Source of the DNA: Escherichia coli
GTDB taxonomy: Bacteria > Pseudomonadota > Gammaproteobacteria > Enterobacterales > Enterobacteriaceae
Length of the DNA: 64,000 bases
Reading direction: 5' to 3' (one strand)
Assembly (NCBI RefSeq): GCF_017348835.2
Contig: NZ_CP071375.1
Below are positions 1 through 64,000 of the stretch, in pieces. The position numbers and the translations under genes were made by a program. The notes under the pieces were generated by a model. That model was given only the letters and a program-made list of their open reading frames with translations. It was not told the DNA's origin and ran no database searches. The number at the start of each line of letters is the position of its first letter. Positions within the stretch are counted from its first letter, which is position 1.

Positions 1-798
1 AAGGTCGTAGGGCCAGATAATAGGCTTTGCTCTAATTTTGGTACTAGTTTTGCTGCTCCAATTGTGGCAAGTTTAGCTGCGCATACATGGCAGAGAATAG
101 CCACTAATTCAGACTTTAATGTTTCACCATCATTGATTAAAGCATTATTAATTCATTCCGCTCAATTATCTTCTCCTGATTACTCGCCAAGTGAAAGACG
201 CTATTTGGGAGCGGGAATTCCTAATGAGGTTATTGAGACCTTATATGATAGTGATGATAGGTTTACTCTGATTTTCCAAACATTCTTGGTTCCTGGGGTG
301 AGGTGGAGAAAGGAAAACTATCCCATACCATCGGCACTTATTCAAAATGGAAAATTTAAAGGTGAGATTGTAATTACTGCTGCATATGCACCACCACTAA
401 ACCCTAATGCCGGCAGTGAATATGTTCGCGCGAACGTAGAGCTAAGTTTTGGCTTAATTGAGAATAATACTATAAAAGGAAAAGTGCCTATGGAAGGAGA
501 AAACGGTCAATCTGGATATGAGAGAGCTCAAATTGAGCATGGTGGAAAGTGGTCACCAGTAAAAATTCATCGCAAGGCATTTAATAAAGGAATTACTTCG
601 GGTAACTGGGCTCTTCAGGCTAAAACAACGTTGAGAGCGAATGAACCGGCCTTAATGGAGCCTTTACCTGTAACTATTGTAGTAACTTTAAAATCATTAG
701 ATGGAAACACACAAGTTTATGCTGATGGTGTAAGAGCTTTAAATGCTAATAACTGGGCTCACTATCCATTGCCTGCTCGTGTGCCAGTTTCCGTATAA
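1..798 (+). CDS. S8 subtilisin-like serine peptidase, C-terminal part (5' end lies outside the window)
   Basis: Frame 1 is open from nt 1 and reads KVVGPDNRLCSNFGTSFAAPIVASLAAH; GTSFAAP is the subtilase catalytic-Ser motif. About 235 aa of C-terminal extension follow. The ORF track lists only 64..798. Confidence 0.7.
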   Translation, partial: KVVGPDNRLCSNFGTSFAAPIVASLAAHTWQRIATNSDFNVSPSLIKALLIHSAQLSSPDYSPSERRYLGAGIPNEVIETLYDSDDRFTLIFQTFLVPGVRWRKENYPIPSALIQNGKFKGEIVITAAYAPPLNPNAGSEYVRANVELSFGLIENNTIKGKVPMEGENGQSGYERAQIEHGGKWSPVKIHRKAFNKGITSGNWALQAKTTLRANEPALMEPLPVTIVVTLKSLDGNTQVYADGVRALNANNWAHYPLPARVPVSV

Positions 799-812
799 CA
801 ACTATATAAATC

Positions 813-840
813 AAACCCGCTGTAGCGGGTTTGATTTATT
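813..840 (+). terminator. Rho-independent terminator after the peptidase gene
   Basis: GC hairpin aacccgc-tgta-gcgggtt followed by a T-rich tract. Confidence 0.5.
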
Positions 841-1214
841 TGTGGGTGTGTTTTATAAAAATACCGCCCATACACAACAAAATACAAAAAGTATTACAGA
901 TAAAAAAGGAGCGTAATGTGCAGATTTGTTGTTTTCCATATTTACTCACCTTAATATGATTAATCCTGATAAGATTGTTATTTCAGCGGTTTTCAAATGA
1001 GATATTATGCTAATCTGGCAGATTTGCATAACATTAAAATTTAATTTGTCTAACCGCTTTTAATAATAAGCGTTGTATTTTTATCCCAGCAATCTATTGT
1101 TTGATTTTTATTCCATCAATGTGGGGGCTTTACACTGGAACCAGTTTATTTATACTTTATACGTCAGCCTGAACAACTGGCATCTGCTGCACTGCGCCAT
1201 CGAGAGATTGAGAA

Positions 1215-1814
1215 ATGGCGCATATACAACTGGTCAAACAAACCTCTTCTGGTTTACTTCTCCCGGCGACGCCGGAGAGTTGCGATTTTCTGCATCAAAT
1301 CAAAATAGGTGAGTGGATACACGCAGACTTTAAGCGTGTGCGTAACTACGCATTCCACAAGCGTTTTTTCAAACTCCTGCAACTGGGATTCGATTACTGG
1401 ACTCCGGTCGGTGGGGCGATCACGCCTCGCGAACGAGAACTGCTGTCTGGTTTCGTGGATTACCTGTGCGAATCAGTTGGTCGGGAACACACATCAGCCC
1501 TGAGTGATGCCGCAGAGCAATACCTTAACACCGTTGCGACTCGTAGAACCCGGGATACGGCGTTGCTAAAGTCGTTTGAGGCTTTCCGCGAGTGGGTAAC
1601 CATTCAGGCCGGATTTTACACCGAGCATATTTATCCGGACGGTAGCCGTGGGCGTCGGGCAAAATCCATCGCTTTTGCGAATATGGACGAAGTCGAGTTT
1701 CAGCAGGTTTATAAATCTGTACTGAATGTGCTGTGGAACTGGATTCTGTTCCGTAAATTCTCCTCTCAGGAGGAAGTTGAAAATGTGGCCGCACAACTAC
1801 TGGAGTTTGCGTAA
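1215..1814 (+). CDS. Lambdoid prophage nin-region protein (DUF1367-like)
   Basis: 199-aa ORF directly upstream of and coupled to the YbcO-like and Q genes; the family assignment is from memory. Confidence 0.5.
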   Translation: MAHIQLVKQTSSGLLLPATPESCDFLHQIKIGEWIHADFKRVRNYAFHKRFFKLLQLGFDYWTPVGGAITPRERELLSGFVDYLCESVGREHTSALSDAAEQYLNTVATRRTRDTALLKSFEAFREWVTIQAGFYTEHIYPDGSRGRRAKSIAFANMDEVEFQQVYKSVLNVLWNWILFRKFSSQEEVENVAAQLLEFA

Positions 1815-2104
1815 TGGTGAATTTACGTAAAGCGGCTAAAGGCCAGATGTGCCAGATCAGAATCCCTGGCTACTGCAATCACAATCCCGAAACCTCTGTG
1901 CTGGCGCATTACAGGCTGGCGGGGACGTGCGGAACAGCGACAAAACCACACGATATGCAGGCGGCGATAGCCTGTAGCTCATGCCACGATCTAATCGACG
2001 GGCGGGTAAAAACCAGCGATTACACCAAAGAAGAATTGCGCCTGATGCATGCTGAAGGGGTTTTTCGCACACAAGAAATCTGGAGAAAGAAAGGTCATTT
2101 ATGA
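1814..2104 (+). CDS. YbcO-like prophage nuclease (DUF1364)
   Basis: 96 aa with the Cys-rich motif CQIRIPGYCNHNPETSVLAH...ACSSCHD, resembling DLP12 YbcO; the start overlaps the upstream stop. Confidence 0.65.
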   Translation: MVNLRKAAKGQMCQIRIPGYCNHNPETSVLAHYRLAGTCGTATKPHDMQAAIACSSCHDLIDGRVKTSDYTKEELRLMHAEGVFRTQEIWRKKGHL

Positions 2105-2643
2105 TTTACCCAACGAATACAGGAAAAAGCGGAGAACACCTTCGCCTCACCACGCTGGAAAGTGTCTGGATTCAGGGAAAACTACGTATGTGGGGGCGCT
2201 GGTCGTATATTGGCGGTGGCAGGTCAGGGAATATGTTCAATCAGTTGTTGGCATCCAAAAAACTGACGAAAACAGCCATTAATGAAGCCCTGCGCAGAAT
2301 GAAAAAAGCGGGAATAGAGAAAGCTGAGCTGGAAGCGTTTTTGCGAGAGATGATCAACGGCAAGCAAAAGAGCTGGCTGGCGCATTGTACTGATGCAGAG
2401 GCGTTATGTATTGATCGAGTCATAAGTGAGGTGCTGGCAGAGCATCCAGGATTGATTTGCATTCTCCGGCAACGCTATGAAGGGCGGGGGATGGCTAAGC
2501 GCAAAATGGCTGAATTGCTAAATGATGCACACCCAGAGTGGTGTTTTAGCACATGCGAAAAACGGATTGCTAATTGGTTAGCTGTTGCTGAGTATGCCCT
2601 ATATATTCCCATGCGTGAATCATTTGCTGAGAAAATGGCTTGA
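2101..2643 (+). CDS. Late-gene antiterminator Q-like protein
   Basis: 180-aa ORF overlapping the ybcO-like stop (ATGA), upstream of a terminator and of a phage-21-type lysis cassette; the call rests mainly on position. Confidence 0.5.
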   Translation: MIYPTNTGKSGEHLRLTTLESVWIQGKLRMWGRWSYIGGGRSGNMFNQLLASKKLTKTAINEALRRMKKAGIEKAELEAFLREMINGKQKSWLAHCTDAEALCIDRVISEVLAEHPGLICILRQRYEGRGMAKRKMAELLNDAHPEWCFSTCEKRIANWLAVAEYALYIPMRESFAEKMA

Positions 2644-2723
2644 TTTCTTACGTATAAACTGCTTCAATTTTGCTATGCTTCGCAAAGCTGTATCGCGAGG
2701 CGGATTGCAGACATGGACATCGT

Positions 2724-2750
2724 AAAAAAACCGCTTAATGCGGTTTTTTT
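2724..2750 (+). terminator. Rho-independent terminator downstream of Q (tR'-like)
   Basis: aaaaaaaccgc-ttaat-gcggttttttt: a short GC stem flanked by an A-run and a T-run. Confidence 0.6.
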
Positions 2751-3628
2751 ACGTCAGGAAAGCAGGGGAGAATGCTGCTAGTTGGGCAACTGGTCTTTCT
2801 GCTCCAAATTATAACAGAGACCAGTTATAGTTTCGGTGCTGTGTTTTTTTTACAATATTGTGATAACACATTGCTGGCGGGAGTTTTGATATTTCTTGGC
2901 AGGGGCTGATGATGCGTTATCCTGATGTCGTCAACTCATATAAAATGAGATGAGAGATCATTGCAGGGTGGTTTGTAATTCGCTGTTTAGCGGGACAATA
3001 TGTTGTCTGATACAAGACACCCGACGCCTCAGATTACTATAATAAAGACGAAGCATCCTTTGTATTGACCAACCGCCTGTTTAGGCGGTTCTTTCTGGGC
3101 TGGTTTATTGTATGCCAAATGATTATTAAAAAGGTTGTGTTAATAACAAAATCCGAAATAATATGCCTGCATATTTTTATCTTGCTTATATTCTGCATAT
3201 TGTGCATAGCAGGCTCATCCCTGCAATCAAAACTGTATGATGAGTATTTTTTGTTTTCCTTTTTTCCAGTCATCTGATGATGACCTGCTTCTTTTTAATC
3301 CGGATCGACATCAGTTTTTTAAGATAATTCCTGCGAGTTATATGCATAAATGCCACAAACTCCGCATTTTATGTGGTTGGGAGTTGCCGGGCGCGCAGTG
3401 AGTTTGCTAAGAAAACTCCTGCATGGTGAATCCCCCTGTGCGGTGGGGTGATACCATTAACCTTTTCTGTCGCCGACAGGTATCACGAACATTTTGTTCA
3501 CCGGGAGGCACCCGGCACCATGCACTTCAATAGATTCTCTCCACATTATGGATATTCTTTCAGAATATCCCACGCAGACTTTGTGTAAATGTTAACAAAT
3601 GTGCGTTTTATTTGATCTGATTCGCTGT

Positions 3629-3658
3629 TTGAGCGTCCAAAACAACGGTATATATAAT
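3629..3658 (+). promoter_or_regulatory. Sigma70-like promoter for the lipoprotein moron
   Basis: TTGAGC (3629-3634), 18-nt spacer, TATAAT (3653-3658), about 30 nt upstream of the 3688 start; SD gagga lies before the ATG. Confidence 0.4.
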
Positions 3659-3687
3659 CCTTTACTATATGACATATGTGAGGAAAA

Positions 3688-4116
3688 ATGGGTTTTCGTA
3701 GCGCATCAATTCTTACGTTGATTATTAGTGGGATTATTATCGGGTGCACTGATGCTGTATCGACAAATTATCATGACCGTACATCATATTACTCCGATAA
3801 AGCAATAGAGACACAGTATGTGAGTTCATCTGAACGTACTTCTGATGTTAGTGAGGATATCCGTCTGTATGCCCATCAAATCAAGAGCGCCATCGAAAAA
3901 CAGTTCGGGGATGCGAGTAAGTATTCAGGAAAAGAGTGTACACTGAGAATGCATATGGCCCCGAATGGCCTTCTACTGGAGGTTAAAAGAGAAAGTGGAG
4001 ACCTCGATTTATGTCGTGAAGCGATGAATGCGATAAAGAATGCTGATATACCTGCCCCCCCTTCGCCGGAAGTATATAAAGTATTTCAAAATGGGGTGCT
4101 GGATTTTAAACCCTGA
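3688..4116 (+). CDS. Outer-membrane lipoprotein with a TolA C-terminal domain III-like domain (moron gene 1)
   Basis: Signal peptide with lipobox IIGC followed by Thr at +2. The C-terminus YAHQIKSAIEKQFGDASKYSGKECTLRMHMAPNGLLLEVKRESGDLDLC...PAPPSPEVYKVFQNGVLDFKP parallels the TolA C-terminus (YAGQIKSAIESKF...GKTCTLRIKLAPDGMLLDIK...PKPPSQAVYEVFKNAPLDFKP, recalled from memory). Confidence 0.75.
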   Translation: MGFRSASILTLIISGIIIGCTDAVSTNYHDRTSYYSDKAIETQYVSSSERTSDVSEDIRLYAHQIKSAIEKQFGDASKYSGKECTLRMHMAPNGLLLEVKRESGDLDLCREAMNAIKNADIPAPPSPEVYKVFQNGVLDFKP

Positions 4117-4266
4117 TATTTATTGTTTTGTAATAAACGGTTTCGGCTTAGGTTTGTTCTGACACAGCTACGGCACTGAGCTAAATTTAGCGGATAGTCA
4201 GCTCTGAGCCAGTGGCGGACGTAACAACTACTATTGCTGAGATTTTAATGGATTGAGGAGCAAGAA

Positions 4267-4662
4267 GTGGGATTAAAGAAAATCGTTATGTTGACTTTTT
4301 GGGTCGGTTTTGTTGCGGGATGCACACCTTTACACCCTTCAGATTGCCACAAAACTACTGCTACAGGTAGTTGCAGTTCAGGACGCTGGGATGATCAGGA
4401 TGAATGGGGGGCGCAAGCGCGGGGAATCAGAGCTGCAATTAATGCCAAACTTGATGAGCCGCATAACTGGAAAGGGAAAAAATGCAGGTTGCATATGGAA
4501 TTCTCTCAGGATGGCACGGCGTTAAAAATATCTACCAGTAACGGTGATAAAGCCTATTGCGAAGCGATAAAGTCCGCAGCTCATAAAGCCAAATTTCCGG
4601 CCTTCAACAATCCGGAAGTCTACAGAGATTTTCAGAAATCTGGCTTTGACATGCGAGGTTAG
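4267..4662 (+). CDS. Second, divergent TolA domain III-like lipoprotein (moron gene 2)
   Basis: GTG start with SD gaggag; signal peptide MGLKKIVMLTFWVGFVAGC (lipobox VAGC, Thr at +2); C-terminal KGKKCRLHMEFSQDGTALKIS...FPAFNNPEVYRDFQ follows the same pattern as gene 1 and TolA-III. Confidence 0.65.
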   Translation: MGLKKIVMLTFWVGFVAGCTPLHPSDCHKTTATGSCSSGRWDDQDEWGAQARGIRAAINAKLDEPHNWKGKKCRLHMEFSQDGTALKISTSNGDKAYCEAIKSAAHKAKFPAFNNPEVYRDFQKSGFDMRG

Positions 4663-4787
4663 CTCTTCAATTACTATATCTCATTCATAGCAAACTGACA
4701 GATTTGATGATGTTCTATATACGAAACCTGTGATGTCAAGTCTGAGCTAATACAAATAAACATAATATCAGAGAAATACATTTTATT

Positions 4788-4811
4788 AGCTCGCTACGGC
4801 GAGCTTTTTAT
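4788..4811 (+). terminator. Rho-independent terminator closing the lipoprotein moron
   Basis: agctcgc-tacg-gcgagct followed by ttttta. Confidence 0.55.
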
Positions 4812-4913
4812 ATTGCATCGTCTCCAGCATATATATCAATTAAGGCTCTGATTGATGTGTCTGAAAGCCTACACATAATAACTATGCCATCCGTTCCGTG
4901 CGGAGGTGAGGCT

Positions 4914-5129
4914 ATGAAATCCATGGACAAAATTTCAACAGGCATTGCCTACGGCACCTCCGCAGGCAGTGCTGGCTACTGGTTTTTACAGTTGCTCGAT
5001 AGAGTAACTCCGTCACAGTGGGCTGCAATCGGTGTGCTGGGTAGTCTGGTATTTGGCCTGCTGACGTACCTGACAAACCTTTATTTCAAGATTAAAGAAG
5101 ATAAGCGCAAGGCTGCGAGAGGTGAATAA
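4914..5129 (+). CDS. Phage-21-type class II holin (pinholin S21-like) with a dual-start motif
   Basis: [26 protein letters not shown]... 71 aa from Met 4914; the MKSMDK arrangement matches the S21 antiholin/holin dual start; SD ggaggtgag. The ORF track extends upstream to 4857. Confidence 0.8.
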
Positions 5130-5626
5130 TGCCTCCATCATTACGAAAAGTCGTTGCTGCTGCTATTGGTGGCGGAGCAATTGCTATAGCATCAGTGTTA
5201 ATCACTGGCCCAAGTGGTAACGATGGTCTGGAAGGTGTCAGCTACATACCATACAAAGATATTGTTGGTGTATGGACTGTATGTCACGGGCATACAGGAA
5301 AAGACATCATGCTCGGTAAAACGTATACCAAAGCAGAATGCAAAACACTCTTGAATAAAGACCTTGCCACTGTCGCCAGACAAATTAACCCGTACATCAA
5401 AGTCGATATACCGGAAACAACGCGCGGCGCTCTTTACTCATTCGTTTACAACGTGGGTGCTGGCAATTTCAGAACATCGACGCTTCTTCGCAAAATAAAC
5501 CAGGGCGATATCAAAGGCGCATGTGATCAGCTACGTCGCTGGACATATGCTGGCGGTAAGCAATGGAAAGGTCTCATGACTCGTCGTGAGATTGAGCGTG
5601 AAATCTGTTTGTGGGGTCAGCAATGA
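5129..5626 (+). CDS. SAR endolysin (R21-like lysozyme)
   Basis: 165 aa with an N-terminal hydrophobic signal-anchor-release segment ([20 protein letters not shown]) followed by a lysozyme domain; start overlaps the holin stop (taATG). Confidence 0.8.
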
Positions 5627-6087
5627 ACAGAGTAACCGCGATTATCTCCGCTCTGGTTATCTGCATCATCGTCTGCCTGTCATGGGCTGTTAATCATTAC
5701 CGTGATAACGCCATTACCTACAAAGCCCAGCGCGACAAAAATGCCAGAGAACTGAAGCTGGCGAACTCGACAATTACTGACATGCAGGTGCGCCAGCGTG
5801 ATGTTGCTGCGCTCGATGCAAAATACACGAAGGAGTTAGCTGATGCGAAAGCTGAAAATGATGCTCTGCGTGATGATGTTGCCGCTGGTCGTCGTCGGTT
5901 GCACATCAAAGCAGTCTGTCAGTCAGTGCGTGAAGCCACCACCGCCTCCGGCGTGGATAATGCAGCCTCCCCCCGACTGGCAGACACCGCTGAACGGGAT
6001 TATTTCACCCTCCGGGAACGACTGGTAATGATGCAGGCCCAACTTGAAGGTGCTCAGCAATACATAACCGAGCAGTGTTTAAAGTAA
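5623..6087 (+). CDS. Rz i-spanin
   Basis: [47 protein letters not shown]... is close to lambda Rz; start overlaps the endolysin stop. Confidence 0.85.
5843..6028 (+). CDS. Rz1 o-spanin lipoprotein, embedded in the +1 frame of Rz
   Basis: [24 protein letters not shown]...[16 protein letters not shown]: lipobox plus Pro-rich region, fully nested inside Rz as in lambda. Confidence 0.85.
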
Positions 6088-6224
6088 AATCTTAACTACA
6101 ATATGATTCATTTTGATGATTGTTTCATAAGGAACAGTGAAGTAAGATCTAAGAGGAGTTAAATTTTATACAGTATAATCATAATATTGCAGCAAGGTGG
6201 TTATAATTGAAAGAATATTTAGAT

Positions 6225-7682
6225 ATGAATACATCTCATGTAAGAGTTGTTACTCATATGTGTGGGTTCCTGGTTTGGCTCTATAGTCTTTCAATGTTGC
6301 CACCAATGGTTGTAGCATTGTTTTATAAAGAAAAAAGCCTGTTCGTTTTCTTTATAACTTTCGTTATATTTTTTTGCATTGGTGGCGGAGCGTGGTATAC
6401 AACTAAGAAATCTGGCATTCAATTACGTACCCGTGATGGGTTTATTATAATTGTAATGTTTTGGATTTTGTTTTCTGTTATTAGTGCATTCCCTTTATGG
6501 ATTGACTCAGAACTTAATTTAACGTTCATTGATGCTCTGTTTGAAGGGGTTTCTGGAATAACAACAACAGGAGCAACTGTAATTGATGATGTTAGTTCAT
6601 TACCTCGGGCATATTTGTACTATCGGTCACAGTTAAATTTTATAGGTGGTTTAGGAGTTATTGTTCTGGCGGTTGCTGTATTGCCATTATTGGGTATTGG
6701 TGGTGCAAAGCTTTATCAGTCAGAAATGCCGGGGCCATTTAAGGATGACAAACTCACTCCCCGCCTGGCCGATACGTCACGGACACTGTGGATAACTTAT
6801 TCTTTATTAGGTATTGCTTGTATTGTCTGTTATAGACTTGCAGGAATGCCTTTGTTTGATGCTATTTGTCACGGGATTTCCACAGTTTCGCTTGGTGGTT
6901 TCTCAACTCATAGCGAGAGTATCGGATATTTTAATAACTATTTGGTTGAGCTGGTGGCTGGTTCTTTTTCCCTGCTATCGGCTTTCAACTTCACTCTTTG
7001 GTATATTGTTATTAGCAGGAAAACGATAAAACCTTTAATCAGAGATATTGAACTTCGTTTCTTTCTGTTAATAGCCTTAGGGGTGATCATTGTTACCTCT
7101 TTCCAGGTCTGGCATATAGGTATGTATGACTTGCATGGAAGTTTTATTCATTCGTTTTTTCTTGCCAGCTCCATGCTCACTGATAATGGTTTAGCTACGC
7201 AGGATTATGCAAGTTGGCCCACGCATACGATAGTGTTTTTGCTGTTGTCAAGTTTCTTTGGGGGATGTATAGGTTCAACTTGTGGTGGAATTAAGTCACT
7301 TCGATTTCTTATACTTTTCAAACAAAGCAAACACGAGATAAATCAGCTTTCTCATCCCAGAGCGTTGTTGAGTGTAAATGTAGGAGGGAAGATAGTTACA
7401 GATCGTGTAATGAGGTCTGTATGGAGTTTCTTTTTTCTTTATACTCTCTTCACGGTGTTTTTTATACTGGTGTTAAATGGTATGGGATATGATTTTCTTA
7501 CATCATTTGCAACAGTGGCTGCATGTATTAATAATATGGGATTAGGTTTTGGGGCTACTGCATCGTCATTCGGAGTGCTTAATGACATTGCAAAATGTTT
7601 AATGTGCATAGCTATGATTCTTGGTCGCCTTGAAATTTATCCTGTTATTATATTGTTTTCAGGTTTTTTTTGGCGCTCCTAA
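6225..7682 (+). CDS. trkG: Prophage-encoded K+ uptake protein TrkG (TrkH paralogue)
   Basis: 485 aa from MNTSHVRVVTHMCGFLVWLYSLSMLPP; AT-rich gene, same position after Rz/Rz1 as in K-12 Rac. Confidence 0.9.
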   Translation: MNTSHVRVVTHMCGFLVWLYSLSMLPPMVVALFYKEKSLFVFFITFVIFFCIGGGAWYTTKKSGIQLRTRDGFIIIVMFWILFSVISAFPLWIDSELNLTFIDALFEGVSGITTTGATVIDDVSSLPRAYLYYRSQLNFIGGLGVIVLAVAVLPLLGIGGAKLYQSEMPGPFKDDKLTPRLADTSRTLWITYSLLGIACIVCYRLAGMPLFDAICHGISTVSLGGFSTHSESIGYFNNYLVELVAGSFSLLSAFNFTLWYIVISRKTIKPLIRDIELRFFLLIALGVIIVTSFQVWHIGMYDLHGSFIHSFFLASSMLTDNGLATQDYASWPTHTIVFLLLSSFFGGCIGSTCGGIKSLRFLILFKQSKHEINQLSHPRALLSVNVGGKIVTDRVMRSVWSFFFLYTLFTVFFILVLNGMGYDFLTSFATVAACINNMGLGFGATASSFGVLNDIAKCLMCIAMILGRLEIYPVIILFSGFFWRS

Positions 7683-7819
7683 TATATGGCTGATTTATAA
7701 TTGTGAGTTTAATATTATGTTGACTCACTCATTGATCCAATACCTAACTTTACCAGCAACACCTCCGTCCCCAGTAGCACTGGCTGCTGGGGTGCGTTTT
7801 ATTCATAAAGCAAGGCTGT

Positions 7820-19300: not shown

Positions 19301-19915
19301 GTTGAGCGCCCGGGCGCGATGAGCATCAATTTCGGCCTGCGGCATGAGATCAAGAATAGTGTCATCGGCCAGCGGGACAATTTTATTGATTTCGTGGGAC
19401 GTACGGAAACCATCAAAGAAATGAATAAATGGCACGCGGCTTTTCAGCGTCGCGATGTGCGAAATGAGAGCAAAGTCTTGCGCTTCCTGGACGTTTGCCG
19501 CACACAACATCGCGCAACCCGTCTGGCGCACCGCCATGACGTCGGAATGATCGCCAAAAATAGAGAGTGCATGTGTGGCAACGGTACGTGCCGCTACATG
19601 CAGGACAAACGGTGTGAGTTCGCCTGCCAGTTTGTACAGCGTCGGGATCATCAGCAGCAAACCCTGCGATGACGTAAACGATGTTGAAAGGGCACCCGTC
19701 TGCAAAGCGCCATGCACGGTAGCGATAGCACCCGCTTCCGACTGCATTTCAACCACGCGTGGTGTGTCTCCCCAAACGTTCTTCAAGCCGTTTCCGGCCC
19801 AGGCATCAGCCTGTTCTGCCATCGTGGAACTGGGGGTAATAGGGTAGATGGCGATAACTTCACTGGTGCGAAACGCCACCGAAGCAACCGCGCCATTACC
19901 GTCAATAGTAATCAT
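16391..19915 (-). CDS. ydbK: Pyruvate:flavodoxin/ferredoxin oxidoreductase
   Basis: 1174 aa with 4Fe-4S ferredoxin Cys motifs (CTQCNHCVAACP, CTGCNLCVEVCP) and TPP-binding regions. Confidence 0.95.
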   Translation of the reverse strand: MITIDGNGAVASVAFRTSEVIAIYPITPSSTMAEQADAWAGNGLKNVWGDTPRVVEMQSEAGAIATVHGALQTGALSTSFTSSQGLLLMIPTLYKLAGELTPFVLHVAARTVATHALSIFGDHSDVMAVRQTGCAMLCAANVQEAQDFALISHIATLKSRVPFIHFFDGFRTSHEINKIVPLADDTILDLMPQAEIDAHRARALNPEHPVIRGTSANPDTYFQSREATNPWYNAVYDHVEQAMNDFAAATGRQYQPFEYYGHPQAERVIILMGSAIGTCEEVVDELLTRGEKVGVLKVRLYRPFSAKHLLQALPGSVRSVAVLDRTKEPGAQAEPLYLDVMTALAEAFNNGERETLPRVIGGRYGLSSKEFGPDCVLAVFAELNAAKPKARFTVGIYDDVTNLSLPLPENTLPNSAKLEALFYGLGSDGSVSATKNNIKIIGNSTPWYAQGYFVYDSKKAGGLTVSHLRVSEQPIRSAYLISQADFVGCHQLQFIDKYQMAERLKPGGIFLLNTPYSADEVWSRLPQEVQAVLNQKKARFYVINAAKIARECGLAARINTVMQMAFFHLTQILPGDSALAELQGAIAKSYSSKGQDLVERNWQALALARESVEEVPLQPVNPHSANRPPVVSDAAPDFVKTVTAAMLAGLGDALPVSALPPDGTWPMGTTRWEKRNIAEEIPIWKEELCTQCNHCVAACPHSAIRAKVVPPEAMENAPASLHSLDVKSRDMRGQKYVLQVAPEDCTGCNLCVEVCPAKDRQNPEIKAINMMSRLEHVEEEKINYDFFLNLPEIDRSKLERIDIRTSQLITPLFEYSGACSGCGETPYIKLLTQLYGDRMLIANATGCSSIYGGNLPSTPYTTDANGRGPAWANSLFEDNAEFGLGFRLTVDQHRVRVLRLLDQFADKIPAELLTALKSDATPEVRREQVTALRQQLNDVAEAHELLRDADALVEKSIWLIGGDGWAYDIGFGGLDHVLSLTENVNILVLDTQCYSNTGGQASKATPLGAVTKFGEHGKRKARKDLGVSMMMYGHVYVAQISLGAQLNQTVKAIQEAEAYPGPSLIIAYSPCEEHGYDLALSHDQMRQLTATGFWPLYRFDPRRADEGKLPLALDSRPPSEALEETLLHEQRFRRLNSQQPEVAEQLWKDAAADLQKRYDFLAQMAGKAEKSNTD

Positions 19916-20188
19916 ATGACACCCTTACATTGCGCAAATGAGGGGCGCACGAAATTGCTGCGCGCCCAGTAGTAATCCTTCAATTTTAGCAAATGGCTTT
20001 CTTCTGCATTTTCGCTTTTGTGTCCCCCACATCAGCGTAATGAATGTTTTGATCAAACAGAGGGCAAAAAAATAGCCATAAAAAAGTAAAAATGCGGGGC
20101 AACGCGCAGGACAGCTCTCGACGTCGCCCTCTGTGCTGCCTATTATTTATGGCGGTGTCGTTTGGCTTGAAGATCAGAGGAAGAAAAG

Positions 20189-20455
20189 ATGCGAGCAGCG
20201 TTTTGGGTAGGGTGTGCCGCTTTATTGTTGTCGGCGTGTAGTAGTGAGCCTGTTCAGCAGGCGACTGCGGCGCACGTAGCGCCAGGTTTAAAAGCGTCGA
20301 TGTCCAGTAGTGGAGAAGCAAATTGTGCAATGATCGGCGGTTCGCTTTCTGTTGCCCGTCAACTGGATGGTACGGCGATTGGGATGTGTGCATTACCCAA
20401 CGGCAAACGCTGTAGCGAACAGTCACTTGCCGCCGGGAGCTGTGGCAGCTATTAA
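20189..20455 (+). CDS. ydbJ: Small lipoprotein YdbJ (DUF333)
   Basis: 88 aa with a signal peptide and lipobox LSAC. Confidence 0.8.
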   Translation: MRAAFWVGCAALLLSACSSEPVQQATAAHVAPGLKASMSSSGEANCAMIGGSLSVARQLDGTAIGMCALPNGKRCSEQSLAAGSCGSY

Positions 20456-20874
20456 TTCATTAAATCCGCCAGCTTATAAGTTAATGTCTGTTTCGCGGTC
20501 GCCAGCGTTAACTGGTTCGCGGTCAGATCCACTTGTGCACCTTCTTTCAGCATTTCGCTAATGGTGTTATCGAGTTCATTAAGCTGCGGGTTAGCGCACA
20601 TCATACGGGTCATTGCCAGCCCTTTGGCTGTCAGTTCACCATTAGACAGTTTGCCTTCACCGCTAAAGCGGTTACACATGCTGCCGGAAATCATCATTTT
20701 TTCACCAAAGCTGATTTCTGGCGGATTTTTATCGCTGGTCACGGGCTTACCGTTTACGCTTTCCAGCACAAAGCGATGATGCTGTAGCTGTTCTGGCGTA
20801 ACAGCAATTTTGTCATTACTTACACATCCCGCCATCAGCAGGCTTAGCGCAACAAACGCGGCTACTTTCTTCAT
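20452..20874 (-). CDS. hslJ: Heat-shock lipoprotein HslJ
   Basis: 140 aa from MKKVAAFVALSLLMAGC; META-domain lipoprotein. Confidence 0.85.
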   Translation of the reverse strand: MKKVAAFVALSLLMAGCVSNDKIAVTPEQLQHHRFVLESVNGKPVTSDKNPPEISFGEKMMISGSMCNRFSGEGKLSNGELTAKGLAMTRMMCANPQLNELDNTISEMLKEGAQVDLTANQLTLATAKQTLTYKLADLMN

Positions 20875-20984
20875 TGTGGTTCTCAATTACAGTTTCTGAC
20901 TCAGGACTATTTTAAGAATAGAGAATGAAAGGTCATTGGGGATTATCTGAATCAGCTCCCCTGGAATGCAGGGGAGCGGCAAGA

Positions 20985-21974
20985 TTAAACCAGTTCGTTC
21001 GGGCAGGTTTCGCCTTTTTCCAGATTGCTTAAGTTTTGCAGCGTAGTCTGAGAAATACTGGTCAGAGCTTCTGCTGTCAGGAATGCCTGGTGCCCGGTAA
21101 ACAGCACGTTGTGGCAGGCAGACAGGCGACGGAATACGTCATCCTGAATTACGTCATTGGATTTATCTTCAAAGAACAGATCGCGTTCGTTCTCATACAC
21201 GTCCATACCCAACGAACCAATTTTCTGATTTTTCAGCGCTTCAATTGCTGCCTGAGAATCAATCAATGCACCGCGACTGGTATTGACGATCATCACGCCA
21301 TTTTTCATCTGATCGAAGGCGGCTTCGTTCAACAGATGGTAGTTTTCCGGTGTCAGCGGGCAGTGCAGAGAGATAACGTCAGATTCAGAGAACAGGGTTG
21401 GCAGATCGACATACTCCACACCGAGTTCCAGCGCCGCTGCACTTGGATACGGATCGAACGCCAGCAGACGCATACCAAAACCTTTCAGAATGCGCAGCAT
21501 CGCCACACCGATTTTACCGGTACCGATAACGCCTGCCGTTTTGCCATACATAGTAAAGCCGGTCAGACCTTCCAGAGAGAAGTTAGCGTCACGGGTACGC
21601 TGATACGCGCGGTGAATACGGCGGTTCAGCGTCATCATCATACCGATGGCGTGTTCAGCAACGGCCTCTGGATCATAGGCTGGAACACGGACTACTTTCA
21701 GCCCCAGTTCTTTTGCCGCGTCAAGGTCGACGTTATTGAAACCGGCACAGCGCAGGGCGATATATTTAACGCCGTGCTTTTTCAGCTCTTCCAGCACCGG
21801 GCGGCTGCCGTCATCGTTTACGAAAATACATACCGCTTCGCAGCCATTGGCAGTTTTAGCGGTTTTTTCCGTCAGCAGAAAGTCAAAAAATTCCAGCTCA
21901 AAGCCAAAGGACTCGTTCACCTGTTGCAGGTACTTCTTGTCGTACTGTTTTGTGCTATAAACGGCGAGTTTCAT
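20985..21974 (-). CDS. ldhA: Fermentative D-lactate dehydrogenase
   Basis: 329 aa, D-isomer-specific 2-hydroxyacid dehydrogenase with NAD-binding motif GVIGTGKIG. Confidence 0.95.
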   Translation of the reverse strand: MKLAVYSTKQYDKKYLQQVNESFGFELEFFDFLLTEKTAKTANGCEAVCIFVNDDGSRPVLEELKKHGVKYIALRCAGFNNVDLDAAKELGLKVVRVPAYDPEAVAEHAIGMMMTLNRRIHRAYQRTRDANFSLEGLTGFTMYGKTAGVIGTGKIGVAMLRILKGFGMRLLAFDPYPSAAALELGVEYVDLPTLFSESDVISLHCPLTPENYHLLNEAAFDQMKNGVMIVNTSRGALIDSQAAIEALKNQKIGSLGMDVYENERDLFFEDKSNDVIQDDVFRRLSACHNVLFTGHQAFLTAEALTSISQTTLQNLSNLEKGETCPNELV

Positions 21975-22181
21975 AAGACTTTCTCCAGTGATGTTGAATC
22001 ACATTTAAGCTACTTAAAATATTTTACAAAATTTCAAATTTAATTGAAAGCTATGGCGATATTGAAAAATTCATCAACAACTATGCTTAGTGTAGGCGCA
22101 ACCTTCAACTGAACGGTTAAACATGCCACAATACCCGTATTGAATGCTTAATTTTTCGCTAAATCAGGATATTAACTACCC

Positions 22182-24821
22182 ATGCTGGGTAAATATAAAG
22201 CCGTTCTCGCGCTGTTATTACTGATTATTCTTGTGCCGTTGACGCTGCTGATGACGCTCGGGCTGTGGGTTCCCACGCTGGCGGGCATCTGGCTACCGCT
22301 CGGGACACGTATTGCATTAGATGAAAGCCCACGCATTACGCGTAAAGGTTTAATCATTCCCGATCTCCGTTATCTGGTGGGAGATTGTCAGCTTGCGCAT
22401 ATCACCAACGCCAGCCTTTCACATCCGAGCCGCTGGTTATTGAACGTCGGCACGGTAGAACTTGATTCTGCTTGTCTGGCGAAATTGCCGCAGACGGAGC
22501 AATCGCCAGCTGCTCCAAAAACCCTCGCGCAGTGGCAGTCCATGCTGCCTAACACCTGGATCAATATCGATAAACTGATTTTTTCTCCCTGGCAGGAATG
22601 GCAGGGAAAACTCTCTCTCGCATTAACCTCCGATATCCAGCAACTGCGTTATCAGGGCGAAAAAGTTAAATTTCAAGGCCAGCTGAAAGGGCAACAACTT
22701 ACAGTCAGCGAACTGGATGTCGTCGCGTTTGAAAATCAGCCGCCGGTTAAACTGGTGGGGGAATTTACTATGCCGCTCGTGCCGGATGGACTTCCTGTAA
22801 GTGGTCATGCTACTGCGACGTTAAACTTGCCGCAGGAACCGTCACTGGTAGATGCCGAGCTGGACTGGCAGGAGAATAGCGGGCAATTGATTGTGCTGGC
22901 ACGGGATAACGGCGATCCGTTGCTCGATTTGCCGTGGCAAATTACGCGTCAACAATTGACCGTAAGCGATGGTCGCTGGAGCTGGCCGTATGCAGGTTTT
23001 CCTTTGAGTGGCCGACTGGGTGTCAAAGTCGACAACTGGCAGGCAGGGCTTGAGAACGCTCTGATCAGCGGACGACTTAGTGTGCTGACCCAGGGGCAAG
23101 CGGGTAAAGGCAACGCGGTGCTTAATTTTGGCCCAGGAAAATTAAGCATGGATAACAGCCAGCTGCCTCTGCAGCTGACCGGTGAAGCGAAACAGGCGGA
23201 CCTCATTTTATATGCCCGTTTACCTGCGCAGGTAAGTGGAAGTCTGTCTGACCCAACGCTGACCTTTGAGCCAGGCGCGTTATTTCGTTCAAAGGGAAGA
23301 GTCATCGATTCGCTGGACATCGATGAAATCCGCTGGCCTTTAGCGGGTGTAAAAGTGACCCAACGTGGTGTTGACGGACGTTTGCAGGCCATTTTGCAGG
23401 CGCATGAAAATGAACTGGGCGATTTCGTGCTGCATATGGATGGGCTGGCGAGTGATTTTCTCCCTGACGCTGGCCGCTGGCAGTGGCGCTACTGGGGAAA
23501 AGGGAGTTTTACACCGATGAATGCCACCTGGGATGTCGCAGGAAAAGGTGAGTGGCATGACAGCACGATTACGCTGACCGATCTCTCCACCGGTTTCGAC
23601 CAGTTACAATACGGTACGATGACGGTAGAAAAGCCGCGATTAATTCTCGACAAGCCCGTCGTCTGGGTACGTGACGCACAGCATCCCTCCTTCAGCGGCG
23701 CGCTGTCACTGGACGCCGGGCAAACGCTGTTCACTGGCGGCAGTGTGTTACCGCCATCAACCTTAAAATTTAGCGTCGATGGGCGCGATCCGACGTATTT
23801 CCTCTTTAAAGGCGATTTACATGCTGGTGAGATTGGCCCGGTTCGGGTAAATGGTCGCTGGGACGGTATTCGTCTGCGCGGTAACGCCTGGTGGCCTAAA
23901 CAATCACTGACTGTATTCCAGCCGCTGGTGCCACCCGACTGGAAGATGAACTTACGCGATGGTGAACTGTATGCTCAGATTGCATTTTCTGCTGCGCCTG
24001 AACAAGGATTCCGCGCGGGAGGGCACGGCGTGTTGAAAGGCGGTAGTGCCTGGATGCCAGATAATCAGGTTAACGGTGTCGATTTTGTCCTGCCTTTCCG
24101 TTTTGCCGATGGAGCCTGGCATCTGGGGACTCGCGGCCCCGTTACGTTGCGAATTGCCGAAGTGATTAATCTGGTGACAGCGAAAAATATTACGGCTGAT
24201 TTGCAAGGGCGTTATCCGTGGACTGAAGAAGAACCATTGCTGTTGACTGATGTTAGCGTCGATGTGTTAGGCGGTAACGTGCTGATGAAACAATTACGTA
24301 TGCCGCAACATGACCCGGCGCTGTTGCGGCTGAATAATCTCTCATCCAGCGAACTGGTTAGTGCCGTCAATCCGAAACAATTTGCCATGTCCGGGGCATT
24401 TAGTGGTGCATTGCCGTTATGGCTAAACAACGAAAAATGGATAGTGAAAGATGGTTGGCTGGCAAATAGCGGGCCAATGACCTTGCGGCTGGATAAAGAC
24501 ACCGCAGATGCGGTGGTGAAAGACAATATGACTGCGGGTTCAGCAATTAACTGGTTGCGCTATATGGAAATTAGCCGTTCATCGACAAATATTAATTTAG
24601 ATAATCTCGGTTTATTAACCATGCAGGCCAACATTACAGGTACCAGTCGCGTTGATGGTAAAAGCGGTACGGTAAACCTTAATTACCATCATGAAGAGAA
24701 TATTTTTACGCTGTGGCGCAGTTTACGCTTTGGCGATAATCTCCAGGCATGGTTGGAGCAGAACGCACGTCTGCCGGGAAATGACTGTCCGCAAGGAAAA
24801 GAGTGTGAGGAAAAACAATGA
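22182..24821 (+). CDS. ydbH: AsmA-family envelope protein YdbH
   Basis: 879 aa with an N-terminal membrane anchor; followed by coupled ynbE and ydbL as in K-12. Confidence 0.9.
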   Translation: MLGKYKAVLALLLLIILVPLTLLMTLGLWVPTLAGIWLPLGTRIALDESPRITRKGLIIPDLRYLVGDCQLAHITNASLSHPSRWLLNVGTVELDSACLAKLPQTEQSPAAPKTLAQWQSMLPNTWINIDKLIFSPWQEWQGKLSLALTSDIQQLRYQGEKVKFQGQLKGQQLTVSELDVVAFENQPPVKLVGEFTMPLVPDGLPVSGHATATLNLPQEPSLVDAELDWQENSGQLIVLARDNGDPLLDLPWQITRQQLTVSDGRWSWPYAGFPLSGRLGVKVDNWQAGLENALISGRLSVLTQGQAGKGNAVLNFGPGKLSMDNSQLPLQLTGEAKQADLILYARLPAQVSGSLSDPTLTFEPGALFRSKGRVIDSLDIDEIRWPLAGVKVTQRGVDGRLQAILQAHENELGDFVLHMDGLASDFLPDAGRWQWRYWGKGSFTPMNATWDVAGKGEWHDSTITLTDLSTGFDQLQYGTMTVEKPRLILDKPVVWVRDAQHPSFSGALSLDAGQTLFTGGSVLPPSTLKFSVDGRDPTYFLFKGDLHAGEIGPVRVNGRWDGIRLRGNAWWPKQSLTVFQPLVPPDWKMNLRDGELYAQIAFSAAPEQGFRAGGHGVLKGGSAWMPDNQVNGVDFVLPFRFADGAWHLGTRGPVTLRIAEVINLVTAKNITADLQGRYPWTEEEPLLLTDVSVDVLGGNVLMKQLRMPQHDPALLRLNNLSSSELVSAVNPKQFAMSGAFSGALPLWLNNEKWIVKDGWLANSGPMTLRLDKDTADAVVKDNMTAGSAINWLRYMEISRSSTNINLDNLGLLTMQANITGTSRVDGKSGTVNLNYHHEENIFTLWRSLRFGDNLQAWLEQNARLPGNDCPQGKECEEKQ

Positions 24822-25003
24822 AAATTTTACTGGCTGCGTTGACGTCATCTTTTATGCTGGTTGGCTGTACGCCTCGCATTGAAGTCGCTGCACCTAAGGA
24901 ACCGATCACTATCAATATGAACGTTAAAATTGAGCATGAGATCATCATCAAGGCAGACAAAGATGTCGAAGAGCTGCTTGAAACTCGTAGCGATCTTTTC
25001 TGA
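24818..25003 (+). CDS. ynbE: Lipoprotein YnbE
   Basis: 61 aa, MKILLAALTSSFMLVGC lipobox; start overlaps the ydbH stop. Confidence 0.85.
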   Translation: MKILLAALTSSFMLVGCTPRIEVAAPKEPITINMNVKIEHEIIIKADKDVEELLETRSDLF

Positions 25004-25010
25004 GGCGATG

Positions 25011-25337
25011 ATGAAGAAAACATTACTTCTTTGTGCGTTTCTTGTTGGGCTGGTAAGCAGCAATGTAATGGCATTGACTCTGGATGAAGCCAGAACTCAG
25101 GGGCGGGTAGGTGAAACATTTTATGGTTATCTGGTTGCGCTGAAAACGGATGCTGAAACAGAGAAATTAGTAACCGACATTAATGCCGAACGTAAAGCGA
25201 GTTACCAACAACTGGCAAAGCAAAATAATGTGTCGGTAGATGATATCGCGAAACTCGCCGGGCAAAAGCTCGTAGCTCGGGCCAAACCGGGGGAATATGT
25301 ACAAGGGATAAACGGTAAATGGGTGCGAAAATTTTAA
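25011..25337 (+). CDS. ydbL: Periplasmic protein YdbL
   Basis: 108 aa from MKKTLLLCAFLVGLVSSNVMA (signal peptide); the ORF track extends upstream to 24930. Confidence 0.8.
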   Translation: MKKTLLLCAFLVGLVSSNVMALTLDEARTQGRVGETFYGYLVALKTDAETEKLVTDINAERKASYQQLAKQNNVSVDDIAKLAGQKLVARAKPGEYVQGINGKWVRKF

Positions 25338-25508
25338 TAGCAAAACCGCACTATCGGGATAACGCTACAGGAGAAAGCGATTGATCTATTTTCCTGAAAC
25401 AAGGTGAATATTCAAAAGCTCCTGTCAAATTGCCTTTCGCCCTGAAATATGCGTAGTCAAATATCTGTTTTAACTAATTGGCGTTGCAGTACACACAACG
25501 CCAATTAG

Positions 25509-26414
25509 TTAGCGGAATTTACGTCGATACTCGCCTGGCGTCATCCCAAAGCGTTGCTTAAATACCGTTGAAAAATGACTCTGGTCAGAAAATCCCCAAT
25601 GAAAGCCGATGCCTGCCAGTTTTTCATCATCTGCGGCATGGCGAATCGCATCTGCACAAAAATCGAGACGACGGTTACGAATATATTGCGCGACTACCAA
25701 ACCTTTATCGGCAAACATTCGGTACAAACTACGTACTGACATACCTGTCTCTCCGGCTATCCACTCCGGGCGTAATATCTCTTCGCGAATATTATCGTCT
25801 ATCAACGTAACCACTTTTTGAAACTGACGTTCACGGCGAGGTTGAACAGATTCCCGCTGATGAAGTACCGGGCGCAGCAGACACACCATCGCCTGTAGCG
25901 CAGCTTCACTTTCTGTTTCAGAAAGTGCCGGGTTATTCATGCTCTCCTGTAACAGGCGATGACTGAGTTGCACCATGGGTAAGTCAGCGTCCAGTCTTTC
26001 TGCGCAGACAGGTTTTTGATGGGGAAAATATTGTTCCAGCAGAGTGCGTGGCAAAAGTAATGAAATCTGTTTAGAAGACTCCTGCCAGTAAAGCGAACAG
26101 GGTCGTGAGGCATCGAGTAACGTAATATCGCCAGCGCCAATCTGCACCTGACGCTCATCCTGCTCCATTATTGCCTGACCACTAAGCTGAAAAACGGTGT
26201 AAAACCAGGCATCGTCACTGCCTTTTACTTCCTGCCAGGTGCGGGATAAATTCACCCCGCTGGTTGTCACGGTACTCAGCTTTAGTCCTTTGGCAAAATG
26301 CGTGTCCAGTACACCCGTGTAACGCTCAGTCAGCAGGCGTCCGGTAAAATTTCCGCATACCTGATTGATTTGGGAAAGCCATTGCTGAAACTCATTATCC
26401 ACTGCGGGGTTCAT
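25509..26414 (-). CDS. feaR: AraC-family activator FeaR
   Basis: 301 aa with a C-terminal AraC helix-turn-helix; divergent from feaB. Confidence 0.9.
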   Translation of the reverse strand: MNPAVDNEFQQWLSQINQVCGNFTGRLLTERYTGVLDTHFAKGLKLSTVTTSGVNLSRTWQEVKGSDDAWFYTVFQLSGQAIMEQDERQVQIGAGDITLLDASRPCSLYWQESSKQISLLLPRTLLEQYFPHQKPVCAERLDADLPMVQLSHRLLQESMNNPALSETESEAALQAMVCLLRPVLHQRESVQPRRERQFQKVVTLIDDNIREEILRPEWIAGETGMSVRSLYRMFADKGLVVAQYIRNRRLDFCADAIRHAADDEKLAGIGFHWGFSDQSHFSTVFKQRFGMTPGEYRRKFR

Positions 26415-26646
26415 GGCACGTTTTCGCTCTGTGAAATGTATTTTTATTGTTGCATTTGTGTTGCAATAAACGAAGCTAATGAGCCTGACTATAGGAAATA
26501 AGTCTTGTCAGGCATAGAGACATAAGCGGTTATTGTCACGATTTGCGGAGCTTGTCACAGCTGACAAAGCGAATGTCACAGCGAAAAAAGTGACTTTACT
26601 TGTCGCTGCGTACACTGAAATCACACTGGGTAAATAATAAGGAAAA

Positions 26647-28149
26647 GTGATGACAGAGCCGCATGTAGCAGTATTAAGCCAGGTCCAACAGTTTCTCGAT
26701 CGTCAACACGGTCTTTATATTGATGGTCGTCCTGGCCCCGCACAAAGTGAAAAACGATTGGCGATCTTTGATCCGGCCACCGGGCAAGAAATTGCGTCTA
26801 CTGCTGATGCCAACGAAGCGGATGTAGATAACGCAGTCATGTCTGCCTGGGGGGCCTTTGTCTCGCGTCGCTGGGCCGGGCGATTACCCGCAGAGCGTGA
26901 ACGTATTCTGCTACGTTTTGCTGATCTGGTGGAGCAGCACAGTGAGGAGCTGGCGCAACTGGAAACCCTGGAGCAAGGCAAGTCAATTGCCATTTCCCGT
27001 GCTTTTGAAGTGGGCGGTACGCTGAACTGGATGCGTTATACCGCCGGGTTAACGACCAAAATCGCGGGTAAAACGCTGGACTTGTCGATTCCCTTACCCC
27101 AGGGGGCGCGCTATCAGGCCTGGACACGTAAAGAGCCGGTTGGCGTAGTGGCGGGAATTGTGCCGTGGAACTTCCCGTTGATGATTGGCATGTGGAAGGT
27201 GATGCCTGCACTGGCAGCAGGCTGTTCAATCGTGATTAAGCCTTCGGAAACCACGCCACTGACGATGTTGCGCGTGGCGGAACTGGCCAGCGAGGCTGGT
27301 ATTCCTGATGGCGTTTTTAATGTGGTCACCGGGTCAGGTGCTGTATGCGGCGCGGCCCTGACGTCACATCCTCATGTTGCGAAAATCAGTTTTACCGGTT
27401 CTACCGCGACGGGAAAAGGTATTGCCAGAACTGCTGCTGATCGCTTAACGCGTGTAACGCTGGAACTGGGCGGTAAAAACCCGGCAATAGTATTAAAAGA
27501 TGCTGATCCGCAATGGGTTATTGAAGGCTTGATGACCGGAAGCTTCCTGAATCAGGGGCAAGTATGCGCCGCAAGTTCGCGAATTTATATTGAAGCGCCG
27601 TTGTTTGACACGCTGGTTAGTGGATTTGAGCAGGCGGTAAAATCGTTGCAAGTGGGACCGGGGATGTCACCTGTTGCACAGATTAACCCTTTGGTTTCTC
27701 GTGCGCACTGCGACAAAGTGCGTTCATTCCTTGACGATGCGCAGGCACAGCAAGCAGAACTGATTCGCGGGTCGAATGGACCAGCCGGAGAGGGATATTA
27801 TGTTGCGCCAATGCTGGTGGTTAATCCCGATGCAAAATTGCGCCTAACTCGTGAAGAGGTGTTTGGTCCGGTGGTAAACCTGGTGCGAGTAGCGGATGGA
27901 GAAGAGGCGTTACAACTGGCAAACGACACGGAATATGGCTTAACTGCCAGTGTCTGGACGCAAAATCTCTCCCAGGCTCTGGAATATAGCGATCGCTTAC
28001 AGGCAGGTACGGTGTGGGTAAACAGCCATACCTTAATTGACGCTAACCTACCGTTTGGTGGGATGAAGCAGTCAGGAACGGGCCGTGATTTTGGCCCGGA
28101 TTGGCTGGACGGTTGGTGTGAAACTAAGTCGGTGTGTGTACGGTATTAA
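26647..28149 (+). CDS. feaB: Phenylacetaldehyde dehydrogenase
   Basis: 500 aa aldehyde dehydrogenase (ELGGKNP..., catalytic Cys region [10 protein letters not shown]). Confidence 0.9.
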
Positions 28150-28165
28150 TCTGGTTCGCTCATAA

Positions 28166-28197
28166 GTAAAAAACGGCACCTGGTGCCTTTTTTTTAG
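28166..28197. terminator. Bidirectional terminator between feaB and tynA
   Basis: aaaaaacggcacc/ggtgccttttttttt: a hairpin flanked by an A-run and a T-run between convergent genes. Confidence 0.6.
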
Positions 28198-28207
28198 TCT
28201 GAAACAA

Positions 28208-30481
28208 TCACTTATCTTTCTTCAGCGCCCCTAGCGTTGGTGTTTCGTCAAAGAAGTTCCATGGTTTAAGCAGAGTATGTACCCATTCGGTCGGCATAAT
28301 CGGCCACTCTTCGGCGCGGGCCACATGTGTGGTGCCGGTGGTCATCCAGACAACGGCGTCGGTGTTGTCCAGCGACTCGTTATCCTTACTGTATTGTCCA
28401 AGACCGGTGTCATGAGTGGAACGGTTCGGATATTTGCCTTCCGGGAAACGCTCGCCAGGGTGATAACGCGTTACCCAAAGCTGCTTGTCCATAAAGCTTA
28501 AACGATGATAGATCCACTCGTCCGGCGCGAACTGGGCACCTTTTGCTACCGGGTGAGTACCACCTGCATAAGGAATAATTTGATAGGAAACCGGATTGCC
28601 CATGCGATTCTCTTTGTTCGGATTACTCAACAGACGAATCGTGCCCGGATCAAATTTCTGTGCGGCATCCTGTTCATTGCCGATGTTGTACTGATTAACT
28701 TGCATAGTACTGGTGCGTGGGCCACCGGCAGTATTCGGTTTTACCACCGGGTCCATCGCCACCAGGCTGTTATTTTCGCCATCTACATCCAGATCGAGGC
28801 GGAAATTATAAATATGTTGGTGTGTAGTACCCACGATATTGTGATCGATAAGCGTGCCGTAGCGCGTGTCATCTTTCGCCGTCTCATCGTGCATGGTTTT
28901 CGCTTTAACACCTTTCACCGCTTCGATGCCCGTAGCTCCGGCATCAATGCCAATAGTGCCGTTTTCATGGAAGATCCAGTCAAAAATGTAGTCATAGTTA
29001 CCCACTGTACTGATCCAGCGCACCACCAACTCCCGGCGTTCGGTACTGACGTTGGGCTGGCCCATTTCCTGATGCTTATACTCAGGCCCAGCATAACGTT
29101 CAAATACCGCGATAGCGCGAGGGATCTCCATCGGCACGCCAGTGTAGTCGGCGATGGTTTCATTAAGGAGCACTGCGTTAGACGGTGCATCTTTACCACG
29201 AGCAATTGGTGAGGTTAGCGTGCCCATACCGTAGTCACCAGAGTCCAGATACGCTTTAAAGTACCAGCCAATATCAGGATCACCGTAAGGCACAATCATG
29301 CCGCCGAGAGAACCTTCGTACATGACTTTGCGTTTAGTGCCATTGTCGTTATAAGTCACGGTGGAGATCATCGGCCCGACGCGCGAGTTCATGCTGAGGT
29401 GAAAATCCCAGTTTCGCCAGTGAATCATATCGCCAGTAATGGTGTAATTTTTACCTTCAGGCTCAATGATTTGCATAGGCTTAACTGCTGGAGCAACGCG
29501 GTCACGGCCATCAAATGGGCGTGCGGTCATTGGCACCGGAACTACCGGACCTTCTTCAATCTTAACGATTTTTTTCTGTTCTAAGTCAACGACCGCCACC
29601 AGGTTTTCGATGGGATGTGCCCAGTAGTTGCCATCACCGACATCAAGATAGCTGATGACTTTGAGCAACCGGGCATCTTGTTTCAGGCCATCTTTACCAT
29701 CGAAATAACCTACGGTCAGCGGCGTGGTAATCACTTTCTTCGCATCAGTAATACCGCGCTTCTTCACGGCAGCGGCAAATTCTTCACTGTTGTTAATAAT
29801 GTTTTGCACGCTGGCGAAATCATCCAGCAACACCATACCGTGGGCGTCTTTAATGGGTTGCCAGGAGAGCAGTTTGTTGTTTTGCAGATCCACCACCGCT
29901 TCGATGATATGTTTGCCGTCGAGCATAATGACGTCGGCTTTGCGTGGCTGGTCAACCGGTTTGTTTTCCAGCGCAAACGCCCAGACAGCTTCTTTATCTG
30001 GCGGTAGCAGGGAGATCTCAGTAAAACGGGTATTGGGTTTGAAGTCCGCGGAAGCTTTAACAATTTCAACGGCCTGTTTAATTTCGTCCGCAGTTAGCGC
30101 ATTAAGTGGGTGAGGGCGCTTTTCTACCTGAAAGGTTTGATCCAGCCCGGACTGGAAAACATCGTTAATAAAGGTGTCAGAAACCCAGGCTTTATTGTCT
30201 TTCATCACTACCGGTACTTGCAGTGCCAGAGGCTGACCATTAACAATTGCTGTTTGCGCACCAGGCTTCACTTTCACGTACGCGCCATCTTTAATCAGGG
30301 TAAAGAGCTGGGCGTAGTCGTCCCACTGCACATCGGCACCAAATTCTTTAAGCGTTTCATCCATTGGCACCATATGCGCTTCACCACCGTGGGCAAATAC
30401 CGGCGCTTGCCAGGCGAAACTTAAGGCGACTGCCAACGCCAGGGCTGTTTTACGGGCAGAATACAGAGAGGGGCTTCCCAT
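28208..30481 (-). CDS. tynA: Periplasmic copper amine oxidase (tyramine oxidase)
   Basis: 757 aa from MGSPSLYSARKT with a signal peptide; the ORF track extends 12 codons further upstream. Confidence 0.9.
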   Translation of the reverse strand: MGSPSLYSARKTALALAVALSFAWQAPVFAHGGEAHMVPMDETLKEFGADVQWDDYAQLFTLIKDGAYVKVKPGAQTAIVNGQPLALQVPVVMKDNKAWVSDTFINDVFQSGLDQTFQVEKRPHPLNALTADEIKQAVEIVKASADFKPNTRFTEISLLPPDKEAVWAFALENKPVDQPRKADVIMLDGKHIIEAVVDLQNNKLLSWQPIKDAHGMVLLDDFASVQNIINNSEEFAAAVKKRGITDAKKVITTPLTVGYFDGKDGLKQDARLLKVISYLDVGDGNYWAHPIENLVAVVDLEQKKIVKIEEGPVVPVPMTARPFDGRDRVAPAVKPMQIIEPEGKNYTITGDMIHWRNWDFHLSMNSRVGPMISTVTYNDNGTKRKVMYEGSLGGMIVPYGDPDIGWYFKAYLDSGDYGMGTLTSPIARGKDAPSNAVLLNETIADYTGVPMEIPRAIAVFERYAGPEYKHQEMGQPNVSTERRELVVRWISTVGNYDYIFDWIFHENGTIGIDAGATGIEAVKGVKAKTMHDETAKDDTRYGTLIDHNIVGTTHQHIYNFRLDLDVDGENNSLVAMDPVVKPNTAGGPRTSTMQVNQYNIGNEQDAAQKFDPGTIRLLSNPNKENRMGNPVSYQIIPYAGGTHPVAKGAQFAPDEWIYHRLSFMDKQLWVTRYHPGERFPEGKYPNRSTHDTGLGQYSKDNESLDNTDAVVWMTTGTTHVARAEEWPIMPTEWVHTLLKPWNFFDETPTLGALKKDK

Positions 30482-30728
30482 TATTAACCTCGTCAGATGT
30501 TGTGTTCTTGTTAGCAACCGCGCTCTGTGGGCGGTTTAGTCAGGTTCACATTATCAGTACTGATGTAAAGGGGATTGCCTGCACCTGCCAGGTTGTTTGG
30601 CAGGTGTGCCAGCTTTTCATACAGTGGGTGCCCTGAAAATACAGATACACATCATGCATAACGTGACAACGTCACAAAATTTGGTGAAATAAAAGGGCAA
30701 CTATTCGCCGTTGCCCTTCATTCACCGA

Positions 30729-32774
30729 TTAATCGACAAAATCACCGTGCTGCCTGGCCACCAGCGTCAGAATTGAATACAGCGCCACCGGGGTTTGATG
30801 TTGATTGAATACCTCTACCGCCCATTCCACCACACCTGTTGGTTTTTCTTCTGCGCTACGCTGTTTTTTCAGCGTCTTGCGCTTACAGGTGAGACGCACC
30901 TGGATGGTATCGCCTGGCTTTACGGGTTCGATAAAACGCAAGCTTTCCAGCCCGTAGTTAGCAATGACCGGACCGACACCGGCATCGACAAACAGACCCG
31001 CAGCCGCAGAAAGCACAAAATATCCATGTACCACACGCTCACCAAAAATAGATTCGGCAGCAGCAATTTTATCCATATGTGCATAGAAATGATCGCCGCT
31101 GAGGCAAGCAAAGTTAACAATATCGGCCTCTGTCATTGTGCGGCGGGGAGTCAACAGGCTGTCGCCTGGTTGCAGCTCCTCAAAATATTTGCGGAACGGA
31201 TGAATACGATCTTCTTCGACTTTCGCACCACGCACCCACTGTTTACTGATAGCGGCAAGCATCGACGGACTACCCTGTACAGCGGTTCGCTGCATGTAAT
31301 GTTTCACCGCTCGTAAACCACCTAATTCTTCACCGCCTCCTGCGCGACCAGGCCCACCATGTACCAGTTGTGGCAGTGGGGAGCCATGCCCGGTGGATTC
31401 TTTTGCCGATTCTTCATTGAGGATCTGAATTCGCCCATGCGTACGTGCCGCATCGGCAATAAACTGACGCGCAATTTGCGGATCAGCCGTCACCAGCGTT
31501 CCCGCAAGGCTACCGCCGCCTGCACAAGCCAGTTGCAGAGCATGTTGCTGGTTTTGTGCTGGCATTAGCGTTGCGACAGGGCCAAAGGCTTCTGTTGCAT
31601 GTACCGCCGGTGTTTCATCCGGCTGCGGACAGTACAATAAGGTTGGCGGGAAGAAGGCACCCGCAGCAGATAAATCCGCCTGACCACCGAGGCGAATCTC
31701 GCATCCTGCAGCCAGCAATGTGTTCACTTTTTCCTGCACATCGGCACGCTGCTCAGCATTTACCAGTGCGCCCATTTTCACGCCTTCCTGCGCAGGATCA
31801 CCGACCACGACTTTCTGTAATCGCGCAACCAGAGCGTCACTGACAGCATTAACCAATATTTGCGGCACAATAATCCGCCGGATTGCCGTACATTTTTGCC
31901 CGGCTTTTGTGGTCATCTCACGCACAACTTCACGAATAAACAGCGCAAACTCCGGGTGATCCGGGGTGACATCTTCGCCCAGTACGCAGCAGTTCAGGGA
32001 ATCAGCTTCCATAGTGAAGGGGATAGATTTGGCTACGATATTTGGCTGAACTCGCAGCATCTGTCCGGTCGCCGCTGACCCCGTGAAAGTCACCACATCC
32101 TGGCTGTCCAGATGATCCAACAAGTCGCCCGCACTACCGCAGATCAGACTAATTGCGCCTTCGGGAACAAGACCACTATCGACAATTGATTTCACCATCG
32201 CCTGAGTCAGTTGGGCCGTCGCGGTGGCTGGTTTGATGATGGCTGGCATTCCGCCCAGCCACGTTGGTGCCAGCTTTTCCAGCATTCCCCAGCAGGGGAA
32301 GTTAAAGGCGTTAATATGCACTGCCACGCCTGACTTTGAGGTCAGTACATGGCGCGCGGCAAATCCACCTTCTTTCGATAATGGGATCAATTCATCTTCC
32401 GGCCACAGCGTATCGTCAGGCAGCTCCCGGATACCGAGGCTGGCGTAAGTAAATAACGTCCCAATACCGCCTTCAATATCAACCCAACTGTCTGCCCGCG
32501 TTGCGCCTGTTTGCGCAGAAAGAGCATAGAAACGCTCTTTTTCACTCAGCAGATGTTTAGCGACCGCTTTAAGCATCGCCGCACGTTCGATAAAGGTCAT
32601 AGCGCGAAGGGCTGGGGCACCTTTTTCAATGGCAAACAGGCGGGCAGCCGCCATATCAAGACCTTCACTGGTCACTTCCCATAACGCCTCGCCGCTAATA
32701 GCGTGATGAATCAAACGGCTACGGCCCCGGCCAGACTGCCAGGTACCGGATAAGAAACTGGCTAACTGCTGCAT
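30729..32774 (-). CDS. paaZ: Bifunctional oxepin-CoA hydrolase / aldehyde dehydrogenase PaaZ
   Basis: 681 aa with an aldehyde dehydrogenase N-domain and MaoC hydratase C-domain; divergent from paaA. Confidence 0.9.
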
Positions 32775-33006
32775 CGCTACTCTCCAGATGTTTCACATTT
32801 CTGTTGCTAATAGTTAAATCACGAATCATAAAAAGCAAGGCGTATTTTAACGAAATGTTAACTGTGCGATCTGTATATCAACTACTAAAAACATTAATGC
32901 ACTGATAAATAATGAGATATAAAAATAGGATGCGAAATCCGTCACAGTTCAAACATACAAAATTTGTGATTTTAGTTAACCGTTGTGTAACTTTCATAAA
33001 ACAACG

Positions 33007-33045
33007 TGATTCGTGTTTTTAATTAATTCACGAAAACTGGAATCG
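33007..33045. promoter_or_regulatory. Candidate PaaX operator in the paaA promoter region
   Basis: TGATTC (33007-33012), 27 nt, GAATCG (33040-33045); resembles the PaaX operator TGATTC-N27-GAATCA as recalled from the literature. Confidence 0.35.
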
Positions 33046-33058
33046 TAAAGGTGATGAC

Positions 33059-33988
33059 GTGACCCAAGAAGAACGCTTTGAGCAACGGATAGCCCAGGAA
33101 ACGGCTATCGAGCCGCAGGACTGGATGCCCGATGCTTACCGAAAGACACTGATCCGCCAGATTGGGCAGCATGCGCACTCCGAGATTGTTGGTATGTTGC
33201 CTGAAGGTAACTGGATCACTCGCGCACCAACCTTGCGGCGTAAAGCCATTCTGTTGGCCAAAGTGCAGGATGAAGCCGGTCATGGTCTGTATCTCTATAG
33301 CGCCGCCGAAACACTGGGCTGCGCCAGAGAAGACATCTACCAAAAAATGCTCGACGGACGGATGAAATATTCCTCCATCTTTAATTATCCGACATTGAGT
33401 TGGGCTGATATCGGCGTTATCGGCTGGCTGGTGGATGGCGCAGCGATCGTCAATCAGGTGGCGTTATGCCGCACTTCTTATGGCCCGTATGCCAGAGCAA
33501 TGGTGAAAATCTGCAAAGAAGAGAGTTTTCACCAGCGTCAGGGGTTTGAAGCCTGCATGGCACTGGCGCAGGGCAGCGAAGCTCAAAAGCAGATGTTGCA
33601 AGACGCCATTAACCGTTTCTGGTGGCCAGCCTTAATGATGTTCGGGCCAAACGATGATAACTCACCAAACAGCGCCAGAAGTCTCGCCTGGAAAATCAAA
33701 CGTTTCACCAACGACGAACTCCGCCAGCGTTTCGTGGATAACACCGTTCCACAGGTTGAAATGCTCGGTATGACCGTTCCTGACCCGGATCTGCATTTTG
33801 ACACTGAAAGCGGTCACTACCGCTTTGGTGAGATCGACTGGCAGGAGTTTAACGAAGTAATTAACGGTCGCGGAATTTGTAATCAGGAGCGGCTCGACGC
33901 CAAACGTAAAGCCTGGGAAGACGGTACCTGGGTACGGGAAGCAGCACTGGCCCATGCACAAAAACAACTTGCCCGTAAGGTCGCATAA
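33059..33988 (+). CDS. paaA: Phenylacetyl-CoA 1,2-epoxidase subunit A
   Basis: 309 aa from [14 protein letters not shown]; ferritin-like di-iron oxygenase. Confidence 0.9.
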
Positions 33989-33999
33989 GGAGATTCAAA

Positions 34000-34287
34000 A
34001 TGAGTAATGTTTACTGGCCGTTATACGAAGTTTTCGTGCGTGGCAAACAGGGCTTATCACACCGCCATGTTGGCAGTTTACATGCTGCCGATGAGCGGAT
34101 GGCACTGGAAAATGCCCGTGATGCTTACACCCGTCGTAGCGAAGGATGTTCAATTTGGGTGGTGAAGGCGAGTGAAATTGTTGCCTCGCAACCGGAAGAG
34201 CGCGGTGAATTTTTTGATCCGGCTGAAAGCAAGGTCTATCGCCATCCAACGTTTTACACCATCCCTGATGGCATTGAGCACATGTGA
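34000..34287 (+). CDS. paaB: Phenylacetyl-CoA epoxidase subunit B
   Basis: 95 aa, MSNVYWPLYEVFVRGKQGLSHRHVGSLHAAD. Confidence 0.9.
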   Translation: MSNVYWPLYEVFVRGKQGLSHRHVGSLHAADERMALENARDAYTRRSEGCSIWVVKASEIVASQPEERGEFFDPAESKVYRHPTFYTIPDGIEHM

Positions 34288-34295
34288 GGTCGGAA

Positions 34296-35041
34296 ATGAA
34301 TCAGTTAACGGCTTACACCTTGCGCCTGGGCGATAACTGTCTGGTGCTCTCCCAGCTGTTGGGTGAATGGTGCGGTCATGCACCGGAACTGGAAATCGAT
34401 CTCGCACTGGCAAACATTGGCCTCGATTTATTAGGTCAGGCACGCAACTTCTTATCGTATGCCGCTGAATTAGCGGGAGAAGGCGATGAAGATCCCTGGC
34501 CTTCACCCGAGACGAGCGCCAGTTCAGCAACTTATTGTTGGTTGAACAACCAAACGGCAATTTTGCCGACACCATTGCACGCCAGTATTTCATCGATGCA
34601 TGGCATGTGGCGCTCTTTACCCGTCTGATGGAAAGCCGTGATCCGCAACTGGCAGCGATTTCTGCCAAAGCAATTAAAGAAGCGCGTTATCACCTGCGTT
34701 TTAGTCGTGGCTGGCTGGAGCGACTGGGCAATGGTACTGACGTATCAGGGCAAAAGATGCAGCAGGCCATCGACAAGTTGTGGCGTTTTACTGCCGAACT
34801 GTTCGATGCCGACGAGATTGATATTGCACTGAGTGAAGAGGGTATTGCGGTTGATCCACGCACTTTACGCGCAGCGTGGGAAGCCGAAGTTTTTGCCGGA
34901 ATCAACGAAGCCACATTGAACGTGCCGCAAGAGCAGGCGTATCGCACTGGCGGTAAAAAAGGACTGCATACCGAACACCTTGGGCCAATGCTGGCAGAAA
35001 TGCAGTATCTCCAGCGTGTCTTGCCCGGTCAGCAGTGGTAA
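34296..35041 (+). pseudogene. paaC: paaC disrupted by a 1-nt frameshift near 34494
   Basis: The N-terminal 66 codons (MNQLTAY...GEGDED) are in one frame and the remainder (LAFTRDERQFSNLLLVEQPNGNF...LPGQQW) in the +1 frame. The two pieces sum to exactly the 248-aa PaaC length if one base is restored at gat|ccctgg. The ORF track shows this as 34284..34628 plus 34535..35041. Confidence 0.75.
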
Positions 35042-35055
35042 CAGAGGAGATGGGT

Positions 35056-35553
35056 ATGCAACGTCTGGCCACCATTGCACCGCCACAGGTGCATGAGATA
35101 TGGGCGCTACTCAGCCAGATCCCGGACCCGGAGATCCCGGTGCTGACCATTACCGATTTAGGCATGGTGCGTAATGTGACACAGATGGGAGAAGGATGGG
35201 TGATCGGCTTTACGCCGACATATTCCGGTTGTCCGGCAACGGAACATTTGATTGGCGCGATACGTGAGGCAATGACAACCAACGGGTTTACCCCCGTTCA
35301 GGTTGTGCTGCAACTCGACCCGGCATGGACCACCGACTGGATGACCCCCGATGCCCGTGAGCGTCTGCGACAGTATGGCATTAGCCCGCCCGCCGGGCAC
35401 AGTTGTCATGCCCATTTGCCGCCAGAAGTACGTTGCCCGCGTTGCGCCAGCGTCCATACCACACTTATCAGTGAATTTGGTTCCACGGCCTGCAAAGCAT
35501 TGTATCGCTGCGATAGTTGCCGCGAACCTTTCGATTATTTCAAATGTATTTGA
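35056..35553 (+). CDS. paaD: Phenylacetate degradation protein PaaD
   Basis: 165 aa from MQRLATIAPPQVHEIWALL; C-terminal Cys cluster. Confidence 0.85.
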   Translation: MQRLATIAPPQVHEIWALLSQIPDPEIPVLTITDLGMVRNVTQMGEGWVIGFTPTYSGCPATEHLIGAIREAMTTNGFTPVQVVLQLDPAWTTDWMTPDARERLRQYGISPPAGHSCHAHLPPEVRCPRCASVHTTLISEFGSTACKALYRCDSCREPFDYFKCI

Positions 35554-35560
35554 GGATGCC

Positions 35561-36631
35561 ATGACAACGTTTCATTCCTTAACGGTGGCAAAAGTGGAGC
35601 CGGAAACCCGTGATGCGGTGACCATTACCTTTGCGGTGCCCCAGCCTTTGCAGGAGGCGTATCGCTTTCGCCCCGGTCAACACTTGACCTTAAAAGCCAG
35701 CCTTGATGGTGAAGAATTACGCCGTTGTTACTCCATTTGCCGCAGCTACCTGCCTGGCGAAATTAGTGTGGCGGTGAAAGCCATTGAAGGCGGACGTTTC
35801 TCCCGCTATGCCCGCGAACACATCCGCCAGGGGATGACGCTGGAGGTCATGGTGCCGCAGGGGCATTTCGGCTATCAGCCGCAGGCCGAACGCCAGGGCC
35901 GCTATCTGGCAATTGCAGCAGGATCAGGTATTACGCCAATGCTGGCGATTATCGCCACCACTTTACAAACCGAGCCTGAAAGTCAGTTCACCCTGATCTA
36001 CGGTAACCGTACCAGCCAGAGCATGATGTTTCGCCAGGCACTGGCAGACCTGAAAGACAAATATCCTCAGCGTTTACAGTTGTTGTGCATTTTCAGTCAG
36101 GAAACCCTCGACAGCGATCTGCTTCACGGGCGTATTGACGGTGAAAAATTACAGTCAATTGGGACCTCGCTCATTAATTTTCGTCTTTATGATGAAGCGT
36201 TTATTTGTGGTCCGGCGGCGATGATGGATGACGCGGAAACCGCCTTAAAAGCACTGGGAATGCCAGAAAAAGCGATTCATCTGGAGCGGTTTAATACGCC
36301 TGGCACGCGCGTCAAACGTAACGTTAACGTGCAAAGTGACGGACAAAAAGTGACTGTGCGTCAGGATGGGCGGGATCGGGAAATCGTGCTTAATGCCGAC
36401 GATGAAAGCATTCTCGATGCGGCATTGCGCCAGGGGGCGGATCTGCCCTATGCCTGCAAAGGCGGCGTCTGTGCGACCTGCAAATGCAAAGTGCTGCGTG
36501 GCAAAGTGGCGATGGAAACCAATTACAGTCTGGAACCGGATGAACTGGCCGCAGGCTATGTGTTGAGTTGCCAGGCACTGCCGCTGACCAGCGATGTGGT
36601 GGTTGACTTTGACGCGAAGGGGATGGCATGA
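35561..36631 (+). CDS. paaE: Phenylacetyl-CoA epoxidase reductase subunit PaaE
   Basis: 356 aa from MTTFHSLTVAKVEPETRDAV; FNR-like reductase with a C-terminal 2Fe-2S ferredoxin (CKGGVCATCKCKVLRG). Confidence 0.9.
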   Translation: MTTFHSLTVAKVEPETRDAVTITFAVPQPLQEAYRFRPGQHLTLKASLDGEELRRCYSICRSYLPGEISVAVKAIEGGRFSRYAREHIRQGMTLEVMVPQGHFGYQPQAERQGRYLAIAAGSGITPMLAIIATTLQTEPESQFTLIYGNRTSQSMMFRQALADLKDKYPQRLQLLCIFSQETLDSDLLHGRIDGEKLQSIGTSLINFRLYDEAFICGPAAMMDDAETALKALGMPEKAIHLERFNTPGTRVKRNVNVQSDGQKVTVRQDGRDREIVLNADDESILDAALRQGADLPYACKGGVCATCKCKVLRGKVAMETNYSLEPDELAAGYVLSCQALPLTSDVVVDFDAKGMA

Positions 36632-37395
36632 GCGAACTGATCGTCAGCCGTCAGCAACGAGTATTGTTGCTGACCCTTAACCGTCCTGCCGCACGTAATG
36701 CGCTGAATAATGCCCTGCTGACGCAACTGGTAAATGAACTGGAAGCTGCGGCTATCGATACCAGCATTTCGGTCTGTGTGATTACCGGTAATGCACGCTT
36801 TTTTGCCGCCGGGGCCGATCTCAACGAAATGGCGGAAAAAGATCTTGCGGCCACCTTAAACGATACACGTCCGCAGCTATGGGCGCGATTGCAGGCCTTT
36901 AACAAACCACTCATCGCAGCCGTCAACGGTTACGCGCTTGGTGCGGGTTGCGAACTGGCATTGTTGTGCGATGTGGTGGTTGCCGGAGAGAACGCGCGTT
37001 TTGGGTTGCCGGAAATCACTCTCGGCATCATGCCTGGCGCAGGCGGAACGCAACGTTTAATCCGTAGTGTCGGTAAATCGTTAGCCTGCAAAATGGTGCT
37101 GAGCGGAGAAAGCATCACCGCCCAGCAAGCACAGCAGGCCGGGCTGGTTAGCGACGTCTTTCCCAGCGATTTAACCCTCGAATACGCCTTACAACTGGCA
37201 TCGAAAATAGCACGTCACTCGCCGCTGGCCTTACAAGCGGCAAAGCAAGCGCTGCGCCAGTCGCAGGAAGTGGCTTTGCAAGCCGGACTTGCCCAGGAGC
37301 GACAGTTATTCACCTTGCTGGCGGCAACAGAAGATCGTCATGAAGGCATCTCTGCTTTCTTACAAAAACGCACGCCTGACTTTAAAGGACGCTAA
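36628..37395 (+). CDS. paaF: Enoyl-CoA hydratase PaaF
   Basis: 255 aa, crotonase fold. Confidence 0.9.
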   Translation: MSELIVSRQQRVLLLTLNRPAARNALNNALLTQLVNELEAAAIDTSISVCVITGNARFFAAGADLNEMAEKDLAATLNDTRPQLWARLQAFNKPLIAAVNGYALGAGCELALLCDVVVAGENARFGLPEITLGIMPGAGGTQRLIRSVGKSLACKMVLSGESITAQQAQQAGLVSDVFPSDLTLEYALQLASKIARHSPLALQAAKQALRQSQEVALQAGLAQERQLFTLLAATEDRHEGISAFLQKRTPDFKGR

Positions 37396-38183
37396 TGATG
37401 GAATTCATCCTCAGTCATGTAGAAAAGGGCGTGATGACACTAACGCTCAACCGCCCGGAACGCCTGAACAGTTTTAATGATGAGATGCACGCACAACTGG
37501 CAGAGTGCCTGAAACAGGCCGAGCGCGACGACACTATCCGTTGCCTGTTGATTACAGGTGCCGGACGTGGATTTTGTGCTGGTCAGGATCTTAACGATCG
37601 TAACGTTGATCCCACAGGCCCCGCACCGGATTTAGGGATGTCAGTTGAACGTTTCTATAACCCACTGGTACGTCGCCTGGCAAAACTGCCAAAACCAGTG
37701 ATCTGTGCAGTTAATGGCGTGGCTGCAGGGGCAGGCGCAACACTGGCACTGGGGTGCGATATCGTTATTGCTGCCCGTTCAGCAAAATTCGTCATGGCTT
37801 TTAGTAAGTTAGGCTTAGTACCCGATTGCGGTGGAACCTGGTTACTGCCACGCGTTGCTGGACGAGCGCGCGCCATGGGGCTGGCACTGCTGGGGAATCA
37901 ACTGAGTGCTGAACAGGCGCACGAATGGGGGATGATCTGGCAGGTTGTTGATGATGAAACGCTGGCAGATACCGCGCAACAGCAGGCACGGCATCTGGCG
38001 ACACAACCGACATTTGGTCTTGGACTTATCAAGCAAGCGATAAATAGCGCTGAAACCAATACGCTTGATACGCAACTGGATCTGGAACGCGACTATCAGC
38101 GACTTGCCGGACGGAGCGCAGATTATCGTGAAGGTGTCAGTGCGTTCCTGGCTAAACGCTCACCGCAGTTCACGGGGAAATAG
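37395..38183 (+). CDS. paaG: 1,2-epoxyphenylacetyl-CoA isomerase PaaG
   Basis: 262 aa, crotonase family. Confidence 0.9.
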   Translation: MMEFILSHVEKGVMTLTLNRPERLNSFNDEMHAQLAECLKQAERDDTIRCLLITGAGRGFCAGQDLNDRNVDPTGPAPDLGMSVERFYNPLVRRLAKLPKPVICAVNGVAAGAGATLALGCDIVIAARSAKFVMAFSKLGLVPDCGGTWLLPRVAGRARAMGLALLGNQLSAEQAHEWGMIWQVVDDETLADTAQQQARHLATQPTFGLGLIKQAINSAETNTLDTQLDLERDYQRLAGRSADYREGVSAFLAKRSPQFTGK

Positions 38184-38184
38184 C

Positions 38185-39612
38185 ATGATGATAAATGTGC
38201 AAACTGTGGCAGTGATTGGGAGCGGCACCATGGGGGCTGGCATTGCTGAAGTTGCCGCCAGTCATGGACATCAGGTTTTACTGTATGACATATCTGCTGA
38301 AGCGCTGACCCGCGCAATCGACGGGATACACGCGCGGCTAAATTCACGCGTGACGCGGGGAAAACTGACTGCTGAAACCTGTGAACGCACATTGAAACGC
38401 CTGATCCCGGTGACCGATATTCACGCCCTGGCAGCTGCGGACCTGGTCATTGAAGCGGCGTCTGAGCGTCTGGAAGTCAAAAAAGCGCTCTTTCTACAGC
38501 TGGCGGAAGTTTGCCCGCCACAAACGCTATTGACCACTAACACTTCGTCAATCTCTATAACCGCGATTGCTGCGGAGGTAAAAAATCCTGAACGTGTTGC
38601 GGGGCTGCATTTTTTTAACCCGGCACCGGTGATGAAGTTGGTGGAGGTGGTCAGTGGGCTGGCAACGGCAGCGGAAGTTGTTGAGCAGTTGTGTGAACTA
38701 ACGTTGAGTTGGGGTAAGCAGCCTGTGCGCTGTCATTCGACTCCTGGATTTATCGTTAACCGTGTTGCGCGTCCTTATTATTCCGAGGCCTGGCGGGCAC
38801 TGGAAGAGCAGGTTGCTGCACCAGAAGTGATTGACGCTGCACTTCGCGATGGCGCTGGTTTCCCGATGGGGCCGCTGGAATTAACCGATCTGATTGGTCA
38901 GGACGTCAATTTTGCTGTCACCTGTTCGGTGTTTAACGCTTTCTGGCAGGAGCGTCGTTTTTTGCCTTCGCTGGTGCAACAGGAACTGGTGATTGGTGGA
39001 CGGTTGGGCAAAAAAAGTGGGCTGGGCGTGTACGACTGGCGCGCGGAACGTGAGGCAGTTGTTGGCCTGGAAGCGGTAAGCGACAGTTTTAGCCCAATGA
39101 AAGTAGAAAATAAAAGTGACGGCGTCACGGAAATTGACGATGTTTTATTGATTGAGACACAAGGCGAGACGGCACAGGCGCTGGCAACACGATTGGCGCG
39201 CCCGGTGGTAGTTATCGACAAAATGGCGGGCAAGGTGGTGACCATTGCTGCGGCAGCGGTGAACCCGGACTCAGCGACCCACAAGGCCATTTATTACCTG
39301 CAACAACAGGGAAAAACAGTGCTGCAAATTGCAGATTACCCAGGAATGCTGATTTGGCGAACGGTAGCAATGATCATCAATGAAGCCCTCGATGCGCTGC
39401 AAAAAGGCGTGGCCTCTGAACAGGATATCGATACCGCCATGCGTCTTGGGGTGAATTATCCATATGGCCCACTTGCCTGGGGAGCGCAACTTGGCTGGCA
39501 GCGAATATTAAGGCTCCTGGAAAATCTACAGCATCACTATGGCGAAGAACGCTATCGCCCATGTTCATTGCTGCGCCAACGGGCGCTTCTGGAGAGCGGT
39601 TATGAGTCATAA
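38185..39612 (+). CDS. paaH: 3-hydroxyadipyl-CoA dehydrogenase PaaH
   Basis: 475 aa from MMINVQTVAVIGSGTMGAGIAEVAASHG (NAD-binding Rossmann motif). Confidence 0.9.
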   Translation: MMINVQTVAVIGSGTMGAGIAEVAASHGHQVLLYDISAEALTRAIDGIHARLNSRVTRGKLTAETCERTLKRLIPVTDIHALAAADLVIEAASERLEVKKALFLQLAEVCPPQTLLTTNTSSISITAIAAEVKNPERVAGLHFFNPAPVMKLVEVVSGLATAAEVVEQLCELTLSWGKQPVRCHSTPGFIVNRVARPYYSEAWRALEEQVAAPEVIDAALRDGAGFPMGPLELTDLIGQDVNFAVTCSVFNAFWQERRFLPSLVQQELVIGGRLGKKSGLGVYDWRAEREAVVGLEAVSDSFSPMKVENKSDGVTEIDDVLLIETQGETAQALATRLARPVVVIDKMAGKVVTIAAAAVNPDSATHKAIYYLQQQGKTVLQIADYPGMLIWRTVAMIINEALDALQKGVASEQDIDTAMRLGVNYPYGPLAWGAQLGWQRILRLLENLQHHYGEERYRPCSLLRQRALLESGYES

Positions 39613-40024
39613 GGCCTGGCAAAATGCCCATGCAATTTATGAGAACGATGCCTGCGCCAAAGCGCTTGGCATCGACATTATCTCAATGGATGAAGGCTTT
39701 GCTGTAGTGACCATGACCGTCACTGCACAAATGCTTAATGGTCATCAAAGTTGCCACGGCGGGCAGCTATTTTCACTGGCTGATACTGCCTTTGCCTACG
39801 CCTGCAATAGCCAGGGGCTGGCAGCCGTCGCTTCTGCCTGCACGATTGATTTTTTGCGTCCAGGCTTTGCCGGAGACACCTTAACTGCTACTGCGCAGGT
39901 ACGTCATCAGGGCAAGCAAACCGGTGTTTACGACATCGAAATTGTTAACCAACAACAAAAAACGGTTGCGCTGTTTCGCGGTAAATCTCACCGCATCGGC
40001 GGCACCATTACAGGAGAAGCCTGA
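39602..40024 (+). CDS. paaI: Hotdog-fold acyl-CoA thioesterase PaaI
   Basis: 140 aa from MSHKAWQNAHAIYENDACAKALG. Confidence 0.9.
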   Translation: MSHKAWQNAHAIYENDACAKALGIDIISMDEGFAVVTMTVTAQMLNGHQSCHGGQLFSLADTAFAYACNSQGLAAVASACTIDFLRPGFAGDTLTATAQVRHQGKQTGVYDIEIVNQQQKTVALFRGKSHRIGGTITGEA

Positions 40025-41229
40025 TGCGTGAAGCCTTTATTTGTGACGGAATTCGTACGCCAATTGGTCGCTACGGCGGGGCATTATCAGGTGTTCGGGC
40101 TGATGATCTGGCTGCTATCCCTTTGCGGGAACTGCTAGTGCGAAACCCGCGTCTCGATGCGGAATGTATCGATGATGTGATCCTCGGCTGTGCTAATCAG
40201 GCGGGAGAAGATAACCGTAACGTAGCCCGGATGGCGACTTTACTGGCGGGGCTGCCGCAGAGTGTTTCCGGCACAACCATTAACCGCTTGTGTGGTTCCG
40301 GGCTGGACGCACTGGGGTTTGCCGCACGGGCGATTAAAGCGGGCGATGGCGATTTGCTGATCGCCGGTGGCGTGGAGTCAATGTCACGGGCACCGTTTGT
40401 TATGGGCAAGGCAGCCAGTGCATTTTCTCGTCAGGCAGAGATGTTCGATACCACTATTGGCTGGCGATTTGTGAACCCGCTCATGGCTCAGCAATTTGGA
40501 ACTGACAGCATGCCGGAAACGGCAGAGAATGTAGCTGAACTGTTAAAAATATCACGAGAAGATCAAGATAGTTTTGCGCTACGCAGTCAGCAACGTACGG
40601 CAAAAGCGCAATCCTCAGGCATTCTGGCTGAGGAGATTGTTCCGGTTGTGTTGAAAAATAAGAAAGGTGTTGTAACAGAAATACAACATGATGAGCATCT
40701 GCGCCCGGAAACGACACTGGAACAGTTACGTGGGCTGAAAGCACCGTTTCGTGCCAATGGGGTGATTACCGCAGGCAATGCCTCCGGGGTGAATGACGGA
40801 GCCGCTGCGTTGATTATTGCCAGTGAACAGATGGCAGCAGCGCATGGACTGACGCCGCGAGCGCGTATCGTAGCCATGGCAACCGCCGGGGTGGAACCGC
40901 GTCTGATGGGGCTTGGTCCGGTGCCTGCAACTCGCCGGGTGCTGGAACGCGCGGGGCTGAGTATTCACGATATGGACGTGATTGAACTGAACGAAGCGTT
41001 CGCGGCCCAGGCGTTGGGTGTACTACGCGAATTGGGGCTGCCTGATGATGCCCCACATGTTAACCCCAACGGAGGCGCTATCGCCTTAGGCCATCCGTTG
41101 GGAATGAGTGGTGCCCGCCTGGCACTGGCTGCCAGCCATGAGCTGCATCGGCGTAACGGTCGTTACGCATTATGCACCATGTGCATCGGTGTCGGTCAGG
41201 GCATCGCCATGATTCTGGAGCGTGTTTGA
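40024..41229 (+). CDS. paaJ: 3-oxoadipyl-CoA / 3-oxo-5,6-dehydrosuberyl-CoA thiolase PaaJ
   Basis: 401 aa thiolase with active-site Cys region [10 protein letters not shown] and C-terminal CIGVGQG. Confidence 0.9.
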
Positions 41230-41255
41230 GCATATCAACCTGCGAGTACCTTACA

Positions 41256-42569
41256 ATGATAACCAATACAAAGCTTGACCCGATTGAAACCGCGTCTGTT
41301 GATGAGTTACAGGCGTTGCAAACACAGCGTCTGAAATGGACGCTCAAACACGCGTATGAAAATGTGCCGATGTATCGGCGCAAATTCGACGCAGCAGGCG
41401 TACATCCTGATGATTTCAGGGAACTTTCAGACCTGCGTAAATTTCCCTGTACCACCAAACAGGATCTGCGCGACAACTATCCCTTCGACACCTTTGCCGT
41501 GCCGATGGAACAAGTGGTGCGCATTCATGCTTCTTCGGGAACCACAGGTAAACCGACAGTTGTCGGCTATACGCAAAACGATATTGATAACTGGGCCAAT
41601 ATTGTAGCGCGTTCGTTGCGTGCGGCGGGTGGCACGCCCAAAGACAAAATTCATGTTGCCTATGGTTACGGCCTGTTTACTGGTGGGCTGGGCGCGCACT
41701 ATGGTGCCGAACGTCTGGGCGCTACGGTGATCCCGATGTCTGGTGGGCAGACGGAAAAACAAGCGCAACTGATCCGCGATTTTCAACCAGATATGATCAT
41801 GGTTACGCCATCTTATTGCCTTAACCTGATTGAAGAGCTGGAGCGGCAGTTGGGCGGTGATGCCAGCGGTTGCTCGCTGCGGGTTGGAGTGTTTGGTGCT
41901 GAGCCGTGGACACAGGCCATGCGTAAAGAAATTGAGCGTCGCCTGGGGATCACCGCACTGGATATTTATGGCCTGTCAGAAGTGATGGGGCCGGGGGTGG
42001 CGATGTAGTGTCTGGAAACTACCGACGGCCCAACCATTTGGGAAGATCATTTCTATCCTGAAATTGTTAATCCTCATGACGGCACACCGCTTGCCGATGG
42101 TGAACATGGCGAACTGTTATTCACCACGCTGACCAAAGAAGCATTGCCGGTCATTCGTTACCGCACGCGTGATTTAACCCGACTGTTACCAGGAACGGCG
42201 CGGACTATGCGCCGCATGGATCGCATCAGCGGACGCAGCGATGACATGTTGATTATTCGCGGTGTAAATGTCTTTCCGTCACAACTGGAAGAAGAGATTG
42301 TCAAATTCGAACATTTATCGCCGCATTACCAACTGGAGGTGAACCGCCGGGGGCATCTTGATTCACTTTCTGTGAAAGTAGAGCTGAAAGAAAGCAGCCT
42401 GACATTGACGCATGAGCAGCGTTGCCAGGTGTGCCACCAGCTACGCCATCGGATTAAGTCGATGGTGGGGATTTCTACCGATGTGATGATCGTTAACTGT
42501 GGCAGTATCCCGCGTTCAGAAGGCAAGGCGTGTCGGGTGTTTGATCTGCGCAATATTGTTGGTGCCTGA
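41256..42569 (+). pseudogene. paaK: paaK (phenylacetate-CoA ligase) interrupted by an in-frame TAG at 42006-42008
   Basis: From MITNTKLDPIETAS the frame gives 437 codons in total, but codon ~251 is TAG (...GPGVAM*CLETTDGPTIW...). The rest of the gene continues in the same frame and matches PaaK, as listed in the ORF track (41172..42008 and 42144..42569). Confidence 0.75.
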
Positions 42570-42630
42570 CGTGTCGTATGGCCCTGGAGGGGTAAAGCGC
42601 CAGGGCCAGAAGTCGATACGACCTGTGCTA

Positions 42631-42668
42631 TGATTCATAAATCACAACAATAACAACAGACTGAATCG
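42631..42668. promoter_or_regulatory. Candidate PaaX autoregulatory operator
   Basis: TGATTC (42631-42636), 26 nt, GAATCG (42663-42668), immediately upstream of the paaX start. Confidence 0.35.
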
Positions 42669-42669
42669 A

Positions 42670-43620
42670 ATGAGTAAACTTGATACTTTTATCCAACATG
42701 CTGTAAACGCTGTTCCGGTCAGTGGCACTTCTTTGATCTCCTCTCTGTATGGTGATTCGCTTTCCCATCGTGGTGGTGAAATCTGGCTGGGTAGTCTGGC
42801 TGCTTTGCTGGAAGGGCTGGGATTTGGTGAGCGTTTCGTGCGCACCGCTTTGTTTCGTCTTAATAAAGAAGGCTGGCTGGATGTTTCCCGCATCGGGCGA
42901 CGCAGTTTCTATAGCCTCAGTGATAAAGGCTTGCGCCTGACGCGACGGGCAGAAAGTAAAATTTATCGCGCAGAGCAACCTGCATGGGATGGTAAATGGC
43001 TCCTGTTGCTCTCGGAAGGTTTAGATAAAGCGACGCTGGCTGATGTCAAAAAGCAGTTGATCTGGCAAGGTTTTGGCGCACTTGCACCCAGCCTGATGGC
43101 ATCGCCGTCGCAAAAACTGGCGGATGTACAGACACTTTTGCATGAAGCGGGTGTGGCGGATAACGTGATTTGTTTTGAAGCGCAAATACCACTGGCGCTT
43201 TCTCGTGCAGCACTGCGTGCCAGAGTGGAAGAGTGCTGGCATTTAACTGAACAAAATGCCATGTACGAAACCTTTATTCAGTCATTCCGCCCGCTGGTGC
43301 CGCTGTTAAAAGAGACGGCAGACGAGTTAACCCCGGAGCGTGCATTTCATATTCAGCTTTTACTGATCCATTTTTATCGCCGTGTCGTCCTTAAAGACCC
43401 ATTGTTGCCGGAGGAGTTGCTTCCGGCTCACTGGGCAGGGCATACGGCGCGTCAGCTGTGTATCAACATTTATCAGCGCGTAGCGCCTGCTGCTTTAGCG
43501 TTCGTTAGTGAAAAAGGTGAAACCTCGGTCGGTGAACTGCCTGCGCCGGGAAGCCTGTATTTTCAACGTTTTGGCGGCTTGAATATTGAACAGGAGGCGT
43601 TATGCCAATTTACCAGATAG
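42670..43620 (+). CDS. paaX: Transcriptional repressor PaaX
   Basis: 316 aa, PaaX family. Confidence 0.9.
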
Positions 43621-44192
43621 ATGGTCTGACTCCGGTTGTGCCAGAAGAGAGCTTTGTCCATCCGACAGCGGTATTGATCGGCGATGTTATTCTCGGGAAG
43701 GGCGTTTACGTTGGGCCAAATGCCAGCCTGCGTGGCGATTTTGGTCGTATCGTGGTGAAAGATGGCGCGAACATTCAGGATAATTGCGTTATGCACGGTT
43801 TTCCCGAGCAGGATACTGTCGTGGAAGAAGATGGACATATTGGTCATAGCGCTATCCTTCACGGCTGCATTATCCGCCGCAATGCATTAGTGGGAATGAA
43901 CGCGGTAGTGATGGACGGTGCGGTGATTGGTGAGAACAGCATTGTTGGCGCATCCGCATTTGTGAAAGCCAAAGCAGAAATGCCTGCTAATTACCTGATT
44001 GTCGGCAGCCCGGCGAAAGCGATTCGTGAACTCAGTGAGCAGGAGCTGGCATGGAAAAAGCAGGGCACGCATGAGTATCAGGTGCTGGTGACACGCTGTA
44101 AGCAGACGTTGCATCAAGTTGAGCCATTGCGGGAAGTTGAACCGGACAGAAAACGTCTGGTATTTGATGAAAATCTGCGACCAAAACAGTAA
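43602..44192 (+). CDS. paaY: Hexapeptide-repeat thioesterase PaaY
   Basis: 196 aa, left-handed beta-helix / gamma-carbonic-anhydrase-like repeats. Confidence 0.9.
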
Positions 44193-44234
44193 CGTCCAGA
44201 TACTGAACATTCTAATTTTTAGCATGTGATCCCT

Positions 44235-44269
44235 AAACCGCAACCCTGATACAGGTTGCGGTTTTTTTA
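44235..44269 (+). terminator. Rho-independent terminator after paaY
   Basis: aaccgcaacc-ctgataca-ggttgcggtt followed by a T-run. Confidence 0.65.
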
Positions 44270-44423
44270 TTGCCGGATGCGGCGCTTTACGCGTTTTGTT
44301 TTGGTGTCTTTCAGGACAATAGAGCAACTCATCCAGTAATCTTGTTTACACCTTCGCATTATTTATCTCTTTTCGTTTCTATACTGATTTTTCTTAATCC
44401 GTTTTATTACAGGGCAGGGTGCG

Positions 44424-45284
44424 ATGAGCAGCAATACATTTACTCTCGGTACTAAATCCGTTAACCGTCTTGGTTATGGCGCGATGCAACTGGCAGGTCC
44501 TGGGGTTTTTGGCCCCCCAAGAGATCGTCATGTCGCTATAACTGTGCTGCGAGAGGCGCTGGCATTGGGCGTCAATCACATTGATACCAGCGACTTTTAT
44601 GGTCCGCACGTCACCAATCAGATTATCCGCGAAGCGCTTTATCCTTACTCTGACGACCTGACAATTGTCACTAAAATTGGTGCGCGGCGTGGAGAGGACG
44701 CTTCCTGGTTGCCCGCCTTTTCTCCGGCAGAGTTGCAAAAAGCGGTGCACGATAATCTACGTAATCTCGGCCTGGACGTACTGGATGTGGTTAACCTGCG
44801 CGTTATGATGGGGGATGGTCATGGCCCAGCGGAAGGATCGATTGAGGCCAGCCTGACCGTGCTGGCAGAGATGCAACAACAAGGCTTGGTAAAACATATT
44901 GGCCTGAGCAACGTCACACCGACGCAGGTTGCAGAGGCGCGTAAGATTACCGAAATCGTCTGTGTGCAGAACGAATACAACATTGCTCATCGTACTGATG
45001 ACGCAATGATTGATGCTTTGGCCCGCGAAGGCATTGCCTATGTGCCGTTCTTCCCGCTCGGGGGCTTTACGCCGCTGCAATCCTCTACGCTGTCGGATGT
45101 TGCTGCGAGCCTGGGTGCAACACCCATGCAGGTGGCGCTGGCGTGGCTGTTACAACGTTCACCGAATATTTTGCTGATCCCAGGGACGTCTTCTGTTGCG
45201 CATTTACGGGAGAATATGGCTGCTGAAAAATTGCATCTTTCTGAGGAAGTGTTGTCTACGTTGGATGGTATTTCGCGAGAATAA
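44424..45284 (+). CDS. ydbC: Aldo-keto reductase YdbC
   Basis: 286 aa, AKR family (MSSNTFTLGTKSVNRLGYGAMQL...). Confidence 0.85.
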   Translation: MSSNTFTLGTKSVNRLGYGAMQLAGPGVFGPPRDRHVAITVLREALALGVNHIDTSDFYGPHVTNQIIREALYPYSDDLTIVTKIGARRGEDASWLPAFSPAELQKAVHDNLRNLGLDVLDVVNLRVMMGDGHGPAEGSIEASLTVLAEMQQQGLVKHIGLSNVTPTQVAEARKITEIVCVQNEYNIAHRTDDAMIDALAREGIAYVPFFPLGGFTPLQSSTLSDVAASLGATPMQVALAWLLQRSPNILLIPGTSSVAHLRENMAAEKLHLSEEVLSTLDGISRE

Positions 45285-45409
45285 CGAGCCAGACGCTCGC
45301 ATATTGTGCTTAAGGAAGATCACAAAGCGATGCTGAAATTATGGGAAAACAGGTAAGTGGATTGAGATGTGGACTGAAGATCTACAGTCCACATCTAGAC
45401 CGTGTCCGG

Positions 45410-46024
<615 letters not shown>

Positions 46025-46215
46025 TTATAGATATTTGAATGGGCGATGCCCCGTTGCTTGTTGACACTTTATTCACAATCCTGCCACAGAGATAGCGCAA
46101 TAAATCGAAGCCTATGTTCGAATTTATTGAACAACGCATAGAAAGCAGCGATGTGGTACTCTATATCTATCATTTAAAAGAAAATTAATCAGGCAGACTA
46201 CTGCCCTCTAACGTT

Positions 46216-49200
46216 ATGACAGAACAACAAAAATTGACCTTTGCTGACTTGCAGCAGCGGCTGGATTCGCTGATGCTGCGCGACAGACAGCGTTTTTCTA
46301 GCCGTCTGCACGGTGTGAAGAAGGTTAAAAATCCTGATGCACAACAGGCCATTTTCCAGGAGATGGCGAAAGAGATTGACCAGGCGGCAGGGAAAGTCCT
46401 GCTGCGTGAAGCGGCACGACCGGAAATTACTTATCCTGACAATTTACCGGTTAGTCAGAAAAAACAGGACATTCTCGAAGCGATTCGTGATCACCAGGTG
46501 GTGATCGTCGCCGGGGAAACGGGTTCTGGTAAAACGACTCAGTTACCGAAAATCTGTATGGAGCTGGGGCGCGGGATTAAAGGGCTGATCGGCCATACCC
46601 AGCCGCGTCGCCTGGCGGCAAGAACGGTGGCGAACCGTATTGCGGAAGAGCTGAAAACGGAGCCGGGCGGTTGCATCGGTTACAAAGTGCGTTTCAGCGA
46701 TCACGTAAGTGATAACACGATGGTCAAGCTGATGACCGACGGTATCCTGCTGGCGGAGATCCAGCAAGACCGCCTGCTGATGCAGTACGACACCATCATT
46801 ATTGACGAAGCGCACGAACGCAGCCTGAATATCGATTTTCTGCTCGGCTATTTGAAAGAGTTGCTGCCGCGGCGTCCTGACCTAAAAATCATTATCACTT
46901 CCGCGACTATCGACCCGGAACGCTTTTCGCGCCACTTTAATAATGCGCCGATTATCGAAGTCTCCGGTCGGACCTATCCGGTGGAAGTGCGCTATCGCCC
47001 GATTGTTGAAGAAGCCGATGACACCGAGCGCGATCAGTTGCAGGCGATTTTTGACGCCGTAGACGAACTGAGCCAGGAAAGCCCCGGCGACATTCTGATC
47101 TTTATGAGCGGCGAGAGGGAAATCCGCGATACCGCCGATGCGCTGAACAAGCTGAACTTACGCCATACCGAAATCTTGCCGCTTTATGCACGACTTTCGA
47201 ACAGCGAACAGAACCGCGTGTTCCAGTCGCACAGCGGACGGCGTATTGTGCTGGCGACCAACGTCGCGGAAACCTCGCTGACCGTACCGGGGATTAAATA
47301 CGTTATCGACCCCGGTACAGCGCGTATCAGCCGCTACAGCTATCGCACCAAAGTGCAGCGTTTGCCGATTGAGCCGATTTCCCAGGCGTCTGCCAATCAG
47401 CGTAAAGGCCGCTGTGGTCGTGTGTCCGAAGGGATCTGTATTCGTCTCTATTCCGAAGACGATTTCCTCTCGCGCCCGGAGTTTACCGACCCGGAAATTC
47501 TGCGTACCAACCTGGCCTCGGTTATTTTGCAGATGACCGCGCTGGGGCTGGGCGATATCGCTGCGTTCCCGTTTGTCGAAGCACCGGATAAACGCAATAT
47601 CCAGGATGGCGTGCGTCTGCTCGAAGAGCTGGGCGCGATCACCACTGATGAACAGGCCAGCGCCTATAAACTGACGCCGCTCGGTCGCCAGCTCTCGCAG
47701 TTGCCTGTCGACCCACGTCTGGCGCGTATGGTGCTGGAAGCGCAAAAACATGGCTGCGTGCGTGAGGCGATGATTATCACGTCCGCGCTCTCCATTCAGG
47801 ATCCGCGCGAGCGTCCGATGGACAAGCAGCAGGCATCGGACGAAAAACATCGTCGCTTCCACGACAAAGAGTCTGACTTCCTCGCGTTTGTGAATCTGTG
47901 GAATTATCTTGGCGAGCAGCAAAAGGCGCTTTCTTCCAACGCCTTCCGTCGCCTGTGTCGTACCGATTATCTCAACTATCTGCGCGTGCGCGAATGGCAG
48001 GATATCTACACCCAGTTGCGCCAGGTGGTGAAAGAACTCGGCATTCCGGTGAACAGCGAACCGGCGGAATATCGCGAAATTCACATTGCGTTGCTGACGG
48101 GTTTGCTTTCCCATATCGGCATGAAAGACGCCGATAAACAAGAATATACCGGCGCACGTAACGCACGTTTCTCCATCTTCCCCGGTTCTGGTTTATTCAA
48201 AAAGCCGCCGAAATGGGTAATGGTGGCGGAACTGGTAGAAACCAGCCGCCTGTGGGGACGTATTGCGGCACGCATCGATCCAGAATGGGTGGAACCCGTC
48301 GCTCAGCATTTGATTAAACGCACCTACAGCGAACCGCACTGGGAACGGGCGCAGGGCGCGGTGATGGCAACGGAAAAAGTCACTGTTTATGGTTTGCCGA
48401 TTGTTGCTGCGCGCAAGGTCAACTACAGCCAGATCGATCCGGCGTTATGTCGTGAACTCTTTATTCGCCACGCTCTGGTGGAAGGTGACTGGCAGACGCG
48501 TCACGCATTCTTCCGTGAAAACCTGAAACTGCGGGCCGAAGTGGAAGAGCTGGAACACAAATCACGTCGCCGCGATATTCTGGTTGATGACGAAACGTTG
48601 TTTGAGTTCTACGACCAGCGCATCAGCCACGATGTAATCTCCGCTCGTCACTTCGACAGTTGGTGGAAAAAAGTTAGCCGCGAAACGCCTGATTTGCTCA
48701 ACTTTGAAAAGAGCATGTTGATCAAAGAAGGGGCGGAAAAAATCAGCAAGCTGGATTATCCGAACTTCTGGCATCAGGGCAATCTCAAGCTGCGTTTGAG
48801 CTATCAGTTTGAGCCCGGCGCGGATGCTGACGGTGTGACCGTACATATTCCGCTGCCGTTACTTAACCAGGTTGAGGAAAGCGGGTTTGAATGGCAGATC
48901 CCCGGTCTGCGCCGCGAACTGGTGATTGCTCTGATTAAATCGTTGCCGAAACCGGTACGCCGTAATTTTGTACCCGCGCCAAACTACGCCGAAGCGTTTT
49001 TAGGCCGCGTCACACCGCTGGAGTTACCGTTGCTTGACAGCCTTGAGCGCGAGTTACGGCGGATGACCGGCGTTACCGTTGACCGCGAAGACTGGCACTG
49101 GGATCAGGTGCCCGATCACCTGAAAATCACCTTCCGCGTGGTGGATGACAAAAACAAGAAGCTAAAAGAAGGGCGCTCGCTACAAGATCTGAAAGATGCG

Positions 49201-50118
49201 CTGAAAGGCAAAGTGCAGGAAACGCTGTCTGCGGTGGCGGATGACGGTATCGAGCAGAGCGGCTTACATATCTGGAGTTTTGGTCAGCTGCCGGAAAGCT
49301 ACGAACAGAAGCGTGGCAACTACAAAGTGAAGGCGTGGCCAGCGCTGGTGGATGAGCGCGACAGCGTGGCGATCAAACTGTTTGATAATCCGCTGGAGCA
49401 AAAGCAGGCAATGTGGAACGGTCTTCGCCGTCTACTGCTGCTGAATATTCCATCGCCGATCAAGTATTTGCATGAAAAGTTACCGAACAAAGCCAAGCTG
49501 GGGCTGTACTTTAACCCGTATGGCAAAGTGCTGGAGCTGATCGACGACTGTATCTCCTGCGGTGTGGATCAACTGATCGACGCCAATGGTGGCCCGGTCT
49601 GGACGGAAGAAGGCTTTGCTGCGCTGCATGAGAAAGTGCGTGCCGAACTGAACGACACGGTGGTAGATATTGCGAAGCAGGTCGAGCAAATTCTTACGGC
49701 AGTGTTCAATATCAACAAACGTCTGAAAGGGCGGGTGGATATGACCATGGCGCTGGGGCTTTCTGACATTAAAGCGCAGATGGGCGGGTTGGTGTATCGC
49801 GGTTTTGTCACTGGTAACGGCTTCAAACGGCTGGGCGACACGCTGCGATATTTGCAGGCGATTGAAAAACGGCTGGAAAAACTGGCGGTTGTTCCGCATC
49901 GCGACCGTGCTCAGATGCTGAAAGTCGAAAACGTCCAGCAGGCGTGGCAGCAATGGATCAACAAACTGCCGCCCGCACGTCGTGAGGATGAAGACGTGAA
50001 AGAGATCCGTTGGATGATAGAAGAGTTGCGCGTTAGTTACTTCGCTCAACAACTTGGTACGCCTTATCCGGTTTCAGATAAGCGTATTTTGCAGGCGATG
50101 GAGCAGATTAGCGGTTAA
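46216..50118 (+). CDS. hrpA: ATP-dependent DEAH-box RNA helicase HrpA
   Basis: 1300 aa with Walker A GETGSGKTTQ, DEAH box IIIDEAHER, and HA2/OB C-terminal domains. Confidence 0.95.
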   Translation: MTEQQKLTFADLQQRLDSLMLRDRQRFSSRLHGVKKVKNPDAQQAIFQEMAKEIDQAAGKVLLREAARPEITYPDNLPVSQKKQDILEAIRDHQVVIVAGETGSGKTTQLPKICMELGRGIKGLIGHTQPRRLAARTVANRIAEELKTEPGGCIGYKVRFSDHVSDNTMVKLMTDGILLAEIQQDRLLMQYDTIIIDEAHERSLNIDFLLGYLKELLPRRPDLKIIITSATIDPERFSRHFNNAPIIEVSGRTYPVEVRYRPIVEEADDTERDQLQAIFDAVDELSQESPGDILIFMSGEREIRDTADALNKLNLRHTEILPLYARLSNSEQNRVFQSHSGRRIVLATNVAETSLTVPGIKYVIDPGTARISRYSYRTKVQRLPIEPISQASANQRKGRCGRVSEGICIRLYSEDDFLSRPEFTDPEILRTNLASVILQMTALGLGDIAAFPFVEAPDKRNIQDGVRLLEELGAITTDEQASAYKLTPLGRQLSQLPVDPRLARMVLEAQKHGCVREAMIITSALSIQDPRERPMDKQQASDEKHRRFHDKESDFLAFVNLWNYLGEQQKALSSNAFRRLCRTDYLNYLRVREWQDIYTQLRQVVKELGIPVNSEPAEYREIHIALLTGLLSHIGMKDADKQEYTGARNARFSIFPGSGLFKKPPKWVMVAELVETSRLWGRIAARIDPEWVEPVAQHLIKRTYSEPHWERAQGAVMATEKVTVYGLPIVAARKVNYSQIDPALCRELFIRHALVEGDWQTRHAFFRENLKLRAEVEELEHKSRRRDILVDDETLFEFYDQRISHDVISARHFDSWWKKVSRETPDLLNFEKSMLIKEGAEKISKLDYPNFWHQGNLKLRLSYQFEPGADADGVTVHIPLPLLNQVEESGFEWQIPGLRRELVIALIKSLPKPVRRNFVPAPNYAEAFLGRVTPLELPLLDSLERELRRMTGVTVDREDWHWDQVPDHLKITFRVVDDKNKKLKEGRSLQDLKDALKGKVQETLSAVADDGIEQSGLHIWSFGQLPESYEQKRGNYKVKAWPALVDERDSVAIKLFDNPLEQKQAMWNGLRRLLLLNIPSPIKYLHEKLPNKAKLGLYFNPYGKVLELIDDCISCGVDQLIDANGGPVWTEEGFAALHEKVRAELNDTVVDIAKQVEQILTAVFNINKRLKGRVDMTMALGLSDIKAQMGGLVYRGFVTGNGFKRLGDTLRYLQAIEKRLEKLAVVPHRDRAQMLKVENVQQAWQQWINKLPPARREDEDVKEIRWMIEELRVSYFAQQLGTPYPVSDKRILQAMEQISG

Positions 50119-50142
50119 CACTGCTATTTGCCTGATAAATCT

Positions 50143-50176
50143 AAAACCCGGTAAGCATTTAGCGCCGGGTTTTTTA
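50143..50176 (+). terminator. Rho-independent terminator after hrpA
   Basis: aaacccgg...cgccgggtttttta. Confidence 0.6.
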
Positions 50177-50389
50177 TTAATTCTAAAACGGTAAGGGCAA
50201 AAATTCAGGAATTCAGAAAAATACAATTCTCTGCTGCAAGATGAATAATGTTTATCTACAGCATTTCCTTAAAAGTTATGTCGGGCTTGCGGAGTGGCGG
50301 TTAAGGAAATACGACTTCCTCCTTTCAGAGTGCTCCGCTTCTCACTATTATCTCACGCAGTATTCTTAAGGGAACGATAAGGAGGAACC

Positions 50390-51190
50390 ATGAACATTAC
50401 CCCGTTTCCGACGCTTTCGACGGCAACTATAGATGCCATAAATGTTATCGGACAGTGGCTGGCGCAGGATGATTTCTCCGGTGAGGTGCCGTATCAGGCC
50501 GATTGCGTCATACTTGCAGGCAATGCGGTTATGCCGACTATAGATGCGGCATGTAAGATTGCCCGCGATCAGCAAATTCCTTTACTGATTAGTGGTGGTA
50601 TCGGTCACTCGACAACTTTTTTGTATAGCGCCATCGCACAGCATCCGCACTACAACACTATCCGCACCACTGGCAGAGCAGAAGCGACCATCCTGGCGGA
50701 TATCGCTCATCAGTTCTGGCATATTCCGCATGAAAAAATCTGGATTGAAGACCAGTCAACAAACTGCGGTGAAAACGCACGCTTTAGCATCGCGCTATTG
50801 AATCAGGCCGTAGAACGAGTTCACACAGCTATCGTTGTACAGGACCCCACCATGCAGCGGCGCACGATGGCGACGTTCCGCCGTATGACCGGGGACAATC
50901 CCGATGCACCACGCTGGTTAAGTTATCCCGGATTCGTTCCTCAGTTAGGAAATAACGCAGACAGTGTAATCTTTATTAATCAGTTACAAGGATTATGGCC
51001 GGTTGAGCGTTATCTCTCACTACTCACTGGCGAGCTGCCGCGTTTACGCGATGATAGCGATGGCTACGGTCCCCGCGGGCGAGATTTTATCGTTCACGTT
51101 GATTTTCCGGCAGAAGTCATCCATGCATGGCAAACGCTGAAACACGATGCGGTGCTCATCGAGGCGATGGAAAGTCGCTCGTTACGTTAA
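50390..51190 (+). CDS. ydcF: DUF218 (ElyC/SanA-like) domain protein YdcF
   Basis: 266-aa ORF in the conserved position between hrpA and aldA. Confidence 0.8.
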
Positions 51191-51386
51191 AAATTGCCCG
51201 TTTGTGAACCACTTGTTTGCAAACGGGCATAACTCCTGCCTTTTATTTCTGCCTCTTATTCCTTTTACACTTGTTTTTATGAAGCCCTTCACAGAATTGT
51301 CCTTTCATGATGCCGTCTCTATGATGATTGATGTTAATTAACAATGTATTTACCAAAAACAAACATATAAATCACAGGAGTCGCCC

Positions 51387-52826
51387 ATGTCAGTACCCGT
51401 TCAACATCCTATGTATATTGATGGACAGTTTGTTACCTGGCGTGGAGACGCATGGATTGATGTGGTAAACCCTGCTACAGAGGCTGTCATTTCCCGCATA
51501 CCCGATGGTCAGGCCGAGGATGCTCGTAAGGCAATCGATGCAGCAGAACGTGCACAACCAGAATGGGAAGCGTTGCCTGCAATTGAACGCGCCAGTTGGT
51601 TGCGCAAAATCTCCGCCGGGATCCGCGAACGCGCCAGTGAAATCAGTGCGCTGATTGTTGAAGAAGGGGGCAAGATCCAGCAGCTGGCTGAAGTCGAAGT
51701 GGCTTTTACTGCCGACTATATCGATTACATGGCGGAGTGGGCACGGCGTTACGAGGGCGAGATTATTCAAAGCGATCGCCCAGGAGAAAATATTCTTCTG
51801 TTTAAACGTGCGCTTGGTGTGACTACCGGCATTCTGCCGTGGAACTTCCCGTTCTTCCTCATTGCCCGCAAAATGGCTCCCGCTCTTTTGACCGGTAATA
51901 CCATCGTCATTAAACCCAGTGAATTTACGCCAAACAATGCGATTGCATTCGCCAAAATCGTCGATGAAATAGGCCTTCCGCGCGGCGTGTTTAACCTTGT
52001 TCTGGGGCGTGGTGAAACCGTTGGGCAAGAACTGGCGGGTAACCCAAAGGTCGCAATGGTCAGTATGACAGGCAGCGTCTCTGCAGGTGAGAAGATCATG
52101 GCGACTGCGGCGAAAAACATCACCAAAGTGTGTCTGGAATTGGGTGGTAAAGCACCAGCTATCGTAATGGACGATGCCGATCTTGAACTGGCAGTCAAAG
52201 CCATCGTTGATTCACGCGTCATTAATAGTGGGCAAGTGTGTAACTGTGCAGAACGTGTTTATGTACAGAAAGGCATTTATGATCAGTTCGTCAATCGGCT
52301 GGGTGAAGCGATGCAGGCGGTTCAATTTGGTAACCCCGCTGAACGCAACGACATTGCGATGGGGCCGTTGATTAACGCCGCGGCGCTGGAAAGGGTCGAG
52401 CAAAAAGTGGCGCGCGCAGTAGAAGAAGGGGCGAGAGTGGCGTTGGGTGGCAAAGCGGTAGAGGGGAAAGGATATTATTATCCGCCGACATTGCTGCTGG
52501 ATGTTCGCCAGGAAATGTCGATTATGCATGAGGAAACCTTTGGCCCGGTGCTGCCGGTGGTCGCATTTGACACGCTGGAAGATGCTATCTCAATGGCTAA
52601 TGACAGTGATTACGGCCTGACCTCATCAATCTATACCCAAAATCTGAACGTCGCGATGAAAGCCATTAAAGGGCTGAAGTTTGGTGAAACGTACATCAAC
52701 CGTGAAAACTTCGAAGCTATGCAAGGCTTCCACGCCGGATGGCGTAAATCCGGTATTGGCGGCGCAGATGGTAAACATGGCCTGCATGAATATCTGCAGA
52801 CCCAGGTGGTTTATTTACAGTCTTAA
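51387..52826 (+). CDS. aldA: Lactaldehyde dehydrogenase
   Basis: 479 aa aldehyde dehydrogenase (ELGGKAP..., catalytic Cys region GQVCNCAERV). Confidence 0.9.
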   Translation: MSVPVQHPMYIDGQFVTWRGDAWIDVVNPATEAVISRIPDGQAEDARKAIDAAERAQPEWEALPAIERASWLRKISAGIRERASEISALIVEEGGKIQQLAEVEVAFTADYIDYMAEWARRYEGEIIQSDRPGENILLFKRALGVTTGILPWNFPFFLIARKMAPALLTGNTIVIKPSEFTPNNAIAFAKIVDEIGLPRGVFNLVLGRGETVGQELAGNPKVAMVSMTGSVSAGEKIMATAAKNITKVCLELGGKAPAIVMDDADLELAVKAIVDSRVINSGQVCNCAERVYVQKGIYDQFVNRLGEAMQAVQFGNPAERNDIAMGPLINAAALERVEQKVARAVEEGARVALGGKAVEGKGYYYPPTLLLDVRQEMSIMHEETFGPVLPVVAFDTLEDAISMANDSDYGLTSSIYTQNLNVAMKAIKGLKFGETYINRENFEAMQGFHAGWRKSGIGGADGKHGLHEYLQTQVVYLQS

Positions 52827-52835
52827 TGAGTGAAA

Positions 52836-52861
52836 GAGGCGGAGGTTTTTTCCTCCGCCTG
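52836..52861. terminator. Bidirectional terminator between aldA and gapC
   Basis: aggcggagg-tttttt-cctccgcct between convergent genes. Confidence 0.65.
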
Positions 52862-52867
52862 TGCGCG

Positions 52868-53869
52868 TCAGAGTTTAGCGAATTTTTCGAGGGTGCGAAT
52901 AAGCTGCGTGACGAAGCCATATTCGTTATCGTACCAGGCGACCGTTTTCACCAGTTGTAAATCGCCCACGGCGGTAATTTCCGTTTGCGTGGCATCAAAC
53001 ACCGAACCGAAATGGCTGCCAATGATATCGGAAGAGACTATTTCTTCATCGGTATAACCAAATGACTCGTTATTGGTGGTTGCTTGTTTAAGTGCGTTAT
53101 TCACCTCTTCGGCAGTCACTTTTTTTCCGAGAATCGATACCAGTTCAGTGACCGAACCTGTTTTCACCGGCACGCGTTGCGCATGACCTTTCAGTTTGCC
53201 GCTCAGTTCCGGGATCACCAGACCAATGGCTTTTGCCGCGCCCGTAGTGTGGGGAATGATATTTTCTGCCGCTGCGCGTGAAGCACGTAAATCTTTACCA
53301 CGCGGGCCATCCACCAGTGACTGGGTGCCAGTATAGGCATGAATGGTCGTCATCGTGCCGACTTCTATCCCGAAACTGTCATGCAAGGCTTTGGCCATCG
53401 GCGCAAGGCAGTTAGTGGTGCATGACGCCACGGAAACAATGGTGTCGTTGCCATCCAGAGTGTCGTCATTAACGTTATAAACGATGGTTTTCATTTCACC
53501 GGCAGGAGCGGAAATCAACACCTTCTTCGCGCCAGCATCAAGATGCGCCTGCGATTTCTCGGCGGAGGTATAAAAGCCAGTACATTCGACAATGATTTCT
53601 GCACCTTTCGCTTTCCACGGAATATTTTTAGCCTCTTTTTCGGCGTAAACCGCGATACTTTTCCCATTAACGATAAGTGAATCTTCCGTAAAATCAACGC
53701 TCCAGGGGAACGGACCATAGTTTGAATCATGTTTCAGCAGATAGGCGAGAATTTTTGGGGAAGTAAGATCATTAATAGCGACAACGTCTATGTTGCTTTT
53801 GACTTCAAGTAATCGACGCAACACCAGTCGACCGATACGACCAAAACCGTTAATACCAACTTTACTCAT
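52868..53869 (-). CDS. gapC: Glyceraldehyde-3-phosphate dehydrogenase GapC, apparently intact
   Basis: Uninterrupted 333-aa ORF with NAD-binding N-terminus ([12 protein letters not shown]) and catalytic region [10 protein letters not shown]; the orthologue is a pseudogene in K-12. Confidence 0.85.
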
Positions 53870-54057
53870 GGTTTTCTCCTGTCAGGAACGTTCGGATGAA
53901 AATTGATCCTTTCCAGGCTTAGACCAGGATGGCGGGATGGGCAATCTCCATTCTTACAGTGAAACGTAACGTACTGAAAACGGGTGAACAATATTTAATG
54001 AAATTTTGAGAAAAGCCCGTTATGTTAACGGAAAATTATGTTAAAGCAGGAAATGTT

Positions 54058-54588
54058 ATGGAAAATAAATACTCAAGGTTACAAATCAGCATTCACTGGC
54101 TGGTCTTTTTGCTGGTTATCGCAGCGTATTGCGCAATGGAGTTTCGTGGTTTCTTCCCACGTAGCGATCGGCCACTCATCAACATGATTCATGTTTCCTG
54201 TGGCATCTCAATTCTCGTGCTGATGGTGGTTCGTCTTTTGTTAAGACTGAAATACCCAACCCCGCCGATTATACCTAAGCCGAAACCGATGATGACGGGA
54301 CTGGCGCATTTGGGACATTTGGTGATTTATCTCCTGTTTATTGCGCTGCCAGTGATTGGTTTGGTGATGATGTATAACCGAGGCAACCCGTGGTTTGCGT
54401 TTGGTATGACGATGCCTTACGCTTCAGAGGCCAATTTCGAACGGGTAGATAGCTTAAAGTCGTGGCATGAAACGCTGGCGAATCTGGGATACTTTGTCAT
54501 CGGGTTGCACGCTGCGGCCGCACTGGCACACCACTATTTCTGGAAGGACAACACACTTCTACGCATGATGCCGCGTAAACGTTCCTGA
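54058..54588 (+). CDS. cybB: Cytochrome b561
   Basis: 176 aa from MENKYSRLQISIHWLVFLLVIAAY; 4-TM di-haem cytochrome. Confidence 0.9.
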   Translation: MENKYSRLQISIHWLVFLLVIAAYCAMEFRGFFPRSDRPLINMIHVSCGISILVLMVVRLLLRLKYPTPPIIPKPKPMMTGLAHLGHLVIYLLFIALPVIGLVMMYNRGNPWFAFGMTMPYASEANFERVDSLKSWHETLANLGYFVIGLHAAAALAHHYFWKDNTLLRMMPRKRS

Positions 54589-54832
54589 AGGATATTTAAA
54601 GAAAACGCCTGTACTAAAACCGACCCGTGGTACAGGCGAAGAATACGGGTCTACATCGGAAGCGCCTATTATATTTATTTGTATGACAAATAAAACCATA
54701 ATCCTTGCCCATACGTCCATCTGGCTTATTTTTAATCAATTCACCCGATCTTTGATCTCATCAACGGTATCAAAATAAACCAGCGTATAACGTTCAAATC
54801 GAACATAAGATTCGATAAACCATGGAGGTTAT

Positions 54833-55006
54833 ATGAAAAAACTAGCACTTATTTTGTTTATGGGAACGCTTGTTTCCTTTTATGCCGATGCTGGGCGCAA
54901 ACCCTGTTCTGGTTCGAAAGGGGGGATCTCACACTGTACGGCAGGCGGCAAATTTGTCTGTAATGATGGTTCTATTAGTGCCTCGAAAAAAACATGCACT
55001 AACTGA
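54833..55006 (+). CDS. ydcA: Small secreted protein YdcA
   Basis: 57 aa, MKKLALILFMGTLVSFYADAGRKPCSGSKGGISHCTAGGKFVCNDGSISASKKTCTN; below the ORF-track cutoff, found by manual translation. Confidence 0.7.
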   Translation: MKKLALILFMGTLVSFYADAGRKPCSGSKGGISHCTAGGKFVCNDGSISASKKTCTN

Positions 55007-55077
55007 AGTGTAAAAGGGGTGCCATGAGAAAATGAATCTGCTAGTCAGATGCGCGGGGAAAATCCCCGCGCTTGCCC

Positions 55078-55227
<150 letters not shown>

Positions 55228-55625
55228 AGCCTTTCTCCTTGCCGGATGGCGGGTAAGAGGCTAAGATCTGAATTGCTAGGTTCATTCGTTGGCCTCGGTT
55301 GATAGAAATGTCGGTCGGGGCCTTCGTCTTTCTGATTCCCGGTTAGCCTGAAAACAGAAAGTCTCAGGCACCCGCAGGCATCCTATGAGGTTTCCTTAGG
55401 GACGAAAATAATCACTTCACGAAATTGCGTGCTGTTTTCCAGAATTTTTCGTCATTCGGGTTAGCCAGTTTAACTATTCCTCACTTTCTTCATTCCAATG
55501 GCATTAACCTTCTCTGCAATAATTGTTGTAAAAATGTGACGCAAAGAGGCTTTTAGTCGTAAGTAATTACCGTCAAATGCCGATGACTTTCTATCAGGAG
55601 TAAACCTGGACGAGAGACAACGGTA

Positions 55626-57266
55626 ATGAATACAACTCCCTCACAGCGATTAGGTTTTTTGCATCACATCAGGCTGGTTCCGTTATTTGCCTGCATTCTA
55701 GGCGGTATCTTAGTTCTATTCGCATTAAGTTCAGCCCTGGCTGGCTATTTCCTCTGGCAGGCCGATCGCGATCAGCGTGATGTTACTGCGGAGATTGAGA
55801 TTCGGACCGGGTTGGCGAACAGTTCAGATTTTTTGCGTTCAGCCCGGATCAATATGATTCAGGCCGGGGCTGCGAGTCGTATTGCGGAAATGGAAGCAAT
55901 GAAGCGAAATATTGCGCAAGCCGAATCGGAGATTAAACAGTCGCAGCAAGGGTATCGTGCTTATCAGAATCGGCCGGTGAAAACACCTGCTGATGAAGCC
56001 CTCGACACTGAATTAAATCAACGCTTTCAGGCTTATATCACGGGTATGCAACCTATGTTGAAATATGCCAAAAATGGCATGTTTGAAGCGATTATCAATC
56101 ATGAAAGTGAGCAGATCCGACCGCTGGATAATGCTTATACCGATATTTTGAACAAAGCCGTTAAGATACGCAGCACCAGAGCCAACCAACTGGCGGAACT
56201 GGCCCATCAGCGCACCCGCCTGGGTGGGATGTTCATGATTGGCGCGTTTGTGCTTGCCCTGGTCATGACGCTGATAACATTTATGGTGCTACGTCGGATC
56301 GTCATTCGTCCACTGCAACATGCCGCACAACGGATTGAAAAAATCGCTAGTGGCGATCTGACGATGAATGATGAACCGGCGGGTCGTAATGAAATCGGTC
56401 GCTTAAGTCGTCATTTACAGCAAATGCAGCATTCACTGGGGATGACAGTAGGGACTGTTCGACAGGGCGCGGAAGAGATTTATCGTGGCACCAGCGAAAT
56501 TTCCGCTGGCAATGCGGACCTTTCATCTCGCACCGAAGAACAAGCGGCGGCTATCGAACAAACTGCCGCCAGCATGGAGCAACTCACTGCGACGGTGAAA
56601 CAGAATGCGGATAACGCGCATCATGCCAGCAAACTGGCGCAAGAGGCTTCTATTAAAGCCAGCGATGGCGGGCAGACGGTTTCCGGGGTAGTAAAAACGA
56701 TGGGTGCTATCTCTATGAGTTCGAAGAAAATTTCTGAGATCACCGCCGTCATCAACAGTATTGCTTTCCAGACGAATATTCTGGCACTGAATGCTGCCGT
56801 TGAAGCCGCTCGAGCGGGTGAGCAAGGACGTGGATTTGCCGTTGTCGCCAGCGAAGTACGGACACTCGCAAGCCGCAGCGCTCAGGCGGCGAAAGAGATT
56901 GAAGGCTTGATCAGTGAATCAGTCAGGTTAATTGACCAGGGGTCGGATGAGGTGGCAACGGCAGGGAAAACCATGAGCACTATTGTTGATGCCGTCGCGA
57001 GTGTCACACATATCATGCAGGAAATCGCCGCCGCCTCGGATGAACAAAGTAGAGGCATAACGCAGGTTAGCCAGGCGATTTCTGAAATGGATAAGGTGAC
57101 GCAACAGAATGCTTCTCTGGTAGAAGAAGCCTCAGCGGCGGCGGTGTCCCTTGAAGAACAGGCGGCGCGATTAACTGAGGCGGTGGACGTATTCCGTCTG
57201 AACAAACATTCTGTGTCGGCAGAACCTCGCGGAGCGGGTGAACAAGTTAGTTTCGCTACGGTGTGA
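55626..57266 (+). CDS. trg: Methyl-accepting chemotaxis protein III (ribose/galactose sensor)
   Basis: 546 aa with two TM segments, a HAMP domain and a conserved MCP signalling domain. Confidence 0.9.
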
Positions 57267-57303
57267 AAATGTTCAAGGAGGGATCGACAGATCCCTTCAC
57301 CTT

Positions 57304-58227
57304 TCAGAACGGCATTGATTTTCGAATAGCGTTAATCATCAACTGGCAACCAGAAGAGAACGTCGCATCTACGCGGGTCAGTATTCCAATCGGTTCGCCT
57401 GCACCATGTCCCGGAACAGGCAGGGCCACCAGCGTGGCATGACGCAGGTCGTCTTTTACCGCGCCAGAAGGGACAAACCACACGTAGTCGTATTCAACCG
57501 TAAGTTGACGAGATAGCGAAGCTGACAGCGTTTCGATACAACCCGAAGGAATTTTACATCCCTGGCTCTGTACTAATGCATCTGAATGCTGGCGTGGCGC
57601 AGTGCCTTCTGGTGATACAACGACCGGCCATTCCAGCACTCGGCTTAGCGTTACGTTCTCCTGAAGTAGCGGGTGATTAGGGCGGACAACCAGCTTCAGC
57701 GATTCAAGAAACAGCAGTTCGTAATTAAGCCCGGTCATCAGTTCAGGATCTGACATCCGACCAATGCCGATATCGATTTCCCCGGTTTTCAAACCCGCCA
57801 GAATCATAGGGTTACTCATTGTCGCAACTTGCAAGGTCGTCTCTTTTTGTTGCTGATGAAACTGACCTATAACCGAAGGTAATATCCCCAGTGCCGCAGT
57901 AGGTAGTGCACCAAGCCTGACGACATCATTATTAAGACCTTCTTTACGATGAAGCGACTGTCCGGCAGTGTTGATGGCGTCAAGAACTCTGACTGCATGC
58001 GTTAAAAATTGTTCGCCGGGTAAGGTAAGTTGCGCCCCCTGACGACCACGCTCAAACAAGCGAGCGCCCGTCAGTTGCTCCAGTTCATTCAATGTCTTAG
58101 AGAGCGCAGGTTGACTCAAATTAAGGGTTTCAGCCGCGCGCCCCAAAGTTCCTTGTTGTGCGACAGCTACGAATGTATGAAGGTGGCGCAAACGGATGCG
58201 CTGACTAAACAGACTATTTTTTTCCAT
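57304..58227 (-). CDS. ydcI: LysR-family transcriptional regulator YdcI
   Basis: 307 aa from MEKNSLFSQRIRLRHLHTFVAVAQQGTLGRAAETLNLSQPALSKTL (LysR HTH); the ORF track extends 47 codons further upstream. Confidence 0.85.
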   Translation of the reverse strand: MEKNSLFSQRIRLRHLHTFVAVAQQGTLGRAAETLNLSQPALSKTLNELEQLTGARLFERGRQGAQLTLPGEQFLTHAVRVLDAINTAGQSLHRKEGLNNDVVRLGALPTAALGILPSVIGQFHQQQKETTLQVATMSNPMILAGLKTGEIDIGIGRMSDPELMTGLNYELLFLESLKLVVRPNHPLLQENVTLSRVLEWPVVVSPEGTAPRQHSDALVQSQGCKIPSGCIETLSASLSRQLTVEYDYVWFVPSGAVKDDLRHATLVALPVPGHGAGEPIGILTRVDATFSSGCQLMINAIRKSMPF

Positions 58228-58443
58228 AAGCGATGTTAAAAACGAAGCGGTGTCGCTGACAAGTGAAGTTGTTTGATTATGATAACTTGATTGCAAAATA
58301 TTATTAACAATTAAAGCAATTACGTTACAGCAAAATGGATAATATTGATGTTTTCGCGGCGAGATCACAGTTTGTAAATTCTTCCCGCCAGAGTGAATGC
58401 GGTTACCTACACTCCAGATTACTGACCACTGGAGGCAGACACT

Positions 58444-59787
58444 ATGGCGAACAGCATCACGGCGGATGAGATTCGGGAACAGTTTTCGCAGGCAATGTCA
58501 GCCATGTACCAGCAAGAAGTTCCGCAATATGGCACGCTGCTGGAACTGGTAGCTGATGTGAATCTGGCTGTGCTGGAAAACAATCCTCAACTGCACGAAA
58601 AAATGGTAAATGCAGACGAGCTGGCGCGACTGAATGTTGAACGTCATGGGGCGATTCGCGTTGGGACTGCACAAGAGCTTGCTACTCTTCGGCGGATGTT
58701 TGCCATTATGGGGATGTACCCGGTGAGCTATTACGATCTCTCGCAGGCAGGGGTGCCTGTACATTCGACAGCATTTCGGCCCATTGATGATGCTTCTCTG
58801 GCGCGTAATCCCTTCCGCGTTTTTACCTCCTTACTCCGCCTTGAGCTTATCGAGAACGAAATTTTGCGCCAGAAAGCGGCGGAGATTCTGCGTCAGCGCG
58901 ATATCTTCACCCCACGTTGTCGACAACTGTTAGAGGAATATGAGCAGCAGGGCGGTTTTAACGAAACACAGGCACAGGAGTTTGTGCAGGAAGCCCTGGA
59001 AACGTTTCGCTGGCACCAGTCAGCAACGGTAGATGAAGAAACCTATCGCGCCTTGCACAACGAACATCGGTTGATTGCTGATGTGGTCTGTTTTCCTGGA
59101 TGCCATATCAACCATCTGACGCCACGTACGCTGGATATTGACCGGGTGCAGTCGATGATGCCTGAATGCGGAATTGAACCAAAAATTCTGATCGAAGGGC
59201 CGCCGCGCCGCGAGGTACCGATTTTACTACGCCAGACCAGCTTTAAAGCACTGGAAGAGACGGTGTTGTTTGCGGGGCAGAAACAGGGCACGCATACTGC
59301 GCGCTTTGGTGAAATTGAGCAGCGTGGCGTGGCATTAACGCCGAAAGGGCGACAACTGTATGATGATCTTCTGCGTAACGCTGGAACCGGGCAGGATAAT
59401 CTCACTCACCAAATGCATTTACAGGAAACCTTCCGCACTTTTCCTGACAGTGAGTTTTTAATGCGTCAGCAAGGGCTGGCATGGTTCCGGTACCGTCTGA
59501 CGCCTTCGGGTGAGGCGCATCGTCAGGCGATTCATCCCGGAGACGATCCACAGCCCTTAATTGAACGTGGTTGGGTCGCGGCGCAACCCATTACCTATGA
59601 AGATTTCTTGCCCGTTAGCGCGGCGGGGATCTTCCAGTCAAATCTGGGTAATGAAACGCAGGCACGCAGCCACGGTAATGCCAGTCGCGAAGCATTTGAG
59701 CAGGCGTTGGGTTGTCCGGTTTTGGATGAGTTCCAGCTTTATCAGGAAGCGGAAGAACGCAGTAAACGTCGCTGTGGTTTGCTTTAA
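58444..59787 (+). CDS. ydcJ: DUF1338 protein YdcJ
   Basis: 447-aa ORF in the conserved position between ydcI and opgD. Confidence 0.8.
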   Translation: MANSITADEIREQFSQAMSAMYQQEVPQYGTLLELVADVNLAVLENNPQLHEKMVNADELARLNVERHGAIRVGTAQELATLRRMFAIMGMYPVSYYDLSQAGVPVHSTAFRPIDDASLARNPFRVFTSLLRLELIENEILRQKAAEILRQRDIFTPRCRQLLEEYEQQGGFNETQAQEFVQEALETFRWHQSATVDEETYRALHNEHRLIADVVCFPGCHINHLTPRTLDIDRVQSMMPECGIEPKILIEGPPRREVPILLRQTSFKALEETVLFAGQKQGTHTARFGEIEQRGVALTPKGRQLYDDLLRNAGTGQDNLTHQMHLQETFRTFPDSEFLMRQQGLAWFRYRLTPSGEAHRQAIHPGDDPQPLIERGWVAAQPITYEDFLPVSAAGIFQSNLGNETQARSHGNASREAFEQALGCPVLDEFQLYQEAEERSKRRCGLL

Positions 59788-60011
59788 ATTCTGACCATCC
59801 GCCTTTGCAAAAATTTGCCTGATTTTACAAACGAATCAGGCTCATCCCATCGACATAAAAAAATTGCCGATTTATGCATATTCTCTCAGTTCAACAATTG
59901 GATTATTAATAAATATTGTCTAGAGTGAGCGGTCATAAATAAGCACTTTCTTGCCGCTGAAAACGACCAGCGCGGGACCATTCACAACACCAGAAGGACT
60001 CACTTTCAGGT

Positions 60012-61667
60012 ATGGATCGTAGACGATTTATTAAAGGTTCAATGGCTATGGCCGCCGTGTGCGGTACCAGCGGCATTGCTTCTCTTTTTTCTCAGGCGGC
60101 ATTCGCGGCAGATTCTGATATTGCCGACGGGCAAACCCAGCGTTTTGACTTCTCCATTCTACAGTCAATGGCGCACGACTTAGCGCAAACAGCGTGGCGT
60201 GGTGCGCCTCGTCCGTTACCTGACACGCTGGCGACAATGACGCCGCAGGCTTATAACAGTATTCAATACGACGCCGAAAAATCGCTCTGGCATAACGTTG
60301 AGAACCGTCAACTGGACGCTCAGTTCTTCCATATGGGAATGGGATTCCGTCGCCGCGTTCGTATGTTTTCTGTAGATCCAGCAACACATCTGGCGCGTGA
60401 AATTCACTTTCGCCCGGAGTTGTTCAAATACAACGATGCAGGTGTTGATACCAAACAATTAGAAGGGCAAAGCGATCTCGGCTTTGCCGGTTTTCGCGTG
60501 TTTAAAGCCCCCGAACTGGCGCGCCGTGATGTAGTATCATTCCTCGGAGCGAGTTATTTCCGCGCCGTTGATGATACATATCAATACGGTTTGTCGGCCC
60601 GCGGCCTGGCGATCGACACTTACACCGACAGTAAAGAAGAGTTCCCCGACTTTACCGCCTTCTGGTTTGATACGGTAAAACCGGGGGCAACTACCTTTAC
60701 CGTTTATGCGTTGCTCGATAGCGCCAGCATTACTGGTGCCTATAAGTTCACTATCCATTGTGAGAAAAGTCAGGTGATTATGGATGTGGAAAATCACCTG
60801 TATGCGCGCAAAGACATTAAACAGCTGGGCATTGCGCCGATGACCAGTATGTTCAGCTGCGGTACTAATGAACGTCGGATGTGCGACACCATTCATCCGC
60901 AAATTCATGACTCTGATCGTCTGTCCATGTGGCGGGGCAACGGCGAGTGGATTTGCCGTCCGCTGAATAATCCGCAAAAATTGCAGTTCAATGCTTACAC
61001 CGACAACAACCCGAAAGGGTTTGGTTTATTGCAACTGGATCGTGACTTCTCCCATTATCAGGACATTATGGGCTGGTATAACAAACGCCCAAGTCTGTGG
61101 GTGGAACCGCGTAACAAGTGGGGTAAGGGCACCATCGGCCTGATGGAAATCCCAACAACGGGCGAAACGCTGGATAACATTGTCTGCTTCTGGCAGCCAG
61201 AAAAAGCTGTAAAAGCGGGTGATGAATTTGCATTCCAGTATCGTCTGTACTGGAGTGCGCAACCGCCTGTTCATTGCCCATTAGCGCGCGTTATGGCGAC
61301 GCGTACCGGCATGGGCGGTTTCCCGGAAGGTTGGGCACCAGGTGAACATTATCCCGAAAAATGGGCACGTCGTTTTGCCGTCGATTTCGTTGGTGGTGAT
61401 CTGAAAGCTGCCGCGCCAAAAGGCATTGAGCCGGTGATTACGCTTTCCAGTGGGGAAGCTAAGCAAATCGAAATTCTCTATATTGAACCCATTGATGGTT
61501 ATCGTATTCAGTTTGACTGGTATCCGACTTCGGACTCCACTGATCCGGTCGATATGCGGATGTATCTGCGTTGTCAGGGCGACGCTATCAGTGAAACATG
61601 GCTGTATCAGTATTTCCCGCCAGCGCCGGATAAACGTCAGTATGTTGACGACCGCGTGATGAGTTAA
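60012..61667 (+). CDS. opgD: Periplasmic glucan biosynthesis protein OpgD (MdoD)
   Basis: 551 aa with a Tat-type signal ([16 protein letters not shown]) and OpgG/OpgD family body. Confidence 0.9.
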
Positions 61668-61806
61668 TCGTTTTTTCTTCGGCACCTTCTTCGGGAGGTG
61701 CCGTCTGGTTAAACACGATCCCGCTCGCATTTTTCCCTAAGTTAAATGAGTAATCTGATGGTGTGTATTTCAGATACACCTTGTCAGCCACTAACAGGGA
61801 GTGCGT

Positions 61807-62031
61807 ATGTTTCCAGAATATCGAGATTTAATATCCCGTCTGAAAAACGAAAATCCTCGCTTTATGTCCTTGTTCGATAAACACAATAAACTTGATCATG
61901 AAATTGCCAGAAAGGAAGGTTCCGACGGTCGAGGGTACAATGCGGAAGTGGTCCGCATGAAAAAACAAAAGCTACAGTTAAAAGATGAGATGCTCAAAAT
62001 CCTGCAGCAGGAGAGCGTCAAAGAGGTGTAA
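61807..62031 (+). CDS. ydcH: DUF465 protein YdcH
   Basis: 74 aa from MFPEYRDLISRLKNENPRFMSLFDKHNKLDHEI. Confidence 0.8.
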   Translation: MFPEYRDLISRLKNENPRFMSLFDKHNKLDHEIARKEGSDGRGYNAEVVRMKKQKLQLKDEMLKILQQESVKEV

Positions 62032-62093
62032 ACTTTCCTAAGCCGCCAGCCAGGCGGCTTTTTTAACAACTGCATGGATTGACTGGAGATAAG

Positions 62094-62633
62094 ATGACTG
62101 AAACGATAAAAGTAAGCGAATCACTTGAATTACATGCTGTTGCAGAAAATCACGTCACTCCTCTTTATCAGTTAATCTGTAAAAATAAAACCTGGTTACA
62201 GCAGTCGCTAAACTGGCCGCAGTTTGTTCAAAGTGAAGAGGACACGCGAAAAACGGTGCAGGGTAATGTGATGTTGCATCAACGCGGCTATGCCAAAATG
62301 TTCATGATTTTCAAAGAAGATGAACTTATCGGCGTTATCTCGTTTAATCGTATTGAACCACTGAATAAAACCGCTGAAATCGGCTACTGGCTGGACGAAT
62401 CTCATCAGGGGCAGGGGATCATTTCTCAGGCGCTGCAGGCACTGATTCATCATTACGCCCAGTCTGGTGAACTTAGACGCTTCGTGATCAAATGTCGGGT
62501 GGACAATCCGCAAAGCAACCAGGTCGCTTTGCGCAATGGTTTTATCCTTGAAGGTTGCCTGAAACAGGCTGAGTTCCTGAATGATGCCTATGATGATGTG
62601 AACTTATACGCGCGTATTATCGATTCACAATAA
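62094..62633 (+). CDS. rimL: Ribosomal-protein L7/L12 serine N-acetyltransferase
   Basis: 179 aa from [24 protein letters not shown] fold. Confidence 0.85.
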
Positions 62634-63605
62634 CCCTGCCAGCGGCGTTCGCGTAATGCGCTCCTCGCCGTTAATGACTTTTGGACCACGGACATGAACC
62701 GTGTCGCCATCAAAGGCTTCAACGACGGCGTGGTCGGTTAACTCCACATGGTTTTCAATTATCACCGCACCTGTAATACGGCTCTTACCTTGTATTACAA
62801 CGTGCTCGTCGAGCAGAATCGGTCCGCCACGTACCACGGCATTTCCGCCAATCAAGACATGATGTTTTAACACACAATTACCTTCCACAATGGCATATTC
62901 CGCCACCTGCGAACTGTAATGAATCGTCGGAATGGCATCTTCTTCTATGCCAGCTTTCACCTGCGCGTGACCGTAGACTTTAGCGCAATCGCATAGCCAT
63001 ACGTTGTTCTCTTCATTACCTTCAACACTGGCAAAATCAAAAACTTCGGCGCGATGTTCAATAAAAGCATACCGGACGACGGCATCGCCATAAATTTGTG
63101 CCTGGTGGACAATACGCGAGGCGCTAACCCTTGCGCGATCATAAATTTGTAGCAGGAGTTGATGGTCGGGCGTTAAGCCTTGTGCGGCGACGATCATAGA
63201 ATGTTGATCAATTAAGGCGTGACCAAATATTCTACATTGACCGCAAACTAATGAGCCACGAATGGTGACACTGTCACTTATATGTGCGCCCTGGCTGATT
63301 TTACTATTATCGATCCAGACGTTATCCGTTGCGTAAACCTCTCCCCACAGCACGCTGGTGCCGGTGATACGCGTATTACCGGAAATCACCGCTCCGCCGA
63401 ACGCAATAGCATTCTGGTCGTAAATCCAGCAATTTCCTTCCTGTGCTAACACCGTTTCGCGATCGATCCAGCCGCCAGCGGTTCCTGCTATCACATCGTT
63501 AAAATCGCTAATGGCGATAATCTGCCGTAATAACACACTTTTTTTAGTGTCATCTTCCTGATAACTAAAGGCTCGCTGTTCTTCACTTAGACGATATTTG
63601 CGCAT
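62625..63605 (-). CDS. ydcK: Hexapeptide-repeat (beta-helix) protein YdcK
   Basis: 326 aa with repeated hexapeptide motifs. Confidence 0.8.
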
Positions 63606-63728
63606 AGCGTTTTCCCACAGGTGACTTACTATAACCGTAGCAAATTCTGCGGCTCTGGCTATGCTCGAGAAAATTCCATAAAATGCATTTCAAATATACT
63701 TTATAAATTAAACAAAATGAGTAAGAAG

Positions 63729-64000: not shown

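What the first reader, a model, noticed from the sequence alone, without database searches (positions are those of the whole stretch)
1..840. Subtilisin-like S8 peptidase with a long C-terminal extension in the prophage nin region, truncated by the window edge
The first ORF runs off the 5' end and carries the subtilase catalytic-Ser motif GTSFAAP, then ~235 aa of uncharacterised C-terminal sequence, then a hairpin terminator. Intracellular subtilases are not normal lambdoid genes. S8 proteases do occur in phage-defence modules (for example paired with an ATPase, as in IetAS-type systems), and prophage early and nin regions are defence hotspots. The partner gene or genes would lie immediately upstream of this window.
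Basis: partly seen in the sequence, partly recalled or inferred. Interest (0 to 1): 0.6.

Follow-up and report, generated by a model that had tools for sequence, protein, structure and literature searches.

The report
Known IetAS anti-phage protease gene, truncated

Summary
Window 1-798 (+ strand, frame 1) encodes residues 490-754 of a 754-aa protein. RefSeq names it "S8 family anti-phage peptidase IteS" (WP_016232657.1), which is the IetS of the literature.

The window is 100% identical over 20 kb to E. coli PE164. In that genome an AAA+ ATPase gene, iteA/IetA, lies directly upstream. It points the same way and overlaps iteS by 26 nt.

Both full-length proteins pass the NCBIfam equivalog cut-offs and match the PADLOC IetS/IetA profiles (E 1.7e-300 and 8.9e-143). 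The catalytic residues D273/H303/S505 and the oxyanion N402 are invariant in 84 diverse homologues.

The "uncharacterised" C-terminal extension is about 210 aa, not 235. It is a conserved beta-sandwich domain placed like the C-domains of the subtilases KP-43 and Tk-SP.

The pair forms a 3.7-kb, 40%-GC cassette that ends in a strong hairpin at 806-839. It sits between the Ren-like gene and ninB of the Rac prophage, and other strains carry different cargo in that slot.

77 of 5,426 complete E. coli genomes carry this allele.

Both the observation and the interpretation are confirmed. The novelty rating is "already known". What remains open is the biochemical mechanism of IetAS in general.

The parts
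1..798 (+). 3' third of iteS/ietS: codons 490-754 plus the stop codon of a 754-aa S8 peptidase. The gene starts 1,466 bases upstream of window position 1 (L002 16534).
   Evidence: Translation. 100% identity to the annotated iteS of PE164 and SCU-104. PADLOC IetS PDLC02197 E 1.4e-118 for the fragment. NCBIfam IteS_antiphage 424 bits for the fragment and 1042.8 bits (cut-off 900) for the full protein.
1..165 (+). End of the subtilase catalytic domain (residues 490-544), including the catalytic Ser505 (codon 46-48) in GTSFAAP (40-60).
   Evidence: Pfam Peptidase_S8 covers residues 268-544. S505 is invariant in 84 homologues.
172..795 (+). C-terminal beta-sandwich (jelly-roll-like) accessory domain, residues about 547-754.
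806..839 (.). Hairpin terminator closing the iteAS operon (palindromic, so usable from either side).
   Evidence: -26 kcal/mol, z -6.0.
799..851 (.). Right-hand tail of the 3.7-kb iteAS cargo cassette. Homology to Rac prophages that carry other cargo resumes at window 852.
   Evidence: blastn of L002 against L003. Megablast hits H28-H40 start at query position 851/852. Alignment A3. GC is about 40% in the cassette against about 49-51% in the flanks.
1215..1814 (+). Right flank, not part of the system: NinB/Orf-like gene (DUF1367) that marks the start of the conserved nin block.
   Evidence: phrog_319 E 7e-70. RefSeq annotation.

Best explanation
Shown: the truncated ORF is the 3' part of ietS (RefSeq spelling iteS). 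This is the subtilisin-family protease gene of a complete two-gene IetAS system carried as a cargo cassette between the Ren-like gene and ninB of the Rac prophage. Its partner ietA, a single-domain classic-clade AAA+ ATPase, lies just outside the window and overlaps ietS by 26 nt, so the two genes form one operon that ends at the hairpin 806-839. IetS is cytoplasmic. It consists of an N-terminal region of about 265 aa, whose last part superposes on subtilase propeptides, then an S8 domain with an intact D273/H303/N402/S505 set, then a conserved beta-sandwich of about 210 aa.

Taken from the literature on homologues: IetS is toxic and IetA neutralises it. The pair protects against phages by abortive infection, it needs the protease activity, and it can be set off by a single phage protein.

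Inferred mechanism (about 0.5): in uninfected cells the IetA hexamer uses ATP to keep IetS inactive, for example by holding or remodelling a zymogen-like form. A phage protein disables or diverts IetA, or binds IetS. The freed protease then cleaves essential host or phage proteins, and the infected cell stops growing before phage are released.
Against: ietA and the first 489 codons of ietS are not in the window. They are inferred from public genomes identical to it. The cloned ECOR52 ietAS was among single systems described as giving only limited protection (bioRxiv 10.1101/2022.08.21.504612), and I did not check whether it is the same allele. The host Rac prophage is decayed in this strain (recE truncated, racR region missing, structural genes deleted), so expression is not assured, and no consensus sigma-70 promoter was found in the 193-bp spacer before ietA. 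The propeptide-like assignment rests only on aligned lengths in fold searches. Pfam Inhibitor_I9 is not detected in any of 84 members. The position that corresponds to pore loop 1 reads S-L-L-G with no aromatic residue, like the p97 D1 ring, so unfoldase activity is not certain. The published literature states that the anti-phage mechanism is unknown (PMC13069673).
Confidence: 0.85

Rival explanations
1. The pair serves the prophage mainly as an addiction (toxin-antitoxin) module. Loss of the Rac element, or of ietA expression, would free the stable protease and kill the cell, which stabilises the element. Any phage defence would be a side effect.
For: IetAS was first described as the stability/incompatibility TA system of plasmid pTiC58, and its relative SgiAT stabilises the island SGI1 (PMC4010927, PMC5006074, PMC13069673). 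Here it sits in a decayed prophage that has nevertheless been retained. The allele is at least 99% identical in 77 genomes, always single-copy and chromosomal.
Against: The two roles are not exclusive. Homologues have been shown to protect against phages (as reported in bioRxiv 10.1101/2022.08.27.505566 and PMC13069673). Other strains carry unrelated cargo in the same slot, for example a DUF262 protein with a TPR protein and Hok in strain S3. That pattern is what is seen at prophage defence hotspots. Rac is also retained in most E. coli without this cassette.
Confidence: 0.25
2. IetA and IetS form an ATP-dependent protease machine of the PAN/proteasome or FtsH kind. The ATPase would unfold selected phage or host proteins and hand them to the protease, rather than restraining it.
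For: IetA's closest solved relatives are substrate-threading AAA+ unfoldases: p97/Cdc48, PAN, FtsH and 26S Rpt subunits. The genes are translationally coupled, which suggests a fixed stoichiometry.
Against: Subtilases are open, monomeric endopeptidases and do not form a degradation chamber. The genetics in homologues show that IetS alone is toxic and that IetA is needed to tolerate it (PMC5006074, PMC13069673). The position of pore loop 1 has no aromatic residue.
Confidence: 0.12
3. It is an ordinary secreted or housekeeping subtilase that happens to lie in a prophage, with no partner and no role in defence.
For: Only the general S8 similarity supports this.
Against: A co-oriented, overlapping AAA+ partner is present. 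Family-specific equivalog profiles are passed. There is no signal-peptide-like hydrophobic segment: the highest Kyte-Doolittle mean over 12 residues in the first 60 residues is 1.3, and over 19 residues in the whole protein is 1.5, inside the catalytic core.
Confidence: 0.02

Closest known systems
IetAS (DefenseFinder 'Gao_Iet'; NCBIfam IteS_antiphage NF042956 and IteA_antiphage NF042959; PADLOC IetS PDLC02197 / IetA PDLC02196)
   Same: Same two-gene architecture, order (ATPase then protease), overlap, protein lengths and catalytic motifs. Curated equivalog cut-offs are passed. RefSeq already annotates the genes under this name in identical genomes.
   Different: Nothing of substance. Only the last 265 codons lie in the window. 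The RefSeq/NCBIfam spelling 'Ite' differs from the literature's 'Iet'.
IetA/IetS of Agrobacterium plasmid pTiC58 and SgiA/SgiT (S026/S025) of Salmonella Genomic Island 1: toxin-antitoxin stabilisation modules
   Same: AAA+ ATPase antitoxin plus subtilisin-like toxin on a mobile element.
   Different: These are distant in sequence. An Agrobacterium plasmid S8 peptidase matches at about 24% identity, and the E. coli protein matches best one PADLOC IetS sub-profile (PDLC02197), with eight other IetS/subtilase profiles matched more weakly. Here the carrier is a lambdoid prophage, not a plasmid or island.
Subtilases with a C-terminal beta-barrel/jelly-roll domain: KP-43 (1wmd) and Tk-SP (3afg)
ietHAS (Liu-DS4), an IetAS variant with an extra SNF2 helicase
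   Same: Same IetA/IetS core. Protease activity is required for defence.
   Different: There is no helicase gene here. The gene upstream of ietA is the prophage's Ren-like DUF977 gene.

Membership tests
IetAS defence system | S8 peptidase that matches the IetS family profile over its full length | tested here: met
   NCBIfam NF042956 equivalog 1042.8 bits against a cut-off of 900, covering residues 15-752. PADLOC PDLC02197 E 1.7e-300, covering residues 12-753. The window fragment alone gives 424 bits, below the cut-off only because it is truncated.
IetAS defence system | Adjacent, co-oriented AAA+ ATPase that matches the IetA profile | tested here: met
   In PE164 (identical to the window over 20 kb) and SCU-104, iteA lies at L002 15405-16559 and overlaps iteS by 26 nt. 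NF042959 gives 526.6 bits against a cut-off of 510, and PDLC02196 gives E 8.9e-143. It lies outside the window.
IetAS defence system | Intact subtilase catalytic triad and oxyanion residue | tested here: met
   D273, H303, S505 and N402 are present and invariant in 84 homologues.
IetAS defence system | Intact nucleotide-binding motifs in the ATPase | tested here: met
   Walker A GKPGTGKT, Walker B LFLDEFD and the DPAIWRRF arginines align to p97 D1/D2.
IetAS defence system | Cytoplasmic protease (no secretion signal) | tested here: met
   A hydropathy scan finds no hydrophobic N-terminal segment. The N-terminal residues from about 16 onward are modelled as part of a folded domain. No dedicated signal-peptide predictor was available.
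IetAS defence system | Protection against phage that depends on the protease, and toxicity of IetS relieved by IetA | not testable with these tools
   Known only for homologues (PMC13069673, PMC5006074, bioRxiv 10.1101/2022.08.27.505566).
Prophage cargo (moron) hotspot at the ren/nin junction | Conserved flanks with different, compositionally foreign cargo in different strains | tested here: met
   The flanks (DUF977 on the left, DUF1367 on the right) are shared. The cargo is iteAS here, DUF262 + TPR + Hok in strain S3, and four hypothetical genes + ISApl1 in 30COLEC. Homology breaks at L002 15174 and resumes at window 852. GC is 40% against 49-51%.
Secreted subtilases (subtilisin, KP-43, Tk-SP) | N-terminal signal peptide and stand-alone gene | tested here: not met
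   No signal-like segment. An obligate ATPase partner gene is present.
Subtilase Inhibitor_I9 propeptide | Sequence match to Pfam PF05922 in the region before the catalytic domain | tested here: not met
   No member of the 84-sequence alignment matches it. The only support is fold-level: longer alignments to pro-forms and a beta-alpha-beta-beta-alpha-beta string at residues 166-237.

The most novel reading that the evidence does not exclude
IetS may be a permanently tethered zymogen. A propeptide-like domain (about residues 166-240), which is the most variable part of the family, and a C-terminal beta-sandwich that is nearly as conserved as the catalytic core would act as the switch. The IetA ring would grip one of them to hold the protease off, and a phage protein would compete for that grip. 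If so, the conserved surface of the C-domain encoded in this window (G559, G561, T615, R701, and the K672/W673/P675/K677 motif) would be the IetA- or trigger-binding site. That would give the first mechanistic handle on a defence system whose mode of action is still unknown.
Probability: 0.25. Interest if true: 0.5.

Novelty: already known. Interest (0 to 1): 0.12.

Why it matters
For this locus, very little. It is a correctly recognised copy of a catalogued defence system that RefSeq already names, and it is present in about 1.4% of complete E. coli genomes and in an isolated Rac-like phage. It does show that a reader working from sequence alone can infer a defence system from one catalytic motif plus context. 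It also documents the slot between the Ren-like gene and ninB of Rac as an exchangeable cargo site. The broader open question is how an AAA+ ATPase controls a subtilase and what the protease cuts. That question is not made more testable by this window than by any other IetAS locus, although the domain analysis here gives concrete residues to mutate.

Tried and rejected
1. A possible direct repeat at the cassette ends: TTGTGGGAGTGTT just before the ietA start codon and TTGTGGGTGTGTT at window 843-855. Other cargoes in the same slot do not share it, and it does not coincide with the left homology break, so I treat it as chance.

2. A sigma-70 consensus promoter in the 193-bp spacer upstream of ietA. 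The simple scan found none. Whether the operon has its own promoter or is read through from the prophage early transcript is undetermined.

3. A sequence-level relative of the C-terminal domain in the PDB. There was none (best E 0.3, an RNA ligase, meaningless).

4. Pfam domains other than S8 in 84 family members. There were none, so the N- and C-terminal regions have no Pfam family.

5. The original report of anti-phage activity (Gao et al. 2020, Science) could not be read. The id I tried (PMC7985843, recalled from memory) returned no held paper, so its phage range and source strain are not cited.

6. Rfam scan of window 1-6000. Nothing overlaps the finding. The one hit lies elsewhere (STnc100).

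7. L004 was never written to the script machine's /data folder. The cassette boundaries were therefore computed against L003 only and checked for L004 by alignment A3.

Full report
**Observation.** Frame 1 of window 1-798 is open from the first base and ends at TAA 796-798.
- The 265 encoded residues begin KVVGPDNRLCSNFGTSFAAP. The subtilase Ser motif is therefore at window 40-60.
- A perfect 15-bp stem with a 4-nt loop follows at 806-839. Its G+C core is followed by a T-rich run.
- As RNA the hairpin folds at -26 kcal/mol, z = -6.0, and no shuffle out of 200 folds as well.
The one correction is that the S8 domain itself continues to residue 544 of the full protein, so the extension is about 210 aa, not about 235.

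**Identity.**
- Megablast of window 1-1300 against 5,426 complete E. coli genomes found 76 genomes holding at least 80% of it. All listed hits are annotated [quoted passage not shown].
- Window 1-20000 is 100% identical to E. coli PE164 (NZ_CP114128.1, pig isolate). Window 1-14000 has 0 mismatches against L002 18001-32000. PE164 is the source or is indistinguishable from it.
- In PE164, and also in SCU-104, the gene is 2,265 nt long and encodes 754 aa (WP_016232657.1). The window holds residues 490-754.
- Immediately upstream and in the same orientation lies iteA (384 aa, WP_000385105.1, "anti-phage ATPase IteA"). Its last 26 nt overlap the iteS start.

**Family tests.**
- PADLOC: the window fragment matches IetS PDLC02197 at E 1.4e-118, the full protein at E 1.7e-300, and the partner matches IetA PDLC02196 at E 8.9e-143.
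- NCBIfam: IteS_antiphage equivalog scores 1042.8 bits (cut-off 900). IteA_antiphage scores 526.6 bits (cut-off 510).
- Pfam sees only Peptidase_S8, at residues 268-544.
- The catalytic residues are D273 (VFDTG), H303 (HGT), N402 (AAGN) and S505 (GTSFAAP).
- A HMMER search of 1.84 billion cluster representatives gave 1,843 hits at E<=1e-3 and 327 at E<=1e-30. Most are 740-780 aa long and match in a single stretch across the whole query.
- In an alignment of 84 full-length homologues (25-48% identity), D273, H303, N402 and S505 are invariant. So are G559, G561, T615 and R701 in the C-terminal part, and K87 in an N-terminal A-x-A-K-S-H-R-P motif.
- The C-terminal region is nearly as conserved as the catalytic domain: median identity to the query is 31% against 37%, with 18 positions conserved at 90% or more. 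Residues 166-265 are the most variable part, at 16%.
- The "long C-terminal extension" is therefore a defining, constrained domain of the family and not a peculiarity of this gene.

**Structure.**
- AlphaFold2 with the 84-sequence alignment gave a confident model (pLDDT 93, pTM 0.94).
- The top Foldseek hits in the PDB are ProN-Tk-SP (3afg, E 1.5e-23, 614 columns), KP-43 (1wmd), SubHal, unprocessed pro-subtilisin E and PCSK9.
- I conclude that IetS has the layout propeptide-like region, then S8 domain, then C-terminal beta-sandwich, as in KP-43 and Tk-SP, preceded by a further family-specific N-terminal domain.
- The propeptide assignment is an inference from aligned lengths and from the beta-alpha-beta-beta-alpha-beta string at residues 166-237. 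No member matches Pfam Inhibitor_I9.
- There is no signal-peptide-like segment.

**The partner.** IetA aligns to both AAA domains of p97/VCP (E 1e-53) and, by NCBIfam, to PAN, Cdc48 and FtsH.
- It has Walker A GKPGTGKT (131-138), Walker B LFLDEFD (187-193) and the second-region arginines in DPAIWRRF.
- The position of pore loop 1 reads S-L-L-G with no aromatic residue. This resembles the p97 D1 ring more than the D2 ring.

**Genomic setting.** The element is the Rac prophage. It is integrated next to ttcA and carries intR, xisR, recT, a truncated recE, ydaU/V, trkG and the lysis genes. In this strain it is heavily decayed.
- PHROGs identify the left neighbour (DUF977) as a Ren-like exclusion protein.
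- The right neighbours are NinB/Orf (DUF1367), an HNH endonuclease-family gene (DUF1364, phrog_131) and an antiterminator Q-like protein.
- Homology to Rac prophages with other cargo breaks at L002 15174 and resumes at window 852. This delimits a cassette of about 3.7 kb with 40% GC inside flanks of 49-51%.
- The same slot holds a DUF262 protein, a TPR protein and Hok in strain S3. In strain 30COLEC it holds four hypothetical genes with an ISApl1.
- The iteS allele occurs at 99% identity or more, single-copy and chromosomal, in 77 of 5,426 complete genomes. It is also found at the same slot in the Rac-like phage vB_EcoS-683R6, at 99.1% aa identity.

**What is known.**
- IetS/IetA were described as a toxin (subtilisin-like protease) and antitoxin (AAA-ATPase) pair of plasmid pTiC58 (as cited in PMC4010927 and PMC13069673).
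- SgiAT of SGI1 is a homologue with demonstrated toxin-antitoxin behaviour (PMC5006074).
- Anti-phage activity was reported by Gao et al. 2020 (as cited in those papers; I could not read the original).
- The B. cereus system acts by abortive infection and is triggered by expressing SPbeta yosG (bioRxiv 10.1101/2022.08.27.505566).
- E. coli ietAS (ECOR52) was cloned and tested alone and with Zorya II or Kiwa. ietAS in E. coli is noted as prophage-borne (bioRxiv 10.1101/2022.08.21.504612).
- A 2026 paper states that the anti-phage mechanism remains unknown, that protease activity is required, and that ietA mutants could not be constructed (PMC13069673).

**Mechanism.**
- Shown here: a complete, intact, translationally coupled ATPase-protease operon with all catalytic motifs. 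The protease is cytoplasmic and has pro-form-like architecture.
- Taken from homologues: the toxin/antitoxin logic, abortive infection, and triggering by a single phage protein.
- Inferred (about 0.5): the IetA ring uses ATP to keep IetS inactive. A phage protein relieves this restraint. The protease then cleaves essential proteins and aborts the infection.
- Rivals:
  - A role mainly in prophage addiction (0.25, not exclusive of defence).
  - An ATP-dependent protease machine in which IetA feeds substrates to IetS (0.12).
  - An ordinary secreted subtilase (0.02, refuted by the upstream sequence).

**Verdict.** This is an already known, already annotated system, so interest is low. The only residual value is the domain-level description of IetS and the list of conserved C-domain residues that could be mutated.

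Noticed in passing
window 3391-3577 (+): Rfam match to the gammaproteobacterial sRNA STnc100 (RF02076). It scores 86.6 bits against a gathering score of 47 and covers the full model. It lies in the low-GC gap between the Q-like gene and the first TolA-domain gene of the prophage.
   Followed up: no
window 3688-4116 (+) and 4267-4662 (+): Two paralogous small prophage genes, both phrog_5772, that RefSeq annotates as TolA C-terminal-domain proteins. Both have lipoprotein-like N-termini (…IIGC, …VAGC). They might interfere with TolA-dependent entry of colicins or filamentous phages. In PE164 the first one is annotated as a partial pseudogene.
   Followed up: no
window 7820-9751 (+): A 643-aa ORF begins as the ParB/Srx-like YnaK N-terminus and continues as a phage tail-fibre C-terminal part. 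It looks like an in-frame fusion left by deletion of the Rac packaging and structural genes, because SCU-104 still has terminase genes there. RefSeq annotates it as two pseudogene fragments.
   Followed up: partly
L002 8435-12460 (upstream of the window, PE164): In this strain the Rac immunity region (racR, ydaS/T, sieB, kilR) is absent, recE is truncated, and an IS3-family element sits next to ralR. The prophage is therefore a remnant, and how iteAS is transcribed is unclear (one search compared).
   Followed up: no
L004 4910-8899 and L003 3527-7601 (same slot in other strains): The slot between the Ren-like gene and ninB holds alternative cargo. Strain S3 has a DUF262 protein (1,683 nt), a TPR protein and a Hok/Gef toxin. 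Strain 30COLEC has four hypothetical genes interrupted by ISApl1. These could be other defence candidates and were not analysed.
   Followed up: no
IetS residues 84-91 (outside the window; L002 about 16783-16806): A nearly invariant A-x-A-K-S-H-R-P motif (K87 invariant) lies in the N-terminal domain of the family. It has no assigned function and could be a processing or partner-contact site.
   Followed up: no
database naming: NCBIfam and RefSeq spell the genes iteA/iteS, whereas the literature, PADLOC and DefenseFinder use ietA/ietS. A literature search for the RefSeq spelling returns nothing.
   Followed up: yes

Follow-up and report, generated by a model that had tools for sequence, protein, structure and literature searches.

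What occupies the gene-free kilobase between the late antiterminator gene Q and the genes 3' of it in a Rac-like prophage, and which of its parts would act in late transcription? We addressed this question in a 64,000-nucleotide stretch of an Escherichia coli chromosome (contig NZ_CP071375.1 of assembly GCF_017348835.2; hereafter the window), in which the 1,044 bases at 2644-3687, between Q (2101-2643) and the gene at 3688, contain no annotated CDS. The setting is the Rac region of the E. coli chromosome, with a largely intact Rac-like lambdoid prophage, and Rfam matches to MicC, RydC, and sok further along the window confirm this chromosomal placement. At least 80% of the stretch is present in 445 RefSeq E. 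coli records, and the best 25 of those 445 records hold no annotation under it. One carrier of the prophage is E. coli SE11 (NC_011415.1, 1494418-1495461). Identity of the stretch among approximately 450 genomes is 99-100%, which we attribute to recent common descent and not to selection. The explanation that we favor, and consider probable, is that positions 2640-3687 form a composite late-operon leader of the prophage, built from independently assorting modules that comprise a Q cassette and a series of small-RNA units (Table 1).

An original prediction, made from the sequence alone, had described about 1 kb of non-coding DNA after Q, and this description was borne out. In addition to the lack of annotated CDS, a Pfam and PHROG search of the internal open reading frames (70, 78, and 54 aa) returned no family match, and alignments indicate that neither the start codons nor the frames are kept across homologous loci. 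Likewise, no tRNA had been recognized by eye, and both checks agree: ARAGORN detected no tRNA or tmRNA genes across the whole 64 kb window, and Rfam returned no tRNA match in the window. The slot had nonetheless been described as one that often takes tRNA or toxin genes, and the relatives do carry such cargo there, including Ile, Arg, Lys, Thr, and Gly tRNAs as well as pertussis-like toxin, esterase, or TerB genes. In the window, the slot that holds the tRNA, toxin, and moron cargo of Stx, LT-II, and other lambdoid phages has neither a tRNA nor a toxin; the cargo here consists of the two downstream TolA-C-domain lipoprotein genes. The remainder of the stretch had been characterized as AT-rich with poor reading frames. 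The composition stands, with GC content dropping to 31-36% at 3000-3300, but the remaining ~900 bases are not featureless: they hold an STnc100 gene, a decayed second copy, and a conserved terminated block. The most structured element of all (3421-3523), a member of the STnc100/PasD group, had been overlooked. Instead of the degraded spacer that had been named as the alternative outcome, the stretch is a well-ordered series of non-coding modules.

We searched for the recurrence of parts of the stretch in 5,426 complete E. coli genomes and in phage records, and different parts were found to recur independently. The first ~110 bases after Q accompany the same Q type into other phages and prophages, and a 59-base module (2644-2702) also occurs by itself, 91-100% identical, after related Q genes. 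At the opposite end, positions 3497-3687 together with the TolA-like genes recur with 100% identity behind another Q, one accompanied by genes for tRNA-Ile and tRNA-Arg. Positions 2804-2974, 3015-3310, and 3143-3395 have homologues of 70-85% identity on the 3' side of the tRNA arrays that other lambdoid prophages carry. The stretch is put together as a mosaic, and its non-coding modules all lie on the late-operon strand. Neither the stretch nor the conserved block within it (block 3) has similarity to the DLP12 sequence (IpeX region).

Table 1. Features of the post-Q stretch and its surroundings. Positions are those of the window; A3 is the alignment of five loci described in the text; L005 is a related prophage locus.
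Feature	Position	Strand	Description or basis
iteS	64-798		
ninB-like DUF1367	1215-1814		
YbcO	1814-2104		
Predicted Q-like antiterminator gene (DUF1133), 180 aa	2101-2643	+	Pfam, PHROG, profile search
Q module	2640-2750	+	travels with DUF1133-type Q gene
Candidate pR' -35, TTGATT	2640-2645	+	overlaps Q stop codon; kept in A3
pR' spacer, 17 bases, TCTTACGTATAAACTGC	between hexamers	+	candidate Q-binding element
Candidate pR' -10, TTCAAT	2663-2668	+	kept in A3
TG-n-TATGCT	2671-2679	+	TATGCT at 2674-2679; -10-like
Predicted short late leader RNA, ~63-76 nt by start site	2675-2750	+	ends at tR'
Candidate terminator tR' (hairpin 1), A7-CCGC-TTAAT-GCGG-T7	2724-2750	+	two-way terminator shape
Hairpin 2, imperfect, AU-rich (2801-2839), then T8 (2844-2851)	2801-2851	+	terminator-like
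Decayed core of second STnc100-family gene	2946-3031	+	homology to L005 3138-3243
Relic terminator (hairpin 3), AACCGCC-TGTTTA-GGCGGTT (3071-3090)	3071-3096	+	tail weakened to CTTTCT
Block 3, conserved non-coding module	3143-3298	+	invariant TGTATGATGA (3234-3243)
Block 3 terminator, hairpin and T-run	hairpin 3266-3287	+	
STnc100 promoter-like site, TTGCCG (3384-3389), 18 bases, TAAGAA (3408-3413)	3384-3413	+	predicted start ~3420
STnc100 5' domain, closing helix 3421-3428/3516-3523 around four further helices	3421-3523	+	Rfam, own model, covariation
STnc100 3' part	3524-3613	+	linker, then two hairpins
STnc100 CU-rich linker, candidate seed UUCUCUCC	3524-3549	+	
STnc100 hairpin without U-tail	3550-3570	+	
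STnc100 weak hairpin (3572-3606), then UUUAUUU	3572-3613	+	
Promoter-like site, TTGAGC-18-TATAAT	3629-3658	+	5' of first TolA-like gene (3688-4116); 10/12 consensus matches
Two TolA-C-domain lipoprotein genes	3688-4116 and 4267-4662		3' of the stretch
Phage-21-type holin, endolysin, spanins, then trkG			3' of the TolA-C-domain genes

The gene that precedes the stretch encodes a protein filed by Pfam as DUF1133, which matches PF06576 at E 4e-107 and PHROG 753, "anti-termination protein Q-like", at E 4e-79. On PF06530, the Pfam entry for phage 21 Q, the protein reaches 25.1 bits, which is just under the gathering cut-off of 26. A profile from five homologues reaches the Q21 structures 6JNX and 6P18 at E 1.5e-5, collinear over both halves. 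Judging from these profile matches, the DUF1133 protein is a predicted Q-like antiterminator and a distant relative of phage 21 Q. A literature search for DUF1133 found no paper.

To describe the DNA that accompanies this Q type, we aligned the sequences after five DUF1133-Q genes with encoded proteins 42-96% identical (alignment A3), from the window, Escherichia phage vB_EcoS-673R7, Rac-SA53, Klebsiella phage 1 LV-2017, and Providencia phage PSTCR8lys. The candidate -35 hexamer appears as TTGATT, TTGACT, or TTGCAA; as this hexamer extends over the stop codon of Q, coding constraint may account for some of its conservation. It is followed in the five loci by a spacer of 16-17 bases with the conserved motif TTAC..A.AAAC, and then by a -10-like hexamer in the variants TTCAAT, TATCTT, TTGAAT, and TATAGT. 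Eleven bases after this hexamer lies TATGCT, whose T1, A2, and T6 are retained by four of the five diverged loci. The window spacer is also given as TTACGTATAAAC. The phage 21 Q-dependent cassette comprises a promoter, a Q-binding element, a sigma-dependent pause element, and a terminator (10.1101/651190), and in its placement with respect to the upstream -10, TATGCT agrees with the cassette as defined there. The TG-n-TATGCT element would be either a sigma-dependent pause element at approximately +1 to +5 or a true extended -10; the predicted pR' -10, TTCAAT, is weak, and TATGCT itself could be the -10. Promoter prediction had been proposed as a check: the consensus scan flagged the site at 3629-3658, but listed neither TTCAAT nor TATGCT of the Q cassette as a promoter site. 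TTGATT-17-TTCAAT went unflagged because its -10 has no A at position 2. A sigma-54 promoter at TGGCAGGGGCTGATGATGC was also considered and rejected, its GG-to-GC spacing being off by 4 bases as counted by eye.

The candidate terminator tR' that follows is the strong hairpin with a T-run that had been predicted at 2724-2750, and it was found exactly there. Together with a small upstream leader hairpin it folds at -24 kcal/mol (z -4.2), and none of 200 shuffled sequences was as good. In the homologous loci, terminators of different sequence occupy this position; four of the five A3 loci have a GC-stem terminator, and Rac-SA53 has only an AT-rich terminator candidate at that position. The leader preceding it is partly conserved across the A3 loci. 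Lambda 6S RNA, at 194 nt, is longer than the leader predicted for the window, and StxS, the leader RNA of Stx2 phages, is a comparable terminated product. Two sub-threshold Rfam matches of isrK to the leader (~20 bits vs 50) involve mostly terminator-hairpin letters, and this assignment was rejected.

Several features are common to this arrangement and the Q-dependent cassettes of phage 21, lambda, and 82, namely the position directly after Q and upstream of the late (lysis) genes, a candidate promoter with a -10-like repeat ~11 bases past the -10, and an intrinsic terminator within ~75 nt, followed by late genes; the module also co-varies with Q type. The conserved spacer of the window occupies the place of the Q-binding element in lambda and 21, and such conservation would be unusual in a plain promoter. 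In contrast to Q21, the window has no evident direct-repeat Q-binding site, and its Q belongs to DUF1133, related to Q21 at the profile level only. The comparison supports the view that the first ~110 bases after Q are a Q-specific late promoter, leader, and terminator module. The late promoter, qut site, and terminated leader RNA of the original prediction can be placed by comparative anatomy in these ~110 bases, but the assignment does not extend to the rest of the stretch.

Further downstream, a second structure terminated by a T-run had been noticed near 2830-2852. It is real but weak: T8 at 2844-2851 follows a hairpin at 2801-2839 that folds at -13.7 kcal/mol (z -2.6), and 3 of 200 shuffles were as good. 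The region of hairpin 2 has homologues after the tRNA arrays of the related loci L004 and L005, and the hairpin may serve as a back-up terminator. As a conserved structure, the 2801-2839 hairpin was rejected, given that the length of its T-run varies and that clear retention of the stem is not seen in every lineage. The third predicted hairpin (ccgcc/ggcgg, ~3071-3086) is also present (3071-3090). With z -1.85 and 13/200 shuffles as good, its folding energy does not stand out, and its CCGCC/GGCGG stem is invariant in related prophages, with variable loops and tails of T6-T9 in L004, L005, and IMG/VR relatives. In L005-type loci, an STnc100-like core is followed by a linker and then by CCGCC-loop-GGCGG with T6-T9, which together make a proper terminator. 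On the basis of this homologous order of core, linker, and terminator in the L005 and IMG/VR loci, we read hairpin 3 as the terminator of an STnc100-family relic. The core of L005 (3138-3243) scores 45.8 bits (E 3e-12) on our own STnc100 core model, which also matches eleven IMG/VR loci; L005 and these loci all fall at 40-49 bits. In the window relic, a 17-base deletion takes out one of the strands in each of two helices, and the second helix is degraded. Our core model, run with filters off, gave no match to the window relic, and since the window copy has no model match, the relic call is drawn from homology with L005 only. Recognition of this relic copy is a modest new point.

Between the relic and the intact STnc100 gene lies block 3. 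A pattern taken from its conserved sequence identified 48 IMG/VR contigs representing roughly six sequence types. In pairs of lineages the body of the block is 61-76% identical and its terminator 58-81%, as compared with 15-48% for the flanking spacer and downstream sequence, and in locus L035 the block is present with unrelated upstream sequence. It includes a small GCAGG/CCTGC hairpin. The terminator contains one compensated pair, C-G to U-A, and its stem is weakened in the window relative to relatives. Block 3 has no match in Rfam, a search of sequenced phages with its L004 version returned no match, and a literature search for its invariant 13-mer found no paper. Two identifications with described small RNAs were rejected: PasB is located between tail genes, and for PasA or PasC the sequence fragments and positions do not match. 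No clear sigma-70 promoter was found for the block on the plus strand, and it might be made by read-through from the upstream unit. A TATAAT-like site is present on the minus strand of the block in some lineages only. From its sequence, block 3 is a candidate small RNA with no match among described families; it is possibly an undescribed prophage small RNA, with an AUGAUGA motif common to the tails of terminated STnc100 copies.

The last module before the TolA-like genes has similarity to STnc100, a gammaproteobacterial prophage small RNA. Rfam STnc100 (RF02076) matches 3391-3577 on the plus strand with 86.6 bits against a gathering threshold of 47 (E 5e-18), spanning model positions 1-206, and our own core model scores the window copy at 102.9 bits. 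We aligned eleven copies, drawn from the window, four E. coli prophages, a Klebsiella phage, and PasD1. The core has 29 pairs, 13 of them with a compensatory change, and 95.4% of cells are paired, compared with 40-47% in slid controls; none of 500 shuffles reaches the observed covariation score. The STnc100 fold has an energy of -45.6 kcal/mol (z -3.7). Two hairpins are near-invariant (CCCCC-UGUGCGG-GGGG and CCGGG-AGGCA-CCCGG) in copies that are otherwise ~60% identical. The window copy is a full-length match to the Rfam family with the same five-helix core and the same invariant hairpins. The window gene is a clear member of the STnc100 family and, by analogy with its relatives, would have a transcript and an Hfq association. 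Compared with other copies, it is of a short subtype in which the third helix is fully nested and no strong GC terminator is present. We count the strongly covarying five-helix core, a domain predicted to start at +1, among the new points of this work.

Upstream of the core, the TTG and TA of the promoter-like site are invariant or nearly so, at fixed spacing, in the 11 aligned copies, and the spacing to the first helix, as read from this alignment, equals that of PasD1. RNA-seq placed PasD1 of EPEC E2348/69 at 1060260-1060432 (PMC8550237). It has TTGACT-17-TTAAAA upstream, and the 5' end mapped for it precedes the first (closing) helix by one base. This mapped end, together with the TTG and TA positions conserved across copies, suggests that approximately the first 30 positions of the Rfam STnc100 model are promoter DNA and not RNA. 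In Salmonella, RpoD is bound at STnc100 promoters (PMC10794520). The site in the window is a poor match to the promoter consensus, and the window copy has no canonical terminator, whereas other copies carry GCCCCTC..GAGGGGC-T6. With a weak promoter and no U-tailed terminator, the window STnc100 could thus be subject to weak expression or to read-through.

The genomic context of the window copy is that of other STnc100 genes. Like the STnc100 of Stx phages, which according to published work sits 75 nt downstream of stx2, it occupies the slot from Q to the lysis genes. Related prophages contain same-strand arrays of four STnc100-type copies between tRNAs and lysis genes, and phages of E. coli and Klebsiella have tandem same-strand arrays in the interval from Q to the lysis genes. 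STnc100 and PasD, both near Q and lysis genes, have been judged to be of common origin (10.64898/2026.05.13.724894). PasD1 and PasD2 (EcOnc13 in EHEC) share with the window copy the promoter spacing and the 5' end at the closing helix, as well as the order of a structured domain, a CU-rich linker, and 3' hairpins; both are co-oriented with the late genes and lie just 5' of a moron or holin. The seed of PasD is located in the CU-rich linker. PasD scores under the Rfam STnc100 threshold and reaches 61 bits on our own model. Unlike the window copy, PasD has a reduced last core hairpin and another linker and seed sequence, and any targets would thus differ. Hfq-dependent stability and a Northern-blot signal in the lysogen have been reported for PasD1 and PasD2 (PMC8550237). 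A literature search for EcOnc13 found no paper.

From the observed sequence anatomy, family match, base-pair covariation, and linkage and boundaries of the modules, we infer how promoter use, pausing, Q action, transcripts, and pairing with Hfq and targets might fit together at this locus. RNA polymerase would start at the promoter that overlaps the end of Q and would pause at the -10-like TATGCT. In the absence of Q, transcription would stop at the strong terminator (2724-2750) to give a leader RNA of 63-76 nt, and with Q loaded at the pause site it would read through tR' and four later hairpins into the TolA-like, lysis, and structural genes. The units downstream would be the decayed STnc100 copy (2946-3096), block 3 (3143-3298), and the intact STnc100/PasD gene (~3420-3613). 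In the lysogen, promoters belonging to the small-RNA units themselves would drive their transcription. The intact STnc100 would, by analogy with PasD, use its own sigma-70 promoter in the lysogen and form the five-helix 5' domain, and its CU-rich linker would pair with mRNAs with the assistance of Hfq. The terminators of the small-RNA units would keep their transcription away from the lysis genes.

The same elements can be read as cis-acting parts of one long Q-dependent late transcript, in which the STnc100-type elements and block 3 would be back-up terminators or processed or stabilizing segments. All elements have the late-operon orientation, and related prophages carry their four copies on the same strand; the window STnc100 combines a weak promoter with the lack of a U-tailed terminator, no promoter is visible for block 3, and a typical Hfq small RNA is less elaborate than these invariant hairpin loops and this five-helix junction. 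We nevertheless consider this reading rather unlikely, given that promoter TTG and TA stand at fixed spacing before every STnc100 copy, that PasD1 has its mapped 5' end a single base ahead of the first helix, that PasD is found in abundance in uninduced lysogens, and that many STnc100 copies have their own strong terminators. A related proposal would give the five-helix 5' domain a dedicated function beyond that of a scaffold for an Hfq seed, such as a platform to which a phage or host protein or RNA polymerase binds, or a 5'-end shield or processing signal of late-region RNAs. It is prompted by the start of the domain at the first base of the transcript, by the two near-invariant hairpins, and by the same-strand tandem arrays, and appears to us slightly more doubtful still. 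A leader composed of a Q cassette and small-RNA units remains our preferred explanation for these modules.

Decay and coding capacity would each account for parts of the stretch in a different manner. Recombination and loss of tRNA or toxin cargo could have left a decaying spacer in which tR' is the only functional element and the others are leftovers. In favor of decay, the window version of the second STnc100 copy has visibly deteriorated, both the tail of the relic terminator and the stem of block 3 are weaker than in relatives, the tRNA array of the relatives is absent, and the near-identity among ~450 genomes reflects common descent instead of selection. However, 95% of pairs are retained in the STnc100 core, which exceeds the family threshold by a wide margin, and block 3 is 61-76% conserved with sharp boundaries in lineages that have unrelated flanks, which makes general decay improbable. 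Least probable of all, and in our estimate hardly tenable, is that the AT-rich middle encodes a small hydrophobic protein, either from a frame of 52-70 aa (3065/3120-3277) or as a peptide of ~25-30 aa as in related loci. The window does hold an open hydrophobic frame, related loci have an ATG-started frame of 27-30 codons over the same bases, and the frames of the window and of L004-type loci both end in ..LQ(S/R)(K/R)LYDE. The window, however, has ATA in place of the ATG that opens this hydrophobic frame in other lineages, a Shine-Dalgarno sequence is absent, and indels of one and two bases shift the frame between lineages, so that two different C-terminal frames are read over identical nucleotides; for these reasons we read block 3 as non-coding. 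The absence of Pfam or PHROG matches, and of an annotated CDS in the best 25 of the 445 RefSeq records, also counts against a protein. The composite leader accommodates both the conserved modules and the decayed copy, and is the explanation that we retain.

The kinds of element in this leader are already known, as the Q cassette is an established arrangement and STnc100 is an Rfam family treated in recent papers. What is new is modest: a predicted pR' cassette for the DUF1133 Q subfamily and a conserved block that is possibly undescribed. The real discovery potential is confined to the function of the conserved STnc100 core. A kilobase that had been unannotated, and that is nearly unchanged in ~8% of complete E. 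coli genomes, is now resolved into named parts, and it offers a testable late-promoter cassette for a Q subfamily (DUF1133) for which no paper was found. In these prophages, the slot between Q and the lysis genes seemingly gathers small-RNA genes and their relics, the terminators of which would double as insulation of the lysis genes.

The small-RNA family STnc100 (Rfam RF02076) recurs in the late regions of other prophages at four copies per region, all on the same strand, and in some of these prophages the copies form a single tandem array (see table). Strong GC terminators follow some of these copies, and others have none. Subtypes differ in their third helix: in the long subtypes its 3' strand sits within the loop of the fourth helix, in a pseudoknot-like arrangement, whereas in the subtype found in the window this strand is nested. 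Positions ~1-30 of the Rfam STnc100 model align to window 3391-3420, which, going by the RNA-seq-mapped 5' end of PasD1, a relative in EPEC E2348/69, looks like the -35/-10 region of the gene; some promoter DNA may thus have been included when the limits of the Rfam family were curated. Relatives of the window prophage in IMG/VR carry an extra STnc100-like match, scoring 61-68 bits with the covariance model built here for the STnc100 core; it lies on the opposite strand, and the Q region follows 4-11 kb downstream of it. The equivalent site would fall outside the window. The 3' part of iteS lies directly upstream of the prophage nin region.

Coordinates of the features discussed (L-numbers are loci from related prophages and phages)
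Feature	Location	Remarks
Extra STnc100-like matches	L006 530-661(-); L030 1479-1610(-); L031 322-453(-); L043 7611-7742(+)	Our covariance model
STnc100 copies	L003 1317-1530, 3436-3609, 4331-4535, 4586-4793	Same strand
STnc100 copies	L004 (lambdoid prophage) 3310-4425	Single tandem array, same strand; arrangement shared by L033, L047
iteS, 3' part	Window 64-798	RefSeq: S8-family anti-phage peptidase
Two tandem TolA C-terminal-domain lipoprotein genes	Window 3688-4116, 4267-4662	PF06519; PHROG 5772 (function unknown)
eplBA, pertussis-like toxin genes	L055 (Rac-SA53) 4492-5723	Slot after same Q type as window
LT-IIa genes	L055 (Rac-SA53) 7514 onward	3' of lysis cassette
IS009 (223 bits)	Window 10094-10292	Further above-threshold Rfam match
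MicC	Window 16250-16370	As above
RydC	Window 54599-54662(-)	As above
sok	Window 55222-55373(-)	As above

The variability of cargo in the post-Q slot is illustrated by Rac-SA53, which carries eplBA there and LT-IIa past the lysis cassette. In the window, the TolA-like lipoprotein gene pair is placed between STnc100 and the holin gene. Window 3497-3687 together with this lipoprotein cassette recurs in 100% identical copies behind other Q types. The cassette has the appearance of a moron, and we speculate that it could interfere with TolA-dependent entry of colicins or filamentous phages.

Follow-up and report, generated by a model that had tools for sequence, protein, structure and literature searches.

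We find that two genes (ORF1 and ORF2) in the late region of an Escherichia coli prophage encode products that, on sequence and modeled structure, appear to be lipoproteins with a true TolA domain III (TolA-III) fold. By sequence comparison, proteins made up of only a lipobox and TolA-III form a large, unstudied superfamily. The mechanism that we favor, and to which we give nearly even credence, is that both products would act as outer-membrane-tethered decoys, intercepting group A colicins and the g3p protein of filamentous phages; it is the best-supported of the mechanisms considered, with modulation of the Tol-Pal system as its main rival. We regard the TolA-III lipoproteins as a well-founded lead and not as a demonstrated system.

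ORF1 and ORF2 are placed between a Q-like antiterminator gene, which bounds the cargo slot on the left, and a holin gene, which bounds it on the right (Table 1); endolysin and Rz/Rz1 genes follow the holin gene 3' of the cassette. Positions refer to the window, by which we mean the whole 64,000-nucleotide stretch of DNA that was analyzed. The initial annotation had described cargo between Q and the lysis cassette, and this placement holds for all of the flanking genes, with the amendment that ORF1 lies ∼1 kb from the Q gene and that an STnc100-type sRNA element occupies part of the gap (86.6 bits; gathering score, 47; E = 1.6e-18). The slot was also searched for tRNA genes, as found in Stx phages, and none was detected. 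The sigma70-like promoter that had been noted is present, by consensus match only; its 18-bp spacer is non-optimal, and its sequence is 100% conserved among the window, phage mEp460, and E. coli SE11. The terminator is likewise where it had been described, as a strong hairpin followed by a T-run (−13 kcal/mol, z = −3.6; none of 200 shuffled sequences reaches this stability). In the ORF1–ORF2 spacer we found no terminator-like structure (fold z = −0.8) and no strong second promoter, the sole promoter-like match being 9/12 at 4159-4187; co-transcription of the two genes is therefore assumed. ORF2 has a GTG start, and its plasmid homologues use ATG at the same position.

Table 1. Features of the TolA-III lipoprotein cassette and its borders, in window coordinates
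Feature	Position	Strand	Details
Q-like late antiterminator gene, DUF1133 type	2101..2643	+	phrog_753 'anti-termination protein Q-like', E = 4e-79; DUF1133 annotation in SE11
STnc100-type sRNA element, leader upstream of ORF1	3391..3577	+	Rfam RF02076 full-length match
Predicted sigma70-like promoter, TTGAGC-18-TATAAT	3629..3658	+	Consensus match at 10/12 positions
ORF1 Shine-Dalgarno, GAGGA	3680-3684	+	
ORF1, lipoprotein precursor, 142 aa	3688..4116	+	ATG start
ORF1 signal peptide, lipobox IIGC	3745-3747 (Cys20 codon)		Thr at +2
ORF1 tether, residues 21-54			Variable, probably disordered
ORF1 TolA domain III, residues 55-142	3850-4113		
ORF2 Shine-Dalgarno, GAGGAG	4255-4260	+	
ORF2, lipoprotein precursor, 131 aa	4267..4662	+	GTG start
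ORF2 signal peptide, lipobox VAGC	4321-4323 (Cys19 codon)		Thr at +2
ORF2 N-region, residues 20-43			Cys-containing, highly conserved
ORF2 divergent TolA domain III, residues 44-131	4396-4659		
Intrinsic terminator, 7-bp G+C-rich stem and T-run	4788..4811 (hairpin 4788-4805)	+	Folding energy −13 kcal/mol
Holin gene, essD type	4914..5129	+	phrog_9876 and phrog_20 holin; essD annotation in SE11

Both precursors carry the lipobox pattern [LVI][ASTVI][GAS]C, with the cysteines and the +2 threonines just as first described. The pattern is kept in all aligned homologues and is present in 51 of 70 short representatives. By the Lol-avoidance rule, lipoproteins without Asp at +2 are sorted to the outer membrane; since ORF1 and ORF2 have Thr and not Asp at that position, outer-membrane sorting is predicted for both, and Asp at +2 is absent from all 48 aligned relatives as well.

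The C-terminal part of ORF1 had been recognized as TolA domain III, down to its cysteine pair and terminal LDFKP, and the ungapped alignment with E. coli TolA residues 334-421 bears this out (52/88 identical, 59%; Cys363-Cys388 pair in TolA numbering; C-terminus LDFKP as in TolA). Searches with ORF1 gave E = 5e-28 for PDB TolA chains and E = 3.2e-23 for Pfam PF06519 (model positions 4-96 of 96), and its PHROG match is phrog_5772. ORF2 is more divergent (27/88 identical to the same TolA segment, 31%; PDB TolA chains, E = 5e-9; PF06519, E = 1.5e-14, model positions 10-92 of 96), retains the Cys363-Cys388 pair, and ends in FDMRG. A comparison of AlphaFold models with the TolA C-terminal domain had been suggested, and here the AF2 cores of both proteins (pLDDT > 90) have only TolA-III among their top Foldseek matches: the predicted ORF1 core superposes on 2x9a_B, from the If1 g3p–TolA complex, at 0.6 Å (TM 0.96), and the predicted ORF2 core fits 3qdp at 1.1 Å (TM 0.92). 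With domain III of E. coli TolA, a Tol-Pal component (PDB 1S62, 3QDP, 1TOL, 2X9A), both share the fold, a three-stranded sheet against helices, as well as the disulphide pair and the C-terminal β3 strand, but unlike TolA they lack the inner-membrane anchor (domain I) and the long helical domain II, having a lipoprotein signal peptide instead, and their genes are found on mobile elements and not in the tol-pal operon.

Profile scores reflect this partial architecture. Matches to the NCBIfam TolA equivalog NF007065 (cutoff 213) are limited to the last ∼95 profile positions and reach 107.8 bits for ORF1 and 53.7 bits for ORF2, while ORF1 passes the cutoff of a second such equivalog, TIGR02794 (75.6 against 59.45), solely through domain III, the last 98 profile positions, and so acquires the RefSeq name 'tolA'. 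This kind of match, and the PGAP flag 'incomplete; missing N-terminus' that ORF1 bears in strain ECCHD184, would be expected if the ORFs were functionless, decaying fragments of a captured tolA. We consider that very improbable, and effectively refuted by the conservation data: TolA has no signal peptide or lipobox, whereas both proteins have acquired them; hundreds of genomes keep both frames open; at least 51 clusters at 50% identity show this architecture; and the sequence signals of a promoter, of ribosome-binding sites, and of a terminator are recognizable. The dN/dS ratio is 0.24 in the TolA-III domain of ORF1 (0.59 in its tether) and 0.06 in that of ORF2 (0.01 in its N-region), and this purifying selection on the domains counts in favor of a decoy function. 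The RefSeq labels for these genes, “TolA” and tolA pseudogene, are both wrong.

The two genes had been read as paralogues, the second a divergent copy of the first. Both do encode TolA-III, but within the domain they are identical at only 25/88 positions, no more than ORF2 is to TolA, and each gene type occurs alone elsewhere. Local tandem duplication was rejected on these grounds; the low mutual identity and solo occurrence indicate two adjoining cassettes, which are independently mobile. The proposed self-contained moron stands as regards mobility, its presence in different backbones being clear and its promoter and terminator being sequence signals. A block at 3400-5130, whose left end is marked by the STnc100-type element and which includes the holin gene, recurs in phage mEp460 at 97% identity; the Q gene ahead of it is of the PF03589 type in mEp460 and of the DUF1133 type in the window. 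In other lambdoid prophages an ORF1-type gene sits alone in the Q-to-holin slot with different genes around it, and ORF1-type variants fill the slot in Stx-phage-like prophages that have nanS-p-like genes. The cassette is presumably absent from the Rac prophage of K-12.

ORF2-type genes occur solo on pO157-like plasmids, which are non-conjugative, and on IncI/K/B/O plasmids, where they adjoin the relaxase gene; single chromosomal members are found in Enterobacter and Serratia. With homologues in 370 clusters at 78-89% identity spread over the Enterobacterales, the ORF2 family is, judged from these sequences, broad and strongly conserved. A third family of TolA-III lipoproteins resides on Klebsiella IncF conjugative plasmids. 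The TolA-III resemblance of these prophage products, as originally claimed, is confirmed, but it is no peculiarity of phages: the pair exemplifies a large family of lipoproteins with TolA-III as their only domain, which extends to plasmids and chromosomes. Among the matches, this superfamily comprises the at least 51 clusters mentioned above, all under automatic names only; its members are diverse and for the most part stand as single genes in chromosomes, in contexts unrelated to one another. Around the chromosomal homologues we found no linked bacteriocin, tol, or pilus genes or prophages, and around the plasmid and chromosomal homologues no lysis genes. Of 5426 complete E. coli genomes, 770 (14%) carry the cassette, and about one-quarter of the complete genomes have a match to the module in some form. 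The prophage in the window has no structural genes, yet its cassette is intact. We found no published description of these proteins in the open-access full-text literature or in a 2020 Tol-Pal review; the claim that no such system had been described therefore holds for that literature, although RefSeq and PHROGs already list the genes themselves with automatic names.

Every group A colicin and every filamentous phage relies on TolA domain III, and resistance to them is usually attributed to loss of a receptor or to loss of Tol function, the latter damaging the envelope. TolA-dependent filamentous phages use pili made by conjugative plasmids, including the IncI/K/B/O and IncF types on which homologues are found. 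Levengood-Freyermuth et al. are said to have found (J Bacteriol, 1993) that E. coli with TolA-III alone exported to its periplasm tolerates both group A colicins and Ff phage. Periplasmic g3p-N1 sequesters TolA, giving colicin A resistance and a four-log drop in phage uptake (PMC10424213).

TolB, colicin N, and g3p-N1 bind TolA at strand β3 (415-421) through the backbone of D418 and K420 (PMC4339652). The L-D-F-K C-terminus is retained in 60-72% of 48 diverged family representatives, and the C-terminal strand conserved across the family is exactly the augmentation site of TolA. Colicin A contacts TolA at 375-380 and at K368, K379, and K396 (PMC3365938); at this site ORF1 keeps LLEVKR, K379, and K396, and ORF2 has lost all three lysines.

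If the decoy proposal is right, each lipoprotein would present a free-standing TolA-III in the periplasm, directly beneath the outer membrane, and would neither couple to TolQR nor transmit force because TolA domains I and II are missing from both. There the segments with which group A colicins and related bacteriocins bind TolA emerge through a porin, and the N1 domain of g3p arrives as well. The tethered TolA-III would capture these invaders by β-strand augmentation, as on real TolA, and keep them from the energised TolQRA machine, so that the lysogen or plasmid host would tolerate killers and parasites that depend on Tol. Expression in the lysogen would come from the cassette promoter, and Q-dependent read-through would increase it upon induction. 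ORF1 would be the close mimic, with both known ligand surfaces kept. For ORF2, the loss of the colicin A site and the conserved extra N-terminal motif suggest a ligand that is probably different or narrower.

Reported affinities for TolA-III are ∼1 µM for colicin N and g3p and ∼40 µM for TolB (PMC4339652), so that a modest dose of decoy could trap invaders with TolB little affected. The range of carriers (two Q backgrounds, a prophage that makes no particles, and conjugative plasmids) also fits a protective accessory gene. Defense against filamentous phages cannot fully account for these proteins, given the non-conjugative pO157-like carriers and the chromosomal relatives unlinked to pili, bacteriocin genes, or prophages. 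Against a decoy function count the single carrier, mEp460_ev081, among 50,697 sequenced phage isolates and the lack of a corresponding model in PADLOC, since neither protein matches a defense model of PADLOC-DB v2 at E values up to 1.

Since the TolB-binding strand β3 is retained, the proteins could equally act on TolB, and TolA-III anchored next to TolB-Pal might interfere with Tol-Pal at a cost to the cell. A function of this kind, which we consider unlikely but serious, would have the tethered TolA-III bind the TolB N-terminus or CpoB, compete with TolA, and weaken Tol-Pal, with more vesiculation and periplasmic leakage; strong Q-dependent late expression would soften the envelope before lysis or aid the release of periplasmic cargo. 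The cassette lies suitably for this, within the late operon and directly upstream of the holin gene, where Q would read through terminators, and an EDL933 prophage gene described as TolA, a candidate family member, is 32-fold up after ciprofloxacin (PMC11125564). Moreover, point mutations that block TolA–TolB binding give a full tol phenotype (PMC4339652), and tol mutants hypervesiculate (PMC11032300). Yet the cassette has its own predicted promoter and terminator, its plasmid and chromosomal homologues are remote from lysis genes, and it persists intact in a prophage no longer able to make particles. The weakness of TolB binding to TolA-III weighs in the same direction, and constitutive damage to Tol-Pal would be costly for a module as common in complete E. 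coli genomes as this one.

The fold is also that of TonB C-terminal domains, which bind many receptors, and it may have been reused in an envelope role unrelated to TolA ligands, with peptidoglycan, a porin, or an outer-membrane receptor as possible partners; a surface receptor might be blocked from the periplasmic side, in the way that T5 Llp blocks FhuA. We think this improbable overall. In its favor, ORF2 has 31% identity to TolA-III and has lost the colicin A-site lysines, so that its ligand may be something else, and the extreme constraint on its N-region points to a particular partner for this protein; the superfamily's size and diversity, with most genes found singly in unrelated chromosomal settings, count on the same side. 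Against it stand the 59% identity of ORF1 to TolA-III, the retention of both mapped ligand surfaces in ORF1, and the family-wide conservation of the augmentation strand; nor is any candidate partner encoded nearby.

Precedents for the decoy proposal exist in part. T5 Llp, phi80/N15 Cor, F TraT, and lambda Bor are likewise small outer-membrane lipoproteins that mobile elements express from accessory or moron sites and that act at the periplasmic face, but none has any sequence relationship to ORF1 or ORF2; whereas Llp and Cor block the surface receptor FhuA, ORF1 and ORF2 would mimic a host periplasmic hub and titrate the invader itself. A preprint describes Llp as such an excluding lipoprotein (bioRxiv 10.64898/2026.03.26.714494). 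The laboratory constructs, periplasmic TolA-III or g3p-N1, embody the same principle, in that a free domain or ligand interrupts import of colicins and filamentous phages; those constructs are soluble, overproduced, and artificial and bring tol-like envelope defects, whereas ORF1 and ORF2 are natural, predicted to be tethered, served by their own predicted promoter, and under selection. Finally, stx and other Q-to-lysis cargo of lambdoid prophages occupy the same slot and would follow the same dual logic of own promoter plus Q read-through, although here the cargo encodes an envelope lipoprotein and not a toxin.

A decoy function, if true, would confer broad tolerance to colicins and phages by a means that is mobile, dominant, cheap, and transferable, with a bearing on colicin and bacteriocin therapeutics, on phage-display hosts, and on plasmid curing with pilus-specific phages. 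More conjecturally, and with a smaller though real chance of being right, TolA-III-only lipoproteins may provide the Enterobacterales with an extensive, unrecognised layer of innate protection, with decoys on prophages, conjugative and virulence plasmids, and chromosomal islets directed against Tol-dependent bacteriocins and pilus-dependent filamentous phages, and with the ORF1, ORF2, and Klebsiella IncF types each adapted to distinct epitopes of the invaders and TolB left alone. Natural variants may separate invader binding from TolB binding and so become tools for Tol-Pal research.

The conserved motif of ORF2, GSCSSGRWDDQDEWG, loosely resembles the TolB box of E colicins (DGSGW...W); the Trp spacing differs, and the second Trp of the motif aligns with I337 in helix 1 of the domain.

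ORF1 and ORF2, the two prophage genes between the Q-like antiterminator gene and the holin gene, each encode a protein that joins a lipoprotein signal to domain III of TolA (TolA-III; residue numbers below follow E. coli TolA). Against the solved TolA chains (PDB sequences) the products score E = 5e-28 (ORF1) and 5e-9 (ORF2), and against Pfam PF06519 E = 3e-23 and 1.5e-14; ungapped identity to TolA 334-421 is 52/88 and 27/88, respectively. The AlphaFold cores (pLDDT above 90) fit best to 2x9a_B for ORF1 (0.6 Å, TM 0.96) and to 3qdp for ORF2 (1.1 Å, TM 0.92), with low confidence in both models over the N-terminal 40-50 residues. The likeness to TolA-III described in the initial annotation is confirmed by profile and predicted structure, and ORF1 does end in the LDFKP noted there. 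ORF1 opens with MGFRSASILTLIISGIIIGC/TD and ORF2 with MGLKKIVMLTFWVGFVAGC/TP, signal peptides each closed by a lipobox (Cys20 in ORF1, Cys19 in ORF2) with Thr at +2; judged by sequence, both products are lipoproteins, as first proposed. For ORF2, RefSeq uses a shorter ATG start (124 aa); we prefer the 131-aa form, because the shorter one loses the positively charged n-region of the signal peptide and because ATG stands at the GTG position in plasmid homologues. By the established Lol rule, lipoproteins lacking Asp at +2 are expected to sit in the outer membrane's inner leaflet, the face at which porin-emerging colicin translocation domains and arriving g3p are found.

Features of the TolA-III lipoprotein locus in the window
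Feature	Coordinates	Strand	Remarks
Q-like antiterminator gene	2101-2643		upstream of ORF1
STnc100 (Rfam, Gammaproteobacterial sRNA)	3391-3577	+	full-length; 86.6 bits vs gathering score 47
Predicted sigma70-like promoter, TTGAGC-18-TATAAT	3629-3658	+	10/12 consensus positions
Shine-Dalgarno of ORF1, GAGGA	3680-3684		
ORF1	3688-4116	+	ATG start, 142 aa
Shine-Dalgarno of ORF2, GAGGAG	4255-4260		
ORF2	4267-4662	+	GTG start, 131 aa
Intrinsic terminator, hairpin (T-run follows)	4788-4805		-13 kcal/mol; z = -3.6, equalled by 0/200 shuffles
Holin gene	4914-5129		downstream of ORF2; then endolysin, Rz/Rz1, trkG

The NCBIfam TolA matches of both proteins are confined to the last ~95 profile positions, and the lipoprotein signal stands in place of TolA domains I and II; neither is therefore a TolA orthologue, and 'cell envelope integrity protein TolA', as RefSeq has it, is an over-annotation. 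The same holds for those genomes in which a pseudogene 'missing N-terminus' is recorded. RefSeq annotation of the two genes is inconsistent (20457-20717 of locus L015, E. coli ECCHD184; 9889-10263 of locus L001, E. coli SE11): depending on the genome, ORF1 goes under 'tolA' or under this pseudogene label, and ORF2 has the shorter start.

Homologues of ORF2 at 78-89% identity make up 370 clusters, spread over Escherichia, Shigella, Citrobacter, Enterobacter, Klebsiella, Raoultella, and Serratia. When 1.84 billion representatives were searched exhaustively, 130 clusters at 50% identity were recovered, 70 of them 105-175 aa long, and 51 of these 70 have a lipobox. Asp is absent from +2 in all 48 such proteins that were aligned, and the fold core (G360, K361, C363, D372, G373, G383, D384, C388, A394, P401) is conserved together with the C-terminal L-D-F-K strand. 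A third lineage, a 144-aa lipoprotein (lipobox ITAC) 46% identical to TolA-III, has tblastn matches on ~310 mostly Klebsiella plasmids. On the one plasmid examined for its neighbourhood, the conjugative IncFIB/FII plasmid pMR0617ctx of Klebsiella pneumoniae (NZ_CP024040.1; locus L016, 4217-5246), its gene lies directly downstream of that for a secreted thioredoxin-fold (DsbC/TrbB-like) protein, which may help form the domain's disulphide. Source names of family members are all automatic, and PHROG 5772, which contains both window proteins, is labelled "unknown function".

Rates of substitution (dN/dS 0.06-0.24 in the domains) indicate that both are functional genes, and a pseudogene reading is excluded. 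Between ORF1 and its variant at locus L011, dN/dS is 0.59 for tether residues 21-54 and 0.24 for the TolA-III domain; the tether looks relaxed and the domain is constrained by this measure. Across the whole gene, all ORF2-type pairs bar the near-identical pO157-like/IncK pair (dS 0.01) give 0.08-0.15. Between ORF2 and its Serratia homologue, the N-region TPLHPSDCHKTTATGSCSSGRWDD (residues 20-43, window 4324-4395) gives 0.01 and the domain 0.06. Being more constrained than its own domain, this stretch must, on such values, be a functional element and no passive linker; it contains two cysteines, hardly varies between Escherichia and Serratia, and is for the most part modeled by AlphaFold at low confidence (residues 1-39). 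It bears a loose resemblance to the TolB box of E colicins, which contains Trp. ORF1 and ORF2 probably differ in their binding partners. Recruitment of the TolA-III fold to an unrelated partner is a further, less likely reading, which would concern ORF2 above all, given its divergence and its constrained N-region.

The position between Q and holin assigned initially is borne out, with the qualification that ~1 kb containing the STnc100-type element separates Q from ORF1. This element marks the left end of the block shared with phage mEp460 and may belong to the leader or terminator of the late operon or act as a regulator; a weak hairpin with T-run follows it at ~3572-3613 (z = -1.6, not significant). 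The promoter and terminator signals of the initial annotation were recovered. A scan of 2.4 kb found 11 promoter-like sites vs 6.2 expected, so the single consensus match upstream of ORF1 is weak evidence alone; it is identical across the window, phage mEp460, and strain SE11. The downstream hairpin and T-run make a convincing intrinsic terminator. No terminator-like structure was found in the ORF1-ORF2 spacer, and the two genes are probably co-transcribed. At 3014-3043 (+), AAGACA-18-TATAAT makes a further strong promoter-like match (10/12), followed at ~3072-3089 by a G+C-rich hairpin, AACCGCC...GGCGGTT, with a fold z-score of only -1.4; the interval 3014-3095 could combine the Q-dependent late promoter and an early terminator.

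The host prophage is of the Rac family and is complete in SE11. In the window, one 643-aa ORF (7820-9751, +) runs from a ParB/YnaK-like N-terminal part (residues 1-142) into a tail-fibre C-terminal part (141-643), and in SE11 ~22 kb of head and tail genes separate the two. This fusion implies that a deletion has removed the head and tail genes, and that the window prophage is a deletion derivative retaining the lysis cassette, trkG, and the TolA-like genes; it is unable to form particles, and the TolA-like genes therefore stand intact in a defective prophage.

The 1.5-kb query 3400-4900 finds some match in 1371 of 5426 complete E. coli genomes, and in 770 at ≥99% identity and ≥80% coverage. 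The block 3400-5130 also occurs at 97% identity in phage mEp460 (mEp460_ev081), after a different Q gene type; among 50,697 phage isolates searched, neither ORF was found in any further record. Other lambdoid prophages, several of which resemble Stx phages, carry an ORF1-type variant (~66% identity) by itself in the Q-holin interval; megablast with one of these variants hit 136 complete E. coli genomes, in every case on the chromosome. ORF2-type genes (~88% protein identity) stand alone on ~600 plasmids, flanked by the psiB-psiA-hok leading region and toxB on pO157-like IncF plasmids and directly 3′ of the relaxase gene on IncK2/Z and IncI1/B/O conjugative plasmids; in Enterobacter and Serratia they are single chromosomal genes outside prophages. 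Because each type occurs alone elsewhere, we regard them as two independently mobile cassettes, adjacent here by happenstance, which corrects the two-gene moron proposed initially. On a Serratia marcescens chromosome (locus L008, 6001-8736) the ORF2-type gene adjoins genes for GmrSD_N and HEPN, a combination typical of defence islands; the chromosomal homologues of Enterobacter and Klebsiella michiganensis sit among ordinary housekeeping or fimbrial genes.

The N-terminus of TolB, colicin N, and g3p-N1 each add a strand to TolA-III beta3 (residues 415-421), and a single proline substitution at D418 or K420 abolishes binding of all three (PMC4339652); colicin A adds its strand to TolA 375-380 on the opposite face, aided by K368, K379, and K396 (PMC3365938). 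ORF1 retains LDFKP, LLEVKR, K379, and K396, and ORF2 keeps a beta-prone FDMRG C-terminus but carries E, S, and H in place of the three lysines. Tethered to the outer membrane, such TolA-III lipoproteins would act as decoys for colicin translocation domains and g3p. We infer this as the most economical reading because of the expected outer-membrane siting, the affinities of TolA-III (~1 µM for invader epitopes vs ~40 µM for TolB; PMC4339652), and the converse experiment, in which periplasmic g3p-N1 sequesters TolA, yielding colicin A resistance and a 4-log fall in phage uptake (PMC10424213). Together with the siting in the late operon, the retained TolB-binding strand leaves room for a second reading, in which Tol-Pal would be deliberately weakened and vesiculation, leakage, or aid to lysis would follow; a prophage "TolA" gene of EDL933, itself only a candidate family member, is reported as 32-fold ciprofloxacin-induced (PMC11125564). 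However, weakening would be expected to carry a cost, and the cassette has its own predicted promoter and terminator, is kept in a defective prophage, and has homologues without any lysis context. The decoy reading fits the presence of family genes on I-type and F-type conjugative plasmids, since TolA-dependent filamentous phages use the pili of such plasmids as primary receptors. Periplasmic TolA-III itself reportedly confers colicin and Ff tolerance (Levengood-Freyermuth et al. 1993).

The initial observation is thus borne out, and its interpretation is partly supported. Its author knew of no such system, and full-text searches, covering few subscription journals, likewise gave no functional description; a 2020 Tol-Pal review mentions neither prophage nor decoy. 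The genes themselves are already in databases. Like Llp, Cor, and TraT, small outer-membrane lipoproteins known to exclude invaders, ORF1 and ORF2 would keep invaders out, and exclusion by mimicry of a periplasmic host hub would, if true, be a new variant of that strategy.

Elsewhere in the window, immediately downstream of the Q-like gene (2677-2805, both strands), are two sub-threshold matches to isrK (21.6 and 20.1 bits vs gathering score 50), probably due to chance; this prophage sRNA family has a link to antiterminator control in the Gifsy prophages of Salmonella. The G+C content of trkG (6207-7682, +) is 0.377, compared to 0.489 in the neighbouring lysis genes and 0.42-0.46 in the TolA-like genes, which fits a separate foreign origin. 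A 244-aa ORF at 64-798 (+) matches only the C-terminal third (520-775 of 779) of PHROG 3964, a family of no known function; the ORF is truncated, or else its 5′ part falls outside the window, on the upstream side.

Follow-up and report, generated by a model that had tools for sequence, protein, structure and literature searches.

A sequence-intact phage 21-type lysis cassette, most likely silent, in a decayed Rac-family prophage of Escherichia coli

The lysis cassette described here, found in a stretch of 64,000 nucleotides of Escherichia coli DNA (referred to below as the window), is an ordinary, sequence-intact set of four lysis genes belonging to the E. coli Rac prophage family. We read it, with a probability of about 0.8, as a late lysis module native to a decayed Rac-family lambdoid prophage integrated at ttcA, and as most likely silent, because the immunity region and the early promoters have been deleted in this lineage and the normal route to the late antiterminator Q has been lost with them. 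Intact cassettes of the phage 21 type in defective lambdoid prophages are already well known, DLP12 being the textbook case. The significance of the present copy, which sits in a remnant that appears to have lost its regulatory switch, reaches little beyond annotation; in practical terms, the PGAP annotation of strain PE164 misses Rz and renders one TolA-like gene as a pseudogene.

Four full-length genes form a lysis cassette of the phage 21 type

Four full-length open reading frames, S, R, Rz and Rz1, were found on the + strand between positions 4914 and 6087 (Table 1). Family E-values from 1e-19 to 1e-53 rule out chance for the four gene assignments, and the S, R, Rz and Rz1 proteins are 90%, 98%, 93% and 100% identical, respectively, to their phage 21 counterparts. 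The S stop codon and the R start codon have one base in common (TAATG, 5127-5131), and the R stop codon overlaps the Rz start codon as ATGA (5623-5626); both overlaps are those annotated in the phage 21 genome. An earlier note on this DNA, made from the letters alone, had described a complete phage 21-type lysis cassette consisting of a pinholin with the MKSMDK dual-start motif, a SAR endolysin, and Rz with a fully embedded Rz1, all of them intact and translationally coupled. Each of these components was recovered at full length at the positions given there, and the overlaps are present; the coupling itself we infer from these overlaps, which are compatible with it but stop short of proving it.

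S begins with the residues M1-K2-S3-M4-D5-K6 (4914-4931) and thus possesses the Met1-Lys2-Ser3-Met4 dual-start motif, from which the use of both starts is predicted. The protein scores 120.9 bits (cut-off 26) against the Pfam family Phage_holin_2_1, "Bacteriophage P21 holin S" (PF04971), and is identical at 64 of 71 positions to S21-71 of the phage 21 antiholin/holin pair S21-71/S21-68, leaving seven differences. All four Gly/Ser zipper residues of the second helix (G40, G43, S44 and G48) are kept, and the hydropathy peak lies at residues 36-53, in line with the two transmembrane segments expected of a class II holin. In lambdoid phages whose genomes have been deposited (mEp460, ev207, the PhiR series and 683R6), the holins are 94-97% identical to S. 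By its likeness to the phage 21 protein, S is predicted to form a small depolarising channel that would need a SAR endolysin as its partner.

The R protein matches the Pfam family Phage_lysozyme (PF00959) with 154.8 bits, is identical to R21 at 162 of 165 positions and likewise to RrrD of K-12, and finds the solved structures 4zpu (RrrD) and 3hde/3hdf (R21), with an E-value of about 1e-110 for 4zpu and 3hde. Its catalytic triad, a Glu-8aa-Asp-5aa-Thr arrangement, is intact (E35, D44, T50). The N-terminus consists of a weakly hydrophobic Gly/Ala-rich segment that follows basic residues, and its sole change from R21 is A8V. Given this identity, release of R from the membrane and its activation upon depolarisation are predicted to proceed as in phage 21.

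Rz scores 178.2 bits against the Pfam family Phage_lysis (PF03245) and shares 141 of 152 residues with phage 21 Rz; an N-terminal transmembrane segment (hydropathy peak at residues 4-20) and the conserved cysteines Cys99 and Cys152 are present. Three substitutions (A49S, A50T and M56V) are private to this protein, in that they are absent from the six other Rz sequences compared; these changes are conservative and map to the N-terminal half of the periplasmic domain, which is variable. Rz1 is encoded wholly within Rz in the +1 frame, scores 69.5 bits against the Pfam family Rz1 (PF06085), and is identical to phage 21 Rz1 at 57 of 57 positions across the aligned part. It contains a VVGC lipobox (Cys20) and Cys29, and is proline-rich with a PPPPP run. 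NCBIfam contained no specific model matching S, Rz, Rz1 or Q.

Table 1. Features of the lysis cassette and of the surrounding prophage remnant (positions are those of the window unless stated otherwise).
Feature	Position	Strand	Length	Remarks
Terminator 3' of iteS	802-845			Strong, bidirectional-looking; 5' of the nin-like genes and Q; -23.9 kcal/mol
Q-like late antiterminator candidate (DUF1133)	2101..2643	+	180 aa	Full length
Intrinsic terminator (tR'-like)	2721..2753	+		Starts 78 nt 3' of the Q stop
Intrinsic terminator	4788..4813	+		100 nt 5' of S; closes the TolA-like moron block; terminator scan
S Shine-Dalgarno sequence GGAGGTGA	4902-4909	+		5 nt 5' of the S start
S, class II holin (pinholin), dual start	4914..5129	+	71 aa	
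S, antiholin form	Met1 at 4914	+	71 aa	Predicted from the dual-start motif
S, holin form	Met4 at 4923	+	68 aa	Predicted from the dual-start motif
R, SAR endolysin, GH24 lysozyme	5129..5626	+	165 aa	
R, SAR segment	About residues 8-27 of R	+		Gly/Ala-rich, hydrophobic
Rz, inner-membrane spanin subunit	5623..6087	+	154 aa	
Rz1 Shine-Dalgarno sequence AAGGAG	5830-5835	+		
Rz1, outer-membrane lipoprotein spanin subunit	5843..6028	+	61 aa	
trkG, cargo gene	6225..7682	+		Directly 3' of the cassette; PE164 PGAP annotation
ParB-like ynaK'/tail-fibre' in-frame fusion	7820..9751	+	643 aa	Deletion scar

Comparison with the lysis modules of phage 21 and DLP12

The phage 21 cassette S21-R21-Rz21/Rz1-21 and the cassette studied here share their four genes, the gene order, the one-base and the four-base overlap, and the MKSM dual start. 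They differ at the ends of both spanin genes, in the last approximately 25 codons for Rz and in the C-terminal residues for Rz1, where another allele is present (GNDW versus ERG), and in everything that surrounds them. In phage 21, S is preceded by pR' and tRNA genes, whereas TolA-like morons and a terminator are found at this position in the window; bor follows the cassette in phage 21 and trkG does so here; and the associated Q belongs to different subfamilies, namely Q21 in the phage and DUF1133 in the window.

The DLP12 module of K-12 (essD-rrrD-rzpD/rzoD), like the one described here, is a 21-type cassette that has stayed intact inside a defective lambdoid prophage, and its nucleotide sequence is 93.4% identical to window positions 4903-6077; PGAP has given the names essD, rrrD and rzoD to the genes of the PE164 cassette. 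However, DLP12 is a different prophage at a different chromosomal site, and experimental phenotypes are on record for its module, whereas the Rac cassette is known here from its sequence. The homology begins at 4903, in the ribosome-binding site of S and 11 nt 5' of its start codon, so that the upstream regulatory region is not shared. The S-R-Rz/Rz1 genes of DLP12 are regulated by Q (QuuD), RpoE and Hha and have been studied for their effects on the cell wall, on biofilms and on vesicles; deletion of the module raises vesicle production and does not lower it (PMC7918800). A search of the window for the sigma-E consensus (GAACTT-N15-17-TCNAA) gave no match. With homology that reaches no further 5' than the ribosome-binding site of S, and with this consensus absent, regulation of the DLP12 type cannot be assumed for the present cassette.

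The cassette resides in a Rac prophage that has lost its immunity and morphogenetic genes

Several observations identify the locus as the Rac prophage. The cassette lies beside trkG in an element that is integrated at ttcA and for which the annotation of strain PE164 lists intR, xisR, rcbA, ralR and recT; synteny with K-12 Rac extends on both sides of the cassette. Blastn comparison with K-12 Rac returned five blocks of 97-99.9% identity and two blocks, covering tail-fibre and tfa genes, of 92-96%. The window and the PE164 genome (NZ_CP114128.1) align with 0 mismatches over positions 1-26300 and with 3 over positions 26301-64000.

The early region is situated outside the window, and its absence is deduced from PE164, which stands three bases in 64 kb apart from the window and may be a different isolate. 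There, a block of K-12 Rac is missing that comprises the N-terminal two-thirds of recE, racC, ydaE, kilR, sieB, ydaF and ydaG, and the same deletion also takes racR (cI-like), ydaS (cro-like), ydaT (cII-like) and the 5'-most 89 nt of ydaU. Hence, the entire Rac immunity region and both early promoters, 5.3 kb in all, are gone from PE164. The junction, at which a recE' remnant meets the 5'-truncated ydaU, maps to positions 9760-9776 of the sequence L001, 5' of the window. In K-12, racR is reportedly essential as the repressor of ydaS/ydaT; its loss from PE164 is tolerable solely because the deletion took ydaS and ydaT as well.

A different deletion has shaped the Rac prophage of K-12. It runs from the middle of ydaW to the position corresponding to 5643 of the window, 20 nt into Rz, and has removed Q, S and R as well as the start of Rz, all of which the window keeps; conversely, K-12 Rac retains racR-ydaS-ydaT and some tail genes, unlike the PE164 lineage. 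Both elements represent the same prophage at the same ttcA site with the same Rz-trkG-ynaK junction, and window positions 5643-8073 are 99.4% identical between them. The end point of the K-12 deletion explains the rzpR pseudogene and the orphan rzoR gene that lie beside trkG in this strain; the rzpR/rzoR fragment is what remains there of a complete cassette of the 21 type.

On the 3' side of trkG, full-length Rac homology breaks off within the ParB-like gene, at position 8245, and is picked up again in a tail-fibre gene. The resulting in-frame fusion joins a ParB-like N-terminus to the C-terminal half of a tail-fibre protein, which contains collar and gp37_C domains, and PGAP renders it as two pseudogene fragments. 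This fusion and a tail-fibre assembly gene are all that is found between trkG and sitDCBA; terminase, portal, capsid and tail-shaft genes are missing altogether from the remnant, in agreement with the loss of morphogenetic genes that had been noted before.

The same cassette is common among E. coli genomes and occurs in complete Rac prophages

Among 5426 complete E. coli genomes, 1493 possess the Rz-trkG junction, and 674 have R, Rz and trkG in one contiguous block. The complete form of the cassette is therefore still found at the same trkG junction in about an eighth of complete E. coli genomes. Full-size Rac prophages have been described before (PMC5917428, citing Jobling 2016). One apparently full-length Rac is present in strain L725, whose EssD and RrrD proteins have the same accessions as those of PE164. 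The gene order in this prophage runs from recE by way of a repressor, a cro-like gene, ydaT and replication genes to DUF1367-YbcO-Q-like and two TolA-like genes; S, R, Rz and trkG come next, and behind them lie ParB and the terminase, portal, capsid and tail genes. Its late region is 98.46% identical to the window over 7.4 kb (positions 852-8245). S does not differ from the L725 copy by a single nucleotide, and R by 1. Eleven of the 12 cassette differences from L725 cluster at 5668-5864, in the N-terminal half of Rz, and probably represent a recombination patch.

The backbone DUF1367-YbcO-Q followed by S-R-Rz-trkG-ParB is shared by the window, L725 and vB_EcoS-683R6, and the last of these also has the iteA/iteS gene pair in common with the window. 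Unlike the present element, the full-length Rac-like prophages (L725, 683R6 and Rac-SA53) still have their genes for immunity, replication and terminase as well as those for heads and tails, and Rac-SA53 differs further in that an unrelated holin/endolysin set is present together with toxin genes. In the closest deposited lambdoid phage genome, the cassette DNA is about 97% identical. Strain E66 contains an S-R-Rz-trkG block of 97% identity (positions 19786-23332 of the sequence L007) in another, IS1-riddled prophage at ybhC/bio. Its location in a different prophage indicates that trkG moves among lambdoid prophages along with the lysis module.

A Q-like gene and three terminators precede the cassette

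The genes 5' of the cassette encode DUF1367 (NinB-like), YbcO and then a full-length DUF1133 protein that is probably Q, a remote homologue of Q21 and a predicted antiterminator. It scores 355.6 bits against the Pfam family DUF1133 and 25.1 bits, just below the cut-off of 26, against Phage_antitermQ (PF06530); a full-length match (E 4e-79) was obtained to PHROG 753, "anti-termination protein Q-like". The hhalign program aligned it with Q21 at 93.4% probability (E 2.4e-7) over 134 columns, nearly the full length, and phmmer gave a weak match (E 0.3) to Q21 PDB chains. An AlphaFold2 model built from a 17-sequence alignment (mean pLDDT 57.4, pTM 0.42) was too poor for a fold comparison. The gene is annotated as Q in the phages Rac-SA53 and vB_EcoS-683R6; among the papers searched, none mentions DUF1133. 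The intact Q that had been claimed for this prophage is thus present as a full-length Q-like gene.

A terminator made of a 14-bp perfect inverted repeat and a U-run follows Q (-19.7 kcal/mol, z -5.8), and 683R6 and Rac-SA53 have a terminator in the same place, conserved there by position and not by sequence. Such a terminator close behind the Q-like gene corresponds to the pR'-tR' layout known from lambdoid phages. A late promoter was sought between 2644 and 2720 and not located, and an alignment of the region downstream of Q with 683R6 and Rac-SA53, inspected for pR' and a Q-binding element, showed the terminator position alone to be conserved and contained no convincing -35/-10 pair. Over the putative leader, Rfam returned nothing beyond an isrK-like match below threshold (21.6 bits versus 50), and a repeat search from Q to S yielded, besides the terminator, short pairs at chance level.

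The spacer of 2.2 kb between this terminator and S holds an STnc100 match, two genes for TolA-type lipoproteins and a second terminator (-13.0 kcal/mol, z -3.5). Its last 1.4 kb (3497-4914) are 99.9% identical in phage mEp460_ev081, and the arrangement of the spacer therefore occurs in a deposited phage genome as well. The STnc100 match (a gammaproteobacterial sRNA family of Rfam; 3391-3577, + strand, 86.6 bits versus a gathering threshold of 47) lies in the non-coding part 3' of Q. The two TolA-like genes (3688-4116 and 4267-4662, both on the + strand) are small paralogous morons; their products have the lipoboxes IIGC and VAGC and a TolA C-terminal domain (82.6 and 54.6 bits against Pfam TolA), and both match PHROG 5772, a family of unknown function. 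PGAP calls the first a truncated tolA pseudogene, yet its open reading frame covers the entire PHROG profile. As a speculation, these proteins might mimic domain III of TolA and thereby block the entry of colicins or filamentous phages.

With terminators after iteS, after Q and before S, the cassette is shielded from read-through, and its transcription should depend on Q. Promoter-like hexamers were found at 1129-1156, 5' of the nin-like genes and Q. A promoter-like site (TTGATG-16-CATAAT) is present at 4852-4879, between the last terminator and S. Promoter-like matches numbered 14, against 9.7 +/- 2.2 in shuffled sequence, and are taken as no excess over the shuffles. The two sites leave room for weak Q-independent transcription. 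No terminator-like hairpin was found in the 51 nt after the Rz stop (6085-6135), which fold like shuffled sequence.

Predicted function and expression of the cassette

The lysis steps that the Rac cassette would carry out follow from the 90-100% identity of its products to characterised proteins, and the mechanism of 21-type lysis has been reviewed (PMC9636201, PMC6139136). Both the pinholin (68 aa) and the antiholin (71 aa) would be made from S by way of its two starts, the longer form, with its extra N-terminal lysine, delaying the channel step. The pinholin would build up and, at a set time, form small heptameric channels through which the inner-membrane potential collapses; depolarisation would then free the membrane-tethered R, allowing it to refold and to degrade the murein, and Rz/Rz1, spanning the periplasm, would finally disrupt the outer membrane. 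For S-R-Rz to be transcribed, RNA polymerase should need the help of the Q-like protein to pass from a promoter just behind Q through the terminators at 2721-2753 and 4788-4813.

The intactness of the cassette is most readily accounted for by two processes, the recent decay of a once-complete Rac prophage and recombination with other lambdoid phages. Its sequence differs very little from the copies in complete prophages and deposited phages, and its intactness therefore does not call for any special retained function. Such a function is what one would expect if the host had domesticated the module and expressed it at a low, host-controlled level for peptidoglycan turnover, vesicle control or biofilm formation. 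The DLP12 module, with its vesicle effect and its control by Q, RpoE and Hha (PMC7918800), provides a precedent, and the promoter-like site at 4852-4879 lies 3' of the last terminator. But the upstream regulatory region of DLP12 is not shared, the sigma-E consensus is absent from the window, and promoter-like matches are no more frequent than in shuffles; we thus regard domestication as unlikely. The pN/pS values of S and R against diverged homologues are low (0.07-0.19). We rejected them as evidence for domestication, because selection in active phages alone predicts low values for a cassette that is shared and recombines with such phages (94-97% identity to their copies), and because S and R are nearly identical to those of full-length Rac, which leaves too little decay time to judge selection.

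Distinctly unlikely, in our judgement, is a related possibility, namely that the cassette and trkG are transcribed independently of Q from the 4852-4879 site or are activated in trans by a heterologous Q of another prophage. Were this the case, a Rac remnant without immunity and virion genes would aid envelope turnover, vesicle control or altruistic lysis, and would constitute a second domesticated 21-type module beside that of DLP12.

The earlier note had also raised the prospect that, provided the upstream early region works, the cell could be prone to prophage-mediated lysis or vesicle release under SOS, a course of events in which DNA damage would activate the early region, the early region Q, and Q late transcription. 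The full-length Q-like gene, the terminated leader behind it and the intact cassette would fit such a scenario; Rac regulatory circuits work in strains that keep racR-ydaS-ydaT (PMC5917428), and the whole circuit is kept in strains such as L725. In PE164, however, the repressor, the cro-like and the cII-like genes and both early promoters are absent, the strong terminator after iteS stands in front of the nin-like genes and Q, and the DUF1133-type Q is present in a single copy, with no second one to act in trans. The prospect is therefore not supported: SOS-triggered lysis in the PE164 lineage appears unlikely from its gene content, and the scenario as such is, to our mind, very unlikely. The idea of vesicle release has already been put to the test with the homologous DLP12 module, whose deletion gave more vesicles, not fewer (PMC7918800).

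Least probable of all is a cassette whose frames are intact but whose function has been lost through missense changes or through loss of the promoter or the Q-binding site, for although the three private Rz substitutions, the seven differences of S from S21, a late promoter and Q-binding element that were not identified, and the missing PGAP call for Rz in PE164 could be taken in this sense, S and R have the same protein sequences as in L725, whose Rac is apparently complete, the functional residues (E35/D44/T50 of R, G40/G43/S44/G48 of S, C99/C152 of Rz and C20/C29 of Rz1) are all kept, and the Rz substitutions are conservative and fall in a variable region.

Other features of the window

The nin region of Rac carries as an insertion the anti-phage pair iteA/iteS, which encodes an ATPase and an S8 peptidase and is located at 64-798 (+ strand) of the window and at 12706-16099 of L001. 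At the right end of the Rac element, where K-12 has pinR-ynaE, the iron/manganese transporter operon sitDCBA is located on the - strand (10548-13732); its sitB gene (12256-12759) is truncated and annotated as missing the N-terminus. Within the tail-fibre assembly gene, Rfam reports a match to IS009 (10094-10292, + strand; 223 bits versus a gathering threshold of 117). Farther along, the PE164 annotation records a frameshift in paaC and an internal stop codon in paaK (window positions 34300-35040 and 41250-42560), and the phenylacetate degradation pathway is for this reason probably inactive in the PE164 lineage.

Follow-up and report, generated by a model that had tools for sequence, protein, structure and literature searches.

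We conclude, with a probability of roughly 93% for the explanation as a whole, that three bipartite sequences in a 64,000-nucleotide stretch of the Escherichia coli chromosome (the window) are predicted operators of PaaX, the phenylacetyl-CoA-responsive repressor, at the promoters Pa (paaA-K), Px (paaXY) and Pz (paaZ). The explanation includes a proposed mechanism of repression and a paa operon that is probably silenced and is decaying. An earlier note had flagged the Pa and Px sites; the third site, on the paaZ side, was absent from it. We read the sites as PaaX operators because they match the published consensus, because all three matches of a tolerant scan fall in paa promoters, because they are conserved across genera, because E. 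coli W has exactly the same sequences at Pa and Px, and because the cognate repressor is encoded in the same genome. The window carries the gene order feaR-feaB-tynA-paaZ, the divergent paaABCDEFGHIJK operon and paaXY, and the sites sit in the promoter regions of paaZ, paaA-K and paaXY, which are the PaaX-regulated units described in PMC9493321. Gene coordinates were obtained by translation against K-12 and are collected with the sites in Table 1.

Table 1. Predicted PaaX operators and paa genes in the window
Feature	Position	Strand	Description
Pa operator (predicted)	33007-33045	+	TGATTC-N27-GAATCG; TGATTCGTGTTTTTAATTAATTCACGAAAACTGGAATCG
Px operator (predicted)	42631-42668	+	TGATTC-N26-GAATCG; TGATTCATAAATCACAACAATAACAACAGACTGAATCG
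Pz operator (predicted)	32789-32828	-	plus-strand reading TGTTTC-N28-GAATCA; paaZ-strand reading TGATTC-N28-GAAACA
paaZ	30729-32774	-	681 aa, intact, divergent from paaA
paaABCDEFGHIJK operon	33059-42569	+	full length save paaC and paaK (gene-by-gene translation against K-12)
paaA	33059-33988	+	GTG start
paaC pseudogene	34296-35041	+	1-bp deletion
paaK pseudogene	41256-42569	+	E251*
paaX	42670-43620	+	repressor gene; 316 aa, intact
paaY	43602-44192	+	thioesterase gene co-transcribed with paaX; 196 aa, intact

The earlier note had likened the strings ahead of paaA and paaX to the bipartite PaaX operator. Both strings are present exactly as it gave them, upstream of the paaA and paaX starts, and the likeness is borne out by the literature and by the conservation of hexamers and spacing described below. 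The E. coli PaaX site is given as TGATTC(N27)GAATCA in the review PMC9493321, which draws this consensus from Kim et al. 2004, Ferrandez et al. 2000 and Fernandez et al. 2014. Each of the three sites agrees with the inverted hexamers TGATTC and GAATCA at 11 of the 12 half-site positions. In the direction of transcription, every one of them has a perfect TGATTC, then a spacer of 26-28 nt, then a GAATCA-like hexamer by the ribosome-binding site or start codon, and it is this gene-proximal hexamer that departs from the consensus in E. coli (Pa and Px have GAATCG, K-12 Px has GAAGCG, and Pz has GAAACA). The spacers (N27 at Pa, N26 at Px, N28 at Pz) fall within the range seen in other genera and are 71-74% A+T, as counted from the sequence. 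In all three operators the half-site centres are 32-34 bp apart, or about three helical turns, which puts both half-sites on approximately the same face of the helix. The 3' end of the Pa operator is 13 nt ahead of the paaA GTG and directly 5' of an AAGGTGA ribosome-binding site; the Px operator ends 1 nt ahead of the paaX ATG, and the gene-proximal half of the Pz operator ends 14 nt ahead of the paaZ ATG. By eye, the sites also fit a 15-bp motif, WWTRTGATTCGYGWT, which we take to be a PaaX motif: Pz (TTTATGATTCGTGAT) agrees at 15 of 15 positions and Pa (AACGTGATTCGTGTT) at 14 of 15. A full-text literature search for this 15-bp motif or a "PaaX box" gave nothing useful, operator coordinates were absent from the further literature mentioning PaaX, and the K-12 RefSeq annotation has no binding-site features in this region.

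For a comparison across genera, we gathered 80 loci by a PaaX query, one genome per species, with PaaX 73-99% identical to the query. The genera represented in this set include, besides others, Citrobacter, Enterobacter, Lelliottia, Leclercia, Klebsiella, Raoultella, Kluyvera, Pluralibacter, Trabulsiella, Yokenella, Pseudocitrobacter, Silvania, Cedecea, Buttiauxella and Rosenbergiella. At paaX, a perfect TGATTC-N26/27-GAATCA stands 1 nt short of the ATG in about 50 loci, which represent more than 15 genera, and its spacer differs between loci; the more distant group of Cedecea, Buttiauxella and Rosenbergiella is without a site at that position. At paaA, a gap of 12-15 nt separates a perfect TGATTC-N27/28-GAATCA from the start codon in almost all of the roughly 55 loci. 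On the paaZ side, about 230 nt further upstream of the paaA site, TG[T/G]T[A/T]C-N28-GAATCA is present in almost all loci of sufficient sequence length; one locus (L066) has no match to this pattern. Information content per column peaks on the hexamers and is low in the spacers. Thus the hexamers, their 26-28 nt spacing and their distance from the start codon are kept across about 55 species, drawn from more than 15 enterobacterial genera, while the spacer sequences vary, and within E. coli the divergent alleles of the Pa site likewise carry changes in spacer bases only.

Conservation of this kind could have a different cause, namely that the hexamers are kept as core promoter, as a translation-initiation signal or as the site of another factor such as CRP or IHF, with PaaX binding elsewhere. 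The promoter geometry gives this reading some footing. At Px, the left half-site overlaps an invariant extended -10-like element, TGCTATGAT, at 42626-42634, and at Pz the promoter-proximal hexamer overlaps the TATGAT -10-like element TTTTTATGAT; both overlaps were assigned by eye. The gene-proximal halves adjoin a ribosome-binding site or start codon, and the paaZ-paaA intergenic region holds conserved blocks other than the operators. We nevertheless consider this reading very unlikely, because three promoters that are unrelated in other respects each carry the inverted hexamer pair, spaced by 26-28 nt, because this pair equals the published PaaX consensus, and because a -10 element or ribosome-binding site needs no matched inverted partner three helical turns away. 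At Px and Pz, PaaX is reported to compete with RNA polymerase, and at Pa to act in a different mode (PMC9493321); the overlap with a TATGAT element at Px and Pz agrees with this report.

The geometry at Pa is different. A conserved block, TGTAACTTT, lies at 32986-32994, upstream of the Pa operator. A CRP-like sequence, TGCGAAATCCGTCACA (TGCGA-N6-TCACA), lies at 32931-32946 with its centre at 32938.5; by eye, its pentamers are conserved across genera and its spacer is not. Together, the block and the CRP-like site suggest a Pa transcription start near 33000, which would place the predicted PaaX site at about +8 to +46, consistent with a block after recruitment of RNA polymerase. The centre of the CRP-like site is about 61.5 nt upstream of this candidate start. 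Two additional blocks are visible across genera in the paaZ-paaA intergenic region, TTAACTGTGCGATC at 32858-32871 and TTTGTGA..TTAAC at 32963-32980; with the block at 32986-32994, they are unexplained by PaaX and may be promoter, IHF or CRP elements. All -10 and -35 assignments were made by eye and the promoter geometry is deduced from them. A sigma-70 consensus scan of both regulatory regions returned one weak minus-strand match and none at Px, which was no better than shuffled sequence.

We dropped an explanation by a riboswitch or small RNA because an Rfam scan placed no family in either regulatory region. Elsewhere in the window, Rfam matches at gathering score lie at 3391-3577, 10094-10292, 16250-16370, 54599-54662 and 55222-55373 (STnc100, IS009, MicC, RydC and sok antitoxin RNA). 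Between the paaK stop and Px, at 42570-42620, is a stable hairpin (GUCGUAUGGCCCUGG...CCAGGGCC...AUACGAC; -29.6 kcal/mol, z-score -3.56), which is without a U-tract and is unconserved in sequence in other genera.

The regulatory genes of the locus are preserved. PaaX is identical to its K-12 counterpart at 313 of 316 residues, and none of the differences falls in residues 1-120, the part that includes the DNA-binding domain. It contains the Pfam domains PaaX, PaaX_M and PaaX_C and matches the solved structure of E. coli PaaX (PDB 8a39, E = 3.6e-205). PaaY, with hexapeptide repeat domains, is identical to K-12 PaaY at 193 of 196 residues.

The structural operon has fared differently from the regulatory circuit, as the earlier note had proposed when it described an intact circuit beside two knockouts. 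Exactly two paa genes are broken; the others have their full length, with about 98-100% identity to K-12. In paaC, a 1-bp deletion at 34494 (GATACCC to GATCCC), outside any homopolymer run, shifts the frame after codon 66; in paaK, GAG is changed to TAG at 42006-42008, giving E251*. Two closely related complete genomes from pig isolates allow the lesions to be ordered. The window is separated from PE164 by 2 SNPs across 22.6 kb and from F2_81 by 8 SNPs and one indel across 26.6 kb. The paaK stop, E251*, is common to the three strains and is annotated as an internal stop in PE164 and F2_81; in the next nearest complete genome paaK is intact. The paaC deletion is present in PE164, where the gene is annotated as frameshifted, and absent from F2_81. 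An internal stop in paaZ is found in F2_81 alone (window equivalent 32342 or 32393), and paaA Q13* (CAG to TAG; window equivalent 33095) in PE164 alone.

These distributions bear on whether the lesions are real. Were the paaC and paaK changes sequencing or assembly errors, the operon would be functional, and single-base indels are indeed a frequent assembly artefact. The paaC deletion, however, lies outside a homopolymer run and recurs in the independently assembled complete genome PE164, and the paaK change is a substitution common to two independent complete genomes, PE164 and F2_81. Because the lesions recur in this way, we regard error as very unlikely. With the lesions taken as genuine, the presence of E251* in all three strains beside knockouts that differ between them suggests stepwise decay after the loss of paaK, and parsimony places the paaK mutation first, with independent secondary mutations arising later in the sister strains. 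Since those strains bear further, independent stops in paaZ or paaA, the decay of the paa operon, as read from these genomes, is recent and ongoing; the note's proposal of recent pseudogenisation is upheld by the same distribution. Loss of the pathway is common in E. coli, because the cluster is absent from roughly 42% of complete genomes: the paa regulatory regions are found in about 3,130-3,165 of 5,426. Three copies of the paa locus in complete E. coli genomes are carried on plasmids.

We also asked how selective the operator pattern is within the window. The pattern TGATTC-N20-34-GAATCG, scanned on both strands, has 2 matches, which are the Pa and Px sites; shuffled windows average 0.21, and at least two matches arise in 3 of 100. 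With up to one mismatch allowed, TGATTC-N25-29-GAATCA has exactly 3 matches in the 64 kb, at Pz, Pa and Px, against an expectation of 0.99 ± 0.98 per window from a Markov simulation, and all three lie within about 385 nt of paa regulatory intergenic DNA. At two mismatches there are 22 matches in the 64-kb window against 16 ± 4 expected, and because this count is not above expectation, the scan gives no evidence of further PaaX sites in the window, for example near tynA, feaB or feaR. We give practically no credence to the two flagged strings being functionless chance occurrences of a short AT-rich pattern that fixes only 12 bases, a view to which the 3 shuffles and the slight surplus at two mismatches could lend something, because every match with up to one mismatch is in a paa promoter and the retention of hexamers, spacing and start-codon distance in about 55 species despite spacer divergence effectively excludes it.

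With the sites read as PaaX operators, we propose the following mechanism. According to PMC9493321, the promoters repressed by PaaX are Pa, Pz and Px, the last of them its own, and the inducer that releases PaaX is phenylacetyl-CoA. From the literature and the geometry of the sites, a PaaX oligomer would contact both hexamers through its N-terminal winged-helix domains. A single oligomer could span the pair on one face of the AT-rich, bendable spacer, because the half-site centres are about three helical turns apart. Because the promoter-proximal hexamer overlaps the TATGAT -10-like element at Px and Pz, binding there would cover this element and exclude RNA polymerase. At Pa, the operator is probably downstream of the promoter elements, and PaaX would block a later step. 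Phenylacetyl-CoA made by PaaK would then release PaaX from its sites.

In the strain analysed here, this last step is probably missing. Because the loss of PaaK removes the synthesis of phenylacetyl-CoA from phenylacetate, the inducer is probably not made and PaaX would stay bound. The circuit, judged from its genes and sites, is therefore probably locked in repression, with its sequence intact and its input lost, on the assumption that there is no other source of phenylacetyl-CoA. Permanent binding of PaaX would in turn leave the remaining paa genes transcriptionally silent and so free to decay. The description of the circuit as intact thus stands for its sequence, with paaX and paaY full length and the operators present, and probably fails for its function, given that inducer synthesis from phenylacetate is lost without PaaK.

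In most other genera, Citrobacter excepted, the Pa and Px sites are perfect in each half, with GAATCA next to the gene, whereas the E. coli gene-proximal half is degenerate (GAATCG or GAAGCG). The right half of Px (42663-42668) is dimorphic within E. coli, with GAATCG in the window and in W and GAAGCG in K-12. Among about 3,165 complete E. coli genomes with the locus, the exact 60-nt haplotype of the window at Px occurs in 1,479 and that of K-12 in 1,657. In most other genera (L005-L081), the right half-site ahead of paaX reads GAATGAATCAnATG, which creates an in-frame ATG inside the operator, 9 nt (3 codons) upstream of the annotated paaX ATG; E. coli has CTG at that position. Neither candidate ATG is preceded by an obvious Shine-Dalgarno sequence.

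One could suppose that the weakened E. coli half-sites, with the near 50:50 dimorphism at Px, reflect a functional adjustment of how strongly PaaX represses its own gene and of how leaky the operon is, and that intact paaXY and three operators in a lineage with a dead operon reflect a role of PaaX and PaaY beyond phenylacetate catabolism, and not merely too little time for decay. We think this improbable, if clearly less so than the alternatives weighed above.

PaaX, its bipartite operator and its three promoters are textbook E. coli aromatic catabolism. Since the repressor, the operator and the target promoters were already known, the sites are a correct re-identification at the canonical locus, and the significance beyond correct annotation is small. 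What is added is a cross-genus footprint from which the operator emerges as TGATTC-N26-28-GAATCA, placed at a constant distance from each of the paaZ, paaA and paaX starts, the weakened gene-proximal half-sites of E. coli with the Px dimorphism in the population, and an example of staged decay, in which an ancestral paaK nonsense mutation ends inducer synthesis and is followed by different second and third mutations in sister strains.

The closest known systems are the PaaX operators of E. coli W and K-12; the K-12 counterparts of the sites have the coordinates 1453657-1453696 (Pz), 1453875-1453913 (Pa) and 1463500-1463537 (Px). At Pa, Pz and Px, the genes, positions and hexamers are the same as in the window, except for the right half of Px in K-12. 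The Pa and Px sites of W equal those of the window base for base, the Pa site of K-12 is also identical, and the Pz site of both strains differs from that of the window by one spacer base, with identical hexamers. PaaX studies name E. coli W in their titles, from which we take W to be the probable source of the fragments in the published binding work. Unlike the W and K-12 systems, the operon in the window is inactivated by the paaC frameshift and paaK E251*, and the inducer-producing step is missing. In other Enterobacteriaceae (among them Klebsiella, Enterobacter, Citrobacter, Kluyvera, Raoultella and Lelliottia), the PaaX sites have the same bipartite architecture, spacing and distances to the paaA and paaX starts. 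Typical operators of the GntR family are inverted repeats as well, and their winged-helix repressors respond to a pathway intermediate by leaving the DNA. Those operators, however, are short palindromes whose half-sites lie about one helical turn from each other, whereas the half-sites of PaaX are separated by about three turns and an AT-rich spacer, and PaaX differs from the GntR-family repressors in having Pfam families of its own.

What the first reader, a model, noticed from the sequence alone, without database searches (positions are those of the whole stretch)
44193..44423. ydbA autotransporter locus absent; paaY abuts ydbC with a partial REP-like element
In K-12 the IS-disrupted autotransporter gene ydbA (with IS2 and IS30) lies between paaY and ydbC. 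Here only 231 bp separate them, containing the paaY terminator and a REP-like fragment (gccggatgcggcg). This may be the ancestral empty site or a clean deletion of a large adhesin gene.
Basis: partly seen in the sequence, partly recalled or inferred. Interest (0 to 1): 0.3.

Follow-up and report, generated by a model that had tools for sequence, protein, structure and literature searches.

The report
Old deletion scar replacing ydbA adhesin gene
In this pig E. coli strain the big surface-adhesin gene ydbA that K-12 carries between paaY and ydbC (now called pdxI) has been deleted, leaving a 23-base scar; the same old deletion is in about 37% of complete E. coli genomes, including strain W, so it is an ordinary gene presence/absence difference.

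Summary
paaY (43602-44192) and pdxI/ydbC (44424-45284) are 231 bp apart. K-12 has 8,922 bp more here: ynbG and ydbA carrying IS2D and IS30C.

It is a deletion, not an ancestral empty site. The 23 nt after the paaY stop are a remnant of the ydbA 3' end. In strain 99-3311 the scar reads CGTCC+TGATGCTGAAC+GTTCTAA, which is the last 29 nt of ydbA minus 11 nt, plus a 4-nt filler. Pseudocitrobacter faecalis, another genus, has paaX-paaY-ydbA-pdxI-azoR.

All 11 sampled empty alleles share this junction, so it arose once. About 2,034 of 5,426 complete E. coli genomes carry it, including E. coli W.

The REP-like 13-mer (44272-44284) is the head of a decayed pair of REP elements (a BIME). K-12 has it too, and two outgroups have it complete.

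ydbD-ynbABCD is also gone, leaving a 72-nt ynbD remnant at 45285-45356.

Variable carriage of ydbA is already published. Ordinary; low interest.

The parts
43602..44192 (+). paaY, intact, last gene of the paaXY unit. The left edge of the deletion lies 1-7 nt after its stop codon.
   Evidence: ORF and RefSeq annotation; 97.1% identical to K-12 up to one base after the stop.
44193..44215 (+). 23-nt deletion scar, CGTCCAGATACTGAACATTCTAA. It is a remnant of the last 29 nt of ydbA (TGATGCTGAAC[TTCAAGAAAAC]GTTCTAA) with an 11-nt internal loss, preceded by C plus the 4-nt filler GTCC.
   Evidence: Same 23-nt segment, in four sequence variants, in 11 of 11 empty alleles sampled. Strain 99-3311 keeps the 11-mer TGATGCTGAAC and GTTCTAA exactly. 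The ydbA 3' end is conserved in six E. coli alleles and two outgroups. Shuffle test: p = 0.002-0.01 for the 2013C-4991 variant and 0.02-0.04 for the window variant.
44235..44271 (+). Intrinsic terminator: 11-bp stem, 8-nt loop, T7. It follows the ydbA stop in ydbA+ strains. Here it is the first terminator after paaY.
   Evidence: Pattern scan; fold of -17.1 kcal/mol, z = -5.2; same sequence downstream of ydbA in K-12, KY1497, PSUO2 and E-1246.
44270..44339 (.). Decayed REP pair (BIME relic). The left REP head, TTGCCGGATGCGGCGCTTTACGCGTTTT, has lost its ATCCGGCCTAC tail. The right REP has degenerated to ...GCAACTCATCCAGTAA.
   Evidence: Alignment to complete inverted REP pairs at the same position in Escherichia SCPM-O-B-8794 (L015) and Pseudocitrobacter faecalis (L016). 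The residual long hairpin folds at -23.9 kcal/mol, z = -3.2. Not annotated as REP in MG1655.
44340..44423 (+). pdxI 5' region, untouched by the deletion. It contains a block conserved across genera (TTC(A/G)TTTCTATACTG ... ACAGGGCAGGGTG). A promoter is inferred, not shown.
   Evidence: Conserved in K-12, B2 strains, E. albertii, SCPM-O-B-8794 and Pseudocitrobacter. The consensus scan found no sigma-70 match here.
44424..45284 (+). pdxI (ydbC), an intact aldo-keto-reductase gene annotated as pyridoxine 4-dehydrogenase.
45285..45356 (+). 72-nt 3' remnant of ynbD, the scar of a second, independent deletion that removed ydbD-ynbABC and most of ynbD (7,045 bp in K-12). There is a 3-nt CGA microhomology at the junction.
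   Evidence: RefSeq annotates it as an N-terminally truncated hypothetical protein.

Best explanation
The 231-bp paaY-pdxI spacer is the product of one old illegitimate deletion. The deletion removed ynbG and nearly all of the type V autotransporter gene ydbA, from 1-7 nt after the paaY stop to 29 nt before the ydbA stop. That is 8,922 bp in MG1655 coordinates (1465063-1473984), or roughly 6.4 kb without the K-12-specific IS2D and IS30C. The junction carries a 4-nt filler (GTCC). An 11-nt slippage loss between two AAC repeats lies inside the remnant. Everything downstream of the scar is the unchanged ydbA-pdxI spacer: the ydbA terminator, a decayed REP pair and the pdxI 5' region. By inference, paaXY transcripts now end at the former ydbA terminator and pdxI expression is unaffected. 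The only functional consequence is loss of the YdbA adhesin and the 21-aa YnbG. Shown: the structure, the scar, the single origin and the frequency. Inferred: the order of the two small events, how the junction formed, and the transcriptional consequences.
For: (1) Homology with ydbA+ strains runs into the ydbA reading frame. Empty alleles keep (AC)GTTCTAA and GATGCTGAAC of the conserved C-terminal codons GVMLNFKKTF*. In Pseudocitrobacter and SCPM-O-B-8794 the same codons end ydbA but different DNA follows the stop, so these bases belong to the gene and not to the spacer. (2) Pseudocitrobacter faecalis has paaX-paaY-ydbA homologue (64% aa identity over 1,846 residues)-pdxI-azoR-hrpA. (3) All 11 sampled empty alleles, including E. 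coli W, share the same 23-nt junction. (4) 2,034 of 5,426 complete genomes have paaX/paaY-pdxI contiguous, and 3,096 carry the ydbA 3' end. (5) No IS, ydbA or ynbG DNA is left in the window. (6) Published pan-genome work already describes this stretch as a region of heterogeneity, with full-length ydbA in about 42% of phylogroup A (PMC4951805).
Against: The scar is short. For the window's own variant the similarity to ydbA upstream of GTTCTAA is only marginally significant (p = 0.02-0.04); the case rests on the better-preserved variants. The left breakpoint sits within a few bases of the paaY stop, an unlikely spot for a random deletion in a 330-bp spacer unless selection kept paaY intact. No extant ydbA allele explains the GTCC filler: the best match to a hypothetical GGCGTCCTGATG allele was 95.5%, i.e. 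a 3-nt gap. Only one outgroup genus shows the full paaY-ydbA-pdxI synteny. E. albertii has ydbL-pdxI with neither paa nor ydbA.
Confidence: 0.9

Rival explanations
1. Ancestral empty site: paaY and pdxI were originally adjacent, and ydbA (with ynbG) was inserted later in the lineages that have it.
For: E. albertii has no ydbA upstream of pdxI. ydbA alleles are very mosaic: K-12 and KY1497 share only the 3' 2.4 kb at 92%. Such mosaicism is often seen in horizontally exchanged surface-protein genes.
Against: The empty allele contains ydbA coding bases. Another genus has ydbA at exactly this position between paaY and pdxI. E. albertii also lacks the whole paa cluster, so it is not an example of paaY abutting pdxI. 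No repeats or mobility genes flank ydbA; only a GATG microhomology is present.
Confidence: 0.04
2. Recurrent, independent deletions of ydbA in many lineages, for example mediated by the IS elements seen in K-12, rather than one old event.
For: The neighbourhood is deletion-prone. There are separate deletions of fea-paa with feaR'/paaX' or paaY' remnants and of ydbD-ynbD. K-12 ydbA carries IS2 and IS30.
Against: All 11 sampled empty alleles, spanning 96-100% flank identity, have the same breakpoints, the same filler and the same 11-nt internal loss. No IS remnants are present. Only 11 of about 2,034 were inspected, so rare independent deletions elsewhere are not excluded.
Confidence: 0.05
3. 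Assembly artefact: a repeat-rich adhesin gene collapsed or was dropped during assembly of PE164.
For: ydbA genes are long and internally repetitive. PE164 has a paaC frameshift that could be a sequencing error.
Against: The identical junction is present in about 2,000 independent complete genomes, including the reference strain W.
Confidence: 0.01

Closest known systems
The paaY-pdxI(ydbC) junction of E. coli W and other ydbA-negative strains (B1 STEC such as O111:H8, KO11FL, LY180)
   Same: Same gene order and the same 23-nt scar; W is identical to the window across the scar. Same terminator and REP relic. The spacer is 229-231 bp.
   Different: Those strains keep ydbD-ynbABCD after pdxI, and the window does not. 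Flanking genes are only about 97.5% identical to the window.
E. coli K-12 paaY-ynbG-ydbA::IS2D::IS30C-pdxI locus
   Same: Same flanking genes. The ydbA-pdxI spacer (terminator, REP relic, pdxI 5' region) is collinear with the window from 44206 on, and the whole 44206-45287 segment is 96% identical.
   Different: K-12 has 8,922 bp more. Its ydbA is itself a pseudogene broken by two IS elements.
REP/BIME extragenic palindromes of Enterobacteriaceae
   Same: Exact 13-nt REP head GCCGGATGCGGCG, extragenic position after a terminator, and a residual inverted pairing with a second decayed copy.
   Different: The ATCCGGCCTAC tail of the left copy is deleted and the right copy has several substitutions. 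It is a relic rather than an intact element, and MG1655 does not annotate it as a REP.
Region of heterogeneity around the paa cluster described by Goldstone et al. 2016 (Sci Rep 6:30115, PMC4951805)
   Same: That paper reports variable carriage of paa and of ydbA between the core genes ydbH/ynbE/ydbL and ynbC/ynbD/azoR.
   Different: In the passages read, the paper gives gene-carriage percentages only. It does not describe the junction sequence or scar.

Membership tests
Deletion allele (as opposed to a never-occupied site) | A fragment of the missing gene is retained at the junction | tested here: met
   18 of the 23 junction bases equal ydbA's last 29 nt minus 11 in strain 99-3311. The window variant differs from that at 3 positions. 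Shuffle p = 0.002-0.04 depending on the variant.
Deletion allele (as opposed to a never-occupied site) | Outgroup taxa carry the gene at the same position | tested here: met
   Pseudocitrobacter faecalis has paaX-paaY-ydbA-pdxI-azoR. Escherichia SCPM-O-B-8794 has ydbA-pdxI-azoR, but the contig ends inside ydbA.
Deletion allele (as opposed to a never-occupied site) | No insertion signatures (target-site duplication, att sites, mobility genes) flank the gene in occupied alleles | tested here: met
   Flank comparison shows only a 4-nt GATG microhomology. The IS2 and IS30 in K-12 lie inside ydbA, not at its borders.
Intrinsic (Rho-independent) terminator | G+C-rich stem-loop followed directly by a U/T run, downstream of a stop codon | tested here: met
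   11-bp stem with 6 G-C pairs, T7 tail, 43 nt after the paaY stop; -17.1 kcal/mol, 0 of 200 shuffles as stable. Termination activity was not measured.
REP / BIME element | Conserved REP head GCC(G/T)GATG... in an extragenic position | tested here: met
   GCCGGATGCGGCG at 44272-44284. It aligns with the heads of complete REPs in L015 and L016.
REP / BIME element | A complete imperfect palindrome of about 35-40 nt with the complementary tail (…ATCCGGC) | tested here: not met
   The tail is missing: there is a 12-nt gap relative to L015/L016. It is therefore filed as a relic, not an intact REP.
REP / BIME element | Two REPs in inverted orientation forming a BIME | tested here: inconclusive
   The second copy is recognisable only by alignment (GCAACTCATCCAGTAA versus GCAGCGCATCCGGCAA) and by residual pairing, -23.9 kcal/mol, z = -3.2.
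YdbA/BigA-type type Va autotransporter (the missing gene) | A coding sequence for the passenger and C-terminal beta-barrel is present in the window | tested here: not met
   tblastn with three YdbA alleles (KY1497, E-1246, PSUO2) found nothing in the 64-kb window.

The most novel reading that the evidence does not exclude
The ydbA-null allele is a single ancient deletion that has persisted at about 37% across E. coli lineages alongside highly mosaic intact ydbA alleles. That pattern could reflect long-term balancing or frequency-dependent selection on a giant surface adhesin (immune or phage pressure against colonisation benefit) rather than neutral loss. The 4 variable sites within the 23-nt scar would then be a small neutral clock for the age of the allele.
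Probability: 0.15. Interest if true: 0.3.

Novelty: already known. Interest (0 to 1): 0.1.

Why it matters
It matters little beyond housekeeping. It settles the direction of the ydbA presence/absence polymorphism: loss, not gain. It shows that a terminator and a REP relic that look as if they belong to paaY are inherited from the ydbA 3' region. It also adds one more example of stepwise erosion in a deletion-prone stretch of the E. coli chromosome (the fea-paa, ydbA and ydbD-ynbD modules). The 23-nt scar could serve as a simple marker for typing ydbA-null strains.

Tried and rejected
- **Rfam scan of 43000-46500 at a permissive E-value.** It returned only a chance miRNA hit inside hrpA and nothing in the spacer.
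- **Sigma-70 consensus scan.** It found no promoter in the spacer, so the pdxI promoter remains inferred.
- **Search for a ydbA allele with an extra codon (GGCGTCCTGATG).** This would have explained the GTCC filler as ydbA sequence. None was found; the best full-length matches were 95.5%, i.e. a 3-nt gap.
- **DNA comparison of K-12 and KY1497 upstream of ydbA.** It was meant to locate a common island boundary. There is no homology, because the 5' parts of the ydbA alleles are unrelated at DNA level.
- **Genome-contig scan with PdxI.** E. fergusonii, E. marmotae and E. ruysiae were therefore not examined.
- **IS-mediated deletion.** Rejected, because no IS2 or IS30 DNA is left.
- **61-aa TTG ORF at 44270-44455.** It was listed mechanically. 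It was treated as spurious because it overlaps the REP relic and the pdxI start, and it was not tested further.

Full report
**What is there.** The window is 100% identical to the chromosome of E. coli PE164, a pig isolate from Nanjing (NZ_CP114128.1, 2408843-2472842). paaY occupies 43602-44192 and the next gene, pdxI (the current name of ydbC), occupies 44424-45284. In MG1655 the order is paaY, ynbG, ydbA (a pseudogene split by IS2D and IS30C), pdxI, ydbD, ynbA-D, azoR, hrpA. BLAST of the window against K-12 gives three collinear blocks:

| Window | K-12 locus L001 | Content |
|---|---|---|
| 43400-44193 | 4266-5059 | paaX/paaY |
| 44206-45287 | 14001-15081 | ydbA 3' end and pdxI |
| 45285-46299 | 22127-23141 | ynbD 3' end, azoR, hrpA |

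K-12 therefore carries extra DNA at two junctions, not one. No YdbA coding sequence, IS2, IS30 or K-12 paaY-ydbA spacer DNA exists anywhere in the 64-kb window.

**Empty site or deletion.** The homology with ydbA+ strains does not stop at the ydbA stop codon. It runs into the reading frame. Six ydbA alleles from very different strains all end ...GGCGTGATGCTGAACTTCAAGAAAACGTTCTAA, which encodes GVMLNFKKTF*. So do the ydbA homologues of Pseudocitrobacter faecalis and of a divergent Escherichia (SCPM-O-B-8794). In those two, different DNA follows the stop codon, so these bases belong to the gene and not to the spacer.

I sampled 11 ydbA-less alleles. In every one, the paaY stop is followed by the same 23-nt segment and then TTTTTAGC.... 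The best-preserved variant (strain 99-3311) reads CGTCC-TGATGCTGAAC-GTTCTAA. That is the last 29 nt of ydbA minus the 11 nt TTCAAGAAAAC, which lie between two AAC repeats, preceded by C and a 4-nt filler GTCC. The window's variant, CGTCCAGATACTGAACATTCTAA, differs from it at three positions.

Shuffle tests on the part upstream of GTTCTAA give p = 0.002-0.01 for the 2013C-4991 variant and 0.02-0.04 for the window variant. The 99-3311 variant, with an exact 11-mer, is stronger still, but I did not simulate it.

Independent support comes from synteny. Pseudocitrobacter faecalis has paaX-paaY-ydbA homologue-pdxI-azoR-hrpA, and the homologue is 64% identical in amino acids over 1,846 residues. The site was therefore occupied ancestrally and ydbA was deleted. 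In MG1655 coordinates the missing span is 1465063-1473984, or 8,922 bp including the two K-12-specific IS elements.

The junction can also be read with CAGAT coming from the paaY-side flank and a GATG microhomology with ydbA. I cannot decide between the two readings. No extant ydbA allele supplies the filler.

**One event, common allele.** All 11 sampled empty alleles share the same breakpoints, filler and 11-nt internal loss. They come from cattle, human, gull, dog and pig isolates and include the reference strain W. That points to a single origin. In 2,034 of 5,426 complete E. coli genomes paaX/paaY and pdxI are contiguous. A short junction probe recovers 1,238 of these under megablast's stricter word requirement. 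The ydbA 3' end is present in 3,096 genomes. The literature already treats this stretch as a region of heterogeneity, with full-length ydbA in about 42% of phylogroup A (PMC4951805).

**The rest of the spacer.**
- **Terminator.** The hairpin at 44235-44264 plus T7 is a textbook intrinsic terminator, with -17.1 kcal/mol and z = -5.2. It sits downstream of ydbA in every ydbA+ E. coli examined. It is therefore the ydbA terminator, now by default the first terminator after paaY. K-12's own weaker paaY-proximal hairpin lies in the deleted DNA.
- **REP fragment.** The 13-mer GCCGGATGCGGCG (44272-44284) occurs once in the window. Aligned with SCPM-O-B-8794 and Pseudocitrobacter, it is the head of the left member of a complete inverted REP pair. 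In all E. coli examined the left copy has lost its ATCCGGCCTAC tail and the right copy has decayed to ...GCAACTCATCCAGTAA. A residual long hairpin remains. The relic is present in K-12 too, so it has nothing to do with the deletion.
- **pdxI 5' region.** The last ~85 nt before pdxI include a block conserved across genera. The consensus scan found no promoter there.

**Mechanism and consequences.** Shown: an illegitimate deletion with little or no homology at the junction, followed or accompanied by a small slippage deletion. It removed ynbG and ydbA and left paaY, the downstream terminator and the pdxI 5' region intact. Inferred: paaXY transcription now ends at the former ydbA terminator, pdxI expression is unchanged, and the phenotype is simply loss of one surface adhesin.

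Three bases after the pdxI stop, the window jumps to the last 72 nt of ynbD (45285-45356). The 7,045 bp of K-12 that hold ydbD, ynbA, ynbB, ynbC and most of ynbD are gone, with a CGA microhomology at the junction. The same junction occurs in E-1246, F1140 and 18KM2445 and in 145 genomes overall. B2-type strains, SCPM-O-B-8794 and Pseudocitrobacter have pdxI next to azoR without any ynbD remnant, which looks like the state before ydbD-ynbD arrived. Only three complete genomes carry both deletions: PE164, F2_81 and 18KM2445.

**Verdict.** This is a common, already documented presence/absence polymorphism with no new mechanism, so interest is low.

Noticed in passing
window 45285-45356: A second deletion lies directly after pdxI. 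ydbD, ynbA, ynbB, ynbC and most of ynbD (7,045 bp in K-12) are missing, leaving a 72-nt ynbD 3' remnant and a CGA microhomology. The same junction is in 145 of 5,426 genomes. Both deletions together occur only in PE164, F2_81 and 18KM2445.
   Followed up: yes
window 42006-42008 (paaK) and 34296-35041 (paaC): paaK has an internal TAG where K-12 has GAG (codon 251), and paaC is annotated as frameshifted (746 nt). Phenylacetate catabolism is therefore probably defective in this strain, unless the frameshift is a sequencing error.
   Followed up: partly
L008 1046-9010; L010 494-9010: RefSeq/PGAP names the giant (2,654-2,838 aa) ydbA-position proteins of B2-type strains 'EntS/YbdA MFS transporter'. 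This looks like a YdbA/YbdA name mix-up. The same position in other strains is annotated as autotransporter, pectate lyase-fold or BigA/YdbA domain protein.
   Followed up: no
L095 762-1121; L011 501-1079; L010 1-166: Further independent erosion of the neighbourhood. Strain 18KM2445 keeps only feaR' and 'paaX remnants before paaY. B2-type strains keep a feaR' remnant and a 329-nt paaY 3' fragment in front of ydbA. KY1497 has ydbL-ydbA with no paa DNA at all.
   Followed up: partly
L014 (E. albertii NBRC 107761) 4977-6771: The E. albertii type strain has ydbL directly followed by pdxI and then ydbD. It has neither the fea-paa cluster nor ydbA.
   Followed up: partly
window 44424-45284 (pdxI); loci L019-L093: Beyond Escherichia, Pseudocitrobacter and Kluyvera (86-93% aa identity), the next closest PdxI relatives are from Mesorhizobium, Rhizobium, Burkholderia and myxobacteria (73-79%). 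These are as close as Enterobacter cloacae (75%) or closer. The distribution is patchy and may indicate horizontal transfer.
   Followed up: no
window 44193-44215 and the same segment in L003-L006, L095, L097-L101: The 23-nt scar has four sequence variants and 4 variable sites among 11 genomes. That is much more diversity than the ~3% in the flanking genes, though the numbers are small.
   Followed up: partly
window 10548-13732: sitABCD (iron/manganese uptake) lies between prophage tail-fibre gene remnants and uspF. sitB is annotated as truncated.
   Followed up: no
window 43400-45500: This haplotype is unusual. Only PE164 and F2_81 (both from pigs) are at least 99% identical over paaX-azoR. 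The next best of 5,426 genomes is 97.6-97.7%.
   Followed up: no

Follow-up and report, generated by a model that had tools for sequence, protein, structure and literature searches.

An intact gapC gene, encoding a predicted second type I GAPDH, at the aldA–cybB locus of an Escherichia coli genome

We examined the gapC gene carried by a 64,000-nucleotide stretch of Escherichia coli DNA (the whole of which is referred to here as 'the window') and conclude, at a probability of roughly 93%, that it is an ordinary functional allele of the second E. coli type I NAD-dependent glyceraldehyde-3-phosphate dehydrogenase (GAPDH), located at its conserved position between aldA and cybB, the source being strain PE164 or a clone identical to it. 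Compared over positions 40001–64000, the window matches E. coli PE164 (from a pig in Nanjing, China; NZ_CP114128.1) at 100% identity, and over that same interval it is essentially identical to F2_81 (from a pig in Australia), save for an IS481-family insertion in the latter strain. RefSeq already lists this exact gapC sequence, in both strains, as an intact gene for a type I GAPDH (WP_000048684.1).

The gapC open reading frame, taken from the list of ORFs in the window, occupies positions 52868–53869 on the minus strand and runs from ATG to TAA through 333 codons, with no internal stop or frameshift. A preliminary description of this DNA had called it an intact 333-residue GAPDH gene, and its coordinates, length and strand were exact. 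A Shine-Dalgarno sequence (AGGAG; 53876–53880, minus strand), read directly from the sequence, is located 6 nt 5' of the start codon. The gene is flanked by a convergent aldA (51387–52826, plus strand) and by a divergent cybB encoding cytochrome b561 (54058–54588, plus strand), and the order aldA (+), gapC (−), cybB (+) is the same in K-12, PE164, CFT073 and O157:H7. Both this position and a nucleotide identity of 98.4% to K-12 over the full length of the gene identify it as the orthologue of K-12 b1416/b1417. Between the stop codons of the convergent aldA and gapC lies a GC-rich hairpin with a 9-bp stem (52837–52860; RNA fold −18.5 kcal/mol, z = −4.2, with none of 200 shuffled sequences equally stable), which is likely to act as a shared, bidirectional terminator for the two genes.

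An Rfam scan of positions 51000–56000 identified no structured RNA in or beside gapC, its only matches (RydC and sokB) both being outside the gene. The match to the small RNA RydC (54599–54662, minus strand; 92.5 bits) lies directly 3' of cybB and that to the sok antitoxin RNA (55222–55373, minus strand; 108.1 bits) lies at hokB/sokB; both exceed the Rfam gathering score, and both RNAs have the same annotated neighbours as in K-12 (cybB–ydcA and hokB, respectively).

The encoded protein contains the two Pfam domains of the GAPDH fold, Gp_dh_N (PF00044; residues 3–102, aligned to profile positions 2–100 of 101, 3.3e-36) and Gp_dh_C (PF02800; residues 155–313, profile positions 1–158 of 158, 7e-58). 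The NCBIfam equivalog model for type I GAPDH (TIGR01534, EC 1.2.1.12) aligned over its entire length (positions 1–330 of 330) with a score of 447.7 bits against a cutoff of 367.2; chance could not plausibly give an ORF such a score (448 bits) on a curated model. Residue roles for type I GAPDH (catalytic, cofactor and Ps/Pi) were taken as named in PMC8615399, and all 13 of those named functional residues are retained, with no active-site substitution among them. The NAD site contains its GxGxxG motif as G-F-G-R-I-G (residues 8–13), together with R11, I12, S120 and D34, the last of which is the acidic residue that specifies NAD+ in the type I GAPDH fold. The catalytic and Ps/Pi residues S149, C150, T151, H177, T180, T182, T209, G210 and R232 are likewise all present, with the codon for the catalytic Cys150 (53420–53422, minus strand) inside an SCTTNC motif; the catalytic and NAD-binding motifs mentioned in the preliminary description are therefore all to be found in the protein. 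The same 13 residues are invariant across 107 enterobacterial orthologues, with the exception of G210, which is kept in 106 of the 107. These orthologues (97% identical in E. albertii, and 87–90% identical in Citrobacter, Trabulsiella, Klebsiella oxytoca/grimontii, Kluyvera and Yokenella) are full-length proteins of 332–333 residues with the same domains, and display only ordinary orthologous divergence.

The housekeeping GAPDH of E. coli is GapA. GapC has its fold (Gp_dh_N plus Gp_dh_C) and Cys/His chemistry in common with both GapA and the erythrose-4-phosphate dehydrogenase Epd/GapB, but is an orthologue of neither, with equivalog scores falling below the cutoffs for GapA (NF011954, 302.8 bits versus 662) and for Epd/GapB (NF010058, 280 versus 539; TIGR01532, 277.5 versus 530.55). 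The model for ArsJ-associated GAPDH (NF033735) was also below its cutoff, at 306.5 bits versus 450, and the genes next to gapC are aldA and cybB.

A search of the PDB using GapC returned as its best matches the 7C5F/7C5H/7C5P/7C7K series (E = 7e-219). These and other entries (Zhang et al. 2020, 2021) describe a crystallized E. coli enzyme termed 'EcGAPDH1', which is the same length as the window's GapC, has the same catalytic, NAD-binding and Ps/Pi-site residues, and is identical to it (PDB 7C5F) at 332 of 333 positions; the sole difference is D68N, with Asn in the window (codon at 53666–53668, minus strand). EcGAPDH1 turns over G3P (Km 0.73 mM) with NAD+, and crystals of its BPG and thioacyl complexes have been obtained; its activity is abolished by the C150A substitution and drops by 10^3- to 10^4-fold with C150S or H177A (PMC8615399). 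By analogy, the window's GapC would oxidize and phosphorylate G3P to 1,3-bisphosphoglycerate via a thioacyl intermediate on Cys150, with His177 serving as the catalytic partner of that cysteine and NAD+ held in the N-terminal Rossmann domain. GAPDH activity is thus a prediction for the protein encoded here, the measurements having been made on the D68 allele.

Because the chromosomal GapC of E. coli B differs from that of the window at residue 68 alone, the EcGAPDH1 construct appears, by sequence identity, to correspond to the E. coli B allele. The crystallized enzyme has Asp at residue 68, as do K-12, B, CFT073 and O157:H7; of the nine E. coli alleles that we compared, only that of PE164/F2_81 has Asn68. 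The position is not among the residues to which a catalytic or ligand-binding role is assigned, and Asn is found there in 13 of the 107 enterobacterial orthologues (including those of Kluyvera and Yokenella), which argues that the D68N change is tolerated. E. coli B carries an IS1A element ∼170 nt 5' of its intact gapC, in the place that cybB occupies in other strains (positions 1–320 of the B region, in its own numbering), and this element may influence expression of gapC or cybB in B and BL21 derivatives.

The preliminary description had contrasted this gene with a split gapC pseudogene in K-12, a contrast that alignment bore out. The K-12 gapC_1/gapC_2 pseudogene is found at the same aldA–cybB locus, with the same terminator hairpin and with only 2 differing positions in the 188-nt gapC–cybB intergenic region upstream of the gene, and is annotated in W3110 as 'frameshifted; internal stop'. 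Base-by-base alignment of the two genes indicated 16 differences in 1002 nt, comprising 15 substitutions and one indel. Relative to the window, K-12 displays 12 synonymous changes, N68D, R18G, conversion of codon 39 from AAA (Lys; 53753–53755, minus strand) to a TAA stop, and loss of one A from a run of seven. That run spans gene nucleotides 744–750 (codons 248–250; 53120–53126, minus strand), and its shortening from A7 to A6 creates the K-12 frameshift at codon 248. The window is free of R18G and of both inactivating lesions. Arg18 is invariant in the 107 orthologues and is replaced by Gly in K-12, so that R18G is consistent with decay after inactivation. An alignment to K-12 had been proposed in the preliminary description as a check on its claim; neither that alignment nor translation of the gene revealed a hidden frameshift or stop in the window's gapC, and no active-site residue was found to be substituted.

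A survey of complete E. coli genomes placed the window's gene within the common state of the species. gapC is present in 5417 of 5426 such genomes, and in an evenly spaced sample of the ranked matches it measures 1002 nt in 30 of 39 full-length matches (∼80%); eight of the other nine are 1001 nt long, as in K-12, and one contains an IS1 insertion. The gene is annotated as intact, with 333 residues, in all eight diverse strains that we inspected (CFT073, 1517k, 103, MS20675, Ecol_745, E110019, B and O157:H7 PV15-279). Pairwise Nei-Gojobori dN/dS values among nine intact alleles ranged from 0.00 to 0.08, with dS of up to 0.21, apart from a value of 0.31 for one near-identical pair separated by only two differences; outside of the lineage with the dead allele the ratio is about 0.03. 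Values of 0.00–0.08 across phylogroups indicate that gapC is under strong purifying selection species-wide. The intact gene is the ancestral and majority state, from which the K-12 pseudogene derives as the allele of one natural lineage.

The frequencies of individual alleles were estimated from exact matches of short allele-specific queries and are lower bounds, because any nearby SNP abolishes an exact match. The A6 frameshift (a 72-mer) was found in at least 1041 of the 5426 genomes and the K39 stop (a 67-mer) in at least 1152, so the two K-12 lesions are each carried by about 19–21% of complete genomes; the intact A7 context (a 73-mer) was found in at least 1425. Among the matches listed, carriers of the lesions are mostly non-laboratory strains (from humans, pigs, a dog, a wild bird, river water and wastewater), and in D4 (dog) and PEC1009 (wild bird) gapC bears the same annotation as in K-12, 'frameshifted; internal stop'. 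The presence of the K-12 lesions in mostly natural isolates argues that the pseudogene is an allele of a natural lineage and not a laboratory artefact, and a dead gapC in about one fifth of complete genomes implies that E. coli can do without the gene in some lifestyles at least. A broader reading, to which we give only tentative credence, would be that the pseudogene is an old natural allele and not a product of domestication, with gapC being niche-dependent and its loss marking one lineage; if so, the window's intact gene would represent the majority side of a species polymorphism. That gapC is needed, for example, in cold or aquatic secondary habitats is an ecological speculation. Strain cM2a, with an IS1 insertion in gapC, and SCPM-O-B-7615, in which only 20% of gapC is matched, show that gapC has also decayed sporadically and independently of the K-12 allele.

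Intactness of gapC is itself already known: publications cover the gene, the activity and crystal structures of its enzyme, and the way in which K-12 differs here from natural isolates. As the work of Espinosa-Urgel & Kolter (Mol Microbiol 1998) is cited in PMC2949598 and PMC1796617, gapC is intact in environmental isolates and yields a truncated product in laboratory strains. The literature has recorded natural isolates with an intact gapC since 1998, and our finding is thus a re-observation. A minor by-product is the frequency of the lesions among the 5426 genomes and their occurrence mostly in non-laboratory isolates, which qualifies the published view of gapC decay as a phenomenon of laboratory strains.

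The preliminary description had further joined the intact gapC to lesions in the nearby paa cluster, as a strain-specific pattern of gene decay and retention. The lesions are real in the sequence. In paaK (41256–42569; phenylacetate-CoA ligase), a GAG-to-TAG change at 42006–42008 creates E251*; F2_81 has the same stop, and of 3129 matching complete genomes only these 2 contain its exact context. We read it as a genuine, clone-specific change that would inactivate the first step of phenylacetate catabolism. In paaC (34296–35041; 'frameshifted' in RefSeq), 1 nt is deleted at ∼34493 relative to F2_81 and K-12; this deletion, which F2_81 lacks, was found in PE164 alone among 3115 matching genomes and may be either a very recent mutation or a sequencing or assembly error. 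The two lesions are ∼11–19 kb from gapC and are unrelated to its intactness, with no evident link to that gene. The proposed pattern does not hold: whereas the paa lesions are private to the clone, intactness of gapC is the default of the species. The appearance of combined decay and retention arose because K-12 was taken as the reference, and a coincidence was over-read. K-12 is an atypical reference at gapC, and a gene that is intact where that of K-12 is broken is therefore no sign of a strain-specific peculiarity.

The intact frame might in principle have been created during assembly or polishing, the true strain having A6 and the seventh A being restored by reference to other genomes. The critical site is a 7-nt homopolymer, which is an error-prone context, and the same assembly contains the private 1-nt paaC deletion that is itself perhaps an error. 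However, F2_81, which was sequenced independently, has an identical gapC throughout, private N68 codon included; the A7 context is found exactly in 1425 complete genomes; and the window also lacks two changes that go with the K-12 allele, the K39 stop and R18G. Given the same gene in two independent assemblies, we consider an artefact to be excluded for practical purposes. An equally negligible probability attaches to the idea that GapC is a GAPDH-fold paralogue with a different substrate, either erythrose-4-phosphate (as for Epd) or in ArsJ-coupled arsenate detoxification. Its sub-threshold similarity to the Epd and ArsJ-GAPDH models, which might be taken in support, is to be expected of any type I GAPDH; its scores are below those two cutoffs and above that of the generic type I model, no arsJ is adjacent, and an enzyme identical at 332 of 333 residues uses G3P and NAD+ and has been crystallized in BPG and thioacyl complexes (PMC8615399).

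A somewhat less remote, although still quite improbable, explanation is that gapC is intact yet cryptic or silent in this strain, with too little time having passed for lesions to appear and with no contribution to GAPDH activity in vivo. A promoter scan upstream of gapC revealed nothing beyond chance (2 consensus sites, versus 1.8 expected from shuffled sequence) and hence no convincing sigma-70 consensus, ∼20% of complete genomes harbour the dead allele at no obvious cost, and the clone is losing genes nearby (the paaK stop and the paaC frameshift). Against this, dN/dS values of 0.00–0.08 across phylogroups correspond to strong purifying selection on the protein, which requires expression; the gene retains an intact ribosome-binding site; and its upstream sequence departs at only 2 of 188 positions from that of K-12, whose promoter has reportedly remained responsive to the environment, being activated in fresh water (PMC2949598 and PMC1796617, citing the 1998 paper). 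The ribosome-binding site, the conserved upstream region and the species-wide selection together suggest that gapC is probably expressed in this strain, and we favour an ordinary functional allele.

Several other features of the region differ between the window and its relatives. F2_81 contains, in addition to its IS481-family insertion, which is located between hokB and trg (23297–24403 of the F2_81 region, in its own numbering), an internal stop in paaZ (1–773 of the same region); neither is present in the window, which indicates that this region is acquiring different lesions in each of the two near-identical clones. A comparison of window positions 44193–45409 with the corresponding K-12 region (21502–38694, in its own numbering) indicated that the window is without the IS2/IS30-disrupted ydbA autotransporter pseudogene that K-12 has between paaY and pdxI. 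It is also without the ydbD–ynbABCD genes present in K-12 between pdxI and azoR, of which only a 72-nt annotated remnant is found (45285–45356). Alignments of many other genomes to this part of the window are likewise split in two, a picture that fits the same presence/absence difference.

Further upstream, a sitABCD iron/manganese transporter cluster (10548–13732), in which sitB is annotated as a truncated pseudogene (12256–12768), adjoins prophage remnants that include tail-fibre genes, trkG and the rrrD/essD lysis genes. The window itself starts (1–798) within a gene whose annotated product is IteS, an anti-phage peptidase of the S8 family; this gene is followed by prophage genes encoding DUF1367, DUF1364 and DUF1133 proteins.
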